Shown here: piece after piece, positions 1 to 64,000 of the stretch | Position numbering within the stretch: position 1 is the first letter of the stretch | How the letters are laid out: each line of letters starts with the position of its first letter | Assembly: GCA_002840305.1 (NCBI GenBank) | Contig: PHAI01000001.1 | Coordinates: 229,463 to 293,462 of the forward strand | From: Candidatus Falkowbacteria bacterium HGW-Falkowbacteria-1 | GTDB taxonomy: Bacteria > Patescibacteriota > Patescibacteriia > Patescibacteriales > UBA12465 | Length of the DNA: 64,000 nucleotides | Reading direction: 5' to 3' | Notes under the pieces: generated by a model | What the model was told of the DNA's origin: nothing | Seen by the model: only the letters and a program-made list of their open reading frames with translations | Database searches by the model: none | Made by a program: the position numbers and the translations under genes

Positions 1-2
1 AT

Positions 3-497
3 TACAAGACTGGCTCTCGTCAATCTAATTTATCTAGCTTTCATAGTTCTCTTTTTCAAGATTTAGAAGCGACTAAATGGAAGGCGATAAATTCGCAACA
101 ATATGGGGGTGAACTGCCAGTTTATTGGGGTGTGTATTTAGAAAAAGGTTTGTCATCTTACAAAATTTTCGCTGATTTAAATGGTAATTTTATAATTGAT
201 GATGGCGAGGACGATATTTCCTTGGGAGCCAAGAACTTCGATTTTTTAAGTAGTTCAATTATTAATGATATAAATTTAGGAGATCGTGTTTCTATTCTTT
301 TTTCAACCGAAGATGGTTTCCCGATATTTTATGATATTGATGGCGACATAATCTCGGGAGACGACTTAATTATAGAAATCAGGGATGGTGATTTTAATTT
401 TGGAAAGTTGATATTTTTAAACTCATTTGCTTTGGTAGATTTTGCTGATTGTTTTTGTTCGGTCGGATATGAAAATCAATGTTCTTGGTGTGAATAA
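3..497 (+). CDS. 3' part of a CDS running off the left edge (unknown function, first gene of the pseudopilin-like cluster)
   Basis: The frame of the listed 132..497 ORF has no stop back to base 3, so the GTG at 132 is probably internal. Asp/Gly/Ile-rich with a C-terminal Cys cluster CFCSVGYENQCSWCE. No family recognised. Confidence 0.45.
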   Translation, partial: YKTGSRQSNLSSFHSSLFQDLEATKWKAINSQQYGGELPVYWGVYLEKGLSSYKIFADLNGNFIIDDGEDDISLGAKNFDFLSSSIINDINLGDRVSILFSTEDGFPIFYDIDGDIISGDDLIIEIRDGDFNFGKLIFLNSFALVDFADCFCSVGYENQCSWCE

Positions 498-506
498 TTA
501 TATATT

Positions 507-1088
507 ATGTTTATGTTAAAAAATAAAAAATTGCAGCGTGAACGAGAAATATTTTCACATAAATTTATTACTTGGACGTCGAAGACGTCTTTGCGTGGCT
601 TTACTCTGATGGAGGTGGTAGTCATACTTTTTGTTTTAAGTGTTGGTATTTTGGCTATTCTTTCTTTGGCCAGACGAAGTTCTTATTTTCAGAGTGTTAA
701 GAAAAACCTAATAGTCGCTTCTTATTTGTCTCAAGAGGGCATAGAATTAATGAAAAACATTAGAGATACCAATATCATCTTGGAGGATAGCTATGATAAT
801 TGGGACGGGTTTTCTTCGGCCGGGGTGGGTGAATTTACCTACAAAGTTGATTTTTTTACCTTATTGGCCACCACTTGCCCTTCTATAGATGAAGCTGTTT
901 TGCAGAATGATAAGGATGGATTTTTTGGTCACATTAAAGACGGTGAAGATTCTATTTTTAAAAGACTAATTACTGTTAGGGCCGAGACTAGCTCTAGCAC
1001 AACGGTAGAGTCATGGGTTGAATGGACAGAGAGAGGGCAAACTTATGATTATAAACTGGAGACTATTTTATATGATCTATCTTTATAA
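507..1088 (+). CDS. type IV pilin-like protein / pseudopilin (prepilin-type N-terminal cleavage-methylation motif)
   Basis: ATG start. N-terminus ...SLRG|FTLMEVVVILFVLSVGILAIL is a class III signal: G|FTLxE followed by a hydrophobic helix. Confidence 0.75.
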   Translation: MFMLKNKKLQREREIFSHKFITWTSKTSLRGFTLMEVVVILFVLSVGILAILSLARRSSYFQSVKKNLIVASYLSQEGIELMKNIRDTNIILEDSYDNWDGFSSAGVGEFTYKVDFFTLLATTCPSIDEAVLQNDKDGFFGHIKDGEDSIFKRLITVRAETSSSTTVESWVEWTERGQTYDYKLETILYDLSL

Positions 1089-1614
1089 AAACAAAAAAGA
1101 AAGAGCCTTTACTTTGATTGAGATTTTAGTTTCTATTTCGATCTTGGTTTTTATTTTATTAAGCCTTTCTAGCATTTTAAGAAGTATATCAGTTAATCAA
1201 AAAGAGCTTTCTGCCGATTCTTTGACCTTGAATAACGTAGATTATTTTTTAAGGATAGCTAGCGATAATTTGCGACAGGCCCAAAAAAGTGACGGTTCTC
1301 TATGTGGTATAGCCGAAAATAAATTTTTTAATACAGGAGATGCTTATATAGATTTTATAAAAGATGGTGAGTGTTATAGTTTTGAATTGTTTGATGATGG
1401 TGGTGTGAACAGGGTTGTTATGTATGCAGGATCTAAGGGGAATAATTATATAAGCTCTAGAAATATTGATATTGCCAGTTTGTTTTTTGAAGTTGAGGAC
1501 TATATTGAATATGGTCAACCAATAGTAACTATTTTTATTAAAGCAGCGCCAGTTAATGGTTTGAGTAATTATATATCCGATCAGACTAGTGTTTCAGTCG
1601 GATATTATGAGTAA
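1072..1614 (+). CDS. type IV pilin-like protein / pseudopilin
   Basis: The ORF track starts at TTG 1018, inside the previous gene. ATG 1072 gives MIYLYKNKKERA|FTLIEILVSISILVFILL, a canonical prepilin motif. Confidence 0.7.
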   Translation: MIYLYKNKKERAFTLIEILVSISILVFILLSLSSILRSISVNQKELSADSLTLNNVDYFLRIASDNLRQAQKSDGSLCGIAENKFFNTGDAYIDFIKDGECYSFELFDDGGVNRVVMYAGSKGNNYISSRNIDIASLFFEVEDYIEYGQPIVTIFIKAAPVNGLSNYISDQTSVSVGYYE

Positions 1615-1619
1615 AAGTT

Positions 1620-2672
1620 ATGAGCAAAAATATCTTTATAAATAAAAAAAATAATTTACCTGGTAGCGCGATTCTAGTTTCTATTATTATTTTGGGGTCA
1701 GTTTTTATAGTGGCCTTTGGTTCGGCCTATATGTCTATTGTGAATATGTCGAGAGGGGTTAGTTTGTCTGAAAATATAAAGTCCGAAGAGGCATCTCGAG
1801 CTGGAATAGAAAGATTTAAGTTTGAATTTTATTCTAATGGTTTTGATGCTAGTGGTGCTTGCGATGATCCGATTTTTTCTTCTCAAATTAGTGATGATTT
1901 GTCGTATACTATTTATTGTGATGATTCCACAGGTAAAAATGTTTTCTATTCTCTTGGTGTTTATAAAGATAAAGAGGTTTTGAACAAAATAAAAGCTAAA
2001 GGATTATTTGAAGATTGTGGTGATTACTTATTTTACGAGGGCGAGCTTTATGGGACGGTTGAAATAGGTGACCAATGTTGGATGAATAAAAATTTAAATA
2101 TCGGGACAGAAATAACTCAATATGAAAATCCAACAGACAATTATATAATAGAAAAATTTTGTTATAGTGGAGATTATAATTTTTGTGATTCATACGGAGG
2201 CCTATATACGTGGGACGAGGCTATGCAATATGTTAATGAGCCCATGTTTCGGGGCATATGTCCTGATGGTTGGCACATACCAAGCGATGAAGAGTTCAAA
2301 GAATTGGAATCTTTTTTAGGAATGGACGAGATAGAATTAGATGAATATAGCTATAGAGGCAATGATGAGCTAGTTGGAGGAAAAATGAAAAGTACAAGAA
2401 CTGATTTGGATGATCCAACATGGACTTATCCAAATACTAATGCTAGTAATGAAAGTGGATTTTTAGCCCTTCCTGGTGGGCGATCTTTTTTTAATTCCGA
2501 GTATAATGATTTCGAAGAAATAAGAGGGCTGTTTTCAGTTTGGTCTTCGTCAGTAGGCGGGGACTATAAAAACCCTATGGCAAGACTTTTGTCTTCTTCT
2601 AATGATGGAATAGCCAGGGAACCAAGAATGGACGCTTCCTATGGCCTGTCTATTCGCTGTCTTAAAGACTAA
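1620..2672 (+). CDS. PilX-like pilus-associated protein with C-terminal FISUMP (Fibrobacter succinogenes major paralogous) domain
   Basis: N-terminus PGSAILVSIIILGSVFIVAFG resembles the PilX N-terminal helix. The C-terminal half carries FISUMP hallmarks (GDQCWMNKNLN, YTWDEAM, CPDGWHIPSDEEFKELE, LALPGGR, SIRCLKD). Confidence 0.7.
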   Translation: MSKNIFINKKNNLPGSAILVSIIILGSVFIVAFGSAYMSIVNMSRGVSLSENIKSEEASRAGIERFKFEFYSNGFDASGACDDPIFSSQISDDLSYTIYCDDSTGKNVFYSLGVYKDKEVLNKIKAKGLFEDCGDYLFYEGELYGTVEIGDQCWMNKNLNIGTEITQYENPTDNYIIEKFCYSGDYNFCDSYGGLYTWDEAMQYVNEPMFRGICPDGWHIPSDEEFKELESFLGMDEIELDEYSYRGNDELVGGKMKSTRTDLDDPTWTYPNTNASNESGFLALPGGRSFFNSEYNDFEEIRGLFSVWSSSVGGDYKNPMARLLSSSNDGIAREPRMDASYGLSIRCLKD

Positions 2673-5115
<2,443 letters not shown>

Positions 5116-5133
5116 TTTTTTGTAATTTATTTT

Positions 5134-6612
5134 TTGAAAATGGATTTTCATAAGTTTACAATTAAAGAATTGTCTAGAATTTTACAAAAAAAAGAAATTA
5201 GTTCTTTGGATTTGTGTAATTTTTTCTTGGATAGAATTAGAAATATAGATAGTAAATTAAAAACTTGTATCAGCGTTTTCGAAGAAGAGGCTAAAAAACA
5301 AGCTATTTTAGCTGATAAAATGATAGCCAACGGGGAGAAGGGGGAATTAATAGGCATCCCTTATTTAGTAAAGGATAATATGCTGGTCAAAGGTTTTAAA
5401 ACAACTGCCGCTTCTAAAATGCTAGAAAATTACATAGCTCCTTATGACGCCACTGTAATAAAAAGATTAAAGGATTCCGGGGCTGTTCTATTGGGAAAAA
5501 CAAATATGGATGAGTTTGCTCATGGGGCTTCAACTGAAAATTCGGCCTTTTTTGTAACCAAAAACCCCTGGGATTTAGAAAGAGTACCGGGTGGGAGTTC
5601 TGGTGGGTCAGCGTCTGCTGTTTCAGCTGGTTTATGTGTTTTTGCCTTGGGTAGTGACACTGGCGGATCGATTCGCCAGCCAGCCAGTTTTTGTGGGGTC
5701 AGCGGTTTAAAACCAAGCTATTCCAGGGTCTCTAGATTTGGTTTAATTTCTATGACTTCTTCGACTGATGTTATTGGTCCGATTGCCAAAAGCGTAGAAG
5801 ATGTCGCTATGGTTATGAAAGTTATTTCAGGTTTTGATGAAAATGATTTAAGTAGCGCCAATCTTGATGTTGAGGATTATTTAAAAAATATTAATAAAAG
5901 TATAAAAGGTTTAAAGATAGGCGTTGTTAAAGAATTTGTTGATAGTTTAGACGAGAAATTTAAAGAGGTTATAAATCAGGCTATTTTGACTTTTGAAAAT
6001 TTGGGAGCAAAAATAAAATTTATTTCATTACCATATAACAAATATGCTGGTCCAGTTTATTACATTATTACCCCTTCTGAGATAAGTTCAAATTTAGCTC
6101 GCTTAGATGGAATAAGATATGGTTTTTCTGCTGATTATAAATCTAAAGGTAGTTCGGCCGAAAATTTAAATGAGCTATATTTAAATAACAGGGGCCAATC
6201 TTTTGGGCCAGAAGTGAAAAGAAGAATAATGCTTGGAACATATACTTTGAGTTCTGGCTATTTTGATGCTTATTATAAAAAGGCAATGGCCGTTAGAGAA
6301 AAGATAGAACAAGAATTTAATGATGTTTTTTCTGAAGTTGATGTTATTTTGACCCCAACATCTCCTCACGTTGCTTTTAAAATCGGAGAAAAAATAAACG
6401 ATCCTGTCAAAATGTATTTAGAGGATATTTTCGTAACAGGGCCTTCCTTGTCTGGTCTTCCGGCCATATCTATACCGGCTGGGTTCGTGGATAATTTACC
6501 GCTTGGAATTCAAATTTTTGCTAATAAATTCAAAGAGGACTTGGTTTTAAATTTGGCTAATAATTTTCAATCAAAAACAGACTTTCACAAAAAGTCGCCA
6601 GATATAAATTAA
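5134..6612 (+). CDS. gatA: Asp/Glu-tRNA amidotransferase subunit A
   Basis: Amidase signature GGSSGGSASAV and SDTGGSIRQPA. The TTG at 5134 may be replaced by ATG 5140 as the true start. Confidence 0.93.
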   Translation: MKMDFHKFTIKELSRILQKKEISSLDLCNFFLDRIRNIDSKLKTCISVFEEEAKKQAILADKMIANGEKGELIGIPYLVKDNMLVKGFKTTAASKMLENYIAPYDATVIKRLKDSGAVLLGKTNMDEFAHGASTENSAFFVTKNPWDLERVPGGSSGGSASAVSAGLCVFALGSDTGGSIRQPASFCGVSGLKPSYSRVSRFGLISMTSSTDVIGPIAKSVEDVAMVMKVISGFDENDLSSANLDVEDYLKNINKSIKGLKIGVVKEFVDSLDEKFKEVINQAILTFENLGAKIKFISLPYNKYAGPVYYIITPSEISSNLARLDGIRYGFSADYKSKGSSAENLNELYLNNRGQSFGPEVKRRIMLGTYTLSSGYFDAYYKKAMAVREKIEQEFNDVFSEVDVILTPTSPHVAFKIGEKINDPVKMYLEDIFVTGPSLSGLPAISIPAGFVDNLPLGIQIFANKFKEDLVLNLANNFQSKTDFHKKSPDIN

Positions 6613-6640
6613 ATTTTTTAAATAATTAATTTTTAAAATT

Positions 6641-7375
6641 ATGATTAAGGACATGTTTAAAGACAAAAGAATTAGCGCCATTTTTACTGTTGTTTTTACT
6701 TTTTTGTTGATTATGGTGGTTTTTGTTATTGCCAAGAGTGATTTTGGCAAAACAAAAAAACACCAAGAACTTTCTGCTGAAGACATAGAGTCTTTGGTCG
6801 CAGCTGGCGATTTTTTATCGCCAAGTTTGAGATCGGTTGATGATAGTGATGTTTTTCTGGGCAAAAAAAATGCCGATGTAGAGCTTATAGTTTATGAGGA
6901 TTTGTCTAGTTATTATTCTGCTGAATTTAGTAAAACTATTGATTCAATTAGGCAGAATTTTGGTGATAAAGTTCTCGTAGCTTTTCGTCCTTATGCCAAC
7001 AAAATGTTTCCTCTTTCAATATCGACAAATCTTTGGGCTCAATGTGCTATGGAGCAGGGGAAATTTTTTGAAGCAAGAAAATTGTTGTTAAAGCAAGCAG
7101 AAAACGAAACACTTTCTGAGGAATATTTTTCTAATTACGCCAAAGAAATAGGCCTTAATTTAGATTCTCTCGAAAAATGCGTTAAAGGGGAAAAATATTT
7201 AGCTAAGTTGGAAGGCCTGAAAAAAGAAGCCGAAAGATTTGATGTTTATGGTGCGCCGACAGTTTTTGTTAATAATGAAATGATAATAGGGGCCAGATCT
7301 TTTGAGGATGTTACAAATGGAGATGGGCAAAATTTAGAAGGAATGAAGAATATTATAAGTAGAAATTTGAAGTAA
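6641..7375 (+). CDS. membrane-anchored DsbA/thioredoxin-fold protein lacking the CxxC active site
   Basis: N-terminal TM helix. DsbA-family layout (VELIVYEDLSSYYSAEF ... QCAMEQGKFFEA ... GAPTVFVNNEMIIG), but SYYS sits where CPxC is expected. Confidence 0.7.
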   Translation: MIKDMFKDKRISAIFTVVFTFLLIMVVFVIAKSDFGKTKKHQELSAEDIESLVAAGDFLSPSLRSVDDSDVFLGKKNADVELIVYEDLSSYYSAEFSKTIDSIRQNFGDKVLVAFRPYANKMFPLSISTNLWAQCAMEQGKFFEARKLLLKQAENETLSEEYFSNYAKEIGLNLDSLEKCVKGEKYLAKLEGLKKEAERFDVYGAPTVFVNNEMIIGARSFEDVTNGDGQNLEGMKNIISRNLK

Positions 7376-7631
7376 TTAAATTTAGATAAATTATGTTGAA
7401 AATGTTTTTATTGCAGTTTCTTTTAGATACTGATGTTCATTTTTATTTAAGGGAATTAGAGGGAAAGATTAATATAAAAAAAATACTTAAAACCAAGAAA
7501 AAATAATTTTTTCTTTGTTTTATTTTTTTGGAGAGCTTCCCGTGTAATTACGAACCTTTCGTTTTGTGACGCTGGATTTCGCCATGTAAAAGTTTTTGTT
7601 ATGCTTTGCATAAGCTAAAACTAACGTGGCT

Positions 7632-7637
7632 TATAAT
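7632..7637 (+). promoter_or_regulatory. candidate -10 box (TATAAT) placing a transcription start near the tRNA 5' fragment at 7646
   Basis: Perfect TATAAT 8 nt upstream of 7646. The only TTGCAT -35-like hexamer (7606..7611) is 20 nt away, so the spacing is poor. Confidence 0.3.
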
Positions 7638-7645
7638 AAAATATT

Positions 7646-7671
7646 GGAGAGTTCGCATAGTGGTCTAGTGC
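7646..7671 (+). repeat. 26-nt exact duplicate of the 5' end (acceptor + D arm) of tRNA-Ser(GGA)
   Basis: GGAGAGTTCGCATAGTGGTCTAGTGC is identical to 8008..8033. The sequences diverge immediately afterwards, and no T arm or 3' acceptor follows. Confidence 0.9.
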
Positions 7672-7749
7672 CAGTCTTCGGCTGGTCAGTCACAGGCTGA
7701 CGCTAAATATTTTAAACTAAATGTATGGCTTGAAATATTTTTTATAAAA

Positions 7750-8001
7750 ATCATATTTTACACATATTTATTAAGAAGTAAAATTAAAAAATGGACCTAC
7801 ATTGGGCCTACAAAAAATTTATGTAGAAGGTTTAAAGAGCATAATAGCGGTAAGGTAAAATCAACGAGCCCATATTTGCCATTTGATTTGATTTATTATG
7901 AAGCATATAATAATTATACATTAGCCAGAAAAAGAGAAATTGAATTAAAAAAGAAGGGGCAACAGAAGGAAATTTTAATGGCAAGATTGAATATAGTATA
8001 A
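7750..8001 (+). CDS. small stand-alone GIY-YIG nuclease-domain protein (no canonical start codon)
   Basis: Manual translation of the frame ending at TAA 7999..8001 gives (I)IFYTYLLRSKIKKWTYIGPTKNLCRRFKEHNSGKVKSTSPYLPFDLIYYEAYNNYTLARKREIELKKKGQQKEILMARLNIV. This shows the Y..Y / YIG / R..H / E pattern of COG2827-type GIY-YIG proteins. The frame is open from 7669, but only ATA/ATC codons (7744, 7750, 7753) precede the domain, which is why it is absent from the ORF track. Confidence 0.55.
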   Translation: MIFYTYLLRSKIKKWTYIGPTKNLCRRFKEHNSGKVKSTSPYLPFDLIYYEAYNNYTLARKREIELKKKGQQKEILMARLNIV

Positions 8002-8007
8002 ACATTT

Positions 8008-8095
8008 GGAGAGTTCGCATAGTGGTCTAGTGCGCACGCTTGGAAAGCGTGTATACCGCAAGGTATCAAGGGTTCAAATCCCTTACTCTCCGCCA
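8008..8095 (+). tRNA. tRNA-Ser (anticodon GGA), class II with long variable arm, CCA encoded
   Basis: Manual cloverleaf: acceptor GGAGAGT/ACTCTCC; D arm GCA..TGC with GG; anticodon stem CACGC/GCGTG with loop TTGGAAA; variable stem ATACC/GGTAT; T arm AAGGG-TTCAAAT-CCCTT; G73; CCA. Confidence 0.95.
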
Positions 8096-8098
8096 AAC

Positions 8099-8126
8099 AA
8101 AAAACCCGAACTGCTTCGGGTTTTTT
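8099..8126 (+). terminator. rho-independent terminator after tRNA-Ser(GGA)
   Basis: A-tract, stem CCCGAA / TTCGGG with loop CTGC, then TTTTTT. Confidence 0.8.
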
Positions 8127-8144
8127 GTTTGCTGAAGATAAAAA

Positions 8145-8278
8145 GAGGGATTTGAAAGCCGGAGGCGATGTGTGAGCATAACGAACACCGCCGAGGCCGG
8201 GTCGGGGAGCTTAGCGAGCGACGAGCAAAGCGAGAAAGCGAGGCTTGGCTACCGTGACCAAACCCCTTACTCTCCGCG
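8145..8278 (+). repeat. GC-rich element, copy L, ending in a second copy of the tRNA-Ser 3' end (CCCTTACTCTCCGCG)
   Basis: GAGGGATTTGAAAGCC...GGAGGCGATGTGTGAGCATAACGAACACCGCCGAGGCCGGGTCGGGGAGCTTAGCGAGCGACGAGCAAAGCGAGAAAGCGAGGCTTGGCTACCGTGACCAAACCCCTTACTCTCCGCG. Near-identical to 9087..9259 apart from scattered substitutions and a ~39-nt indel. Confidence 0.85.
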
Positions 8279-8295
8279 AAAACAATTTTAAGAAT

Positions 8296-8334
8296 AAAAA
8301 AAGTCGAATTGCGAGATTCGACTTTGTTTGTTTT
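8296..8334. terminator. bidirectional hairpin terminator (serves the minus-strand gene 8333..8887)
   Basis: AAAAAAA, stem GTCGAAT / ATTCGAC with loop TGCGAG, then TTTGTTTGTTTT. Confidence 0.7.
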
Positions 8335-8887
8335 AGACTGTTTTAAATTCATCAAAATTGCCTGATTTTATATCGGCAACTGTCATGATTATATAAAACA
8401 ATCCACCTGCTAGAGTTGCCCACAATGGTGCGCCCCTTAAATCTCCACTTATTATGTTGATAAAACAGATTAATGCCATTCCTGACAGAATTCCAAAATA
8501 GGGCAAATGGCTAATACCTCCCAGGCTTATTTTTCCTTTTTGAGGGTAGCCCCAGTCTGGTTTGTGGGACGGCCTTAAGTTCATCCATGCAAAAATTGTG
8601 GCGAGTATAATAGAGAAAGCAATAAAGATAACCCACTCTAAGTTAGTAATTTCACCTTTTATTGCAAGGTGAATAAAGCCATTTGTAATCCATACTAGGC
8701 CGAATAAATCTCCATAGGTTTGTGTGTAAAAATCTTCCCAGTATAAAAATTTTTGCTTACTACTTGAGATAATAGATTTACGAGATGGTAGGTTGCCTCT
8801 TTTTTTGTCTAATTGCTCAGCCAAGTATTGAGATAGACAAAATAAAGTATTTAAAAGAGCGACTAAATAAAAAACTGACCAGTTCAT
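8333..8887 (-). CDS. integral membrane protein, unknown function
   Basis: 184 aa with several hydrophobic helices and no recognised motif. Flanked by the ~210-250 bp direct repeats. Confidence 0.6.
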   Translation of the reverse strand: MNWSVFYLVALLNTLFCLSQYLAEQLDKKRGNLPSRKSIISSSKQKFLYWEDFYTQTYGDLFGLVWITNGFIHLAIKGEITNLEWVIFIAFSIILATIFAWMNLRPSHKPDWGYPQKGKISLGGISHLPYFGILSGMALICFINIISGDLRGAPLWATLAGGLFYIIMTVADIKSGNFDEFKTV

Positions 8888-9008
8888 GATTTCCTCCGTT
8901 TTTTAGTTATTTTTTAATGAATTGTGTCTGTATTATATCATATTTTTTGCGATATGTCAATATTTCAGGTTTTGGTATATTTTACTTAATGAATTTTTGA
9001 ATAAAAAA

Positions 9009-9037
9009 GTTCCAACTACGTCCCACTCTCTCCGCCA
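9009..9037 (+). repeat. degenerate copy of a tRNA-Ser 3' end (no 5' half upstream)
   Basis: GTTCCAACTACGTCCCACTCTCTCCGCCA compared with GGTTCAAATCCCTTACTCTCCGCCA of the tRNA at 8071..8095. It is followed by a copy of that tRNA's terminator. Confidence 0.75.
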
Positions 9038-9040
9038 AAT

Positions 9041-9070
9041 AAAAAACCTGACTTGCGTCAGGTTTTTTTT
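9041..9070 (+). terminator. copy of the tRNA-Ser(GGA) terminator with compensatory stem changes
   Basis: Stem CCTGAC / GTCAGG (loop TTGC) plus a T-tract. Relative to 8105..8120, two stem positions changed on both arms so pairing is preserved. Confidence 0.7.
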
Positions 9071-9086
9071 GTTTGGAGATGGCTAG

Positions 9087-9259
9087 GAGGGATTTGAAAG
9101 CCCTCCTTCGCCATATTTCATATGGCTTCGGCGGGTAAACCGGAGGCGATGCGTGAGCATAGCGAACACTGCCGAGGCCGGGTCGGGGAGTTTAGCGAGC
9201 GACGAGCGAAGCGAGAAGGCGAGGCTTAGCTACCGTGGCCGAATCCCTTACTCTCCGCG
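9087..9259 (+). repeat. GC-rich element, copy R, with ~39-nt extra hairpin insert, ending in AATCCCTTACTCTCCGCG
   Basis: Aligns to 8145..8278. The extra segment 9103..9141 contains the perfect hairpin GCCATAT-TTC-ATATGGC. The last 17 nt before the final G match the tRNA-Ser(GGA) T-arm/acceptor exactly. Confidence 0.85.
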
Positions 9260-9379
9260 CTTGATTTTTATTGGTAATTTCTGTAATATATAAGCATAAG
9301 AAATCTTCGTTTTTTTTATTATTAAATAAAAAATATGGCAAAATAATTTTTTTTATTTTTATTATTAAATTTATTTTTT

Positions 9380-10573
9380 ATGAATAAAAAAATATTAACC
9401 ATGGTGATAATTTTTATTGCCATCGTTGCCCTCGGTTCATATTATTTTTGGACCAACAAGGCAGACAAAAATGTAAAAATTGTGGCAGTAGCCACCATGA
9501 GAGGAATAGACGCTGGCGTCGATACCATTAATGGTGTCAAATTAGCACTTAAAGAGGCTAATTATTTAGTCGGTAAATACAACATAGAGTTAATAGTGGA
9601 AGATAATGGAGATGAAGAGGGCTATTGGGTTGAAGATGTTGAAAAAAATATTGCTGAAAAAGCGGCAAACGATAAAGATGTTATGATTTATCTTGGACCA
9701 ATTGATAGTGGAGCGGCTAAGATTAGTTTGCCAATAACAAATAAAGCTGGATTGCCTCAAATAAGCCCTACTAATACTTGGCCAGGGCTAACCCAGGCTG
9801 GTTTTGCTCCTGGAGAACCAGGAATTTTTTATCCTACTGGAGTTAGAACTTATTTTAGGGTTTGCCCGACTGATGCCGTCCAAGGTCCAGCCGGGGCTAT
9901 TTGGGCCAAAGAGATGGGTCTTAAAAATATTTTTATATTTGATGATGGAACGCTCTACGGTACTGGTATAACTAATATTTTTGAAGAAAAAGCTGTGAGC
10001 TTGGGTTTAAATATTTTAGGACACGAGACTCTTGATAGGGAGGGCCAGAGTTTTGTTTCCGAACTTAATGAATTAAAAGATTTAGATTTGATATATTTTG
10101 GCGGAGTTCCGTCGACCGGGGTCGTTAGTCTCATTAAGGGCATTAAAGATTTGAATTTACAAGCAAAGTTTATGGGAACAGATGGAATTATGGACCAGTT
10201 TATTCTTGATCAAGCTGGAGAGTCAGCCGAAGGTATTTACTTGACTACTATTGGGTCGCCAATAAATGAATTACAAGATGAAGGGGCAGATTTTTATAAA
10301 AACTATGTTAGTGAATACGGAATAGAGCCAAATACATATTCAGCTTTTGGTTATGAAGCCGCAAAAGTTTCCCTGTTAGCCATAGATAGGGCGGGTCAAA
10401 AAAACAGAGAAAAAGTTCTTGGGGAGTTGGCTGGTTTGCGAGATTTCCCGGGTATTTTTGGAAATTGGAGCTTTAACTCTAGCGGTGACACAGATTTAAT
10501 CTTGGTAAGCGGAAACATTGTAAGAGATGGAAAGTTTGAATATGAAAAAACATTGAGTTCCGGTAATAATTAA
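9380..10573 (+). CDS. membrane-anchored type-1 periplasmic binding protein (LivK / branched-chain amino acid binding-like)
   Basis: 397 aa with an N-terminal TM anchor, then a PBP1-like alternating pattern (YLGPIDSGAAK, RVCPTDAVQGPAGA, IYFGGVPSTG, AFGYEAAKV). No ABC permease or ATPase genes are adjacent. Confidence 0.65.
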   Translation: MNKKILTMVIIFIAIVALGSYYFWTNKADKNVKIVAVATMRGIDAGVDTINGVKLALKEANYLVGKYNIELIVEDNGDEEGYWVEDVEKNIAEKAANDKDVMIYLGPIDSGAAKISLPITNKAGLPQISPTNTWPGLTQAGFAPGEPGIFYPTGVRTYFRVCPTDAVQGPAGAIWAKEMGLKNIFIFDDGTLYGTGITNIFEEKAVSLGLNILGHETLDREGQSFVSELNELKDLDLIYFGGVPSTGVVSLIKGIKDLNLQAKFMGTDGIMDQFILDQAGESAEGIYLTTIGSPINELQDEGADFYKNYVSEYGIEPNTYSAFGYEAAKVSLLAIDRAGQKNREKVLGELAGLRDFPGIFGNWSFNSSGDTDLILVSGNIVRDGKFEYEKTLSSGNN

Positions 10574-10600
10574 TTTATTTTTTGCTAGAAAAAATTTGAA

Positions 10601-12889
10601 ATGCTCAAAGAAAAATTAAAAAAAATATTTAGTAAAATAGGGCTTAAACTATTAACGCCTTATTTGGTTTTTTCTTTTTTTGTTTTTCTATTGATATCCG
10701 TTTTTGTTTACTATAATTATAATTCTGAAATGAATTTTATAGAGGATAGTCAACAAAAAATGGCAGAAAGCGTAAGTAGCGAAATTGACTTTTTTATTTT
10801 TAGTACAATAAATGATCTCCAGTTTGTTAGTAAGAATATTGCTTGTTTAGATTGTTATGAGAATAATAGTTTTTTGATAAACAATTTGTTTGATGTTAAT
10901 TCTGATATTTATAGTGTTCATATCTTTGATCGGCAAAAAGGAATTACTAATGACCTGCATAGATATAGTAAAGATGATCATTCTGGCGATTTTGGTGTTG
11001 GCATATTTGAAGACGGGAAATTGTTGAAAGGTTTTGATAGGGGCACCTTTATTAGCCCCGTTTACGTTTCTGTTTATGACTTGCCTTTCATTTTTATTGG
11101 AGTGCCCATTTTTGATGAAGTTAATATACAGATAGGGACGGTTGTGGCCGAAGTTGATTTAACTTTTATTTGGGATGTGATTTCTAGAAACAAGTTTAAA
11201 AAAACAGGGTATGTTTATGCGGTTGATGTCAGTCAAAAACCTAGGCTTATTGCTTATAAAGATATTTCTTTTCTCAAATCGGGTTATGACGTCAGTGGCT
11301 TTGTTGGCGTCAATAATATCGTTAATCACAATCATTCCTTTTCTGTTTATGAGTCTTTCGATGGCAAGAAAGTTGTTGGCGCTTGGAGTTCGATCAATTC
11401 TACGAACTGGGGTTTGTTGGTAGAACTTCCAGTTAAAGAGATTTTTAGTGATCTTTTTATTTTGCTAGTTATTAGCATTATCTCAATTCTTCTTTTTGTT
11501 TTTTTTATAATCGTGATACTCGTTAGTATTTATAGAAATTTATTAACTCCATTGAAGGGGCTTACTGCTGGAGTTAATGAAATTAGCCTCGGAAATCTGA
11601 AGCACGTTGTAGAGATCAAAACTGACGACGAAATTGAAGAATTAGCAGAATCTTTTAATGCGATGACTCACGACTTAAGAGTCTCTCATAATAAATTAAA
11701 GGATTATAGTGTTAATTTGGAAAATAAAGTTAGAGCCAGGACTTTGAGTTTAACAGAGGAAAAGAAAAAATTAAAAAAAATCAATAATAAACTTACCGAG
11801 AGCGAACAAAAATTTAGAAGCTACATCGACAAAGCTCCCGATGGCATATTTGTTATTAACAAAAATGGTGCGTTTATTGAAGCAAACAACTCATCGCTTT
11901 TATTTATCGGATGCTCAGAAGAAGATTTAAAAAAAATAAAGTTTTTCGATATAATTTGTGACAAAGATGTTCCTCAAATTAAAAAACATTTAGAAACTGT
12001 TTTAAAATTAGGACAGGCAGAGGACGACGTTCTTTACAAGAGAAGGGGCGACAATGTTGAAGGGGATAGTTGTGGCAGGTATTTTAATGTCAGTAGCGTT
12101 AAACTTTCTGGTGATTTAATTTTGGTTTTCGTTAAAGATATTACTAAAGAAAAAGAGGTTGATAAGGCAAAAACAGAATTTGTATCTTTGGCCTCACATC
12201 AGCTCCGCACTCCTTTATCAGCTATAAATTGGTACTCTGAAATGCTTTTGGCTGGAGATGGCGGAAAGTTAACCAAAGATCAAAGAAAATTTAGCGAAGA
12301 GATATCTGCTAGCAACAAAAGAATGGTGGAACTCGTTAATTCTTTGTTGAATGTTTCTCGCTTGGAAATGGGCACCTTCATTATTGATCCAGAACCTACG
12401 AATGTTGTTGAAATTATGGAAAGCGTTATCAAAGAACAAATTCCAATGATAGTAAGCAAGAAAATAGAGGTTAAGAAAAAAATATCTTCTGATATTCCGA
12501 TAATTAATTCTGACCCGAAACTATTACGTATTGTTTTCCAAAATTTAGTTTCCAATGCCGTTAAATATACATCTGAAAACAAGAGCCTTTATGTGGAGAT
12601 TTCTCTTGATAAGAAAAAGAAAAGTATTTATATAAAAGTTCAGGATGAGGGTTATGGAATTCAAAAGAATCAACAAGATAGAATATTCAGTAAGCTTTTC
12701 AGAGCTGATAATGTTAAAAAGAAAAACACCGAAGGAACTGGGTTGGGCCTATATATTGTAAAGGCAATAGTTGCCCATGCTGGTGGTAATATTTGGTTTG
12801 AGTCAGAAGAGAACAAAGGAACAATCTTCCATCTAATGTTACCTCTTAAAGGTATGAAGGCCAAAAAGGGAGATAGGAGTCTTTCGTAG
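10601..12889 (+). CDS. sensor histidine kinase (2 TM, extracytoplasmic sensor domain, HAMP, coiled coil, PAS, HisKA, HATPase_c)
   Basis: H-box FVSLASHQLRTPLSAI, N box SNAVKYT, G boxes DEGYGI / GTGLGL, HAMP-like LTAGVNEISLGNL...ELAESFNAMT. Confidence 0.9.
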   Translation: MLKEKLKKIFSKIGLKLLTPYLVFSFFVFLLISVFVYYNYNSEMNFIEDSQQKMAESVSSEIDFFIFSTINDLQFVSKNIACLDCYENNSFLINNLFDVNSDIYSVHIFDRQKGITNDLHRYSKDDHSGDFGVGIFEDGKLLKGFDRGTFISPVYVSVYDLPFIFIGVPIFDEVNIQIGTVVAEVDLTFIWDVISRNKFKKTGYVYAVDVSQKPRLIAYKDISFLKSGYDVSGFVGVNNIVNHNHSFSVYESFDGKKVVGAWSSINSTNWGLLVELPVKEIFSDLFILLVISIISILLFVFFIIVILVSIYRNLLTPLKGLTAGVNEISLGNLKHVVEIKTDDEIEELAESFNAMTHDLRVSHNKLKDYSVNLENKVRARTLSLTEEKKKLKKINNKLTESEQKFRSYIDKAPDGIFVINKNGAFIEANNSSLLFIGCSEEDLKKIKFFDIICDKDVPQIKKHLETVLKLGQAEDDVLYKRRGDNVEGDSCGRYFNVSSVKLSGDLILVFVKDITKEKEVDKAKTEFVSLASHQLRTPLSAINWYSEMLLAGDGGKLTKDQRKFSEEISASNKRMVELVNSLLNVSRLEMGTFIIDPEPTNVVEIMESVIKEQIPMIVSKKIEVKKKISSDIPIINSDPKLLRIVFQNLVSNAVKYTSENKSLYVEISLDKKKKSIYIKVQDEGYGIQKNQQDRIFSKLFRADNVKKKNTEGTGLGLYIVKAIVAHAGGNIWFESEENKGTIFHLMLPLKGMKAKKGDRSLS

Positions 12890-12914
12890 ATAATTTATTA
12901 TTAAATATAGAAAT

Positions 12915-13307
12915 ATGAAAAAAAGCAACGATCCTTTGAAAAAAATATTGGTTGTTGAAGATGACAGGGCGCTATCTGAGGCTATTTCAATGAAACTAAG
13001 GAATAATGGTTTTGAAGTACTTCGCTCTTCCAGAGTTTCTGACGCCTTTTTAACATTAATGAAAAATAAAGATGTTAAGTTTATTTGGTTGGATCATTAT
13101 TTGCTAGGAGAAGAGAGTGGCTTCGATTTTGTGGTAAAAGTAAAAGAAGAGGGATCAGAAGTGAGAGACATCCCCATTTTTGTGGTTTCCAATACTGCTA
13201 GTGTCGACAAAATAAAATCTTATATTAAACTTGGTGTTGATAAGTATTATATTAAAGCTGAACATAGTTTAGAGGATTTGATTGAAGAAATGAAAAATTT
13301 TGTTTAG
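12915..13307 (+). CDS. single-domain response regulator (receiver only)
   Basis: 130 aa: VVEDD, putative phospho-acceptor in IWLDHYL, VVSNT, KYYIK. No output domain. Confidence 0.8.
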   Translation: MKKSNDPLKKILVVEDDRALSEAISMKLRNNGFEVLRSSRVSDAFLTLMKNKDVKFIWLDHYLLGEESGFDFVVKVKEEGSEVRDIPIFVVSNTASVDKIKSYIKLGVDKYYIKAEHSLEDLIEEMKNFV

Positions 13308-13352
13308 TAATGTCGGCATTGATTTGTTTTACCATCTCTTGTGGAAATAAAA

Positions 13353-13388
13353 GCCGGATTTTATATTAATATAAATTTCGGTTTTTTT
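13353..13388 (+). terminator. AT-rich hairpin terminator after the response regulator
   Basis: GCCGGATTT-TATATTAATATA-AATTTCGG (imperfect stem) followed by TTTTTTT. Confidence 0.45.
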
Positions 13389-13404
13389 AGAAAATAAGAA
13401 AAAA

Positions 13405-13433
13405 TTGACTAAAATTCTTTATTTTAGTAGTAT
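13405..13433 (+). promoter_or_regulatory. candidate sigma70-type promoter for valS
   Basis: TTGACT, 17-nt spacer, TAGTAT. Confidence 0.4.
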
Positions 13434-13485
13434 TTAGTAGTGTTATTATATTTATTTTTTAAGATTTCAATTAAATTATACTTTT

Positions 13486-15837
13486 ATGTTAGAGAAATAC
13501 ATTTTTTCTGAAAGAGAGGAATGTTGGCGTAAATATTGGGAGGAAAATAAGATTTATGAATTTAATCCTGATAGCGATAAGCCTTTTTATTCAGTTGATA
13601 CTCCGCCGCCCTATGTTTCCGCCGATCATCTTCATTTTGGCCATATTATGAGTTATTCCCAGGCAGAGTTTATAGTTCGTTACAAAAGGATGGCTGGTTT
13701 TGAGGTTTTTTATCCTATGGGTTTCGATGATAATGGTTTGCCGACCGAGAGATTTGTTGAGAAAAAGTATAATATTAACAAAAAACAAATTACTAGACCA
13801 GAATTTATTAATAAATGCCTGGAAGAGACGAAGATTGGAGCCGAAACTTATAGAAAGCTTTGGAGTTTGATTGGCATATCAGTCGATTGGTCAAAAACTT
13901 ATAGTACTATAAATAAACATTGTCAAAAGATTTCTCAGTGGTCATTTTTAGATTTATATAAAAAAGGTAAAATAATTCAAAGAGAAGAGCCTGGCGCTTG
14001 GTGTACAACCTGTCAAACAGCTATAGCCCAGGCAGATTTAGAAGACGAAGAAAATGAAAGTCAGATGAATTATATAAATTTTAAGGATGAAGAAGGTAAT
14101 GATTTGTTGATAGCGACGACTCGCCCAGAGTTAATTCCAGCCTGCGTGGCCTTGTTTGTCAATCCAAATGATAGTAGGTATTCTAGTTTAGTCGGAAAAA
14201 AGGCTATTGTGCCAATTTCAAAGCATGAGGTTCCTATTATGACTGACGAAAGCGTTGATTTGGAGTTTGGTAGTGGATTGATGATGGTTTGTACTTGGGG
14301 AGATAATGAAGATGCCAAAAAATACAGAATACACAATTTAGAGACCAGGGCTATCTTAGAGGCTGACGGCAAATTGAATGAATTGGCCGGTGAATTTGTT
14401 GGTATGACTTTAAAAGATGCTAGAAAGGCGATTTTAGAAAAACTTCAAAATAATGGAGAACTAATAAGGCAAGAAAACATAAGTCATGTTTTAAATGTTC
14501 ATGAGCGATGTGGTACCCCAGTGGAGCTGATAAAAACAAAACAATTTTTTATAAACATTTTAGATATTAAAGATGAACTTTTGGCACTAGGAGAAAAAAT
14601 GAATTGGTATCCAGCTCATATGAAGCAGAGATACATTGATTGGGTAAAAGCTTTGCAATGGGATTGGTGTATTTCTCGCCAAAGATACTATGGCGTTCCT
14701 TTTCCTGTTTGGTATTGCGAAAAGTGTGGTGAATTAATTTTACCTGAAGAAAAAGATTTGCCCGTTGATCCTATGAATGAATCTCCTAAAATTTCTCAAT
14801 GTCCAAAGTGTGGGGGAGAAAATTTTTTACCAGAAAATGATGTTATGGACACCTGGATGACATCTTCTCTTTCCCCTTTAATAGTTTCCAAATTATTTGA
14901 AAATGAAAATGTGCAAAATAAACTATATCCATCATCACTTCGTCCCCAGGCTTTTGAAATTATTAGAACCTGGTTGTTTTATACCACGGTAAAATCTTTT
15001 TATCATTTTGGTGATGTTCCTTTTAAAGATATTATGATTTCTGGCCACGGACACGATGAAAAAGGGCAAAAGATTTCTAAGCGTTTAGGAAACTATGTTC
15101 CGCCAGAACAAGTCATTGAAAGGTATGGGGCCGATGCTATGCGTTATTGGTCGACTGGGGCTAATTTGGGGGAGAACCTACGTTATAGTGAAAATGAGAT
15201 AAAGAATGGATCTCGTTTGGTTAATAAATTATTCAATGCCTCCAAATTCTGTTTGTCTTTTTTGAGTTATGAAAACAAAGAGTTGAGTGAAGATTTGGAA
15301 GAAGAAGATAAATGGATTATTAATAGTTTAAATAAAACGGTTTCTTTAGCGACTAAATATATGGAATCTTATCAATATTCTAGAGCTAGAAACGAAATTG
15401 ATGATTTTTTCTGGTCAAAATTCTGTGATAACTATTTGGAATTCATAAAATCACGTTTATATGGTGACGTTCCTGATGTTAAAGTAAAGAGCGTTTTGTA
15501 CCAAGTTCTCTTAATAATAATGAAGCTTTATGCTCCATTTTTGCCTTTTATTACAGAAGAAGTTTATCAAGATTTTTATCAAAAAGATATCGGAGAAAAG
15601 AGTATCCATTTAAGTTCTTGGCCTAAAAACATAGAAATAGAAATTAATGAAGAGGATATTGCTTCTTTCGAGAAGGCAATTGAGGCTGTCGCAGAGATTA
15701 GGGGGCACAAATCGGATAATAAATTATCGTTAGGAAAAGAATTGGATGAGTATCAGTTAAAAATAGAAGTTGATGAAAAACATTTTGATTTTATAAAAAG
15801 AGCTATTAAGGTTAAAAATTTGATCCCGAGGAAGTAA
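13486..15837 (+). CDS. valS: valine--tRNA ligase (short, archaeal-like form)
   Basis: Class I aaRS: PPPYVSADHLHFGH (HIGH), KISKRLGN (KMSKS), ATTRPELIPA editing-domain motif, WDWCISRQRYYGVPFP. At 783 aa it appears to lack the long C-terminal coiled coil. Confidence 0.75.
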   Translation: MLEKYIFSEREECWRKYWEENKIYEFNPDSDKPFYSVDTPPPYVSADHLHFGHIMSYSQAEFIVRYKRMAGFEVFYPMGFDDNGLPTERFVEKKYNINKKQITRPEFINKCLEETKIGAETYRKLWSLIGISVDWSKTYSTINKHCQKISQWSFLDLYKKGKIIQREEPGAWCTTCQTAIAQADLEDEENESQMNYINFKDEEGNDLLIATTRPELIPACVALFVNPNDSRYSSLVGKKAIVPISKHEVPIMTDESVDLEFGSGLMMVCTWGDNEDAKKYRIHNLETRAILEADGKLNELAGEFVGMTLKDARKAILEKLQNNGELIRQENISHVLNVHERCGTPVELIKTKQFFINILDIKDELLALGEKMNWYPAHMKQRYIDWVKALQWDWCISRQRYYGVPFPVWYCEKCGELILPEEKDLPVDPMNESPKISQCPKCGGENFLPENDVMDTWMTSSLSPLIVSKLFENENVQNKLYPSSLRPQAFEIIRTWLFYTTVKSFYHFGDVPFKDIMISGHGHDEKGQKISKRLGNYVPPEQVIERYGADAMRYWSTGANLGENLRYSENEIKNGSRLVNKLFNASKFCLSFLSYENKELSEDLEEEDKWIINSLNKTVSLATKYMESYQYSRARNEIDDFFWSKFCDNYLEFIKSRLYGDVPDVKVKSVLYQVLLIIMKLYAPFLPFITEEVYQDFYQKDIGEKSIHLSSWPKNIEIEINEEDIASFEKAIEAVAEIRGHKSDNKLSLGKELDEYQLKIEVDEKHFDFIKRAIKVKNLIPRK

Positions 15838-15858
15838 CAAAAACAATAACAAAAAAAA

Positions 15859-15888
15859 GAACGAGCATATTTTTGCTCGTTTTTTATT
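15859..15888. terminator. hairpin terminator between convergent valS and HIT genes
   Basis: AACGAGC-ATATTTTT-GCTCGTT flanked by an A-tract and a T-tract. Confidence 0.6.
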
Positions 15889-15903
15889 TTTCGGTTTCAA
15901 ATT

Positions 15904-16299
15904 TTATAATTTGAAAATGTTTTTTATTTTTTTTATTTTTGCCGGAGTTATTATTTTTTTTTCTCTTTTTCTCATAAAATTTTTTAATCCGTCATTTTTT
16001 CCTCTAAATACGATGTGACAATGCAAATGGTTTACCGTTTGGCCTGCTATTTCGCCTTCGTTAATAAAAATGTTTATACCCTCTGGCCTCAGAACAGCTT
16101 TGACCTTGTTTTCAATTAAAACAATTGATTGAAAGAAATCATTTAGTTCTTCCGCCGTCAATTCGCTGAGTGACTCAACGTGTCTCTTGGGTATAGCCAA
16201 TAAACTCATTTTTCCCATCGGAAAACAGTTTATCAGAATGAGGGAATTTTTAGATTCGCTCACGATTAAATCGCCGTTTGTTTCACAGAATACGCACAT
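15904..16299 (-). CDS. HIT (histidine triad) family protein
   Basis: 131 aa with the HxHxHxx motif NHLHCHIVF. Confidence 0.85.
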   Translation of the reverse strand: MCVFCETNGDLIVSESKNSLILINCFPMGKMSLLAIPKRHVESLSELTAEELNDFFQSIVLIENKVKAVLRPEGINIFINEGEIAGQTVNHLHCHIVFRGKNDGLKNFMRKREKKIITPAKIKKIKNIFKL

Positions 16300-16380
16300 T
16301 TTGGCCTCCTTTTTTAGTTAATTAATTATTTCAAAGATCAACACGGTATGTTATCATGTATACGGCATGAAGTCAACGTC

Positions 16381-16409
16381 TTGCTTTTTTATTTTAAATA
16401 TTTTATATT
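16381..16409 (+). promoter_or_regulatory. candidate promoter for tRNA-Ser(UGA)
   Basis: TTGCTT, 17-nt spacer, TATATT, about 25 nt upstream of the tRNA. Confidence 0.35.
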
Positions 16410-16434
16410 AGATTTGTGTTTTAAAATTTAATTA

Positions 16435-16521
16435 GGAGAGGTGCCAGAGTGGTTGAATGGAACAGTCTTGAAAACTGTCGTGCCTTAACGGGTACCGAGG
16501 GTTCGAATCCCTCCCTCTCCG
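16435..16521 (+). tRNA. tRNA-Ser (anticodon UGA), class II, CCA not encoded
   Basis: Acceptor GGAGAGG/CCTCTCC; anticodon stem ACAGT/ACTGT with loop CTTGAAA; variable stem GTGCC/GGTAC; T arm GAGGG-TTCGAAT-CCCTC; G73. Confidence 0.95.
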
Positions 16522-16531
16522 CGATAATAAA

Positions 16532-16559
16532 ATAGCCTTTAAACAAGGGCTATTTTTTA
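16532..16559 (+). terminator. terminator after tRNA-Ser(UGA)
   Basis: ATAGCC...GGCTAT hairpin followed by TTTTTT. Confidence 0.7.
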
Positions 16560-16601
16560 TAGGGAGTTTATTATTTTGAGACACCATGTTATAATTACAA
16601 T

Positions 16602-17192
16602 ATGAATATAAAAATAATTTTGTCTATAATTGCAACAATTATCGGAGTTGTGGCATTTTTTCCATATCTTAGAGACATTGTTCAATTAAAAACTAAACCG
16701 CATGTTTATACCTGGCTTATTTGGGCGGTTACGCAAACAACGGCAGTGGCAGGAATTTTGCACGGTGGTGGTGGTTGGGGGTCATTAAATCTTATAATTG
16801 GAACATTTTTTGTTGTTTGTATCTTTTTGTTCTCATTAAAATATGGGTCAAAAAATATAACCAAAGGAGATTCTATTGTTTTAGTGATTGCCCTTTGTGC
16901 GGTTTTAGTTTGGTGGCGGTTAGATAGACCCATACTCGCAGTTATAATGGTTTCTATTATAGATGTTCTTGGCTATATTCCAAGTTTTAGAAAGTCTTAT
17001 CAAGAACCATGGAGCGAAACTTTAATCTCCTGGGTGCTTTTTTCTGTATCTAATATTTTCGCTATTTTAGCATTAAACGAATACAATTTATTGACAGTGA
17101 CATATTTAGTGGCGATAACATTAGCAAATTTATTTATATTTTTACTATGTTTTTTAAGAAGATCTTTTATCCCTAGGCCCAGTTCATTTTAG
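16602..17192 (+). CDS. integral membrane protein (about 6 TM), unknown function
   Basis: 196 aa, hydrophobic throughout. First islet gene downstream of tRNA-Ser(UGA). Confidence 0.6.
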   Translation: MNIKIILSIIATIIGVVAFFPYLRDIVQLKTKPHVYTWLIWAVTQTTAVAGILHGGGGWGSLNLIIGTFFVVCIFLFSLKYGSKNITKGDSIVLVIALCAVLVWWRLDRPILAVIMVSIIDVLGYIPSFRKSYQEPWSETLISWVLFSVSNIFAILALNEYNLLTVTYLVAITLANLFIFLLCFLRRSFIPRPSSF

Positions 17193-17276
17193 TTATAAAT
17201 ATTAGACGAAGTCTAATCGGTGTGTTTGTATTATTATTTGCAGAGATATAAAGTGTAATTATTTTCCATAAAAATC

Positions 17277-17304
17277 GTTCCAAAACGCCTCGCTCTCTCC
17301 GCCA
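17277..17304 (+). repeat. degenerate tRNA-Ser 3'-end-like fragment
   Basis: GTTCCAAAACGCCTCGCTCTCTCCGCCA. Very similar to 9009..9037 and 18517..18544. Confidence 0.7.
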
Positions 17305-17425
17305 ACAATATTTTATTAGATTATTGAGACATATTCTCTCATCAAAAGTTTCTGAAAAAAATTAAAAATAATAAAAAACGACCAAGAGGTAAAAACGAGG
17401 CTTTATTTGTTTCAAAGAAAACAAC

Positions 17426-18247
17426 ATGATAACTAATAAAAATAAATATTTAGCATATTTTTTTAACAAATTTGATTATTTAATCAGATTTTTATATTCT
17501 CAGCTTAGTTTAAATAAATTGTTTTTTTGGAAGTTGTATTCTAGTGATTTCGAGAGATTAGATTCTAGTTTTGAAAAGGTGCATTTTTTTTTAAAAAGTC
17601 ATAATTTTTCGTTTCAAGATAAAACATGTTTAGAATTGGGTCCTGGAAATTCTTATGTTAACGCATATAATTTTTTGTTTAATGGAAGCAACAAGGTTGT
17701 TTTGGTCGATAAATATCCTAGACATATAAAAACAAAAAAACAAAAGGCTTTTTTTCAAAAAGAAAAAGAATTCATAAAAACTAAATATAACAATAAGGAA
17801 ATAGATTTTGATAAGATAGTTTTTATTTCTAAGGACTTAAGCGAAGTTGAGTTGAACGAAGAAATAGATTTTGTTTATAGTATTAGTGTTTTTGAGCACA
17901 TAAAAAATGTTGAAGAAAATATAAAAAAATTAAGTTCTATATTAAAAAAAGGTGGATTCTTGTATCATCTAATAGACATGAGAGATCATTACAATTTTGA
18001 TAATCCTTTTTTGTTTTTGAAGTATTCTAAAAAAACATGGGAAAATTATTTAACTAAAAAGGGTGTTAGTTATACGAATAGAATCAGATATAGTGAATTT
18101 AAAGAAATTTTCGAAAAAAATGGCTTTGAAATCATTTCTGAACAGATAACAAGATATCCTATGCCAAATAAAATATACAAGGCATTCAATAAGGATGATA
18201 AAAATATAGACATTGGAATATGGAGGGTTTTAATGATGAAGAAGTAA
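17426..18247 (+). CDS. class I SAM-dependent methyltransferase
   Basis: Motif I CLELGPGNS, followed by VVLVDKY and ISVFEHI. Confidence 0.65.
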   Translation: MITNKNKYLAYFFNKFDYLIRFLYSQLSLNKLFFWKLYSSDFERLDSSFEKVHFFLKSHNFSFQDKTCLELGPGNSYVNAYNFLFNGSNKVVLVDKYPRHIKTKKQKAFFQKEKEFIKTKYNNKEIDFDKIVFISKDLSEVELNEEIDFVYSISVFEHIKNVEENIKKLSSILKKGGFLYHLIDMRDHYNFDNPFLFLKYSKKTWENYLTKKGVSYTNRIRYSEFKEIFEKNGFEIISEQITRYPMPNKIYKAFNKDDKNIDIGIWRVLMMKK

Positions 18248-18516
18248 ACAAAAACATTGTAGCTAATTATATCGCTTGGGTCTAGTATTTTCTAGGTCTT
18301 TTTTGTTATTATCATCCTTTTAATTATATAAATTGAATAATGCTAAAAATTAGCTATAATGTATGCATAATTAATTAGCACTATAAGTATATAGAAGACA
18401 ATTCTTATAATATTAAGGTTGCTGATTTATTGGTTGTTTTACCGAATACTAAAATTTATTATTTAGATAAGATGAAATTAAATTTGATAACGATTCTAGC
18501 TTGGAACTCTAACAAA

Positions 18517-18580
18517 GTTCCAAAACGCCCCACCCTCTCTGTGGTAGCAAAATAGACCTTAAACAAAGGCTATTTTTTGT
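18517..18580 (+). repeat. degenerate copy of the tRNA-Ser(UGA) 3' end plus its terminator
   Basis: GTTCCAAAACGCCCCACCCTCTCTGTGG-TAGCAAAATAGACCTTAAACAAAGGCTATTTTTT compared with GGTTCGAATCCCTCCCTCTCCGCG-ATAATAAAATAGCCTTTAAACAAGGGCTATTTTTT at 16500..16558. Confidence 0.8.
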
Positions 18581-18644
18581 AAGGTGTTTATTGCTTAGGA
18601 ATTATATGGTACAATTTAAACATAAATGTATAAATTATAAGAGT

Positions 18645-19217
18645 ATGAATCAAAAAAAACGAGCATATATAATACATGGTTGGTGTGGTCATCCAAGCGA
18701 AGGAATTAAACCTTGGCTGAAAAGTAAGTTGGAAGAAAATAATTATTTAGTGGAATCTAGACAGATGCCCAATGCAGATTTTCCGATAGTGAAAGAATGG
18801 GTAGATTTTATGAAGGAAATGATTAATGATCCAGACAAAGATGTAACTCTTATCGGGCATAGCTTGGGATGCCCAGCTATTTTACATTACCTAGAGTCTT
18901 TGCCGGAGGGAATTGTAATTGATAAAGTTGTTATGATTGCTGGTGTAGTAAATAAAATTAATAATATATCAGAGGAACAGAATAATTTTATAATGCCATG
19001 GCTGCAGAATAATTTAGATGTTAAAAAAATTAAAAAATCTGTAAATAAAATTTTTGCTTTTTTTTCTGACAACGATCCGTTTATACCGTTGGAAACTGAA
19101 GAAATAATGAGAGAAAAATTTGGCGCAAAAACTTTTATCGAAAGCAAAAAAGGTCATTTTAATGAAAAAGATGGGATTTACGAAGTCCCTTCGGTTTTAG
19201 CTGTCATAATTAAATAA
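18645..19217 (+). CDS. alpha/beta hydrolase (YdeN/RBBP9-like serine hydrolase)
   Basis: ATG 18645 preferred over TTG 18591. YIIHGW, nucleophile elbow GHSLGC, late D...H (SDNDPFIP ... KKGHF). Confidence 0.7.
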   Translation: MNQKKRAYIIHGWCGHPSEGIKPWLKSKLEENNYLVESRQMPNADFPIVKEWVDFMKEMINDPDKDVTLIGHSLGCPAILHYLESLPEGIVIDKVVMIAGVVNKINNISEEQNNFIMPWLQNNLDVKKIKKSVNKIFAFFSDNDPFIPLETEEIMREKFGAKTFIESKKGHFNEKDGIYEVPSVLAVIIK

Positions 19218-19218
19218 A

Positions 19219-19244
19219 CTTCAAAACGTTCCGCCCTCGCCACG
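19219..19244 (+). repeat. strongly decayed tRNA-Ser(UGA) 3'-end-like fragment
   Basis: CTTCAAAACGTTCCGCCCTCGCCACG followed by ATTATGAAATAGCCC (the tRNA flank is ATAATAAAATAGCCT). Confidence 0.45.
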
Positions 19245-19365
19245 ATTATGAAATAGCCCAGTGGGCATGAGGCTCCATAAATCTCCAAAGTTTAGTTATT
19301 TTTTTAGTGACGTGAATACAAACAAATTTTAGTAATTATTTAATTTAGTATTACAATAAAAAAAC

Positions 19366-19815
19366 ATGAAAATATATTTACTTAAAGTTTTAAAAAGCAA
19401 GTATTGTTTAATCTCTTTCGCCTTAGTGTCTATTTTAGCTTATTTTTTAGTACCAAAAAAAATATTTTATGGTTATTATAGTATTATAGCCGTTATTTTT
19501 ATTATTGTTTTTTCGCTTACTCTCACTTGTATGATTAGAAGTATAAAAGACAAAGCGGAGGTAAGAAAAAGACAAAGAACCGGCTCTATCATTGGTTTTA
19601 TATTTAGTATTATTGGTTTGTCAGCATTACACATCTGTACCATTGGTGCTCCGGTTTGTGGAGCTTCAATTGGGGCGGCGATTATCTCCGTTTTCTTTCC
19701 AGCGCTTGCCCTAGATTTTCTAAATGATTATGCTCTTACGGTGGTAGTTATTTCTATTTTAATTCAGATTTTTGCTTTGTATCAAATGAAATGTTTTAAA
19801 AAAGTAATTAATTAA
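19366..19815 (+). CDS. small integral membrane protein, unknown function
   Basis: 149 aa, 4 predicted TM helices, conserved-looking CTIGAPVCGASIG segment. Confidence 0.55.
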   Translation: MKIYLLKVLKSKYCLISFALVSILAYFLVPKKIFYGYYSIIAVIFIIVFSLTLTCMIRSIKDKAEVRKRQRTGSIIGFIFSIIGLSALHICTIGAPVCGASIGAAIISVFFPALALDFLNDYALTVVVISILIQIFALYQMKCFKKVIN

Positions 19816-19829
19816 AATAATTCTAAATT

Positions 19830-21077
19830 ATGACTAAAAATCCTTTTCGTTTTATTGTTCAAATTTCGATTTTGTTTGTGGTTGTCTCCTTGGCCTTGAT
19901 GCACCAAAAATTTGGGATAGAAAGAGCGGCGCCCATTGACGCTTATTGTCCCTTTGGTGCGGTAGAAAGTTTTTTTACTTTGTTGTTTAATGGTGAATTT
20001 TTAAAAAAAATATTTGTCAGCTCTTTTATTCTGTTAGGTATTTTTTTAGTTTCAACTATCTTTTTGGGGAGAGTTTTTTGTGGTTATTTTTGTCCACTTG
20101 GAACCATTCAGGAGTGGATGAGAGAGCTTGGTAAAAAAATTGGCTTTAAAAAAGATTTAGAGGTTCCAAAAAAAATTGATAAATATTTGAGATATGTTAA
20201 ATATTTGGTGTTGCTGGCCATTATTTATTTTTCTTTTTATTTAGGCGATTTAGTTTTTAATATTTATGATCCTTATGCTACTCTAATGCACTTTGGGCAA
20301 GAGTTTGATGAGAGAATTATTGGGTATTTTATTTTATTTGTGTTATTGATCTCAGCTTTATTTTCTAAAAGTTTATGGTGCCGGTATCTCTGTCCGCTAG
20401 GAGCTTTCTTTGCTTTGATTAAAAAGATTAGTTTTTTCAAAATAAAAAGGGACGATAAAACTTGTATAAGCTGTGGAATATGTAATAATGTTTGTCCTGC
20501 TAATCTAGAGATAAAAACAGCTAATATTATTGACGACGCTGATTGCGTAGGTTGTGGAAAATGTGTAGGGAATTGTCCAAAAAATAGTTTAAGCTTTAAA
20601 ATTTTTAACAAAAAAATATCTCAAAAGAGATTTTTTTATTTAGTCGTTCTTTTGGTTATTGTTCCTTTGTTTATTTTTCCGTATGCATCTTTTTGGCAAA
20701 CAAAACCAGAATCTAACATAATTGACGTTAAGGGTGAGATTAAAGTTGAAGACATAAAAGGAAGCAACACTCTTGATTACGTAATAGAGACAACAAAGGT
20801 TCCGTTAGAAGAATTTCAAGATAAATTAAAGCTACCAGAGGGAGTTGATACAAGTTTAAAATTGAAAGAGATAGGCTTGGAATATAATATAAAAAATATT
20901 AATGGTGATACGTTGGAAGCTGAAGACTTCAGAATTGTTATTGGAAACTATATCGAAGCTCAATCTAGCGTTGAGGAGCCTGATTGTCCTTTTGGGGAAA
21001 TTAATTGTGAGTTTCCGGGAGATTGTGTTTTATATATTGACAATAACGGCGACGACGTTTGTGATCATTCCGAATAA
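19830..21077 (+). CDS. membrane-bound 4Fe-4S polyferredoxin (NapH/MauN-like)
   Basis: TM helices with CPFG, CGYFCPLG and CRYLCPLG; two ferredoxin motifs CISCGICNNVCP and CVGCGKCVGNCP; Cys/Asp-rich tail CPFGEINCEFPGDCVLYIDNNGDDVCD. Confidence 0.75.
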   Translation: MTKNPFRFIVQISILFVVVSLALMHQKFGIERAAPIDAYCPFGAVESFFTLLFNGEFLKKIFVSSFILLGIFLVSTIFLGRVFCGYFCPLGTIQEWMRELGKKIGFKKDLEVPKKIDKYLRYVKYLVLLAIIYFSFYLGDLVFNIYDPYATLMHFGQEFDERIIGYFILFVLLISALFSKSLWCRYLCPLGAFFALIKKISFFKIKRDDKTCISCGICNNVCPANLEIKTANIIDDADCVGCGKCVGNCPKNSLSFKIFNKKISQKRFFYLVVLLVIVPLFIFPYASFWQTKPESNIIDVKGEIKVEDIKGSNTLDYVIETTKVPLEEFQDKLKLPEGVDTSLKLKEIGLEYNIKNINGDTLEAEDFRIVIGNYIEAQSSVEEPDCPFGEINCEFPGDCVLYIDNNGDDVCDHSE

Positions 21078-21081
21078 TAAT

Positions 21082-21504
21082 TTATTTAGTATTGCTTCTT
21101 TTTAATTTGTACAATTCCTTGGATTTTCTTGTTATCACTAAGATAGTTAAAACGGCGATGTAAGTGGAAACAATAGCTCCAGGAAGCTCATATGTTTTTC
21201 CATATACTATATCCAAGATAAAAAGCACTCCAACAAGAACTGACCAAATAATAACAAATATTTCCCCAGGATGACCATCTTCGTGTTGGTCATACCAACG
21301 TTCAAACTCTTTGTTGCTGACATAAATTGCCAAAATACTAATATATATGGTCGCTATTGCGTTTAAAATTTCTTTGAAAGCGTTTGTGTAGATGAAATCT
21401 ATTATTATAACGGCAAAAAAGAAGAAGGACCAAGCGTTTATTAGCTTGCGCCAGAAATTAAAATCATTTTTATTATTTTTTATATTCATATTTTTAGATT
21501 GCAT
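21082..21504 (-). CDS. integral membrane protein, unknown function
   Basis: 140 aa with 4 hydrophobic helices. Confidence 0.55.
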   Translation of the reverse strand: MQSKNMNIKNNKNDFNFWRKLINAWSFFFFAVIIIDFIYTNAFKEILNAIATIYISILAIYVSNKEFERWYDQHEDGHPGEIFVIIWSVLVGVLFILDIVYGKTYELPGAIVSTYIAVLTILVITRKSKELYKLKRSNTK

Positions 21505-21642
21505 AATTAGATTATAATCATAGAGTACTCAAAAAAAAGTTAACGGTCAACAGCTATTTTGTTTGACATAAAATAAATTTTATGCTAAACTATGTTCATA
21601 TTTCGAATTGTACAGAGTTATTTAACATAAAAATAGGAAAAA

Positions 21643-22140
21643 ATGGAAGAAATTAAAAAAAGTATTGAACAGAATTCTGTTTTAGAAATAGTAAGAAGTT
21701 ACGACAGTCGGACGATTGATGCTTTGGATGGCAGTATCGCCATTATCGATTCCGAAGATATTTTTAGAGCTTACATCGACCCTAAATTCAAAGAGCTGGG
21801 GCTTGATAAACCAGGACTTTCAACTCCAAAAATCACCGTTGAAGTTTATAAGTTAGTTGACGATAAAAAAATAGGTGATATTTTTGTTAGTTTTGGGGTG
21901 AATTTGGACAAGTTGGTAATGTCTCAATCCCAGATTGTATTTTTCTGCAAAAGAAATTATTTAAGAATTTGCGGCAATGAATATGCCTACTTTTTTTTAA
22001 TTAAGGAAAAAAACAAATACCACGTAGTCAATGTCGATATTTATTCTGATGGTATTGGTGTCGAAATTGTCCATTTTGATCAAAAAAGAATCTTATTATC
22101 TGACGATTTTTATCACGTAGTCGTTCCTCAAGTTTTTTGA
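21643..22140 (+). CDS. hypothetical protein
   Basis: 165 aa, soluble, ATG start, ends in TGA. No motif recognised. Confidence 0.5.
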   Translation: MEEIKKSIEQNSVLEIVRSYDSRTIDALDGSIAIIDSEDIFRAYIDPKFKELGLDKPGLSTPKITVEVYKLVDDKKIGDIFVSFGVNLDKLVMSQSQIVFFCKRNYLRICGNEYAYFFLIKEKNKYHVVNVDIYSDGIGVEIVHFDQKRILLSDDFYHVVVPQVF

Positions 22141-22227
22141 TTTTTTTAAAATCTTTACTCTTGCCCTTGGATTTTTTGAACTTATGTTCTTTGTTTCCAG
22201 GGGATTTTTTATTTTAGGGTTTTTTCA

Positions 22228-22236
22228 TGCTATAAT
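22228..22236 (+). promoter_or_regulatory. extended -10 box TGCTATAAT
   Basis: TGnTATAAT lies 44 nt upstream of the 22280 start. Confidence 0.4.
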
Positions 22237-22279
22237 ATTATAGTTGTAGTTTTTAATATTATGTTTTTATTTTTAGAAT

Positions 22280-22861
22280 ATGTTGAATAAAAAACAAAAA
22301 TTAAACGATTTAAATAATCGCATGGTTCAGGATAAAAATTTGCCTTTGCAAGAATCAAATTTGGTTTTTGGAGAGGGCTCTTCTGAAGCAGAAATATTTT
22401 TTATCGGTGAGGCTCCAGGCATTAAGGAAGATCAACTATGTCGACCATTTGTAGGGCGTTCCGGCCAACTTTTGACTAAAACTATTGAGAGCTTAGGTTT
22501 AAAGAGGGAAGATGTTTATATTAGTAATATTGTTAAAAGACGACCGCCAGAAAATCGTGATCCTTTATCCGAGGAAATCGAAGCTTATAAGCCGTATTTA
22601 AAGGAACAAATCGAAATTATTAAACCAAAAATAATAGTTACTTTGGGGAGGTTTTCTATGAATTATTTTATCGAAAAGGCTAAAATTTCTAAGGATCAGG
22701 GTAAAACTTTCAAAGTAGGTGATTATTTGATTGTGCCAATGTTTCACCCCGCCGCCGCTTTAAGGGGGACGACAGTCTTAAATCAATTCCAAGAGAGCTT
22801 CAAGAAGTTGCCAGTCGTTTTAAAAAAATATGATGATTTGATGAGCGGAGATGATAAATAG
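22280..22861 (+). CDS. uracil-DNA glycosylase, family 4
   Basis: GEAPGIKEDQLCRPFVGRSGQLL and HPAAALR motifs. Confidence 0.85.
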   Translation: MLNKKQKLNDLNNRMVQDKNLPLQESNLVFGEGSSEAEIFFIGEAPGIKEDQLCRPFVGRSGQLLTKTIESLGLKREDVYISNIVKRRPPENRDPLSEEIEAYKPYLKEQIEIIKPKIIVTLGRFSMNYFIEKAKISKDQGKTFKVGDYLIVPMFHPAAALRGTTVLNQFQESFKKLPVVLKKYDDLMSGDDK

Positions 22862-22951
22862 TTGACTATTTCAAAATAAAGTTATACTATCTATATTAGC
22901 TTAGATATAGGTCCGGTCTTATTTATTAAAATTCCGAGATTATTTATATCA

Positions 22952-22977
22952 ATTACGCTTTTTTGCGTAATTTTTTG
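22952..22977 (+). terminator. rho-independent terminator
   Basis: ATTACGC-TTTTTT-GCGTAAT followed by TTTTT. Confidence 0.7.
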
Positions 22978-23053
22978 CTTTTATTTTGTATTTATATTCT
23001 ATTTATATTTTAAATTATTCAATTAATTCTCATATAATTTAGATTTTAAAATT

Positions 23054-24844
23054 ATGGACATAAGAAATATAGCCATTATAGCTCACGTTGATCATGGCAA
23101 GACAACCTTAACCGATGCTTTAATGAGCCAGACGGGAATGACTTCTGGCGAGACTAGTATGGATAGTAATGCTTTAGAAAAGGAAAGGGGGATAACCATT
23201 TATTCCAAAAATACTTCTGTTTTTTATAAAGACACGAAGATAAATATAGTTGATACACCAGGACACGCTGATTTTAGTTCCGAGGTAGAAAGAATACTCA
23301 GGTCTATTGATTGCGTTTTGCTCTTAGTTGATGCTCAGGAGGGTCCGATGCCACAGACCAAGTTTGTTCTAAAGAAGTCTTTGGAATTAGGATTGAAGCC
23401 AATAGTTGTTATTAATAAAATAGACAAACCAGCTGCTAGGTCGGAGGAGGTAGTTGAGATGGTTTACGAGTTGTTTCTTGATTTGGGCGCCAACGACGAA
23501 CAATTAGATTTTTCTGTTATATATGCCGCCGCTAAACAGGGCATTGCAAAGCTTAGCTTGTCTGATGAATCAGACAATTTAAATCCTTTGTTGGATATTA
23601 TTTTAGAAAAAGTTAAACCAGCATCAAGCGCCAATTCTGAAAATTCAAGTTTAACGGCACAGCCTTTTAATTTGGCTTATGATAATTTTTTAGGACGCTT
23701 GGCTATTTGTAGAATATACAGTGGTGTTGTTAAGTCAGCCCAAGATATTATTGTTAAGAATTCTGCTGGAGAAAACAGAACAAGAAGAATAAGCAAATTA
23801 TTTACATTTGAAGGAACCCAAAGAAAAGAAGTGCAGGAAGCTAGGGCTGGCGACATTGTTATGATTGCTGGTTTACCAGGGATTTATATTGGTGAAACGA
23901 TTTGTGAAAAGCCAGAGCAAGAACTGCTTCCAGCTATTAAAATTGACGAACCAACTATATCTCTTAATTTTTTAATCAATAATTCTCCTTTTGCCGGAAG
24001 GGAAGGAAAGTTTGTTACCAATAGACAGTTGAAAGAAAGACTAGAAAAAGAATTGGAAGTTAATGTTGGCTTGAGAGTAGATTTCTCTGATCTTAATTTT
24101 TATAAAGTTTATGGTCGTGGAGAGTTGCACGTGGCCATTTTATTGGAAAATTTAAGAAGAGAGGGATACGAACTTCAAGTTTCTCAGCCTCAAGTTATAG
24201 TCAAAACTATAGATGGCGTTGACCATGAGCCTTTTGAAGAGGTTACGGTTGATGTTCCCGAGGCAATGTCTGGGACTGTAATTGAAAAATTATCGAAGAG
24301 AAAGGGAAGAATGACTGATATTAAAAATCAGAATGGTCAGTCTAGGTTAATTTTTGAAATGCCGACCAGAGGATTATTAGGTTACCGTAATGAGTTCGTA
24401 GTTGATACTAAGGGCGAAGGAATTTTATGTACTCATTTTTTAGATTTTAAACCGCACGTTGGCAATATTGAAAGGAGTGAATTGGGATCAATGATTTCTA
24501 TGATTTCCGGCAAAGCCCTGGCTTATGCCCTTTGGAATCTACAAGAAAGAGGTGTTTTATATATTGGACCAAATATCGAAGTGTATGAGGGTATGGTTAT
24601 TGGTAATGTGGCCAAGGGAAATGATATGAGCGTCAACCCCATTAAAGGGAAAAATCTAACCAATGTTCGTGCTTCAGGATCGGATGAAGCTATTAAGTTA
24701 ACTCCTCCAGTGGAATTAAGTTTAGAGATTGGCCTAAGTATTATGAACGGAGATGAATATTTAGAAGTTACCCCCAAAAGCGTTAGGCTTAGAAAAAAAT
24801 ATTTAACCGAACTCGAAAGATCTAGGGTTAAAAGAAAAGAATAA
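23054..24844 (+). CDS. typA: translational GTPase TypA/BipA
   Basis: AHVDHGKTT, DTPGHADF, NKIDK; 596 aa with an EF-G-like domain order. Confidence 0.93.
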   Translation: MDIRNIAIIAHVDHGKTTLTDALMSQTGMTSGETSMDSNALEKERGITIYSKNTSVFYKDTKINIVDTPGHADFSSEVERILRSIDCVLLLVDAQEGPMPQTKFVLKKSLELGLKPIVVINKIDKPAARSEEVVEMVYELFLDLGANDEQLDFSVIYAAAKQGIAKLSLSDESDNLNPLLDIILEKVKPASSANSENSSLTAQPFNLAYDNFLGRLAICRIYSGVVKSAQDIIVKNSAGENRTRRISKLFTFEGTQRKEVQEARAGDIVMIAGLPGIYIGETICEKPEQELLPAIKIDEPTISLNFLINNSPFAGREGKFVTNRQLKERLEKELEVNVGLRVDFSDLNFYKVYGRGELHVAILLENLRREGYELQVSQPQVIVKTIDGVDHEPFEEVTVDVPEAMSGTVIEKLSKRKGRMTDIKNQNGQSRLIFEMPTRGLLGYRNEFVVDTKGEGILCTHFLDFKPHVGNIERSELGSMISMISGKALAYALWNLQERGVLYIGPNIEVYEGMVIGNVAKGNDMSVNPIKGKNLTNVRASGSDEAIKLTPPVELSLEIGLSIMNGDEYLEVTPKSVRLRKKYLTELERSRVKRKE

Positions 24845-24903
24845 GATATATTTTGTATTTTTAATAAAAGTTTGTTATAATTTAAGAAAACATAACAAGC
24901 TTT

Positions 24904-27483
24904 ATGATTGAATACTCATTGAATTATTATACTCTTATCTACGCAATCTCTACTTTTATAACGGGGTTGTTGTCTTTTATCGCCTGGAAAAGAAGGTCTA
25001 ATAAAATTGGGCTTTCTTTTTTTTATTTGGTGCTCGTTTTTTGTTTTTGGTCTTTTTTTGGAATGGTAGAATCATCTGTAGTTAATATAAATCTTAAGGT
25101 TTTATTGTCAAAGTTTGATTATATAGGTGCCGTTTTAACGCCCGTTGTTTTTTTAATATTTTCACTTTGTTACAACAAATTAGACAAATTTGCTAAAGTT
25201 AAAAATATTTTCATTTTGTTGGTAATTCCGGTTATTACTTTGATTTTAGTTTTTACAAATGAATATCATGGTCTAATTTGGTCTTCTTATTATACTTCCG
25301 ACTTCCGAGTAGGGCTAGTTTATCCGATTATTTATAAATATGGTTTGTGGTTTTGGCTTTTTCATGTCCCTTATTCTTATTTTTTGCTATTATTCGGGTC
25401 TTTTCTCTTTTTTAAGAGTTTTTTAAAGTTAAAAAAACCACGTAATTATCAAGTGTGGGTTATTCTGCTTGGAGTGTTGATTCCCCTTATCGCTAATATT
25501 ATATATATTGCTGGCTTTAGTTATTTTCCTGGCTTAGACATAACCAGAGTGGCCTTTTCTTTGACTGGTATGCTGTTTGTTGTTTCTATTTTTCGTTGGC
25601 AATTTTTGAATATTGTCCCGGTGGCTAGAAGTTTGTTGGTGGAAAAAATGTCCGACGGTATTATCGTGGTTGATGATAATAATTCAATTTTGGATATAAA
25701 TCCATCGGCTATAAGGCTTTGTTTTTTAGATAATTCGCAAGAATTTTTTGGTTGTAAGATAGATGATGTTCTTGAGGGATGCAATGACTTTAAAAAAGCA
25801 TTATTATTGTCAAAAGATTTTAAAATTAATTTTAAAAGCAATATTAGAATTAAATCGCTTGAAATTGAGTTGTCGGTAGAGCACTTGTTTGATAAAAATA
25901 ATAATTCTTATGGTCGCCTTTTGGTTCTGAGAGATATTAGTGAGCTTAAAAGAATTGAAAACAATTTAATAAAAGAAAAAGACATGGCACAAAAATACTT
26001 GGATATTGCTAAAATTATTTTGTTAGCCTTGGATAAAAATGGAAAAATTATTTTAATTAATAAAAAGGGCTTAGAGGTGATTGGTTATAAAAAAGAAGAA
26101 TTAATTTCTAAAAATTGGTTTAAACTTTGTTTGCCCAAAGAAATTCAAGAAAAGGTACTTTCTTTTTTTAAAAAGCTTTCTTCTGGCCAAATAAAAAATT
26201 TGAACGAGTCTTATGAAAACGAAATTTTAACAAAGAAGGGCGAAAGAAGAATGGTTGCCTGGTACAGTTCTCTTATTAAAAATAAGAGGGGTGAAATTAT
26301 TGGCACTTTGAGTTCTGGCGAGGATATTACCGATAAAAAAAGGGACGAAGAGATCATTGAAAGCAATAACAAAAAATTAAGCAAGTTACTCCGTCATCTT
26401 AAATTGGCGACTGAATCGGCCAAGATTGGTATCTGGAATTTGAATTTAAAAAATAATTTTTTGATTTGGGATAAACAAATGTATGAACTTTATGGTGTTA
26501 AAAAAGCTAATTTTAATAGAACTTATAATGATTGGAGAAAGTGCTGTTATCCGGAAGATTTGCCAGAGGTAGAAAAAGAAATAGCTAGAGCCGTAAAGAA
26601 AAAAGATAATCTTAATACTAGCTTTAGGATTGTCTGGCCCGATGGCTCTATAAGATATATAAAAGCCTTTGGCAATGTTCTTCGTGACAAGAAAAATGAG
26701 CCGATTAAAATAGTTGGAGTAAATATTGATATTACCGATGAAAAAGAAATTGATAAAGCCAAGTCAGAATTTGTTTCATTAGCCTCTCATCAACTCAGAA
26801 CGCCCCTTACGGCTGTAAATTGGTATACCGAGATGCTTTTGATGGGTGATGGTGGAAAAATAAGTGAAGAACAAAAATCTTATTTAGAAGAGATACATTC
26901 TAGCAATAGACACATGGTTGATTTGGTCAATTCTCTTTTGAATGTTTCTAGAATAGAACTGGGTAGTTTAATGATTGATCCGGACAATATTGACTTAGTT
27001 GTTCTGACAAACGAAATTATTAAGAGACACAGAATAATTATTGATAGTAAAAAAATAAAATTTTCTTCAAAATTTTCCAAGAAATTACCAAATAAATTTT
27101 TGGCAGACAAGAAATTGTTGGGCATTATTTTTCAAAACGTTCTTTCTAATGCTATAAATTATACTCCCGATAAAGGATCGATATTTTTATCTATAGATGT
27201 TGATGATAAAATAAAAAACATTGTTTTTAAAGTTTCTGATACTGGTTATGGCATTCCTAAGGGTCAACAGGATAAAATATTTGATAAACTTTTTAGAGCT
27301 GATAACGCTAGGAAAATAGATACAAATGGCACTGGGTTGGGTCTTTATATTATTAAATCAATCGTTGATAAATCTGGTGGAAAGATATGGTTTGAGTCAA
27401 GCGAGGGAAAGGGAAGTACTTTTTATGTTTCGTTGCCCATCAAGGGAATGAAAAGAATAAGGGGAAGCAAGTCTTTGATTTAA
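24904..27483 (+). CDS. sensor histidine kinase with N-terminal 7TM sensor region, multiple PAS domains, HisKA, HATPase_c
   Basis: About 7 hydrophobic helices in the first 240 aa. H-box FVSLASHQLRTPLTAV, SNAINYT, DTGYGI, GTGLGL. The catalytic core is paralogous to 10601..12889. Confidence 0.9.
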   Translation: MIEYSLNYYTLIYAISTFITGLLSFIAWKRRSNKIGLSFFYLVLVFCFWSFFGMVESSVVNINLKVLLSKFDYIGAVLTPVVFLIFSLCYNKLDKFAKVKNIFILLVIPVITLILVFTNEYHGLIWSSYYTSDFRVGLVYPIIYKYGLWFWLFHVPYSYFLLLFGSFLFFKSFLKLKKPRNYQVWVILLGVLIPLIANIIYIAGFSYFPGLDITRVAFSLTGMLFVVSIFRWQFLNIVPVARSLLVEKMSDGIIVVDDNNSILDINPSAIRLCFLDNSQEFFGCKIDDVLEGCNDFKKALLLSKDFKINFKSNIRIKSLEIELSVEHLFDKNNNSYGRLLVLRDISELKRIENNLIKEKDMAQKYLDIAKIILLALDKNGKIILINKKGLEVIGYKKEELISKNWFKLCLPKEIQEKVLSFFKKLSSGQIKNLNESYENEILTKKGERRMVAWYSSLIKNKRGEIIGTLSSGEDITDKKRDEEIIESNNKKLSKLLRHLKLATESAKIGIWNLNLKNNFLIWDKQMYELYGVKKANFNRTYNDWRKCCYPEDLPEVEKEIARAVKKKDNLNTSFRIVWPDGSIRYIKAFGNVLRDKKNEPIKIVGVNIDITDEKEIDKAKSEFVSLASHQLRTPLTAVNWYTEMLLMGDGGKISEEQKSYLEEIHSSNRHMVDLVNSLLNVSRIELGSLMIDPDNIDLVVLTNEIIKRHRIIIDSKKIKFSSKFSKKLPNKFLADKKLLGIIFQNVLSNAINYTPDKGSIFLSIDVDDKIKNIVFKVSDTGYGIPKGQQDKIFDKLFRADNARKIDTNGTGLGLYIIKSIVDKSGGKIWFESSEGKGSTFYVSLPIKGMKRIRGSKSLI

Positions 27484-27498
27484 TTTTTTTGATTTTTG

Positions 27499-27545
27499 AG
27501 AGCTAATTATTGTTGCAAAATTGATAATTAGCTCTTTTATTTTTG
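27499..27545 (+). terminator. long-stem terminator after the kinase
   Basis: AGAGCTAATTAT (27499..27510) pairs perfectly with ATAATTAGCTCT (27524..27535), followed by a T-rich tract. Confidence 0.75.
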
Positions 27546-27554
27546 TTTTTTTTG

Positions 27555-27563
27555 TGCTATAAT
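27555..27563 (+). promoter_or_regulatory. extended -10 box TGCTATAAT (within TGTGCTATAAT)
   Basis: 20 nt upstream of the holB start. The same TGTGCTATAAT string occurs at 55369..55379. Confidence 0.4.
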
Positions 27564-27582
27564 TAAGGTGTAATATTTATTT

Positions 27583-28545
27583 ATGAAGTATATTTGGCAC
27601 AATATTGGTAACGAAAAAGTAATAGACATTCTTGAGAAAAATATAAAAAACAAAATGTTGGCGAATTTTTATATTTTTTCAGGAACAAAAGATTTGGGAA
27701 AATTTTCACTGGCTAAAGATTTTGCCAGGAATGTCTTTGTAAGTGAAAATCCTGAGTTTGAAAAAATGGACAATCTTTTGGATGTCAATAGTGATTTTTT
27801 TGTTATCGAAAAAGTGCCAGATAAAAAAAATATTTCTATAGAACAAATAAGGGATTTGATATCTAGTTTATCTTCTAGCTCTTTTTTGGGATCTTACAGG
27901 ATAGTAGTAATAAAAAACGCCGAAAACTTAAACCAAAATTCGGCCAATGCCTTACTTAAAGTTCTGGAAGATTTTAAAGATAAACTGTTGGTTATTCTTA
28001 CGGTGAATAATCTTGAGGCTTTGCCGAAAACAATTGTTTCCCGTGGTCAATTGTTAAACTTACATTCAGTTGATTTAGACTATGTTTACAATTTTTTGAT
28101 TAATGATTTTAAGGCTTCCCCTTCGGTGGCAAAAAATTTAGCTAGCTTATCTTTGGGAAGGCCAATGTTGGCTATAAAGTTTTTAGAAAATGAAACTTTT
28201 TACGAGGAGTACGAGCATATTTTTGAGTCCTTGCTTGATTTTTTTAATTCCGATTTTCTTGAAAGAGCAAGAATTATTGATGATATTTATCATTATGATT
28301 TTTCTTCTGGCGGTAGCTTTAACATCTTGGAAATTTGGCAAAGCCTTGTTCGTGACTTAAGTTTTTTGAATCACGATCGAGTTGATTTTATTCAAAATAA
28401 GTTTGCTATTGATAAATTAAGAAAAAGAGAAGTAAGTCTAGATTTTTTGTTTAAAATTGATCTAATTTTAAAGAAATCAGGTGAATATTTGAAAAGCAAT
28501 ATAGGCATTAAGGCAATTATGGAATATATTGCGGTAAATATTTAA
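27583..28545 (+). CDS. holB: DNA polymerase III delta-prime subunit-like clamp-loader protein
   Basis: 320 aa, AAA+-like. NSANALLKVLEDF box and TIVSRGQ sensor motif. Confidence 0.7.
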   Translation: MKYIWHNIGNEKVIDILEKNIKNKMLANFYIFSGTKDLGKFSLAKDFARNVFVSENPEFEKMDNLLDVNSDFFVIEKVPDKKNISIEQIRDLISSLSSSSFLGSYRIVVIKNAENLNQNSANALLKVLEDFKDKLLVILTVNNLEALPKTIVSRGQLLNLHSVDLDYVYNFLINDFKASPSVAKNLASLSLGRPMLAIKFLENETFYEEYEHIFESLLDFFNSDFLERARIIDDIYHYDFSSGGSFNILEIWQSLVRDLSFLNHDRVDFIQNKFAIDKLRKREVSLDFLFKIDLILKKSGEYLKSNIGIKAIMEYIAVNI

Positions 28546-28594
28546 ATTAGCTATAATATTTAGATGTTTTGTTATTATTAACAATAAATAAACT

Positions 28595-29701
28595 ATGAAA
28601 AAATTTAAGTTATTGCCAGTCTTATTTCTAACATTTTTCTTAGGTGCTTGTTCTTTGAATTTTAAGACAAGCGGAGTCGGTGTTATGGACGGAGGCGTTT
28701 TTGTTACTGGAAATAAGGGAGAGTCTTGGAAGCAGATGTCTTCTATTCCTTCTATCTCTGGTGCCCCAGGAAGTATTGCCAATTCCGATGTAAATAGCTT
28801 TACGATTGACCCAAGCGACAGTGCGGCTATTTATTTATCTAGTATTGGCGATGGTCTTTATTATACCTATAATGTGGGCAGGGGCTGGAATAAAGCTTTA
28901 TCGCTTCCAGGAAATATCACTGTTAATGATGTTGCCGTAGATAACAAAGATAAATGTGTTATTTTTGTGGCCATGGAAAACAAGTTGTATCGAAGTGATG
29001 ATTGTTCTAGAAATTTTTCTCAAGTTTATTATGACAATAATCAGGGAGTTGGTGTTATGGCCGTGGCCCTGGATCATTACAACCCAAAAATTGTTTACAT
29101 GGGTACGTCTCGTGGCGATATTTTAAGAAGTTTTGACGGAGGGGATACATGGAGGGCAATTCAGAGATTGAACGATAGTGTTAAAAAAATATTAATAAAT
29201 CCAAAAGATAGCAGATCCGTTTTTGTTGCTACTACTAAAAATGGTATATATCGTTTTAATTCAGCCGGTGGAGCAAGCTTGGAGCAGCTAGAGGAGTATA
29301 AGAATCAATTTGATAATACTAATTGGACAGACTATAACAAGGAATTAAAAGAATTTGCTTTGGGTGTAAATTTTAAGGATTTAGTTTATTCCTATAGTGA
29401 CAATTCATTGTTTTTAGCCACTGACAAGGTTATAGTTAGATCTTTTGATGAGGGGCAGAGCTGGATTAAAATTAGTCTGCTTACTCCTGAGAGTGATTCT
29501 TCTATAAATGCTATCGCCATTAATCCTCAGAATGCCGATGAAATATTTTATGTTACTGATACTAGTTTCTATCGTTCTTATGACGGAGGAAATACTTGGA
29601 GTGTTAAAAAACTACCGAGTACTAGGGCTGGCAGTTCATTGTTAATTGATTTTAATAATCCTAGTATTATTTATCTTGGTATTAAGAAAATTAAAAAATA
29701 A
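28595..29701 (+). CDS. lipoprotein with BNR/Asp-box repeats (beta-propeller, Ycf48/sialidase-like fold)
   Basis: Lipobox FFLGAC. Asp-box-like repeats GNKGESW, SFDGGDTW, SFDEGQSW, SYDGGNTW. Confidence 0.75.
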   Translation: MKKFKLLPVLFLTFFLGACSLNFKTSGVGVMDGGVFVTGNKGESWKQMSSIPSISGAPGSIANSDVNSFTIDPSDSAAIYLSSIGDGLYYTYNVGRGWNKALSLPGNITVNDVAVDNKDKCVIFVAMENKLYRSDDCSRNFSQVYYDNNQGVGVMAVALDHYNPKIVYMGTSRGDILRSFDGGDTWRAIQRLNDSVKKILINPKDSRSVFVATTKNGIYRFNSAGGASLEQLEEYKNQFDNTNWTDYNKELKEFALGVNFKDLVYSYSDNSLFLATDKVIVRSFDEGQSWIKISLLTPESDSSINAIAINPQNADEIFYVTDTSFYRSYDGGNTWSVKKLPSTRAGSSLLIDFNNPSIIYLGIKKIKK

Positions 29702-29730
29702 ATAAACTTTATATTTTGATGAATTTTTTC

Positions 29731-29826
29731 GTCACCTCGACCGAGCGAAGCGAGCGGGGAGGTCTAAAAACATTGGACAATAGATTTCTCCATTCGCCAT
29801 CCGCAGGATGGCTCAGTCGAGATGAC
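29731..29826. repeat. GC-rich imperfect palindromic (REP/MITE-like) element
   Basis: Left arm GTCACCTCGACCGAGCGAAGCGAGCGGGGAGGTCT; right arm AGATTTCTCC...CTCAGTCGAGATGAC with a nested CCATCC-GCA-GGATGG hairpin. Same family as 61092..61385. Confidence 0.8.
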
Positions 29827-29878
29827 AAGAGCAGAGAGTTGGTAGTATTAAAAAGTATTTATAATTAATTTAAACTAT

Positions 29879-30433
29879 ATGAATATTTACATTCAAAACA
29901 AAAGGAATGAGCTTGATGGTTCTTTGGATTTTTTTAAGAAAGATTTATTAACTGTCAAGGTCGGAAGGGCTAATCCAGCTATGCTTGAAGGTGTCTTTGT
30001 CGAGGCTTATGGAGTTAAAAATCCTCTAAACGCCGTTTGTAATATCGCTGTTAGTGATTCTCGTAGCATGACGCTTACTCCCTGGGACAAAGCGGTAACA
30101 AAAAGCATAGAAAAGGGCATTATCGAAGCTAATCTGGGCGTAGGCGTATTAAATGATGGAGATAAAATTAGGATAAACATTCCCCAAATGACAGAAGAGA
30201 ACCGCAAGGAGGCGGTTAAAAAAGTAAACGAAAAGCAAGAAAAAGCTAGAGTTTCTATTCGTCAAATTAGAGATGAGATAAAATCAAGCATTGAAGAAGC
30301 CTTTGACTCTAAAGAAATCGGAGAAGATGATAAATTCCGCTTTATCAAGGATTTAGACGAAGAAGTTGAGAGAATAAATAGTGAAATAAAAGAAATGAGG
30401 GACAGAAAAGAAGTTGAGATAATGGAAATTTAA
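29879..30433 (+). CDS. frr: ribosome recycling factor
   Basis: 184 aa RRF-like sequence (LLTVKVGRANPAMLEGVFVEAYG ... IPQMTEENRKE). Confidence 0.93.
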   Translation: MNIYIQNKRNELDGSLDFFKKDLLTVKVGRANPAMLEGVFVEAYGVKNPLNAVCNIAVSDSRSMTLTPWDKAVTKSIEKGIIEANLGVGVLNDGDKIRINIPQMTEENRKEAVKKVNEKQEKARVSIRQIRDEIKSSIEEAFDSKEIGEDDKFRFIKDLDEEVERINSEIKEMRDRKEVEIMEI

Positions 30434-30455
30434 TTTTTGATTTTAAAATTTTTTT

Positions 30456-31592
30456 ATGATTATAACTATTTTAATTTTTGTAGCGGTTCTTTCTTTGTTG
30501 GTTTTTTTTCATGAAGCTGGTCATTTTTTTGCTGCTCGAAAATTAGGAATAAAAGTTGACGAATTCGGTCTTGGCTTTCCTCCTAGATTTTTTTGTTTTT
30601 ATAAGAGTGCCCCTAAAAAATGGAAGATTAAATTTGGGAGAAAAAAAATAGAGGACAATATAGATGTTATTTATTCTATAAATTCTATTCCTATCGGTGG
30701 CTTTGTAAAGATAAAGGGCGAAAATGGGCAAGATGCTCAAGATAGTGATAGTTTTGCTGCTCAGAAAACTTGGAAGAGAGCTATAGTAATATCGGCCGGT
30801 GTTTTCATGAATATTGTCTTGGCCTGGATTTTGATATCGATTGGCTTGATGTTTGGTTCTTATCAATCGTTAACAGATCAAAGTGTTTTATCAAAAAATG
30901 TAAAAACATCAGAAGAAAGAGTCAGGGTTTTCCAAATTTCAGAAAATTCTCCCGCCGCCGAAGCTGGTTTGAAGATGTCTGATGCTATATTAAAAGTAAA
31001 TGGAGTGTCAGTGGCCTCTGAAAGTGATGTGCAGAATTTTATTAATGAATCGGGCGACGAAGCAGTTGTGACCATTGAAAGACTTGGAGAAACAAAAGAA
31101 TTGGTCATTAAACCAGAGTTTAACGAAGAGCTAAACAGAAAAACGATTGGAATTGCTATTTCCTATACAGCTTTTATTAAATATCCTTGGTATTTGGCTC
31201 TTGTAGAAGGAGTTAAGGTGACCGGACAATTTCTTTGGCTAATTATTTATACCTTTTTTGACTTTTTGAAAGGTCTTGTTGTTGGTCAGCCAGTATCTGT
31301 TGAAGTCGCTGGGCCAGTTGGCATAGCTAATTTAACTGGGCAAATGGCTAGAATGGGCTTTATTTACTTGATTCAGTTTACGGCTCTTCTGTCTTTGAAT
31401 TTAGCGGTTATCAATTTTTTACCTTTTCCAGCCTTGGATGGAGGTAGACTAGTTTTTTTATTGATTGAAAAAATAAAAGGTAGCCCAGTTAAGCAAGAAG
31501 TTGAAGCTGTTTTTCATAATGTTGGTTTTCTGTTATTAATGCTTTTGATAGTTTGGGTGACATTTAAAGACATAGTTGGTTTGTTTAATTAA
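30456..31592 (+). CDS. rseP: RIP zinc metalloprotease (site-2 protease)
   Basis: HEAGHFFAA, PDZ segment, NFLPFPALDGGR. Confidence 0.9.
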   Translation: MIITILIFVAVLSLLVFFHEAGHFFAARKLGIKVDEFGLGFPPRFFCFYKSAPKKWKIKFGRKKIEDNIDVIYSINSIPIGGFVKIKGENGQDAQDSDSFAAQKTWKRAIVISAGVFMNIVLAWILISIGLMFGSYQSLTDQSVLSKNVKTSEERVRVFQISENSPAAEAGLKMSDAILKVNGVSVASESDVQNFINESGDEAVVTIERLGETKELVIKPEFNEELNRKTIGIAISYTAFIKYPWYLALVEGVKVTGQFLWLIIYTFFDFLKGLVVGQPVSVEVAGPVGIANLTGQMARMGFIYLIQFTALLSLNLAVINFLPFPALDGGRLVFLLIEKIKGSPVKQEVEAVFHNVGFLLLMLLIVWVTFKDIVGLFN

Positions 31593-31686
31593 AGTATTTT
31601 TTTGTTATTTTTGTTTTTTTTGTGGTTTTCAATGCGATAACGGCAAAATAAAATAAATATAAATTTAATAATTAAATTTAAAGAAT

Positions 31687-32010
31687 ATGAAAGTCCAAAT
31701 CAAAACAACAAAAATAGAATTAAGTGGAGAGTTGAAAATGTATACAGAAAAGAAGATGGGTATGCTAGAAAAGTATTTGGGAGATGTGCCCGTTTCTAAT
31801 TGTGACGTAGAGATTGAGCATGTTCTAAACAAACAAAGTTCCGGAAAAGTTTATAGAGCGGAAACCAATTTGTTTTTACCAGGGGAAATATTAAGAGTTG
31901 AGAAAACAGAAGAAACAATAATTAAGGCGATTGATAAAGTTAAAGATCATTTGGTGCTAATGATTAAGAGGTATAAAGAAAAAAAACAAGATAAAAAAAG
32001 AAGAAAATAA
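31687..32010 (+). CDS. hpf: ribosome hibernation promoting factor / RaiA family
   Basis: 107 aa, short-HPF pattern with a basic tail. Confidence 0.8.
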   Translation: MKVQIKTTKIELSGELKMYTEKKMGMLEKYLGDVPVSNCDVEIEHVLNKQSSGKVYRAETNLFLPGEILRVEKTEETIIKAIDKVKDHLVLMIKRYKEKKQDKKRRK

Positions 32011-32028
32011 ATTTTAAATTAAAATAAT

Positions 32029-34788
32029 ATGGGATTTTGGGATAAAGTATTTGGAGATCCGAATGAAAAGATTGTTAAATCTTTACAGCCGATTGTCGAT
32101 AAAATAAACTCACTCGAAGATCAGTTTAAAAAGAAAAGCGACGAAGAGCTCAAAAATTTTACATTAGAAGCTAGAAGTCGTTTGGGAGTTTCTTTTGAAG
32201 TGAAGGACGGTCCTAGCTTTGAGGAACAACAAAAAAAATTAGATGAAATATTACCAGAAGCTTTTGCTGCTATTAGGGAAGCATCTTCTAGGGTTTTAGG
32301 GCAGAGACATTATGATGTTCAATTAATTGGAGGTATTGTTTTACATCGCGGGCAAATAGCCGAAATGAAAACTGGTGAAGGTAAAACCTTAGTTGCTACC
32401 TTGCCTTTGTATTTAAACGCCCTTTTAGGAAAGGGCGTGCACTTAGTTACTGTTAACGATTATTTGTCTAGAGTTGGTGCCGGCTGGATGGCCCCAGTTT
32501 ATCATTTTTTAGGAATTACAACTGGCGTCATTGTTCATGACGCTGCTTTTGTTTACGATCCAACTTTTAATGATGAAAATGAATTTGATCCGAGACTAAA
32601 ATCATTTAGAAAAGTTAGTCGTCAAGAAGCATATAAGTGTGACGTTACTTATGGAACAAATAATGAATTTGGTTTTGATTATCTAAAAGACAATATGGTC
32701 TCCAACTTGGGCCAAATGGTTCAAAGGGATTTTTATTATTCTATAGTTGATGAAGTCGATTCTATCTTGATTGATGAAGCCAGAACTCCGCTTATTATTA
32801 GCGCTCCGGCCGAGGAGTCGAATGATAGATATTTTAGATTTGCCGAATTAGTAAAAAGACTTAAAGAGGGTGAGGATTATAATATTGATGAAAAAATGAG
32901 GGCGTCTACTTTAACCGAGGAGGGAATAGCCAAAATGGAAAAATTTTTAGGAGTTGAAAATATTTATGTCGCTGGAGGAGTAAAAGATGTTCATAATATC
33001 GAGCAAGCATTAAAGGCTCAGGTTCTTTTTAAAAAAGACAAGGACTATGTAATTAAAGACGGTGAAATTTTGATAGTTGATGAATTTACTGGTCGTTTAA
33101 TGCCGGGACGTCGTTATAGCGAAGGATTACATCAAGCCATTGAAGCTAAAGAGGGCGTGGTTGTTCAAAGAGAGTCCCAAACCTTGGCTACTATTACTTT
33201 TCAAAATTACTTTAGAATGTACCCAAAATTAGCCGGTATGACTGGAACAGCGGTAACTGAAGCTGAGGAGTTCTATAAGATTTATAAATTGGAAACAATA
33301 ATTATTCCAACCAATAGATCAAATATTAGAAAGGACTATCATGATTTAATTTACAGAACAAAGGATGGCAAGTTTATGGCTGTTATCAAAGAGGTAAAAG
33401 AAAAAATTCAAACCGGACAACCAGTTCTAATTGGTACTGTATCGATTGAGGATAACGAGCTTTTGGGATCTATGATGGAGAGAGAAGGCCTTACTCCTAA
33501 TATTTTAAATGCCAAAAACCACTTTAGGGAAGCTGAAATTATATCTCAGGCTGGAAAACTAGGCTCGATAACTATCGCCACCAACATGGCTGGTCGTGGA
33601 GTTGATATTATTTTAGGGGGCAATCCGCCCGTTGAAGGAGAGCACAAAAAAGTAAAAGAGTTGGGAGGACTTCATGTTATTGGTACCGAGCGTCATGAGT
33701 CTCGTCGTATTGATAATCAGCTTCGTGGTCGCGCAGGTAGACAAGGCGACCCTGGATCAAGCCAATTTTACATCTCGGCCGATGATGACTTGATGAGAAT
33801 TTTTGGTGGTGACAGATTAAAAGGCGTCATGAATACTTTAAAATTACCAGAAGATATGCCGATTCAAAATAAATTGGTTTCCAATTCAATTGAATCAGCT
33901 CAGAAAAGAGTTGAAGGCAATAACTTTGACATGCGTAAACACGTAGTTGAATATGACGATGTTATTAATAAGCATAGAGAAGCAATCTACAAGAGACGTC
34001 GTGAAATTTTAAATATTTACGAAAATATAAAGAGCAATAAAGAAGACAAGTCAGATTCTTCGGAAGAAAAAAGTTTATCTAATATTGTTTTGGAAATGGT
34101 AGAGGATGAAATTTTCCAAACTATAAATTTCCATACAGCCTCTGACAATGTTAAAGAGTGGAACTTACAAGAAATTTATGAGGTTGTTAATACAATTTTT
34201 TCTTTGAGCGGAGAACAAAAAGATAAAATTTTATCTTATAAAAATAGAACGGAAGTCAAAGAAATTCTTCGTCAAGAACTGAATGATTATTTAGTTGAGT
34301 TGGCTAGAAAAAATTATCAAGAAATGGCAGAGGGATTCAGTGGTTTGGATATTAATTTTATCGAAATCGAAAAAGGAATTTTACTTCGTTCGGTTGATAA
34401 CTTATGGATTGAACACCTAGAGACAATTGATTATCTCCGTCGTGGAATAGGACTCCGTGGTTATGGACAAAGAGATCCGTTAGTGGAATATAAAAAAGAG
34501 GCCTATCAAATGTATCAAGATCTTTTAGGCTTGATTCAAAAACAGGTGGCCTATTCAATATATAAAACTGGTGATGTTAGCAATTTTATTGCTCCAAGCA
34601 TTATGGAGAGAGCTAGCAGATTTTCTGCTCCAGCTAAAGAAATGGCCAAAAGAACTGGTTCCGATAATTCTGGCACAATAGACTTAGTTAAGGACAAAAC
34701 CAAGGATGAAGAAGGGAACAAGGTTGGTCGCAATGATCTTTGCCCCTGTGGTAGTGGGAAAAAGTATAAAAAATGTTGTGGAGCGTAA
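32029..34788 (+). CDS. secA: preprotein translocase ATPase SecA
   Basis: MKTGEGKTLVATLP, DEVDSILIDEARTPLIIS, TNMAGRGVDI, C-terminal Zn finger CPCGSGKKYKKCCG. Confidence 0.97.
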   Translation: MGFWDKVFGDPNEKIVKSLQPIVDKINSLEDQFKKKSDEELKNFTLEARSRLGVSFEVKDGPSFEEQQKKLDEILPEAFAAIREASSRVLGQRHYDVQLIGGIVLHRGQIAEMKTGEGKTLVATLPLYLNALLGKGVHLVTVNDYLSRVGAGWMAPVYHFLGITTGVIVHDAAFVYDPTFNDENEFDPRLKSFRKVSRQEAYKCDVTYGTNNEFGFDYLKDNMVSNLGQMVQRDFYYSIVDEVDSILIDEARTPLIISAPAEESNDRYFRFAELVKRLKEGEDYNIDEKMRASTLTEEGIAKMEKFLGVENIYVAGGVKDVHNIEQALKAQVLFKKDKDYVIKDGEILIVDEFTGRLMPGRRYSEGLHQAIEAKEGVVVQRESQTLATITFQNYFRMYPKLAGMTGTAVTEAEEFYKIYKLETIIIPTNRSNIRKDYHDLIYRTKDGKFMAVIKEVKEKIQTGQPVLIGTVSIEDNELLGSMMEREGLTPNILNAKNHFREAEIISQAGKLGSITIATNMAGRGVDIILGGNPPVEGEHKKVKELGGLHVIGTERHESRRIDNQLRGRAGRQGDPGSSQFYISADDDLMRIFGGDRLKGVMNTLKLPEDMPIQNKLVSNSIESAQKRVEGNNFDMRKHVVEYDDVINKHREAIYKRRREILNIYENIKSNKEDKSDSSEEKSLSNIVLEMVEDEIFQTINFHTASDNVKEWNLQEIYEVVNTIFSLSGEQKDKILSYKNRTEVKEILRQELNDYLVELARKNYQEMAEGFSGLDINFIEIEKGILLRSVDNLWIEHLETIDYLRRGIGLRGYGQRDPLVEYKKEAYQMYQDLLGLIQKQVAYSIYKTGDVSNFIAPSIMERASRFSAPAKEMAKRTGSDNSGTIDLVKDKTKDEEGNKVGRNDLCPCGSGKKYKKCCGA

Positions 34789-34848
34789 AAGCGCTACGCG
34801 CTCACGTTCCAAGGGTCGTAAATTGAGTCAATATTCAATAATATCTTT

Positions 34849-35979
34849 ATGGAAAATATTGAAAAAATAAAAAAAATTGAAAAAGATCCAACATATTTAT
34901 CAGAAAGACTAAAGGACATGGGAGTTGATGATTATGTCCTGAATAAGTATAAGGACTTAATAGAGAATATTGAGTTTATCAATATAAACTTAGATTCTCA
35001 TGCTGGCAAAGTTCATTTAAAAATGGTGGGCGCTCTTTTTAGTAGAATGGAAAATGATAAAACTTTTTTGAAAAATATTATTAAAAATGTTGAATTAGAG
35101 GAGGTGGGAAAAATTGATGTTAGTGATTATTCTTCTGGGGAAGATGCTGATAGCGAAGAACTTTTTGCTTTAACTGGCATGGCCGCTGAAAATATAGATT
35201 TAGATATTGGAACCAATAGAAGGGTAAATAAGGTAGATTGTTATCTTAAAAGTGGCAATTGCATTTCTTTTACTTTATCAGCCGATCTTCATAGGGTGGG
35301 GGATGAGGAGAGTAATTCAAGTCAGGAAAAAAGCGTTTTTGAGTCTGATTTTGGCCAAGAAAACCCAGTTTTACAAAAATATTATGGTTATTTCAAAAAA
35401 GATTTTGATGGTCAAGACAGTAGATTTATTGCCAAGGAGTATCTCCCGGGCAAAAATATAAGTCATTATTTAAATGGTCTTTCCAATAACGACGAATCTT
35501 TATTGGATATATCCGATCTTTCTTCTGACTTAGCTTATTCGATGGCTTATTTATATAAAAAGGGCAACGGAGAGCTTGTCTCTGATTTGAAATTGGAAAA
35601 TATTATATATAATTATGAAGATTCGAATGAAGTGGAATATTCTTGTCGAGTCTGTGATAATTCTGGTTTTTATTCTGAAAATCAAAAAAGAAAAAGTGCT
35701 TATCAAATTTTAGCTCATTTGCAAAGTTTATTGAGCATCTTCAATAATAAAAAAATGTTATTCTTGAGAGATAACAAGAATGTTGAGATCGAGACCAAGC
35801 AAGAGGACGTTATTAATGCTTATTTAGATTCGTTTCTGGAAAATTTAGATGCAGGATCCATGGCCGTGTTTAAAAATAATATAAAGGATATTTTAAACAA
35901 CCCAAGCGATAAAGATATTTTTGAAATAGATAAAGATATTTTAGAATATGCTAGCGATTATTTAGATTTTTTCAAATAA
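34849..35979 (+). CDS. hypothetical protein, possibly a divergent protein-kinase-like fold
   Basis: 376 aa. [16 protein letters not shown] (hinge-like), [11 protein letters not shown] (catalytic-loop-like D-x-K-x-x-N), VCDNSGF (in the DFG position). No clear Gly-rich loop. Ends 22 nt before the pilin gene. Confidence 0.45.
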
Positions 35980-36001
35980 AAATATAATTAAAGTTATTTT
36001 T

Positions 36002-38584
36002 ATGATTTCTAATACAAAAAAAAGAGGTTTTACTCTCATTGAACTCCTGGTGGTAATAGCTATTATCGGAATACTCGCAACGCTTGCCGTAGTAGCCTTG
36101 CAACAAGCAAGGCAAAACGCTAGAGATAGCAAAAGGATTGCAGACATGAAGCAGGTTCAAACCGCTTTAGAACTATTCTTTAATGAAAATGGAAGATATC
36201 CTACTACTGAAGAATGGAACAGCGGAGCTATTATTTCATCTTCTTCTCAGGAGGTGTTTATGTATAATATTCCTTCCGCCCCTACTCCAGCTGATGGAGA
36301 CTGTCTATCTGCTTCTAATACTTATACTTATATACCTCAAAACAATGGAGCTAGCTATACCATAGATTTCTGTACCGGCAAACAAGTTTCCGGCCTACCA
36401 GGTGGAGCCAAGCAAATGACTCCGGGCGGAATAATCTTCGCTGGTGGTGTCCCCGATGGAGGAGAGGCAGTTTGTGAACCTGCTTGTGGCGATGGTTATG
36501 ATTGCGTTGACGGTTCTTGCATTTTAGCTGGTAGCGATATTTACCACGTTGCAACGGTTGTTGATAATTCTATACCATATTTAAAGAACTCTTTTAATAT
36601 TGGTATGAGTGGAAATTATATTTTTGTTACAGATGATCGTAATCATTTTGAAACTTTAAATGCCTCTAATCCAGGAAGTCCAGTCCACAGCAGTTTATTG
36701 AGTGGTTTGTATTCTCCTAGAACCATATTTGTTGCTGATAATTTTGCTTATGTTCTCGGCAGTAATGGTTTGATAATTGTTGATATTTCTAACCCAGCTA
36801 ATCCAGTACAAAGAGGTACAGCTAATTTGGGTAATTTGGGTAATCCTAATGCTAAATTTTATGTTTCTGGTGATTATGTTTATAGTGTTGTTGATCAATA
36901 TTTTACCATCGCTGACATTTCTGATCCCGATAATCCATCTTTTGTAGCTGAATTCAGCAGATACTATGATTTTAATCCTATACCAGTACTTGCTCAGCCC
37001 CAAGGAATAATTGTTAGCGGTAGTTATGCCTATGTTGTAAATAGTGGCTATAATCCAGGGTCTGGTATCTATAACGCCTTAGAGGTTTTTGATGTTTCTA
37101 ATCCCTTGGACATTTCTCTTGTAACCAGAATTGTTAGCGGTGATGCTGGCGGGGCCGTAGTTGACGTTCCTACTAACTTAAACATTTATGGTAATTATTT
37201 ATATTTTGTTAATACTAATTATTATGCCACCGGTGATGAAGATTTGTCTTTGGAAATTATTAATATTTCTAATCCAGCATCGCCTGCCCATGTTACAAAT
37301 TTTGATTTAAATAGTACGGAGTTTCCAGTTGGCATGAAAATAGCGAGCAATAAGGCTTATATAGTCTCGGTTGATTATCTTCCTCAAGATCAACCCGGAA
37401 CGGTAACTATTGTTGATATAAGCAATGTTAGTAGCCCGGTTAAATTAGATGAAATAAGTAACGGTGAGGATGGCTCTGAAATTTTTCCTACTAGTGGAAT
37501 AGAAATTTCTGGCAATTACGCTTATATTAGTAATTCTAATTCTTCAATGGAGATTCTTAATATTTCCAACCCCTTACAAATTGAACACCATGGTATTATA
37601 CGGCACGGACAGAGTGGAACATTATTAGAATATCCAGCTGTGGTTTTTTCTTCTGGTGATGACGTTTATGTTGGTAGCGACAGGGGTCTGCAAATATTTA
37701 ATACTTCTAATAAAAGTAATCCAATTTCTGTTGGTAATATAGTCGATGGCGCTGCTGGCGCCAAGCTTAATTCCCCCTATGGTATAGATGTTGTTGGTAA
37801 TTATGCTTATATAGCTTCATATCAAAGTGATGCCTTAGAAATAGTTGATATTACCAATAAAGCCAATCCGGTTCATAAAGGTTATTTGGCTAATTTATCA
37901 GGTGGCGCTAAACTTGATGGTCCATATTCTGTAAAAGTAAAAGATAATTATGCCTATCTTGTTAGCTACTATGATAATGCCATGGAGGTGGTTAATGTTT
38001 CTGACCCAGCAAATCCAGTACATACATCAAGTATGATCAATAATTACTCAACTATAAATATTTATCGTCCTTATTCTATCTTTGTTTCTGGTGATTATGC
38101 ATATGTGGCCGGGATTAATGGTTTACAAATAATAGATATATCCAATCCAGCTTCGCCAATCGCTAAAGATAGTTTTTTAGATGGTGATGATGGCATTTCC
38201 TTTGAATCTTGGTCTGTTTTTGTCAGGGGTGATTATGCCTATATTGCTAGCTACTGGCCAGGCAAGATGGTTGTTTTTAATATTTCCGATCCAAACAATA
38301 TTGTTTTTGTTGGCGAGCTGGAACATGGAACGGGGGATACTAATTTAGAGTGTGCTAATAACATCTACGTTTCTAACGACTATGCTTATATAACTAATGA
38401 CTGTGATTATGCCTTGGAAGTTATTGATATATCTAATCCGTTAATGCCAGTACATGCCGCTAAAATAGACAACTCTACCGGAGCTGAATTTGAAGGACCA
38501 ATATCTGTTTCGGTTGCCAACGGATACGCTTTTATAGCTAGTAATTATAATAATATTTTTGAAGTGATAAAAGTCCCTAATTAA
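36002..38584 (+). CDS. modular type IV pilin: N-terminal pilin module fused to a large LVIVD-repeat (beta-propeller) domain
   Basis: KKRG|[24 protein letters not shown] class III signal. At least 10 LVIVD-type repeats ([90 protein letters not shown] ...). Confidence 0.85.
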
Positions 38585-38595
38585 TTTATAAAAAT

Positions 38596-39042
38596 ATGGA
38601 ACAAACAAAAAAACTTTATAGATCTAAAAGTGATCGAATAATATTTGGTGTTTGCGGTGGAATGGCTAAGTATTTTGATATCGATCCAATAATGATTCGC
38701 CTTGTTTTTGTGGTGTTAACTATTGGTGCTGGTTCGGGAGTTTTAATTTATTTAATTTGTGCCTTAATAATACCGTCCGAAGATGAGGTGGTGATAGTGG
38801 GCGAGAAAAAAGAGGTGGACAGTAAAGCCGAAGAATTTATAAATGAAATTGGTAAAAAAGTTAATAATTTAAGTTCGGAAGTCAAAAAGAACGATTGGCG
38901 CTTTTTTATTGGTTTATTATTGGTACTTGTAGGGCTTAGTTCTTTGTTTGCTAGTTTTATTCCCTTCAGGCAGATTTTTATATTTTTTTGGCCGCTTTTG
39001 ATAATTTTTGTCGGTCTAGTTGTTTTATTTAAGAAAAAATAG
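38596..39042 (+). CDS. PspC domain-containing membrane protein
   Basis: LYRSKSDRIIFGVCGGMAKYFDIDPIMIRLVFVVL is a typical PspC N-terminal domain. Confidence 0.8.
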   Translation: MEQTKKLYRSKSDRIIFGVCGGMAKYFDIDPIMIRLVFVVLTIGAGSGVLIYLICALIIPSEDEVVIVGEKKEVDSKAEEFINEIGKKVNNLSSEVKKNDWRFFIGLLLVLVGLSSLFASFIPFRQIFIFFWPLLIIFVGLVVLFKKK

Positions 39043-39117
39043 TTCTATTAATATTAAATTTGCTATCATTTTTAGATTTTAGCCAGTGAGAGCTTTTTCT
39101 AGAATTGATTTTAAAAT

Positions 39118-39777
39118 ATGGAAAACAACAAAGAGGAAAAAAAGATTAAAGATGAAAAGAAACCTAGTCATGATGAAACCATTAATGAAATGAACAATTT
39201 TGAACATGACAGCAATTGTGATTGTGGCGATGATTGTGATTGTGGCGATGATTGTGATTGTTTCGACAACAAAAATGAGAAAAAAAACAAAAACAAGCGC
39301 AGAGATAAGGACGGCGATCATACTAAAATATTTTTTGGTCTGCTAATAGTTCTTTTTGGTCTTTTTCACTTGGGTAAAAACTTAAATCTTTGGGATATAA
39401 ATTTTGATTGGGTTTTTATTTGGCCAGTTTTGATTGTTGTTGTTGGTTTACTGGTTATGGGAAGCAGACTTATTTTGAAGTGGCTGATTGCTTTAGCGAC
39501 TATTTTTGTAATAGTGATTTTGGTTTCTACGTTACTTTTTTACGCTAGAGATAATAAAAAAATGGAAAAAGATTTTTCTTATGCTCCTGAAAGAAGTGTC
39601 CAGTTTTTCGATTCTTACAAGATGATGTTCAACGATAAACAAAAAGATGTTTATTTCTCTGGTAACTTGAACAGAGCAGAAGTCGAACTTCGTATTAGTG
39701 AAATTTTGAATAATATTTATGGTGAAAATTATAGAGATAGAATGAACATTGATGTCAGCATCGGAAACGAAAAATAA
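39118..39777 (+). CDS. membrane protein with N-terminal Cys-Asp repeat and LiaF/DUF5668-like TM region
   Basis: CDCGDDCDCGDDCDCFD, then IFFGLLIVLFGLFHLGKNLNLW...VFIWPVLIVVVGLLVM. Confidence 0.6.
   Translation: MENNKEEKKIKDEKKPSHDETINEMNNFEHDSNCDCGDDCDCGDDCDCFDNKNEKKNKNKRRDKDGDHTKIFFGLLIVLFGLFHLGKNLNLWDINFDWVFIWPVLIVVVGLLVMGSRLILKWLIALATIFVIVILVSTLLFYARDNKKMEKDFSYAPERSVQFFDSYKMMFNDKQKDVYFSGNLNRAEVELRISEILNNIYGENYRDRMNIDVSIGNEK
39217..39267 (+). repeat. 18-bp in-frame tandem repeat (2 full units plus one diverged 15-nt partial unit) encoding (CDCGDD)n
   Basis: TGTGATTGTGGCGATGAT occurs twice, followed by TGTGATTGTTTCGAC. Confidence 0.9.
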
Positions 39778-39795
39778 AGAAAGAATCGATTAATT

Positions 39796-40914
39796 ATGAA
39801 TATTTTGATTTTAATAACCAAAAGTGAAATTGGTGGTGCTCAGAAATTTGTAGCCAATTTGGCGCAGGGCTTAAAAGAGAAGGGAAACAAGGTCTCTATA
39901 GCTTCTGGTGAAAATAAGGGCTATCTTTTTGACTTTGCCAAAAGTAATAGCATAGATTTTCATTTTATTAGAGGCTTGGAGAGAAATTCTAACCCCTTTG
40001 CTAGTTTTGTTTTTTTAATAGATTTTTATTTGTTTTTAAAGAAGAATAAGCCTGACGTGGTTCATTTAAACAGCTCAAACGCCCTATTGGGAGCGATTTC
40101 GGCCAAATTGGCTAACATGGGAGTCAAAACTGTTTTTACCGTTCACGGCTTATCTGTTTTGGATAGTAATTACAAGGGGAATTTATTCAAAAGGGCTATT
40201 TTTATGGCCTTTTTTAAATTTTGTTTTCTTTTTGTTGACGATCTCGTTTTTGTTAGTCAGAATAACCTAAAACTGTCCATAAAGAATAATATGTCCAAAA
40301 GAGGCAGATTGATATATAATGGTGTAGATTTGAGTTTTATTGGCAGAGAGGAGGCTAGGAGGTTTATATTAAACAAGGTTGGCCTAAACGAAGCTAGCGA
40401 TGTTTTTCTGCTTGGATCGATTGGTAGATTGGCTTACCCTAAAAATTATGAGTTTTTAATAGAAAATTTCCACAAAATAAAAGAAATTAGAAGGAATATT
40501 AAGTTAGTTATTATAGGCGATGGCCCAGAAAAAGAGAGATATGCCAGTTTAATAAAGGCCAATGGCCATGAAAAGGATATAATATTACTTGGTAAAATAG
40601 ATGATGCTAGCAAGTATTTAAAGGCTTTTGATTTGTTCATTTTGCCCTCTATTTTTGAGGGTCTTTCCATAGTCTTGATAGAGTCATTGTTGTCTGGCAT
40701 AAAAATTGTAGCCAGCAACGTCGGTGGCAACAGTGAGGTAATCGGAATGGATAATTGCTATAAACTTAATGATATTGATGATTTTTTAAGGATTTTTAGA
40801 GAAAAAATATCTTCTGTACAAAAAAGTTGTACAGATAAAAATAAAGACAGCATTGAAAGGACTAGCTTTTCATCGGATAAAATGGTTGACAAATATATGG
40901 ATGTTTACAGGTAA
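39796..40914 (+). CDS. glycosyltransferase family 4 (GT-B)
   Basis: GSIGRLAYPKNYEFLI ... PSIFEGLSIVLIESLLSGIKIVASNVGGNSEVI (EX7E region). Confidence 0.8.
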   Translation: MNILILITKSEIGGAQKFVANLAQGLKEKGNKVSIASGENKGYLFDFAKSNSIDFHFIRGLERNSNPFASFVFLIDFYLFLKKNKPDVVHLNSSNALLGAISAKLANMGVKTVFTVHGLSVLDSNYKGNLFKRAIFMAFFKFCFLFVDDLVFVSQNNLKLSIKNNMSKRGRLIYNGVDLSFIGREEARRFILNKVGLNEASDVFLLGSIGRLAYPKNYEFLIENFHKIKEIRRNIKLVIIGDGPEKERYASLIKANGHEKDIILLGKIDDASKYLKAFDLFILPSIFEGLSIVLIESLLSGIKIVASNVGGNSEVIGMDNCYKLNDIDDFLRIFREKISSVQKSCTDKNKDSIERTSFSSDKMVDKYMDVYR

Positions 40915-40942
40915 TAATTTTATTATTTATTAAAATTTGTAT

Positions 40943-41884
40943 ATGAGAATATTAATAACTGGTGGATCTGGATTTATAGGCTCTTTTTTAAGTGAAAAGC
41001 TTGTAACTGATGGGCATGAGGTGCTTTGTTTGGACAATCTTTTTACCGGGAACAAGGAGAATGTTGCTCATTTGTTAGATAAAAACAATTTTTCTTTTAT
41101 AAACCACGATATTATTGATCCCTTTTATTTTGATGGAAAAATAGATCAGATATACAATTTGGCCTGCCCAGCCTCTCCTATTCATTATCAACAAAATCCT
41201 GTGAGAACTATTAAAGCTAATACCATTGGTGTTATAAATATGCTCGGTTTAGCTAGAGCCCATGGGGCTAAAATTCTCCAGGCATCAACTAGCGAGGTCT
41301 ATGGAGACCCAGAAGTTAGCCCTCAGAAGGAGAATTACAGAGGGAGCGTTAACACTATCGGCCCTCGGGCTTGTTACGACGAGGGTAAAAGATGTGCTGA
41401 GACTCTCTTTTTTGATTATAAAAGGATGCATGGCATGAATATTAAAGTAATTAGGATTTTTAATACTTATGGACCCAAGATGGCTTTAGACGATGGAAGG
41501 GTAATGTCTAATTTTATAATTCAAGCTTTGAAAAATGAGAATATCACTATTTATGGTGATGGTAGTCAGACTAGAAGTTTTTGCTACATCAGTGACTTGG
41601 TTGATGGTATGGTTAAAATGATGAATTCTGATTTTAGTGGTCCTATAAATTTGGGAAATCCGAACGAAATGACCATCAAATCTTTGGCCGAAATGATAAT
41701 TAAGAAATTGAACAGTAAAAGCAAGTTGATATTTATGAATTTACCAGAGGATGATCCAAAACAGAGATGTCCAGATATTTCCTTGGCTAAAAGTAAATTA
41801 AATTGGGAGCCGAAAGTTTCTCTGGAAGAAGGTCTAGATTATATATCTGATTTTTTTAAGAAAAAGCTAGAAAATATAGAATAA
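40943..41884 (+). CDS. UDP-glucuronate decarboxylase (UDP-xylose synthase)
   Basis: [67 protein letters not shown]. Collinear with the UXS family as I recall it. ATG 40943 preferred over TTG 40937. Confidence 0.88.
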
Positions 41885-41894
41885 TTTTAAAGAA

Positions 41895-44177
41895 ATGGAT
41901 AAAAATAAGAGAATCTTAATATTTTCCACTGCTTATTTTCCTTTTGTAGGAGGTGCAGAGGTGGCCGTCAAAGAGATAACCGATCGTTTAGGCTCCAGTT
42001 TTTCTTTTGACTTAATTACGGCGAAACTGAAAAGGGGTTTGCCCAGCCTTGAGAGAATTGGCGAAGTTAATGTTTATAGGCTGGGAATCGGTCATCCTTT
42101 GTTTGATAAACTTTTCTTGGCATTTTTAGGCTGGATAAAAGCTAAAAAATTAAATAAAAAGAATAAATACATATTTTCCTGGGCGATTATGGCTAGCTAT
42201 GGAGGTTTATCGGCTTTATTTTTTAAAAAAATATGTAGAACTCCCTTGTTTTTGACCCTACAAGAGGGCGATGACCTTGAATATATTAAGAAAAAAAGCT
42301 CTTTTATTAGAAAAAGCTTTTTGGAAATATTCAGTCGGGCTGATTTTATTCAAACTATTAGTAATTTTTTAAAATATTGGGCAATTAAAAATGGGGCCGA
42401 GTCAGAAATTCGAGTTATCCCTAATGGGGTTGATTGGCAAAAGTTTAGAAAGCCAGAAGGATTTGATAAACAAAATTTTCGTTTAAACTTGGGCTTTCAT
42501 GATGATGACAAGTTAATTATAACTACCTCTCGTTTAGTTAAGAAAAATGGCATAAAAGACTTAATTAGAGCTTTGTCTTTTTTAGATGAAGAATTTAAAC
42601 TTTTAATATTGGGTGAAGGGGAAGAAAAAGATGAATTAGTAAGATTAAGTGGAGATCTAGCCTTAAAAGATAGAATATATTTTCTAGGTACGATAAATCA
42701 TCAAGAGTTACCAAAATATTTATGGAGTAGCGACGTTTTTTGTCGCCCATCGTTGTCAGAAGGATTGGGCAATTCATTTTTGGAGGCAATGGCCGCTGGG
42801 CTTCCAGTGGTGGCTACTGAAGTTGGCGGTATTCCCGATTTTTTATGTGATGAAAAAAATGGTTTATTTTGTCAGGCAGAAAATGCTAAAAGCATTGCTA
42901 GCAAGATTAAACAAATATTTGACGATAGCAATCTTAGAAAAAAAATGGTTATAGAAGGTGCAAAAACAATACAAGAATCTTATACCTGGGATTTGGTCGC
43001 CGGTAGAATGTTTAAGGCTTTTATTGATCTAAATATTAAAAATAAGAACAGGAAATTAAATATATTAATTGCTACTGGAATTTTTCCACCAGATATTGGT
43101 GGCCCGGCGACTTATAGTAAATTATTGCTAGAAGAGTTGCCCAAAAGAAATTTTGCGGTTTCACTTCTAAGTTTTTCAAGTTTTCGAGATAAGTATCCAA
43201 AAATTATTAGTCATTTTTTATATTTTTTAAATATTTTAAAAGAGGGTAGGAATGTGGAGGTGATTTACGTTCAAGACCCGGTAAGTGTTGGTTTGCCAGT
43301 TTCTTTGGCCAACTTATTTTTACGAAAAAAAATGATATTAAAAATAGTTGGTGATTATGCTTGGGAGCAGGGATGTCAAAGGTTTAAGATCGTAGATTTG
43401 CTTGATGATTTTTCCCTTAAGTTTAAGGAGTATAATTTGATGGTCAAAATTTTAAAAAGAATTCAGCTTTTTTCGGCCAGACAAGCCACGATGATAATTG
43501 TTCCTAGCAATTATTTGAAAAAGATCGTGTCCAATTGGGGTGTAAGAGGGGATAAGATAAAGGTTATTTATAATGCTTTTAATGGTGCTTTGTGTGATTT
43601 AAATAAAGAAAGCGCCAGAAGAAATTTGGGGATAGATTTTGATGACAAAATAATTATTAGTGCTGGAAGGTTGGTGCCCTGGAAAGGTTTTGATAAGTTA
43701 ATTGAAGCGTTCAAAATTTTTTCCATTGGGGATGATAGAGCTAAATTGTTTATAGCTGGTGGAGGCACTGATGAAGACAAACTATTAGAATTAATTAAAG
43801 ATTTAAATTTGGAAAATAAAGTTGTTCTGTTGGGGAAACTGGAAAGAAACAAATTAATGCAGTATGTTATAGCCAGTGATGTTTTTGCGCTGAATACGTC
43901 TTATGAAGGCTTTTCTCATCAGTTGCTTGAAGTTATGTCTCTGGGTATACCAATAATGACGACTAGAGTTGGCGGCAATGTTGAACTCATTAGTGACAGG
44001 GAAAACGGTCTTTTTTTCGACTTCAATGATGTTCAAAAAATGAACGAATTAATGTTTGAATTATTTAATGATTCGGTTTTAAGATATAAAATATCGGAAA
44101 AGGCCTTGTTGAGAATAACCGACTTTAATGAAAATAAAATGTTTGAAGAATTAACTAATTTTTTAAGAGAAGTATAA
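41895..44177 (+). CDS. fused double glycosyltransferase (two GT4 modules)
   Basis: 760 aa with two EX7E regions: PSLSEGLGNSFLEAMAAGLPVVATEVGGIPDF and TSYEGFSHQLLEVMSLGIPIMTTRVGGNVELI. Confidence 0.8.
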   Translation: MDKNKRILIFSTAYFPFVGGAEVAVKEITDRLGSSFSFDLITAKLKRGLPSLERIGEVNVYRLGIGHPLFDKLFLAFLGWIKAKKLNKKNKYIFSWAIMASYGGLSALFFKKICRTPLFLTLQEGDDLEYIKKKSSFIRKSFLEIFSRADFIQTISNFLKYWAIKNGAESEIRVIPNGVDWQKFRKPEGFDKQNFRLNLGFHDDDKLIITTSRLVKKNGIKDLIRALSFLDEEFKLLILGEGEEKDELVRLSGDLALKDRIYFLGTINHQELPKYLWSSDVFCRPSLSEGLGNSFLEAMAAGLPVVATEVGGIPDFLCDEKNGLFCQAENAKSIASKIKQIFDDSNLRKKMVIEGAKTIQESYTWDLVAGRMFKAFIDLNIKNKNRKLNILIATGIFPPDIGGPATYSKLLLEELPKRNFAVSLLSFSSFRDKYPKIISHFLYFLNILKEGRNVEVIYVQDPVSVGLPVSLANLFLRKKMILKIVGDYAWEQGCQRFKIVDLLDDFSLKFKEYNLMVKILKRIQLFSARQATMIIVPSNYLKKIVSNWGVRGDKIKVIYNAFNGALCDLNKESARRNLGIDFDDKIIISAGRLVPWKGFDKLIEAFKIFSIGDDRAKLFIAGGGTDEDKLLELIKDLNLENKVVLLGKLERNKLMQYVIASDVFALNTSYEGFSHQLLEVMSLGIPIMTTRVGGNVELISDRENGLFFDFNDVQKMNELMFELFNDSVLRYKISEKALLRITDFNENKMFEELTNFLREV

Positions 44178-44178
44178 T

Positions 44179-45354
44179 ATGATTAATAATAAATATTTGA
44201 ATGTTTTGTCCATATCTTCTTACGGCGCAGATTTATCTGAAAATAGTGATAATGTTTTTTCCGGAGCCCAATTACGTCAAATAGATTATTCGAAGTTTTT
44301 CAATAAATATATAATAATTGTTCCTAGTAAAAAAGTATTTGAGAATAAAAGAATTGAGCTTTCCGATAATTTATTTGTTTATTCCATTTATGCTAATAAT
44401 AAATTGATTTTTTTAATAAAAGCTTACATAAAATCCTGTAAAATTATAAGAACAGAAAATATAAACCTTATAAGCTCTGATAATCCTTTTGATTCTGGCT
44501 TTATTGGTGTTTTATTAAAACTTAGATTCAGAGTTACCTTGCTTGTTCACAGTATGGCTGAAATGATTGATAACCGTTACTATATAAGAGAGAGATTCTT
44601 TAATTTTTTCAAGAATTTATTAGCGAAAGTCGTTTGTTTTTTTGCTGATTATGTAAGGGTTTCTACTAACACGGAAATAGAGAGAATGGCGGGAAGGGGT
44701 TTTAACAAAAAAAAGTTGTTGAAAGCAGGTTTCTATATTGACGGCGAAAGATTTGAGAATGCCGAATTAGACCAAAATTTAAAAGATACTATTTTGCAGG
44801 GTAAGTATGATAAAATAGTTCTTTATTTGGGAAGGATAGCATTACAGAAGGATATAAAAACATTACTTTTTAGCGTTCCGGATGTAATTAAACGCTTCCC
44901 TAAAACATTATTTTTGATTATTGGTGATGGTCCAGAAATGAATAATATTAAGAAAACAGTGAAAAAACTAAAGATTAATAATAATGTTGTTTTGTTGGGG
45001 AGGGTAAAATATAATGATGTGCCTAAATATTATAAAATAGCTGATATATTTTGTGCTACTTCAATTTATGAAGGGACCTGTATGACTCTTCATGAAGCTG
45101 CTGCCAGCAGACTTCCAATAATAGCAACAAAATTTGCCGGCGCGGTTGATTTAATAAAAAATGAGGAAAACGGTTATCTCGTTGAAATAGATGATAGTTT
45201 AGATTTGTCTGATAAACTAAAAAATATTTTAAGTGAACCAAATAAAATAAGAGTTATGGGTGAAAATAATTATAAAATTTTTAAAAATTTTCTTGATAAG
45301 GAAAAAATTTTGCAAGAGCACAAAGCTTTTTTCGAATATATTAAAAATAATTAA
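44179..45354 (+). CDS. glycosyltransferase family 4
   Basis: LGRIALQKDIKTLL ... SIYEGTCMTLHEAAASRLPIIATKFAGAVDLI. Confidence 0.8.
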   Translation: MINNKYLNVLSISSYGADLSENSDNVFSGAQLRQIDYSKFFNKYIIIVPSKKVFENKRIELSDNLFVYSIYANNKLIFLIKAYIKSCKIIRTENINLISSDNPFDSGFIGVLLKLRFRVTLLVHSMAEMIDNRYYIRERFFNFFKNLLAKVVCFFADYVRVSTNTEIERMAGRGFNKKKLLKAGFYIDGERFENAELDQNLKDTILQGKYDKIVLYLGRIALQKDIKTLLFSVPDVIKRFPKTLFLIIGDGPEMNNIKKTVKKLKINNNVVLLGRVKYNDVPKYYKIADIFCATSIYEGTCMTLHEAAASRLPIIATKFAGAVDLIKNEENGYLVEIDDSLDLSDKLKNILSEPNKIRVMGENNYKIFKNFLDKEKILQEHKAFFEYIKNN

Positions 45355-45382
45355 AGTTATATTTACATAAAATCAGATATAT

Positions 45383-46432
45383 ATGAAAATGCTTATATTA
45401 ACTCAAAAGATGGATAGGAATGATAGTATTTTGGGATTTTTTCATCGTTGGGTAGAGGAGTTCGCTAAAAATTGCGAAAAGGTAATAGTTATTTGTCTTT
45501 ATGAAGGAAAACATAATCTGCCAGAGAATGTACAGGTTTTGTCTTTGGGTAAAGAAAGTGGTGTCTCAAAGTTAAAATATATTTTTAGATTTTATAAGTA
45601 TATTTGGCAATATAGAAAAGACTATGAAAACGTTTTTGTTCATATGAATCAAATTTATGTTATTTTGAGTTCTTTTTTGTGGAAGTTTTTAGGCAAGAAA
45701 ATTGGTTTATGGTATGCCCATGGTGGTATTAGTAAGTCTTTGAAGATGGCGGAAAGGAGAACGAATATTGTTTTTACTTCAACCCCTTCCGGCTTTAGAT
45801 TAAAAAGCGCTAAAATAAGAATAGTCGGGCAGGGAATAGATGCAAATGTTTTCAAGGCAGATAGAAATAAGAGAGACAAAAGCATTTTTAAGATAACAAC
45901 GGTTGGTAGAATATCTCCCATAAAAGATTATGAAACACTTATTTATTCATTAGAGACAGCAAGAACCAAATTGGGTAATTTAAAGGTAGATATAATCGGC
46001 GAAGCCTGTACGGAAGACGACAAAAAATATTTGTTAGATTTGAAAAAAATAATTAGTAGTTATGATTTAGATGGTGTTGTTAATTTCGTTGGTCCGCTTA
46101 GCAATGAAGAGGTGGTGCCTTATTTGCAGCGCTCTGATTTGTTTGTTAATATGAGTCATACTGGTAGCCTGGATAAAGCAATCCTGGAGGCGATGGCCTG
46201 TGGCCTTTCTGTTTTGACTTGCAATGAAGCGTTGTTAGCTCTAGATTTAAAAAATAAAGATGATTTGATGTTTGTTAAAAATGACGTCAAAGATTTGTCA
46301 GATAAAATATTGAAAAACTATTTAATGAGTGCGGAGGACAGAATTAAATTGGAGGAGTATTTGTCAGCTTTCGTATCAAATACTTTTTCTCTAGATCTAT
46401 TAATTGCTAAAATTATAAAAAATTATGGATAA
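45383..46432 (+). CDS. glycosyltransferase family 4
   Basis: VGRISPIKDYETLI ... SLDKAILEAMACGLSVLTCN. Confidence 0.7.
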   Translation: MKMLILTQKMDRNDSILGFFHRWVEEFAKNCEKVIVICLYEGKHNLPENVQVLSLGKESGVSKLKYIFRFYKYIWQYRKDYENVFVHMNQIYVILSSFLWKFLGKKIGLWYAHGGISKSLKMAERRTNIVFTSTPSGFRLKSAKIRIVGQGIDANVFKADRNKRDKSIFKITTVGRISPIKDYETLIYSLETARTKLGNLKVDIIGEACTEDDKKYLLDLKKIISSYDLDGVVNFVGPLSNEEVVPYLQRSDLFVNMSHTGSLDKAILEAMACGLSVLTCNEALLALDLKNKDDLMFVKNDVKDLSDKILKNYLMSAEDRIKLEEYLSAFVSNTFSLDLLIAKIIKNYG

Positions 46433-47141
46433 TGTTCAACAAAAACAAGAGGAAGAATATTCAAGGCCTTATCATTATTTTATAAATAGAAACAGTAGAG
46501 TCGGTCTTTTTTATTATTCTTATATTCAGCCGGTGATTGACTATATAGAGAAAAAAGAAAATTTTACAATTCTTGACGCTGGCTGTGGAGATGGTTTTGT
46601 CGAAAGCATGCTTGGCGACAAAAACAAAATTTATGGGGTTGATTATTCTGAAAGGGCTATTAAATTTGCAAAATTATTTAACGAGGAATCAAAATCGAAA
46701 ACTTTTTCTTGTCAAAGTATTTCCGATTTAGATTTTTCTGGTGATTATTTTGATTTAATTGTCAACTTGGCCGTTTTTGAACACATTAGGCCGGATGTTT
46801 GTGGCGATGTTTTGAAGGAGTTGAACAGGGTTATTAAGGGCGACGGTAAGTTGATTATGGCTGTTCCTACGAAGAATCTACCAAAGCCAGGTAAACATTA
46901 TAGACATTTTTGTTATGATGAAATAGAGACTTTATTGAAGGATAATGGTTTTTTTATTGATGAATATTCATATGTGTTTAACAAAAACTTTAATTATATT
47001 GCAAAGTTTATAGATAATAGCGCTTGGCAAATTAGTTTCTTGTTAAAATTTTTAGGAAAAATTTTCAGAAAATATTTTATTTCTGCTAATAAAAAAAATG
47101 GTCTTATGATGTTAATTTTTTGTAAAAAAATTAATAAATAA
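46425..47141 (+). CDS. class I SAM-dependent methyltransferase
   Basis: ILDAGCGDGF motif I, VFEHI. Overlaps the upstream GT by 8 nt. Confidence 0.75.
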   Translation: MDNVQQKQEEEYSRPYHYFINRNSRVGLFYYSYIQPVIDYIEKKENFTILDAGCGDGFVESMLGDKNKIYGVDYSERAIKFAKLFNEESKSKTFSCQSISDLDFSGDYFDLIVNLAVFEHIRPDVCGDVLKELNRVIKGDGKLIMAVPTKNLPKPGKHYRHFCYDEIETLLKDNGFFIDEYSYVFNKNFNYIAKFIDNSAWQISFLLKFLGKIFRKYFISANKKNGLMMLIFCKKINK

Positions 47142-47147
47142 AATATT

Positions 47148-47813
47148 ATGAGTGTTCAGCTTAAAGAAATAAAAGAATCAAAAACTTTTAATAGAATAGT
47201 AAGCAAATATAATTTAGATTCCAAGAAGGTTTTAGATCTTGGTTGCGGAACGGGGCAACATTTACTTAAATTTGGCCCAGATAGTCTTGGGGTTACTATT
47301 ACTACAAGTGAAATAGAGGACGGTCGAAATAATAAATTAAATATTGTTGGTGGCAATGTTGAATTTATTGACAATATGGGTTTAGATTCTGATTTTCAGA
47401 TAATTTGGGCTAATAATTTGATTGAGCATCTTTTGTCTCCTCATTCATTTTTAATTAAACTAAAAACAATTTCCAATAAAGACACGCTTTTAATTTTGGG
47501 GGTTCCTGTTATTCCCAAAATTCATAGTTTGTTAAAATTAAAAAAATTTAAAGGTTCCTTGGCCATTAATCATGTGAATTTCTTTAATAAAAAAACATTA
47601 GAGAAAACAGTTGAAAGAGCCGGTTGGAGGATAATTGATTCAAAATCTTTCGTTTTTGCTAATAATTTTTTAGATAAAATATTTGGTTTAATTTCTCCGC
47701 ATATTTATATTGTGGCCAGCAATGATACTGGCTTTAAATATTCTATAAAAAAAATTAAAGAATGTGAAAATGATAAACGCTATCAAGATTTGTTAGATAT
47801 CGTAGAAAAATAA
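47148..47813 (+). CDS. class I SAM-dependent methyltransferase
   Basis: VLDLGCGTGQH motif I, NNLIEHL. Confidence 0.7.
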   Translation: MSVQLKEIKESKTFNRIVSKYNLDSKKVLDLGCGTGQHLLKFGPDSLGVTITTSEIEDGRNNKLNIVGGNVEFIDNMGLDSDFQIIWANNLIEHLLSPHSFLIKLKTISNKDTLLILGVPVIPKIHSLLKLKKFKGSLAINHVNFFNKKTLEKTVERAGWRIIDSKSFVFANNFLDKIFGLISPHIYIVASNDTGFKYSIKKIKECENDKRYQDLLDIVEK

Positions 47814-47841
47814 ATTTGATTAATAAATTATAACAATTGTT

Positions 47842-48648
47842 ATGTTCTACAAAATTATTGAAAAAATTAAGTTTAATTATAAGGTGTCTTTTAATTTTGG
47901 GTTAAACTTTTTTTATAAAATCAAGTTTTTTTTATCATTGTTTTTAATTTCAATTTCAAAAAAAATAGTGCCTAAAATAAATTATTCGATTAAGTTAATT
48001 TTAAGAAATGATAAGAGCGTCTTTTCGTTTTATTTGTCAGACATCTCAGATTTAGGTGCTTTTACTGAGATATTCATAAACAAGGAGTATGAAGTGAATT
48101 TGTCCAAGGATCCTGGTATTATTTTTGATTTAGGCAGTAATTCTGGTCTTTCGGTTATATATTTTAAACTTAAGTATCCAAATTCGAAAATTTTTGCCTT
48201 TGAGCCCAATCCATTTGCATTTGAAAAGTTAAAAAAGAATACGGCTCAGTTTAGTGATGTTTTTTATTATAACGTGGCCATATCGGATCTTGATGGTTCG
48301 GATAAATTTTATGTTTGTGATGTAGACAGCTTGTCGTCTTCCTTTGTCAAAAGAAAAACAAAAGGGCACTATTTAGAGGTTAAAACGAGAAGTATTGGCA
48401 GTCTAATTAAAGAGCTTGGCTTAGATAGAATTGATTTAATGAAGTTTGATGTTGAGGGTGCTGAATTTAAAATATTTAATAATGATTTTCCTTTTGATTT
48501 GTTTGATTCAATGATTGGTGAAGTTCATTTGGACCTAATTGATTTTAATATTGATAAACAAGAATTTTTGAGTAAATTTAAACAGTTTTATAATGTTAAT
48601 ATTTTTGATATTTCAAATAAAAGATTTGTTTTAAAAATTGAAAAATAA
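47842..48648 (+). CDS. FkbM-family methyltransferase
   Basis: IIFDLGSNSGLS, IFAFEPNPFAFEKLKKN, IDLMKFDVEGAE. Confidence 0.75.
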   Translation: MFYKIIEKIKFNYKVSFNFGLNFFYKIKFFLSLFLISISKKIVPKINYSIKLILRNDKSVFSFYLSDISDLGAFTEIFINKEYEVNLSKDPGIIFDLGSNSGLSVIYFKLKYPNSKIFAFEPNPFAFEKLKKNTAQFSDVFYYNVAISDLDGSDKFYVCDVDSLSSSFVKRKTKGHYLEVKTRSIGSLIKELGLDRIDLMKFDVEGAEFKIFNNDFPFDLFDSMIGEVHLDLIDFNIDKQEFLSKFKQFYNVNIFDISNKRFVLKIEK

Positions 48649-48653
48649 AATTT

Positions 48654-49277
48654 ATGCTTTCTATAATAAGAGATCTTGAATACAAAACAATTTCGAACTT
48701 AAGTTTGGATGGAAAAATTTTGGATTTGGGTGGTAGCAAGAAGTCCGGGTATCATCAATTAATCGGCGGGAAACATGAAATTTTGACTGTTAACATAGAC
48801 TCGGATTACGGTTGTGATTTGGTTTTTGATATCGAGAAGTCTTTCCCCCTAGAAGATAATAGCTTTGATTTTATTTTGCTTATGAATGTCTTGGAGCATA
48901 TTTATAAATTTGAAAATGTTATTTCAGAATCTAGCAGGGTGTTAAAAAAGGAGGGGAAAATATATTTGGCCGTTCCCTTTATGCATCAAATTCACGGATC
49001 TCCTAATGATTTTTTTAGATATTCTAAGGCTACGTTGGAAAGATTGTTGTTGGAAAATAATTTTGAAAAGATAGAAATAAAGGAGCTTGGTTTTGGTTTT
49101 TTATCTCTTGGATTTCAGACTTTTTTTATTGGTTTTATTCCTTTTTTGTTTTGCAAAAATGTCGTTAAGAGTTTGTTTATTCTTATTGATAAAATTATTT
49201 TAAAATTTTCACCACGTTATCGCCGTTGGGCAAAAAACAACCCAATGGGTTATTGGGTTTCGGCTACAAAGAAATAA
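48654..49277 (+). CDS. SAM-dependent methyltransferase (type 11-like) with C-terminal hydrophobic segment
   Basis: ILDLGGSKKSGY, LLMNVLEHI, GKIYLAVPF. Confidence 0.6.
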   Translation: MLSIIRDLEYKTISNLSLDGKILDLGGSKKSGYHQLIGGKHEILTVNIDSDYGCDLVFDIEKSFPLEDNSFDFILLMNVLEHIYKFENVISESSRVLKKEGKIYLAVPFMHQIHGSPNDFFRYSKATLERLLLENNFEKIEIKELGFGFLSLGFQTFFIGFIPFLFCKNVVKSLFILIDKIILKFSPRYRRWAKNNPMGYWVSATKK

Positions 49278-49293
49278 TTTGTTAAATAGTTTG

Positions 49294-50547
49294 TTATTTG
49301 CTTATTTTTTTATTAGATAAGAAGATTAATTCGAAAACGTAGGAAAGTAATATGGCAAATATTATTCCAGTTATGCCAAAATAATTTATAAGAACAAAAA
49401 GTAATATAATTCTTATTATCGGTTTGATGATGTTGTACTGATACAAGGTCATTTTTTTTTCTTTAGCCTGGAATGCACTTATCAGCAACATTATGGGCCC
49501 TATAAGAACGAGCGATAGTGAAAACAATTGAGAGTAAAATATTGATTCTAAATATTGAGGAAAGAATACTCTATAAGCAAAGGGCGCTATTAAGATATAA
49601 CAAAACGACATTATTGCTAAAATGAGGGTCATTTTTAGTATCTTTGGTTTTAAATTTGTTTTTAAGTTTTCGGTGCTTGTTGCACTAAATTTTGGCAATG
49701 CTAACGCATTTATGTTTTTTATTAACCCTTTCATCTGCTCAACTGGAGCTATCGCTATGGAATATATAGCCAGCTCAGAGGCCCCTAGGTAATGGAATAT
49801 TAATAGTTTGTCCAAATAAATAGAGAAAATATTCAAGATGGACATTAGGCTTAAATGTTTCCCATAAGAAATAGTATTCGGGTCTTTTTTTTCATTTAAT
49901 TTGTTTTTTGAAAGAGTTATTTTTAATAAGATTAATCTAAGCAATGTATTACTTAATAAATATGAACTAACTATTAGATATATATTTTTTGTGAAAAAGA
50001 TGGTCACAACCATTGTTATGGCTGATATTATTCTGATGAAGACAGTGTAGCGACCTAAAGTTTTAAAATTTTTTTTTCCATTTAAATAGGACTCGTATAT
50101 TAGAATAGAATCCATGAATGGTATAAAAACGGAGACTATTAAAAAGGCGATTGCCAAAGTATCGTTGTTTTGTAGGTAATAGTAGAGGGCAAGACTTAAC
50201 CCCAACAGACCTCCAAGTAGTCCCCATTTAATTTTTGTTTTAAGGGCCGAGATAAGCGAACCTTCATAACCACGAGCCACGGCCTGTATTATGGCTGTAT
50301 TCATCCCGGTTAGTGTTGGTATGGCTAACAGAGAAACTATGGACATTATATATTTATAAGTTCCATAAGTTTCTTTGGGTAGTAAGTTGGCGAAGGCTAT
50401 AGCTAATAAAAAAGCAGAAACACTAGACACGCCCTGTCCCAGTGTTAGCCAAAAGCCTCCTTCGGCCAGATAAACCATGTCAGTTTTTGTCCATTTTTCT
50501 GATTTTTTTAGCAATTTATAGATTGCTATTTTTATTTTTTCAATCAT
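49294..50547 (-). CDS. Wzx-like polysaccharide flippase (MOP superfamily)
   Basis: 417 aa with about 12 TM helices. Sits in an operon with the priming transferase and epimerase, and its start overlaps the epimerase stop by 1 nt. Confidence 0.7.
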   Translation of the reverse strand: MIEKIKIAIYKLLKKSEKWTKTDMVYLAEGGFWLTLGQGVSSVSAFLLAIAFANLLPKETYGTYKYIMSIVSLLAIPTLTGMNTAIIQAVARGYEGSLISALKTKIKWGLLGGLLGLSLALYYYLQNNDTLAIAFLIVSVFIPFMDSILIYESYLNGKKNFKTLGRYTVFIRIISAITMVVTIFFTKNIYLIVSSYLLSNTLLRLILLKITLSKNKLNEKKDPNTISYGKHLSLMSILNIFSIYLDKLLIFHYLGASELAIYSIAIAPVEQMKGLIKNINALALPKFSATSTENLKTNLKPKILKMTLILAIMSFCYILIAPFAYRVFFPQYLESIFYSQLFSLSLVLIGPIMLLISAFQAKEKKMTLYQYNIIKPIIRIILLFVLINYFGITGIIFAILLSYVFELIFLSNKKISK

Positions 50548-51527
50548 TATATTTTATAATATTCTTTATACCATTCAACAAATTTTTTAACCCCTTCTTC
50601 TATATTGGTCTTTGGGTCGTAATTCAACATTTTTTTAGCCTTGGAAATATTGGCGAAAGTTTTTTCTACATCTCCCGGCTGAATGGGCTCAAGCTTGATG
50701 TTTGCCTTTTTGTTCAAATTTTCTTCTAATAATTTTATCAAATATCCTACTTCTACTGTTTGTGAATTTCCTAAATTGAATATTTCATAGGGATAAGCTT
50801 TTTCTAATGACTTGATAATGCCATCAACTATGTCATCAACATAAGTAAAATCCCTTAACATTTTTCCATAATTGAACAATTTAACTTCCTTGTTGTTCAT
50901 TATTTCGTTGGTGAATAAATACATAGCCATATCTGGCCGGCTGCTAGGACCATAAGCGGTAAAGAATCTTAATCCAGTGCAATTTATGTCAAACAAATGA
51001 TGATAATTGTGAGCAATAAGTTCGTTGGATTTTTTAGTAGCCGCATATAGAGAGATGGGGCTATCGACATTGTCCTCTTCTTTGAAGCCATCTTCGTTCA
51101 TTTCATTTTTACCGTAGACAGAGGAGCTGGAAGCGTAAATAAAGTCTTTTATATTAAATTTTTTAGCGCATTCCATGATATTGATAAAACCCTTTAAATT
51201 GCTTTGTTGGTATATCAAAGGGTTCTCTATGGAATATCTTACGCCAGGTTGGGCTGCTAGATGACAAATCTTGTCTATATTGTTTTCCTCAAAAACTTTT
51301 TCTAATTCTTTTTCTTCACTAATATCCAATTGATAAAATTTATAGCTATTATATTTTTTTAGAATATCATTGCGATGATTTTTAAGATCTTGAGAATAGT
51401 AATTGTTGATTGAATCAATGCCGATAACATTGAATCCATCTTCTAATAATTTTTTAGCCGTGTGAAAACCAATGAAGCCGGCAGAACCAGTAACTAGTAT
51501 GGTTTTTTTATTTTCTGAATTTCTCAT
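50547..51527 (-). CDS. NAD-dependent epimerase, UDP-glucuronate 4-epimerase family
   Basis: VTGSAGFIGFH, HLAAQPGVRYS, YASSSSVYG, SLYAATKKSNE, GLRFFTAYGPSSRPDMA. Confidence 0.8.
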   Translation of the reverse strand: MRNSENKKTILVTGSAGFIGFHTAKKLLEDGFNVIGIDSINNYYSQDLKNHRNDILKKYNSYKFYQLDISEEKELEKVFEENNIDKICHLAAQPGVRYSIENPLIYQQSNLKGFINIMECAKKFNIKDFIYASSSSVYGKNEMNEDGFKEEDNVDSPISLYAATKKSNELIAHNYHHLFDINCTGLRFFTAYGPSSRPDMAMYLFTNEIMNNKEVKLFNYGKMLRDFTYVDDIVDGIIKSLEKAYPYEIFNLGNSQTVEVGYLIKLLEENLNKKANIKLEPIQPGDVEKTFANISKAKKMLNYDPKTNIEEGVKKFVEWYKEYYKI

Positions 51528-51593
51528 ATTTTTTTGATTTTATTTTTTTATCCTAAGAATCATAAACATCTGAATTCCAGGAATCTTATTTTA

Positions 51594-52970
51594 TTATCTA
51601 CCTTCTTGCCCCAGGGCTGTCTTGATTGTTTTTAAAATAATACTTATATCCAAGTAGAACGATCTATTTTTAATATAAAACAAATCATATTGTAATTTCT
51701 TGTATGTATCTTCAACCGAGGGCGAATGATATTCACCCGATATTTGATCCCAACCACTTATACCAGGTTTAACCAAGCTTCTAACACTGTAAAAGGGAAT
51801 GTTGTTTGCTAGTTCTTTTATTATTTCTGGCCTTTCTGGTCGTGGGCCAACAAAGCTCATGTCTCCTCTTAGAACGTTTAAGAGCTGTGGTATTTCGTCT
51901 ATTCTACTTTTTCGAAGAAATTTACCCAGTACGGTTATCCTGGGGTCGTTTTCTTCGGTGGGAGCGTGATTATTTTTTTCTACTCTCATTGTTCTGAATT
52001 TATAAAGATTAAAGTCCTTATTATTCTTACCACTCCTTGTCTGTTTAAACATGACTGGTCCATGGCTCGTTATTTTTATTAAGATAGCGATTATAATAGA
52101 TAGTGGGAAAGCAAAAATTAAAAAGAAAAAAGATAGAAATAGATCAAAAATTCTCTTGATTCCCTCAAACGTTCTTTTTTCTGCCAGGTTTAAATTTTCC
52201 AAAAACCAAGCCTTGTTTAAAATTTCAAGAGGTATTTGTCCGCTGATCTCTTCGTAAAAATTTATCAGATTGTAGTAGTTTATGCCGCTTGGCAATAAAT
52301 TAAACAAGGTTTTTTGGAGATCTTTCATTTCGCCAAGGTCTTTCTCCAGAATCAAGCTGTCTATTTTATAGTCTTTTATCGCTCGAGATAGTTGATTGGC
52401 GTCTTCTACTATTTTAAGATCATAAATATCTGCTATATCTACTAAAACATTGTTTTTTTCGCTCAGTAGAAATTTAACATTGTATCCTAGTTGAGGGTTC
52501 TTTTTTATAGCCTGGATTGTTTTTCTTATTATTTCATTATAACCAATCATGGCAATATTTGATCCCGGTAGATATTTTTTATTGATTGATAAAAATAGCA
52601 ACCGCCAAAGAGTGAACAAGACGAAAGAAAAGGAGGCAAATATAAGTAAATTAGTTTTGGGGGTTATCTGGGCATATGGGACTAGATAAAACAAAATCAT
52701 GGAAAGAAAAAATGAAATAAGGGCACTTTTTATGCTTCTTTCTATGAGCTTATTTTGATTGATAATTTTTTTAAAATCATATAAGCTATTAATATAGAAA
52801 ATCATTAGCCATAGAAGAAAGACTGGAATAAAAATTTGAAAATGCTTTTCTTCTATTTCTGGCGATAGTTCGTCGGCGTATCTAAGAATCAGTGTGATTT
52901 TTAGAGAAATAAATAAAATGCTTAGATCTACCAGAAACAAAATTGTCTGTTTTATTTTTTTATTGTTCAT
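51594..52970 (-). CDS. polyprenyl-phosphate glycosyl-1-phosphate transferase (bacterial sugar transferase, priming enzyme)
   Basis: C-terminal domain [21 protein letters not shown] ... [24 protein letters not shown]. Confidence 0.88.
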
Positions 52971-53041
52971 ATTTTAGTTTTAGTTGTTTCTATTATAGCA
53001 GTAATTATTATAATAAATCAAATTTAATAAATTTAAAATTT

Positions 53042-55336
53042 ATGTCTGAAAAAAATTATTTATGGATCTTAAAAATTGGAGTTTTTGCTTCTTTGCTGAC
53101 TTTGTTTTTTGTTTTTTCTGATTTGCTTTTTCCATTCGTTACATCTAAGCAATTAAGCTTTAATATTCTGATTGAGATTTTACTTGTTTTTTATTTTGTT
53201 TTTATAATTAAATATCCAAAATATCGCCCTACAAAATCGCTAGTGACCTTTGGTCTTTTAGCTTATTTTGTGGCCATAATTCTTTCTTTGTTCGTGAGCG
53301 TTGATTTTAATTTGAGTTTTTGGGGTGACTTAGAGAGAATGCTCGGTTTATTTCACCTACTTCATTTCTTGGCGCTTTATTTTATAGTTGTTAGTGTTTT
53401 TAGGACTAAAAAAGATTACTTCTGGCTTTTTAATGTCATGATTTTGGTATGCTTTGTGGTTGCGCTAATGATGATTGGTTCACATTCAGAAAAATATTCC
53501 CAAAGCATATTGGGCAATCGTGCTTATCTAGCGGCTTTCATGATTTTTGGTATTTTTTTAAGTTTTTTAATGACGGTTAAAAACAAAGAATGGTGGGCAA
53601 AGGCGATTTATCTTTTTTCTTTACCGTTTTTTGTTTATTCCCTTATTAAGGCTAATGTTTCTGGCTCTCATGCTGGCTTAATGGTTGGTTTGTTTTTTTC
53701 TTTATTAATTTTTTCTATTTTTTCAAAAAGTAGAAAAATAAAAATTGGGGGAATATCAATTTTGTTATTTTTTGTTATTTCTCTGACCTCTTTGTTTCTT
53801 TTTCGTTCTAATACTGTTTTTGATGGAACATATTTAGGGCAAGCTTTAAGAGATTTTTCCAGTGAAAACATTACTTTGAGAACTCGTCTTATTTCTTGGA
53901 ATGCAGCTGGTCATTATTTACTTGATCATCCTGTTAATTTAATTTTTGGTGTTGGACATGGTAATTATGCTTTAGTTTTTGATAGTTATTTTGACGCTAG
54001 TTTTTACGATTACGATCGTCATGCTACTTATTTTGACAGGGCTCATAATAATTTAATTGATATTTTGGCTACAACCGGATTAATCGGTTTGCTCACATAT
54101 TTATCTTTAATTTTTTTCTTATTTTATTTTTTAAACAAGACTTATCAACAAAACAAAGGAAATTATGATATTAATAATATAAAGGGTTTGAATATTTGGG
54201 AATATTCAATTTTGTCAGGTTTACTTGTGGCCTATTTTGTTCAAAATTTGGCCGTTTTTGATTCCTTCTCGACTTATATGTACCTAATGTTTTTTATGGC
54301 CTTTGTTAATTTTTTAGAAATTTCTAATAAAAAAATAGATAATAATATAGTTGAAACAAAAGGTAGAAAAGAGGGTGTCAGGGAGGAAATTTTGTTTTTA
54401 TTTTTTGGTGCCGCCTCCTTAATGCTAATATTTAATGTAAATATTTTAGCGATTAAAACATCCAGAAAAACAATTGAGGCTTATACGTCTTTGGGCAGGG
54501 GTGATGTTTTGGGTTTTTATCAAAAATCAGGCGAAGCTTTCACTCTCAACTCTGTGATGGCCAGAGACAGTAAGGAGTCTTATATTAATCTAGTGACTAG
54601 TAATTTTGATTCCATGTTAGAAAAATCATCCTTGGATGATTTGGAGAAAATAGTTTTGTTAGCTATTCAGGCAACTGATTCTAATTTGAATTATAATGTT
54701 AATGATAGTTTAATGTTGTTTAGATCAGCTAAGGTTTATGAAATGGCTGGACGTCTTTATTCTAAAAAAGGCGATAATAATCAGGCTGTAAAATATAATG
54801 ATATAGCATTAAAGTTGATAGATATGGCTATTATATCTAGTCCTCAAAGAGTTCCTTTGTATTCCTTTAAGTCAAGCATTTTGCTTAATGTTGGTAGGGA
54901 AGATGAAGCTCTAGAAAGTTTAAATTATGCTAAAAATATAAACAAAAAAATGCCCGATGCCTTTTGTCAGTTGGCGAATTTGAATTTTGTTTTTGAAAAT
55001 ATTGAAGAGTTTCATAAAGATTTTCCGATTTGTATTGAGGACGGGGGACTGGAATTGATGAGTTTTGATTCTTTTATTTCTGGTTTTGAAGAATATTTTT
55101 TTGCCAAAGAAGATTTTGAGTCTCTTAGAAAGATTTACGGAGTTATTTTAGAAAAGTATCCCGAAGATATAGATTGGTTATCCAGATCGGCCTTGGTTTA
55201 TTATCAAATCGGAGATTTTGACCAAGCAGAAAGGAATGCTTTTAAAATTTTAGAGTTAGACAGTTCTTATAAGGAAGATATTGACTTATTTTTGGAACAA
55301 TTGAAGTCTGCAAGAGCGGAGGCTAACGTAGATTAG
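53042..55336 (+). CDS. O-antigen ligase-like (Wzy_C domain) polytopic membrane protein with C-terminal TPR region
   Basis: ATG 53042 preferred over 52943, which would overlap the divergent gene. Wzy_C-like loop RTRLISWNAAGHYLLDHPVNLIFGVGHGNY ... RAHNNLIDILATTGLIGLL. The C-terminal ~330 aa is helical-repeat/TPR-like. Confidence 0.75.
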   Translation: MSEKNYLWILKIGVFASLLTLFFVFSDLLFPFVTSKQLSFNILIEILLVFYFVFIIKYPKYRPTKSLVTFGLLAYFVAIILSLFVSVDFNLSFWGDLERMLGLFHLLHFLALYFIVVSVFRTKKDYFWLFNVMILVCFVVALMMIGSHSEKYSQSILGNRAYLAAFMIFGIFLSFLMTVKNKEWWAKAIYLFSLPFFVYSLIKANVSGSHAGLMVGLFFSLLIFSIFSKSRKIKIGGISILLFFVISLTSLFLFRSNTVFDGTYLGQALRDFSSENITLRTRLISWNAAGHYLLDHPVNLIFGVGHGNYALVFDSYFDASFYDYDRHATYFDRAHNNLIDILATTGLIGLLTYLSLIFFLFYFLNKTYQQNKGNYDINNIKGLNIWEYSILSGLLVAYFVQNLAVFDSFSTYMYLMFFMAFVNFLEISNKKIDNNIVETKGRKEGVREEILFLFFGAASLMLIFNVNILAIKTSRKTIEAYTSLGRGDVLGFYQKSGEAFTLNSVMARDSKESYINLVTSNFDSMLEKSSLDDLEKIVLLAIQATDSNLNYNVNDSLMLFRSAKVYEMAGRLYSKKGDNNQAVKYNDIALKLIDMAIISSPQRVPLYSFKSSILLNVGREDEALESLNYAKNINKKMPDAFCQLANLNFVFENIEEFHKDFPICIEDGGLELMSFDSFISGFEEYFFAKEDFESLRKIYGVILEKYPEDIDWLSRSALVYYQIGDFDQAERNAFKILELDSSYKEDIDLFLEQLKSARAEANVD

Positions 55337-55350
55337 AGAATAATTAAGAA

Positions 55351-55379
55351 TTGTCTTCCTTCGTTCTTTGTGCTATAAT
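55351..55379 (+). promoter_or_regulatory. candidate strong promoter for the second modular pilin
   Basis: TTGTCT, 17-nt spacer, TATAAT with an extended -10 TG (TGTGCTATAAT). About 95-nt leader to ATG 55478. Confidence 0.5.
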
Positions 55380-55477
55380 TCCAATAATAAATATTTGTTT
55401 TAGCTTCTATAATTCTTTTTGAATATTTCTAGATGATTAAATAAAAAATATAAAATAAATAATTAATTCTAAAGTTT

Positions 55478-56998
55478 ATGTTTAACCAAAAGAAAAAGGC
55501 TTTTACCTTAATTGAATTGTTGGTAGTAATAGCTATTATTGGAATACTGGCTACTTTGGCTGTAGTAGCTCTCCAGCAAGCTAGATCTAGGGCTAGGGAC
55601 AGTAAAAGAGTGGCTGATATGAAACAGGTATCTACTGCTTTAGAATTATTTTTTAATGAAAATGGTAGATATCCAACGACAGAAGAGTGGGAAAGCGGTT
55701 CTATAACTTCTTCTACTACTGGGGAAGTATTTATGTATAATATTCCTTCCGCTCCAACTCCGGCTGACGGGTCTTGTTTAGAGGCTTCCAACACCTATGT
55801 TTATACTCCCGTTGACAATGGTGCTAGTTATGCTATTGATTTTTGCATCGGGACACAACTCTCAAACTTAAATTCAGGCGGTAAACAACTTATTCCTGGT
55901 GGTATAATTGATTTCGGTGAGTCAGCAGGAGAAGAAGAAAGCGGAGGAGAGACGGAAACGGTCTGCTTGACCTCGCCCACCTCTTGTTCCTGGGAAATGT
56001 TAGGCAGTTCTGGTTTTTCTGGACCCTGGATTGATAATTTAATTCTTGATATTGACCAAGGAGTTCCTTATATAGGGAACACCGGTGGTTCTTATGAGTT
56101 TTTTGTCATGAAATATAATGGTACTTCTTGGGAGGATATTGGCGGTGATGTAGCGGGATATGCAGTTTCTAATGGTGTAGATTTTGACGTTTATAATGAC
56201 GTTCCCTATGTATCTTTTCAAGACCCAAACGACCTTAATCGACTTACAGTTATGAAGTATAATGGATCTTCTTGGGTATTTGTGGGCAACTCTACTATTT
56301 CGTCTGGGCAAGCCAATGCTTCTTCTATTTACCTTTATAATACTGTTCCTTATATAGCCTATAGTAATCAAGTTTCATATACAATTCCAGAAGCTACCGT
56401 TTCTACTTACAATGGTAGTTCTTGGCAAAATGTTGGTACTCCTGGTTTTTCTACGGATGGAATTTCTCAAACATCGCTCATTGTTTATAATGGAACGCCA
56501 TATGTTGCTTTTCAAGATTTCGCCAGTTCTTATGAGGCCACAGTTATGAAGTATAATGGCTCTTCGTGGGAATATGTTGGTGACCCCGGTTTTTCTTCTG
56601 GGCAAATTGATGGGATGACCTTTGATATTTATAATGGAGTTCCTTATGTTGCATTTAGAGATGCTTCTAATTCTTACAAGGCAACGGTTATGAAATATAA
56701 TGGCTCTGATTGGGAGGTGGTTGGGTCTGCTGGTTTTTCTGCCGGTATGGCGATGGAGAAGGTTGTTATAGATGTTTACAATGGGGTTCCGTATGTTGCT
56801 TATAGTGAAACTTCAAATGGTGGTAAAGCGACTATTATGAAATACAATGGTACTTCATGGGAAAACTTTGGTGCTCCTGGGTTTTCCTCTGGCGTGGCTT
56901 ATAAAATCAGCTTTATTATTGATGATGGGATCCCTTATGTTTCTTATCAACAAGACCACGAAGCTGTTGTTACAAAATTTACTCCAATTCAGGAATAA
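55478..56998 (+). CDS. modular type IV pilin: N-terminal pilin module fused to seven ~48-aa repeats (probable 7-bladed beta-propeller)
   Basis: KKKA|[24 protein letters not shown]. Repeats of the form ATVMKYNGSSWEYVGDPGFSSGQ......IYNGVPYVAF.D. Confidence 0.85.
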   Translation: MFNQKKKAFTLIELLVVIAIIGILATLAVVALQQARSRARDSKRVADMKQVSTALELFFNENGRYPTTEEWESGSITSSTTGEVFMYNIPSAPTPADGSCLEASNTYVYTPVDNGASYAIDFCIGTQLSNLNSGGKQLIPGGIIDFGESAGEEESGGETETVCLTSPTSCSWEMLGSSGFSGPWIDNLILDIDQGVPYIGNTGGSYEFFVMKYNGTSWEDIGGDVAGYAVSNGVDFDVYNDVPYVSFQDPNDLNRLTVMKYNGSSWVFVGNSTISSGQANASSIYLYNTVPYIAYSNQVSYTIPEATVSTYNGSSWQNVGTPGFSTDGISQTSLIVYNGTPYVAFQDFASSYEATVMKYNGSSWEYVGDPGFSSGQIDGMTFDIYNGVPYVAFRDASNSYKATVMKYNGSDWEVVGSAGFSAGMAMEKVVIDVYNGVPYVAYSETSNGGKATIMKYNGTSWENFGAPGFSSGVAYKISFIIDDGIPYVSYQQDHEAVVTKFTPIQE

Positions 56999-57017
56999 AT
57001 AAAAAAACAAGAAGGTG

Positions 57018-57046
57018 TTGACTTTAATTCAAAAATGTGATATACT
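57018..57046 (+). promoter_or_regulatory. candidate promoter
   Basis: TTGACT, 17-nt spacer, TATACT with TG at the extended -10 position. Confidence 0.5.
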
Positions 57047-57084
57047 GGTTAGTTAGTTCTTTAATGTTGTTAAAAAAATAGACC

Positions 57085-57795
57085 ATGAAAAGTAAAATTA
57101 AGAATTTTTTTGGACGTATTTCCGTTTTTTTTCAGTTTAAGACTAAGGAGAGGATTAAATTGGAAAAACTTTTTGATTGGCAAATGGAGCAGCTCAAAGA
57201 AATTGGGATATCAAAGGATATTATTTCTAGGTTTAGAGAGAAGAAAGACGAGGTCTTAAATCACTTTCTTTATTTTTGCTCTTTGCCCGGATATTACGAA
57301 ATGACCGCTTTTTTGCCCGTGATTCCTTTAGAGATTTTAAAGAGATCTTTTCCTTTTCCTTTGTCAACGATAAACAAGCAGGAATTGTCTAGCGGTTCGT
57401 CCAGAAACTTGGCTGAGTCTATAGACACGGAAGAGGTGTACGACTTAAGAAGTGACACGGAAATACCAACGCCTTATTTTATATTTGGTTTGGAAAATGG
57501 GATGAATGAGAACTCTATCTCGAGTGTCTCTCCTTCGATTGCTCAGGATTTATTTGCACGAACAAGACTATCTCCATTAAATTTGAGTGAAGCGCTTTCC
57601 ATGCTGATAATCTTTCCTGGTTTTTACAATGGGAATGGTGAAAAAATTTCCATTATGGGCTCCAGGTATAGGAACGAAAAAGTAATTCCGGAGTTTTTTC
57701 GAAATGGAAAAGGCTTTCAATTATCTTGGGCCTATGATAGTAATCTCGGAGTTGAAAAAGTTTATCCTGTTTGTTGGGAGAGAAAGTTTTTTTAA
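57085..57795 (+). CDS. hypothetical protein
   Basis: 236 aa, soluble. No motif recognised. Confidence 0.5.
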   Translation: MKSKIKNFFGRISVFFQFKTKERIKLEKLFDWQMEQLKEIGISKDIISRFREKKDEVLNHFLYFCSLPGYYEMTAFLPVIPLEILKRSFPFPLSTINKQELSSGSSRNLAESIDTEEVYDLRSDTEIPTPYFIFGLENGMNENSISSVSPSIAQDLFARTRLSPLNLSEALSMLIIFPGFYNGNGEKISIMGSRYRNEKVIPEFFRNGKGFQLSWAYDSNLGVEKVYPVCWERKFF

Positions 57796-57837
57796 GATAT
57801 TTTTTCGTATTTAACGGCTATTTACTTAGCCGTTTTT

Positions 57838-58980
57838 TTATATTTCTTTTAAAATTTTTTCAGCGTAGTTTTTCTCTCCGATTTGAGGTAGGGGATTTTT
57901 GAAATAACGTTTATAATTAAGACAAAAATAGTTTATTTTATTTACTAGATCATGTGAATTTTTAGCTTCAAATAGTATTCCTTTATATTTTTTTATTAAT
58001 TCACTTATTCCACCTAGGTCGGAAGCAATTATTGGCATATCGAAGGCCGACGCTTCATAAATAACTGTTGGTGAATTTTCGTAGCAAAGAGAGGGAACTA
58101 TTAAGCAATCATTTTCTATTAGTTCTTTCTCTATTTCGTTTCCTGTATATTTTCCTAAAAATGTGATATTTTTATTATTTTTAGCCATTTCTTTTGCCTT
58201 TTCCATTTGGCTTCCATCTCCAATAATTTTTAACTTTATGTTGTCATTTTTTATTTTTCTGAAACTTCTTATTAGAAATAAGACACCCTTATGCTCTTCT
58301 ATTTGTCCAATAAATAAGAAATTAAAAATATTTTTTTCTGTTACTTCTTGTTTTCTGTTGATATCTTTTTTTGTAAAAGCCAGTGGATTATCTAGTACTA
58401 TTTTTTTACTTTTTCCAAAAAAACCACGTTTTTTATGTTTGTTTAGCAACCATTGGGAAGGAGAAATTATTAAATCAGGAGAAGATGCTAAATATTTATT
58501 TATTTTTTGATAAATTTTAGCGGGAAAAGTATTTGTTATTTCTTCTTTTTTGTAAAACATTAAACCAGATGGGTGAAGAAGTTGAATGTCGTGTAATATA
58601 TGTGCGTGTTTTATTCCTAATCTTTTTATAATCTTAAAGCTTAAATAAGAAAGACCCATTAAGTTATTGCTTATAACCAAATCTGGTTTTTCTGTTTTTA
58701 ATATTTTTTTTAATTTCAGAGCTTGGTTTAAATTAAAAATATTTAATATTTGCCAAAATAGCCTGTAAACAACGCTGTGTTTTCCTAGGTTATAATAGTT
58801 TGAATTTAGATAGTATGTTTTTGTTTCTTCGTTTACATTTTTTGCATTTCTTGGCTTGGTAGTAACAATAAAAACACAATGTCCTAGTGTTTTTAATTCT
58901 TGAACTGTTTTATCGGCTATTTTTTCGGCCCCGCCTTTTTGGTATGGTTTGTATAAATTATTAATCACGGCTATTCTCAT
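57838..58980 (-). CDS. glycosyltransferase family 4
   Basis: IGQIEEHKGVLFLI ... PSLCYENSPTVIYEASAFDMPIIASDLGGISELI. Confidence 0.8.
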   Translation of the reverse strand: MRIAVINNLYKPYQKGGAEKIADKTVQELKTLGHCVFIVTTKPRNAKNVNEETKTYYLNSNYYNLGKHSVVYRLFWQILNIFNLNQALKLKKILKTEKPDLVISNNLMGLSYLSFKIIKRLGIKHAHILHDIQLLHPSGLMFYKKEEITNTFPAKIYQKINKYLASSPDLIISPSQWLLNKHKKRGFFGKSKKIVLDNPLAFTKKDINRKQEVTEKNIFNFLFIGQIEEHKGVLFLIRSFRKIKNDNIKLKIIGDGSQMEKAKEMAKNNKNITFLGKYTGNEIEKELIENDCLIVPSLCYENSPTVIYEASAFDMPIIASDLGGISELIKKYKGILFEAKNSHDLVNKINYFCLNYKRYFKNPLPQIGEKNYAEKILKEI

Positions 58981-58993
58981 ATTTTTTTATATT

Positions 58994-60100
58994 TTATATA
59001 TTCAGAGTTCCGAATATTTTTTCACTAACTATTTTTTGTTCGTATTTTTTTAATACCAGTTCATAAGCTTCTTCACCCATATTTTCTCTCGATTTATTAT
59101 CTGCCATTATATTTTCTAATTTATTCTTTAAATCTTCTATGTTTTTTGCTTCAATTAATAACCCAGATTTATTATTTTCAAAGACACTTCTTACTCCAGG
59201 CAGATTTGAGGCAATTACTGGGGTGCCACAGGCCATAGCCTCTATTAGAACAATACCAAAAGCTTCATTACTGTTTATGGATGGCAGAACTAAGACATCA
59301 GCTTTCTGATAGTTATTTATTAATTCTTCCGAATTTAATTTTCCAATAAATTTAACCTTATTTTCTAGTTTTAAATCTTTGACTAATTTTTGGTATTCTT
59401 TTTTTAATTCTCCCTCGCCCGAAATTAGCAGTTCCGTATTTTCTAAATTGGCCTGAGAAAAGGCTTGAATTAAAATATCAACTCCCTTGAAATAATGAGC
59501 CTTATCTAATCCGCCAATAAACAATATATCTTTATTTTTTTTATTCGCTTTTTTGTTTATATCTGGATGAAATTTTATAGTATCTACAAAAAATGGAATT
59601 TCAACAAATTTTTCTGGCCATACTAAGTAATATTTTTTAATTTGACTGTTTTTTATATAATCCAATGATGAGCAAACTATTTTTTCAGCTTTTTCAAATA
59701 GCGATCTCTTTATTAGTTCTTCGGGAAGGCTTAACAGTTTGTATAAAAAGTTCTTTTGTTTAACATCCATGTGGTATTGAATAATTAACCTTTTGTTAGG
59801 ATTAATTATTTTAAATAGCCAAATTATAAAAGATGTTCCAAAAAAAGGAAAATGAAAATATATTAGATCAAATTTTTTTAGTTTCCATAAAAGTTGCCAC
59901 AAAATAGAGCCGTGTCCGAGCTTTAAAAAGCTTTTTATTCTTATTATTTCAGCTTCATTTTTCTCGTTGTCTGTTTTTTGTTTACTAGTAAAGACGAAGG
60001 ATTCGCATCTTTCTCCTATTATTTCTTGTAATTTGTAAGCCGATGCTCCTATGCCTCCAGCGTAGGGAGGATAGACACAGACAACTTGGGCAATTTTCAT
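58994..60100 (-). CDS. glycosyltransferase family 4
   Basis: PSINSNEAFGIVLIEAMACGTPVIASNLPGVRSV. Confidence 0.8.
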   Translation of the reverse strand: MKIAQVVCVYPPYAGGIGASAYKLQEIIGERCESFVFTSKQKTDNEKNEAEIIRIKSFLKLGHGSILWQLLWKLKKFDLIYFHFPFFGTSFIIWLFKIINPNKRLIIQYHMDVKQKNFLYKLLSLPEELIKRSLFEKAEKIVCSSLDYIKNSQIKKYYLVWPEKFVEIPFFVDTIKFHPDINKKANKKNKDILFIGGLDKAHYFKGVDILIQAFSQANLENTELLISGEGELKKEYQKLVKDLKLENKVKFIGKLNSEELINNYQKADVLVLPSINSNEAFGIVLIEAMACGTPVIASNLPGVRSVFENNKSGLLIEAKNIEDLKNKLENIMADNKSRENMGEEAYELVLKKYEQKIVSEKIFGTLNI

Positions 60101-60128
60101 AATGTTATTTTTTTGTTATATTGTTTAT

Positions 60129-62372
60129 ATGGAAATACTGAAATGTTTAAAAAAGAATATCTTGCTCTTATTCATTTTACTTTTGTCACTGATTGTTAAT
60201 GTCGGTGCTATTTTTTATTATATTTATGAGTTAAATTGGCTTTCTTGGTTTTTTATTCTTTTTTTTAGTATTTTCGGTGTTTCTATTTTCTTTTATTTTA
60301 TCACTTATAAAAATTATCAGCAAGAATTTAAGAGCGGGGAAAAGCATAAAATTAAGATTGTCGATGTTATTTTATTCTCTCTAAGTCTTATTTCGTTTTT
60401 ATTTTTACTTTATGTTTTATATATAAGCTCAAGTAGTTTGGCCATTATTTCGCCTTGGCATTTTTTGCCGGCCTATTTCTTCCTTGTTTTTTCGGTGTTT
60501 TTGACCTTGGTTCTTTCTGGCTTTTATTTGAAAAGTTATTTTTCTAAAGTTCTTCTTATTTTTGTTTATTTTTTATTTTTTTCCGTTTCTTTTTTTATAT
60601 ATAAATTTGCCTTTGGCTACGATCAGCTTCTTCATCAAAGAGCTTTGTCCGAAATTTTACAGTTTGGGGTAATTAATCCCAAAACTTTTTATTATATCGG
60701 CCAATATTCTTTGGAGTTTTTTTTGATAAAGTCGCTACCATTTAGCTTGGAAACTATTAGCAGGGGATTAGTGCCATTTTTATCGGCTGTATTAGTTCCT
60801 TTATCTTTTTTGTTTAACTTTAAGGATAGAAATAAAAATATTTATTTTGTTTTACTTTTGCTTTTGTTTTTACCTTTTTCAATCTTTACTTATACCGTTC
60901 CGCAAAATTTAGCTTTTTTGTTTCTGACTTTAATAATAATTTTTTCTTTTAATAGTGACTTTATTGAAAAAAGGGGTGGCTTTTTGTTTTTATTTTCTTT
61001 GGCGCTATCTTCTTTTTTTATCCATCCTTTGGCAGGTATCCCGGCCTTAGTGTTTGTTTTTATCCTTTTTTTGTCTTTTCGACTTTCTTCTGTCATTTTG
61101 ACCGAGTTCTCAGCGAGAGGGCGAGCGGGGAAATCTATCTCCGCTTGTCATCTCGACCGAGAAAGTTGTGGAGCAACTTGCGAGCGGGGAGATCTGCTTC
61201 CTTTTGTTTTAGACCTCTCCACTCATTCGTCGCTTTGCTCCTTATTCGGTCGAGGTGACAAAAAAGAGACATCACTTTGTTCTTCGCTCGGTCGAGGTGA
61301 CAAAAAAGAGACATCACTTTGTTCTTCGTTCGGTCGAGGTGACAAAAAAGAGACATCACTTTGTTCTTCGTTCGGTCGAGGTGACAAAGATAAATGTTTT
61401 CCTTTATTATTTCGGCAAAGTGAGTGGTTCAGATGTAGACGAGGGCTTATTCAGAGAATATTGATAGTTTTCTCTTACGCTTCGCAAGTCTTAATTTTGC
61501 CGATTCTTCTTCTATTTGTGGGTGGAAAATTTTCTTGGCCAAAATTAAGTTTTGATTTCTTAATTCCTAGTATATTGGGACAAGAAAATGTTTTTTTAAA
61601 CTTTGTTTATTTCTTCTTTTTCAATAAATTCTATATTTTCTTCATTTTAATTATCTTTTCTGTTTATTTCTTTATTAAAAAATATAAATTTACCAATATT
61701 TTTGTGCTTAATTTTCTTGCTTTGTTTTTTTCTTATTTATTAAGTTTGTTTATTTCTTTTCCGTTTCTAAGCAATATTGATAAAAGCAGTTATTCTAATA
61801 GAATATTGATAATTTCTTTACTGTTTTTAATTCCTGTTTTTTACAATTTCTTTTCTGGCCTGCTTGATAAAATAAAAGTTAAAGATTTTTATTTCCGTCT
61901 TTATGTAGCTATATTTTTTGTTCTATTTTTAATTTCATCTCTGTATCTAAACTATCCGCGCAAAGATAATTATTTCAATTCTCGTGGTTATTCGGTGTCT
62001 TCTTTTGACTTTGAGGCTGTTAAATTAATCGAAGAGAAAAAAATAAATGACAATTATATAGTACTCGCCAACCAACAGGTGGGAGCAGCTGCAGTTAAAG
62101 AGTTTGGCTTTAAGAGATATTATGATGGCTGGTTTTATTATTCAGTTCAAACGGGTGGGCTTTTGTATGATTATTATTTAAAAATGCTTGAAAATCCAGA
62201 GGGGGAACTGATAGAAGGATTACTCTTGCAGGTAAAGGCTGATAATGCTTATGTAGTTGTAAATGATTATTGGTGGGCATTTGATAGAATCGTTAATGAA
62301 TTAAAGGTTGAGGCTGACAGTTATTACGAGGTTGGTGATGGTAAGATATTTATTTTTCATTTTGTAAAATAG
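60129..62372 (+). CDS. large polytopic membrane protein (possibly GT-C-like), interrupted in-frame by a GC-rich repeat element
   Basis: ATG 60129 preferred over 60102. Many TM helices lie on both sides of 61092..61397, and the last ~130 aa are soluble. Divergent from the GT4 pair. Confidence 0.5.
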   Translation: MEILKCLKKNILLLFILLLSLIVNVGAIFYYIYELNWLSWFFILFFSIFGVSIFFYFITYKNYQQEFKSGEKHKIKIVDVILFSLSLISFLFLLYVLYISSSSLAIISPWHFLPAYFFLVFSVFLTLVLSGFYLKSYFSKVLLIFVYFLFFSVSFFIYKFAFGYDQLLHQRALSEILQFGVINPKTFYYIGQYSLEFFLIKSLPFSLETISRGLVPFLSAVLVPLSFLFNFKDRNKNIYFVLLLLLFLPFSIFTYTVPQNLAFLFLTLIIIFSFNSDFIEKRGGFLFLFSLALSSFFIHPLAGIPALVFVFILFLSFRLSSVILTEFSARGRAGKSISACHLDRESCGATCERGDLLPFVLDLSTHSSLCSLFGRGDKKETSLCSSLGRGDKKETSLCSSFGRGDKKETSLCSSFGRGDKDKCFPLLFRQSEWFRCRRGLIQRILIVFSYASQVLILPILLLFVGGKFSWPKLSFDFLIPSILGQENVFLNFVYFFFFNKFYIFFILIIFSVYFFIKKYKFTNIFVLNFLALFFSYLLSLFISFPFLSNIDKSSYSNRILIISLLFLIPVFYNFFSGLLDKIKVKDFYFRLYVAIFFVLFLISSLYLNYPRKDNYFNSRGYSVSSFDFEAVKLIEEKKINDNYIVLANQQVGAAAVKEFGFKRYYDGWFYYSVQTGGLLYDYYLKMLENPEGELIEGLLLQVKADNAYVVVNDYWWAFDRIVNELKVEADSYYEVGDGKIFIFHFVK
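61092..61385. repeat. composite GC-rich palindromic element: two forward half-sites, four reverse half-sites, including a 42-bp tandem array (61246..61385)
   Basis: GTCATTTTGACCGAG (61092) and GTCATCTCGACCGAG (61147) are opposed by CTCGGTCGAGGTGAC-type halves spaced exactly 42 bp apart at 61246, 61288, 61330 and 61372. Same family as 29731..29826. Confidence 0.85.
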
Positions 62373-62474
62373 ATTTTATTTTTTCATCATTTATCTTTAC
62401 TTTCTTCATTTTTTGGTATATATTTAAAGAAAGATTTATAAATTTAGTAGAGCGTTTTTAAAATAAATAAATAT

Positions 62475-63695
62475 ATGGAAAATAATATAAAAATAGATAA
62501 AGAGAAAATAAAGATTATAGACGAGCTACTAGAAAGAAGTGTGGCTGAAATTTTGCCGACGAAAGAAGCTTTTAAAGAGCTGCTCCTTTCTGGCAAAAAA
62601 ATTAGATTTTATATCGGAACAGATGCTACTGGTTCTTCTTTACATTTGGGCCATGCTACTAATTATATTGTCTTTGAAAAGCTAAGGAAATTGGGTCATG
62701 AAGCTATACTTTTGATAGGTGATTTTACGGCTAGAATAGGTGATCCATCTGATAAAACATCGGCCAGACAACAATTAAGCAGGGAGGATGTAAAGGAAAA
62801 TATCAAGACCTGGATGAAACAGTTAGAGCCTTTAATTGATTTTAATGATAAAATCAATCCTCCACTTGTTAAATATAATCATGATTGGCTCGCTAAACTA
62901 AACTTTGAAGACTTAATAGGTATTGCTTCTAATTTTACTGTTCAGAGAATGCTAGAAAGAGATATGTTTGAAAAAAGACTAAAAGAAGAAAAGCCAATTT
63001 ATGTTCATGAATTTTTTTATCCCTTAATGCAAGGATATGATAGTGTTGCCATGGATGTGGACATGGAGCTTTGTGGGAATGACCAGAAATTTAATGCTTT
63101 GGCTGGAAGAACACTACAGAAAAAATATAATAATAAAGAAAAATTTGTTTTTATAACTACTCTTTTGGTAAATCCAGTAACAGGAGAAAAAATGATGTCT
63201 AAAAGTTTGGGTACTGGAATTTTTTTAGATAGCTCTGTTAATGATATGTTTGGAAAGGTGATGACTCAAGCTGATGAAAATATAGCTCAACTTTTTGTTG
63301 ATTGCACATTCGTGCCCATGGATGAAATTAAAGATATTAAGAAAAAATTAAAAAATAATGAAGTAAATCCACGTGATCTAAAAATGGACCTAGCTTATGA
63401 AATAGTAAAAATTTATCATGGCGAACAAAAAGCCAAGGAAGCCAAAAATTATTTTGTTTCTACTTTTTCCAAAAAAGAAGTTCCGACAGAAATGACAGAG
63501 TTAAAACCAAGCGCTTATGATTTGGTTTCTATTCTTGTAGAAGCTAAATTTGTCAGCTCTAAAACTGATGCTAGAAGGGTAATAGAGCAGGGAGGAGTAA
63601 AAGTTGATTCCCAGGTGATTAAAGATACAAATTTTACTGTATTGGCAGGATCGGTTGTGCAGAAAGGCAAAATTAATTTTTTGAAGGTAAAGTAA
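62475..63695 (+). CDS. tyrS: tyrosine--tRNA ligase
   Basis: GTDATGSSLHLGH (HIGH), GDFTARIGDPS, KMMSKSLG (KMSKS), C-terminal S4-like domain (SKTDARRVIEQGGVKVD). Confidence 0.9.
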   Translation: MENNIKIDKEKIKIIDELLERSVAEILPTKEAFKELLLSGKKIRFYIGTDATGSSLHLGHATNYIVFEKLRKLGHEAILLIGDFTARIGDPSDKTSARQQLSREDVKENIKTWMKQLEPLIDFNDKINPPLVKYNHDWLAKLNFEDLIGIASNFTVQRMLERDMFEKRLKEEKPIYVHEFFYPLMQGYDSVAMDVDMELCGNDQKFNALAGRTLQKKYNNKEKFVFITTLLVNPVTGEKMMSKSLGTGIFLDSSVNDMFGKVMTQADENIAQLFVDCTFVPMDEIKDIKKKLKNNEVNPRDLKMDLAYEIVKIYHGEQKAKEAKNYFVSTFSKKEVPTEMTELKPSAYDLVSILVEAKFVSSKTDARRVIEQGGVKVDSQVIKDTNFTVLAGSVVQKGKINFLKVK

Positions 63696-63750
63696 CCTAG
63701 TGGTGGTTTTGTAGAAGCTTTTTATAATATAGAATTATAATTATTTTAAT

Positions 63751-64000
63751 ATGGAAAAAATAGAAAGTCATAAACAAAATTGGGAAAAATTAGGGGAAAT
63801 GGATCCTTTATGGGCTGTTTTGTCTGATAACAGCAAGAGATTTAACAATTGGAACTTAGAAGAATTCCTGCAAACAGGAGAAGTTGAAGTCGAAAACGTT
63901 TATTCTGTTATGCGAGAGTTAAATGTTGGTTTGAATAAAGGGGAGGTATTGGATTTTGGTTGCGGAGTAGGAAGGCTAGCTAGACATTTCTTAAAACATT
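63751..64000 (+). CDS. 5' part of a class I SAM-dependent methyltransferase gene (runs off the right edge)
   Basis: ATG 63751. The translation ends with motif I VLDFGCGVGRLARH at the window edge. Confidence 0.6.
   Translation, partial: MEKIESHKQNWEKLGEMDPLWAVLSDNSKRFNNWNLEEFLQTGEVEVENVYSVMRELNVGLNKGEVLDFGCGVGRLARHFLKH

Follow-up and report, generated by a model that had tools for sequence, protein, structure and literature searches.

Two genes of Candidatus Falkowbacteria that probably encode modular type IV pilins with a common pilin handle and different beta-propeller heads

In the 64,000-nucleotide stretch of DNA analysed here (the window), two genes quite probably encode modular type IV pilins, each composed of a pilin handle and a beta-propeller head. 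Sequence comparison further places them in a large lineage-specific family in which one handle is associated with many unrelated heads. Both proteins belong to Candidatus Falkowbacteria bacterium HGW-Falkowbacteria-1, where they are encoded on a 302,033-bp contig, in agreement with an earlier interpretation made from the letters alone (the sequence-only reading), which had assumed a CPR-like source. The handle family has two copies within the window:

36002..38584, + strand: gene of the 860-aa candidate modular pilin (CVU82_01300, PKM91825.1, A0A2N2EAS8); open reading frame, exact database match, Pfam, AF2 model
55478..56998, + strand: gene of the 506-aa candidate modular pilin (CVU82_01380, PKM91841.1, A0A2N2EAT3); open reading frame, exact database match, AF2 model

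Promoter and terminator scans beside both genes returned consensus-level matches only, in DNA that is AT-rich. Regarding the protein products, their N-terminal parts are divided as follows:

36002..36028, + strand: leader peptide MISNTKKRG (aa 1-9), predicted prepilin peptidase cleavage after Gly9; class III motif G/FTLIE (the stroke marks the cleavage site) with Glu at +5
36029..36436, + strand: handle of the 860-aa protein (aa 10-145), ending in TPGGII; BLASTP, AF2, matches to solved pilins
55478..55501, + strand: leader peptide MFNQKKKA (aa 1-8), Ala at -1; motif A/FTLIE, N_methyl 1.3e-8
55502..55909, + strand: handle of the 506-aa protein (aa 9-144); BLASTP, AF2 (helix 11-62, strands 84-145)

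The class III signals proposed by the sequence-only reading are present on both proteins, with a short basic leader ending in Gly or Ala, Phe at +1, Glu at +5 and a run of ~21 hydrophobic residues. They score above cutoff with PF07963 N_methyl (2.4e-9 and 36.8 bits for the 860-aa protein, 1.3e-8 and 34.5 bits for the 506-aa protein; cutoff 21.2) and with TIGR02532 (36.1 and 32.0 bits, respectively; cutoff 16.3). The handles share 113/142 identities (80%, E 3e-73; BLASTP, aa 4-145 against aa 3-144), a value that had been correctly estimated by manual alignment, and BLASTP between the two proteins found no significant similarity beyond PGGII, as had also been anticipated. A pilin fold after the N-terminal helix, on which the earlier interpretation depended, is predicted with high confidence in the AF2 models (mean pLDDT 90.4 for the 860-aa protein and 91.4 for the 506-aa protein). 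In the 860-aa handle, a 52-residue alpha1 helix (residues 12-63) precedes strands spanning residues 85-146, and both handles adopt a predicted lollipop fold, with alpha1 lying on a small antiparallel beta-sheet and a block pLDDT of mostly 88-97. The handle of the 860-aa protein contains a Cys101-Cys124 pair, probably a disulfide of the beta-sheet, both cysteines being invariant across 137 relatives.

The handle sequence matches solved pilins and GspG (1e-11 to 1e-5, phmmer). With the GspG model TIGR01710, 49.4 and 48.3 bits were obtained, below the cutoff of 88.85 and with the alpha1 region alone aligning, and PF08334 (GspG) gave 15.3 and 15.9 bits, below the cutoff of 21. With both scores under the curated cutoffs, membership in the T2SS major pseudopilins was rejected. 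The same genome encodes a stand-alone 154-aa pilin, CVU82_00650, which is 60% identical to the handle and nearly identical to it in alpha1. Judged by these comparisons, the handle is a complete, major-pilin-like domain; the shared N-terminal module is thus no generic secretion tag or anchor, an outcome that would have undermined the initial proposal.

At the DNA level, the two window handles are 71% identical (68-80% along the handle). The divergence was said to be mostly synonymous, which the codon counts bear out, with 63 synonymous against 29 non-synonymous differences and 75/123 base differences at third positions. NG86 estimates gave dN of 0.16-0.17, dS of 2.8-3.2 and dN/dS of about 0.05-0.06. 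As far as sequence divergence can tell, the pair consists of old paralogues whose likeness has been kept by purifying selection. Given the saturated dS (2.8-3.2) and the nucleotide identity of 68-80%, recent duplication or gene conversion was rejected as the source of the likeness between these genes.

Downstream of the handles, the two proteins are organized in a linker and a head:

36437..36532, + strand: linker (aa 146-157), then a 4-Cys mini-module (aa 158-173) of the 860-aa protein; pLDDT, hairpin
36533..38581, + strand: head 1, predicted tandem double beta-propeller with LVIVD repeats (aa 178-860); Pfam, AF2, Foldseek
55910..55972, + strand: acidic Gly/Ser/Glu linker with two Cys (aa 145-165) of the 506-aa protein; pLDDT <50 at aa 149-157
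55973..56995, + strand: head 2, predicted 7-bladed beta-propeller with ~48-aa xYNGxxW repeats (aa 166-506); AF2, fold matches, DNA repeats

A linker predicted to be disordered (pLDDT <50 in the AF2 models) separates handle and head in both proteins. In the 860-aa protein the stretch of low pLDDT covers aa 150-159 and is followed by a small hairpin (166-175), and the 4-Cys motif of this region recurs in four relatives (L023, L033, P0010 and P0055). Head 1 matches Pfam LVIVD PF08309 (2.7e-62, 206.3 bits against a cutoff of 20.2) in 12 stretches and is modelled as 56 strands arranged in 14 four-stranded blades, the top Foldseek matches being tandem WD double propellers such as Utp21 (4nsx). The HMM check advised at the outset, with PF07963 and PF08309, hence gave scores above cutoff for both models, LVIVD being found in the 860-aa protein; the repeats announced there do exist, while their number, put at 10 or more, was an underestimate. 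The count of seven KYNGxxW repeats of ~48 aa in head 2 agrees with the results: DNA repeats D1 and D5 are spaced by 144-147 nt, six xYNGxxW motifs can be read clearly in the translation and are completed by a closing blade, and 7 blades are modelled by AF2. Fold matches of head 2 include the LGI1 EPTP domain, the glycoside hydrolase BT3686, the Photorhabdus PLL/PHL 7-blade lectins and putative neuraminidases; sequence identity in the fold matches to the heads is 8-14%. PF12768 (Rax2 propeller) reaches 30.8 bits over the whole 506-aa protein against a threshold of 28.8, with no single stretch passing alone, and relatives of this protein bear a precomputed PF12768 label; by its fold, the head is a generic propeller of 7 blades. 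No RCC1 match was found at E<=1 in either window protein (Pfam). Stand-alone pilins stop 1-9 residues past PGGII and the heads are independent propellers, which corresponds to the definition of a modular pilin. Moreover, for both heads, homologues in other phyla carry surface anchors (such as the T9SS C-terminal domain, PGF-CTERM and SLH), which fits a surface-displayed binding module.

The view of one pilus module bearing two propeller heads was confirmed for the window pair but proved too narrow, the two genes being, on sequence comparison, members of a large family with many heads. The search for further head variants suggested at that stage was productive: five related MAGs contain 40 handle loci, and a head is present in 34/34 complete genes, extending 51-621 aa past the handle in proteins of 202-765 aa. 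In these MAGs, every complete gene whose handle is >=72% identical bears a head, and the bare pilins are <=70% identical. The best-sampled sister genomes hold 9 to 11 or more copies of the handle each. In the Falkowbacteria-1 genome itself, CVU82_02535 (238 aa) has a handle that is 66% identical and lies outside the 72% group. An exhaustive representative search retrieved 301 proteins at E<=1e-30, from which the 135 top matches were analysed together with the two window proteins; in 134 of these 137 a head measuring 40 aa or more is present. Single-linkage clustering over-merged the heads, as segments common to many of them (FISUMP, Cys-rich, Hint) drew 109 into a single cluster, and a Pfam census of 105 of the 137 representatives was used instead. 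FISUMP heads account for 48/105, the other types including ConA-like lectin domains, Listeria-Bacteroides repeats, BNR/sortilin and DUF5122 propellers, and Hint.

In sister genomes, a few within-genome handle pairs are 90-96% identical in nucleotides and have unrelated heads, their identity dropping to random on both sides, where the start codon and the PGGII junction lie. Such highly identical handles with sharp boundaries imply, from the sequence pattern, that copies in one genome have on occasion exchanged their handle (or their head). For the LVIVD orthologue of a sister MAG, the handle shows a dS of 0.39 to an in-genome paralogue, and comparison with the window orthologue gives a dS of 1.5 for the handle and 1.0 for the head. 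One may tentatively, and with considerable doubt, go further and regard the ~420-nt handle as a dedicated carrier cassette, conserved enough in sequence for homologous recombination to move or homogenise handles and to swap heads between loci, a logic comparable to pilin antigenic variation and to cassette swapping in phage tail fibres. If true, this cassette would provide episymbionts having a genome of ~1 Mb with a set of binding modules that are displayed on pili and can be exchanged. Diversity-generating retroelements (DGRs) are known to target FISUMP and DUF1566 heads; a search for DGRs in the window found no template/variable repeat pair.

The pilus assembly genes called for by the sequence-only reading were found in part. 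pilM (PilM_2), three small ORFs, pilB (MshEN+T2SSE, 591 aa) and pilC (T2SSF, 401 aa) lie on the same contig in the 10 kb preceding the window, and a search of 84 kb of this contig (most window ORFs and neighbouring called genes) did not find PilD (Peptidase_A24) or PilT. A minor pilin cluster follows pilM/pilB/pilC and crosses the window start, four minor-pilin-like genes being present on the contig. Its part within the window and the gene preceding the 506-aa pilin are:

132..497, + strand: C-terminal part of a 216-aa minor-pilin-like protein; N_methyl set
507..1088, + strand: minor-pilin-like gene; N_methyl set, the annotated start differs and the called product has 191 aa, while a database look-up of the ORF (as of the relative P0010) gave no record
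1018..1614, + strand: minor-pilin-like gene; N_methyl set
1620..2672, + strand: 350-aa FISUMP-domain protein at the tail of the pilus operon; Fib_succ_major 1.8e-33
52943..55336, + strand: Wzy_C (O-antigen-ligase-like) and TPR membrane protein; Pfam Wzy_C 8.9e-13

Both modular pilin genes are outside the pilus operon. The Wzy_C gene is directly upstream of the 506-aa pilin, and this order is kept in an independent contig (L093) from an unrelated sample; a functional tie between the two is, for now, only a lead.

CPR/Patescibacteria depend on attaching themselves to a host, and among their organelles of attachment type IV pili have the best support. By analogy with known modular pilins, we infer that the window proteins are pilus-displayed adhesins or host-specificity factors. 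The N-terminal segment of alpha1 would put the prepilin into the membrane, with the head folding outside the cell, and a prepilin peptidase would cut off the 8-9 residue leader. The handle would then be polymerised by the PilM/PilB/PilC machine, encoded about 30 kb upstream, into the CVU82_00650 filament, the head being tied to it by a flexible linker of 12-25 residues. As CPR have no outer-membrane secretin, a bulky head could exit with the filament; the 40-77 kDa head, borne on a surface-exposed C-terminus, would thus be displayed at the tip or along the filament, where its ligand would probably be a host-cell glycan or surface protein. Two elements of this scheme have published counterparts: modular pilins polymerise via their pilin module and act as adhesins, as in S. 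sanguinis PilB (PMC8179133), and type IV pili without the PilQ secretin are encoded in CPR genomes (PMC6744442). A 77-kDa double propeller cannot be packed on every subunit, and a protein of such bulk can enter the filament only rarely or at its tip. The ligand itself cannot be read off the propeller fold, the fold matches including glycoside hydrolases and sialidases.

It is improbable, though worth weighing, that the handle is instead a processed membrane anchor or part of a very short pseudopilus, the propellers staying at the cell surface and not on long pili, after the model of the T2SS pseudopilins or of the archaeal class III-signal sugar-binding proteins of the bindosome. The best named matches of the handle are indeed GspG-type pseudopilins, though under cutoff (49 against 88.85 for TIGR01710, 15 against 21 for PF08334), the homologous heads found elsewhere sit on cell-surface anchors and not on filaments, both genes are outside the pilus operon and the heads are very bulky. 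However, strong purifying selection spans the globular part of the handle, beyond the transmembrane helix, which a mere anchor would not need; alpha1 is nearly identical to that of the stand-alone pilin; and there are experimental precedents for modular pilins found in pili (PMC8179133, PMC11623550). Lower still is the probability that the heads, on pili or at the surface, are not adhesins but glycoside hydrolase- or sialidase-like enzymes degrading polymers of the host envelope. BT3686-type hydrolases and putative neuraminidases are among the best folds of head 2, BNR/sialidase-type domains occur in family members and peptidase-bearing modular pilins have been catalogued (PMC8179133), yet no catalytic family is significant for either window protein (Pfam, NCBIfam), lectins and protein-binding propellers match the fold equally well and identity to the fold matches is 8-14% only. 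Finally, a chimeric assembly or fused gene call joining pilin and propeller, which a metagenome-assembled source and one sister-MAG orthologue split into 367-aa and 476-aa ORFs might suggest, was rejected as highly improbable, as identical proteins are recorded on 3 contigs from several sources, unbroken orthologues and paralogues with the TPGGII-linker junction occur in at least 5 independent MAGs and many metagenomes, and the synteny of the 506-aa gene is kept in an unrelated sample.

The reading of the window proteins as pilus-displayed modular pilins finds close parallels in known systems, and the claim that large propeller-bearing pilins were uncharacterised does not hold, being preceded by a survey (PMC8179133) and by the genetics of PilX2 (PMC11623550). 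The modular pilin class comprises S. sanguinis PilB (vWA) and PilC (lectin) and, in InterPro terms, IPR012902 combined with another domain (Raynaud et al. 2021, PMC8179133). In that survey, about 30 proteins with the IPR012902+IPR013211 (LVIVD) architecture were catalogued, the extreme case named being a Candidatus Falkowbacteria protein of 860 residues in which IPR013211 occurs 12 times (PMC8179133). Length, taxon and repeat count agree with the 860-aa protein, which is very probably the one named. The head of the 506-aa protein has no firm InterPro or Pfam signature, and signature-based surveys would probably miss it for that reason. Like the S. sanguinis modular pilins, the window proteins begin with a class III signal and a pilin module, to which a grafted non-pilus domain is joined by a short linker; but whereas the former are minor pilins whose genes belong to the pil locus and whose pilin modules are small and divergent, the latter have a full major-pilin-like handle, scattered genes, propeller heads and a multi-copy handle family.

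The nearest counterpart in CPR is PilX2 of Nanosynbacter lyticus TM7x (Saccharibacteria). This minor pilin has a heptabladed propeller resembling PLL-type lectins, and its deletion halves host binding and leaves the filament in place (PMC11623550). Like the window proteins, it is a CPR pilin with a C-terminal propeller, in its case 7-bladed, and the head of the 506-aa protein also matches PLL/PHL lectins. PilX2, however, has RCC1-type repeats and a non-canonical signal and is encoded in the pilus locus, whereas the window proteins have canonical signals and xYNGxxW or LVIVD repeats and are encoded outside it. The PilY1/PilC tip adhesins of Pseudomonas and Neisseria likewise place a beta-propeller on a type IV pilus, a likeness that is functional only: PilY1 is no pilin itself and docks on the minor-pilin tip complex, whereas the window propellers are covalently fused to a pilin, and the PilY1 propeller family IPR008707 has no match in them (Pfam, E<=1). 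LVIVD (PF08309) surface proteins of Bacteroidota and methanogens share the double-propeller module with head 1, at 28-45% identity across the head, but carry a T9SS C-terminal domain, PGF-CTERM anchors or peptidase/Ig fusions, where here the anchor is a pilin.

Modular pilins, the pilin-LVIVD architecture and a propeller-bearing CPR pilin are therefore already described, and the window pair adds examples and not a principle. Newly shown here are a multi-copy lineage-specific family, a head that is present in every complete gene whose handle is >=72% identical, and signs of handle/head exchange. It is this family-level pattern that is worth following, with its carrier handle, the occasional within-genome exchange of handles, Hint-tailed heads and a conserved Wzy_C neighbour. 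With its one handle and many heads, the family offers concrete candidates for host recognition in a lineage that is not in culture, and such a family would help to explain how surface specificity diversifies in tiny genomes.

Both ORFs of the sequence-only reading are present, on one 302,033-bp contig of HGW-Falkowbacteria-1 (window GC 32%), and each has an exact, full-length database match:

36002..38584, plus strand: 860-aa protein, PKM91825.1 / UniRef100_A0A2N2EAS8, locus CVU82_01300
55478..56998, plus strand: 506-aa protein, PKM91841.1 / A0A2N2EAT3, locus CVU82_01380

Protein database matches place the organism in Candidatus Falkowbacteria, in line with the CPR affiliation that had been guessed. 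The two proteins carry the expected canonical class III signal (basic leader of 9 and 8 residues, Gly and Ala at -1, FTLIE with Glu5), and PF07963 and TIGR02532 score above cutoff in both. The common N-terminal pilin module, hereafter the handle, had been put at about 80% identity; by BLASTP it aligns without gaps over aa 4-145 and aa 3-144 with 113/142 identities (80%), and C-terminal of PGGII there is no significant alignment, the domains that follow (the heads) being unrelated as described. The handle DNA is 71-72% identical and, as read by eye, differs mostly at synonymous sites (63 synonymous vs 29 non-synonymous codon differences). Recent duplication is ruled out by a dS of 2.8-3.2; with dN 0.16-0.17 and dN/dS ~0.05-0.06 (NG86), these estimates indicate that the pair are old paralogues kept alike by purifying selection.

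Structure models of both proteins, built from alignments combining head homologues and handle homologues, reached a mean pLDDT of 90.4 (860-aa protein) and 91.4 (506-aa protein). In each, the predicted alpha1 spans 52 residues and is followed by a small beta-sheet to residue 145 or 146, as expected of a pilin-like fold, then by a linker of ~10 residues at pLDDT <50. The two heads are modelled as propellers, as anticipated, with 14 and 7 blades, respectively. In the 860-aa model, a 4-Cys hairpin precedes 56 strands forming 14 four-stranded blades, and the top Foldseek matches of this head, Utp21 among them, are double propellers with two seven-bladed units in tandem. Pfam recognises 12 LVIVD (PF08309) stretches there (E 2.7e-62), where at least 10 repeats had been counted. 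Regarding the head of the 506-aa protein, the sole Pfam match is a borderline Rax2-propeller, and the top fold matches are the LGI1 EPTP domain, a BT3686-type hydrolase propeller and the Photorhabdus seven-bladed PLL/PHL lectins.

The handle could have been a generic signal or anchor found on unrelated secreted proteins; it proves instead to be a whole pilin. Indeed, a search with the handle only returned thousands of Patescibacteria pilins among the matches listed, mostly of 140-165 aa, and stand-alone pilins stop 1-9 residues past the same TPGGI motif. Sequence searches also relate it to solved pilins and GspG (E 1e-11 to 1e-5), below the GspG equivalog cutoffs. The same genome encodes a stand-alone pilin of 154 aa, CVU82_00650, with long intergenic gaps on either side, which shares 60% identity with the handle overall and is near-identical through alpha1. 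Mainly because of this resemblance, we infer that the modular proteins can take subunit positions in the CVU82_00650 filament. The modular-pilin reading of both proteins has in silico support, and their putative role is that of adhesins.

Part of the assembly machinery is found on the same contig:

Upstream 10 kb, in order: PilM; three small unannotated ORFs; PilB-type ATPase (MshEN+T2SSE); PilC (T2SSF); FemAB; YbeY; pilin genes
132..497, 507..1088, 1018..1614 and 1620..2672: minor-pilin cluster, inside which the window opens

Of the assembly genes expected in the genome, PilB and PilC are therefore accounted for; PilT and the prepilin peptidase PilD did not turn up in the 84 kb of contig examined. 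CPR bacteria reportedly encode type IV pili without the PilQ secretin (PMC6744442), so that a steric barrier to bulky heads would be gone. The 350-aa product of 1620..2672, a candidate pilus tip protein, has a hydrophobic N-terminal helix without GFxxxE motif and a FISUMP (Fib_succ_major) domain (1.8e-33), the head type of most handle-family members. A few genes downstream of the cluster, 6641..7375 encodes a DsbA/thioredoxin-like protein; an MdbA-like oxidoreductase family is reportedly CPR-enriched and tied to pilin folding (PMC6744442). The pair Cys101-Cys124 is invariant in the handle.

Further head variants, sought in related genomes, are numerous. In a species-representative genome scan, five related MAGs show the handle at a total of 40 loci, with at most 11 complete genes per genome, and none of the 34 complete genes lacks a head (51-621 aa). 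Among complete genes, a handle identity to the query of 72% or more always goes with a head, and bare pilins lie at 70% or below. Searched exhaustively, 1.84 billion cluster representatives yield 301 proteins at E<=1e-30; among the best 135 of these and the two window proteins, 134/137 have a head 40 aa long or longer (median 417 aa). Pfam scanning of 105 of the 137 found Fib_succ_major, which we take to be IPR011871, in 48, fewer Listeria-Bacteroides repeats, ConA-like lectin, DUF5122, BNR/sortilin propellers, Lcl_C and Hint, and LVIVD in only one; by this census, the family heads are mostly lectin-like and propellers a minority. In other phyla, homologues of the window heads are joined to T9SS C-terminal domains, PGF-CTERM, SLH, cadherin or peptidase modules. 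These heads act as portable surface-display modules, the pilin here replacing the anchor.

Two family members from related MAGs (L006 6001..8043 and L024 6001..8157) end in a Hint/intein-like domain (CFLSGTKI...VHN, PT-HINT 8.5e-9), preceded by this handle, then a propeller and a spacer rich in Cys, an arrangement that suggests head self-cleavage or ligation. One 14-kb metagenome contig (L092 4395..12293) encodes three tandem LVIVD proteins of 886, 857 and 869 aa, each with a class III motif close to its N-terminus. In a sister MAG (L023, DAOMZR010000001.1; P0122), the orthologue of the 860-aa gene is broken into two ORFs, one of 367 aa (handle and first blades) and one of 476 aa (LVIVD), which reflects either a pseudogene, a frameshift or a faulty assembly.

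The clustering of handles does not follow head type. A small number of handle copies within single sister MAGs (L023/L011, L006/L009, L010/L012/L014) are 90-96% DNA-identical despite unrelated heads, identity dropping sharply to chance level at both the start codon and the PGGII junction. The L023 handle is nearer to its in-genome FISUMP paralogue (dS 0.39) than to its window orthologue (dS 1.51; orthologous head regions 1.04), a signature expected of gene conversion or a head swap that postdates the lineage split. Such exchange is only occasional, since 4/114 within-genome pairs reach at least 90% nucleotide identity, and the window pair bears no sign of it.

The two modular pilin genes frame a glycan biosynthesis island (first entry below):

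39796..52970 and 57838..60100: several GT4 glycosyltransferases, two NAD-dependent epimerase/dehydratases, four methyltransferases, a Wzx-like flippase and a Bac_transf initiating transferase
52943..55336: Wzy_C (O-antigen-ligase-like) and TPR membrane protein, 141 bp upstream of the 506-aa pilin gene

The order Wzy_C, pilin, 236-aa ORF and two GT4 genes recurs on an unrelated metagenome contig (L093, Wzy_C gene 166..2454). As the pilin O-oligosaccharyltransferases PilO/TfpO and PglL belong to Wzy_C, the 506-aa pilin or its Ser/Thr/Gly linker may be O-glycosylated.

Elsewhere in the window, 28595..29701 encodes a further predicted propeller protein (368 aa, Sortilin-Vps10/BNR repeats) without pilin signal. 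The 756-aa ORF 60102..62372, without Pfam or NCBIfam match, carries a 42-nt tandem repeat in three copies, 91-92% identical (61230..61388). A 123-nt direct repeat, 91% identical (8156..8278 and 9137..9259), adjoins a 48-nt repeat with a terminator-like hairpin (8079..8126 and 9021..9068); both flank the minus-strand ORF 8333..8887, beside tRNA-Ser 8008..8095, and may represent a duplicated tRNA 3' region or a small-insertion scar.

Finally, propeller-bearing pilins of this size had been thought uncharacterised, which does not hold: the kind is already known. Modular pilins have been defined and S. sanguinis PilB shown to be an adhesin in a study that also catalogues 1,219 such proteins across 264 architectures and whose Dataset S1 includes ~30 pilin+LVIVD and 40 pilin+IPR011871 proteins (Raynaud et al. 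2021, PMC8179133). PilX2 of TM7x, a pilin whose propeller is heptabladed and lectin-like, is required for efficient host binding and dispensable for filament formation (Grossman et al., PMC11623550). As far as our searches show, the literature holds no description of the family-level features, namely the handle family, its heads and handle exchange. By length, taxon and repeat count, the 860-aa protein is very probably the 860-residue Candidatus Falkowbacteria protein with 12 IPR013211 copies cited as an extreme case by Raynaud et al. (PMC8179133), and the 506-aa protein is a newly recognised member of this known kind, with a head that signature-based surveys would probably miss.
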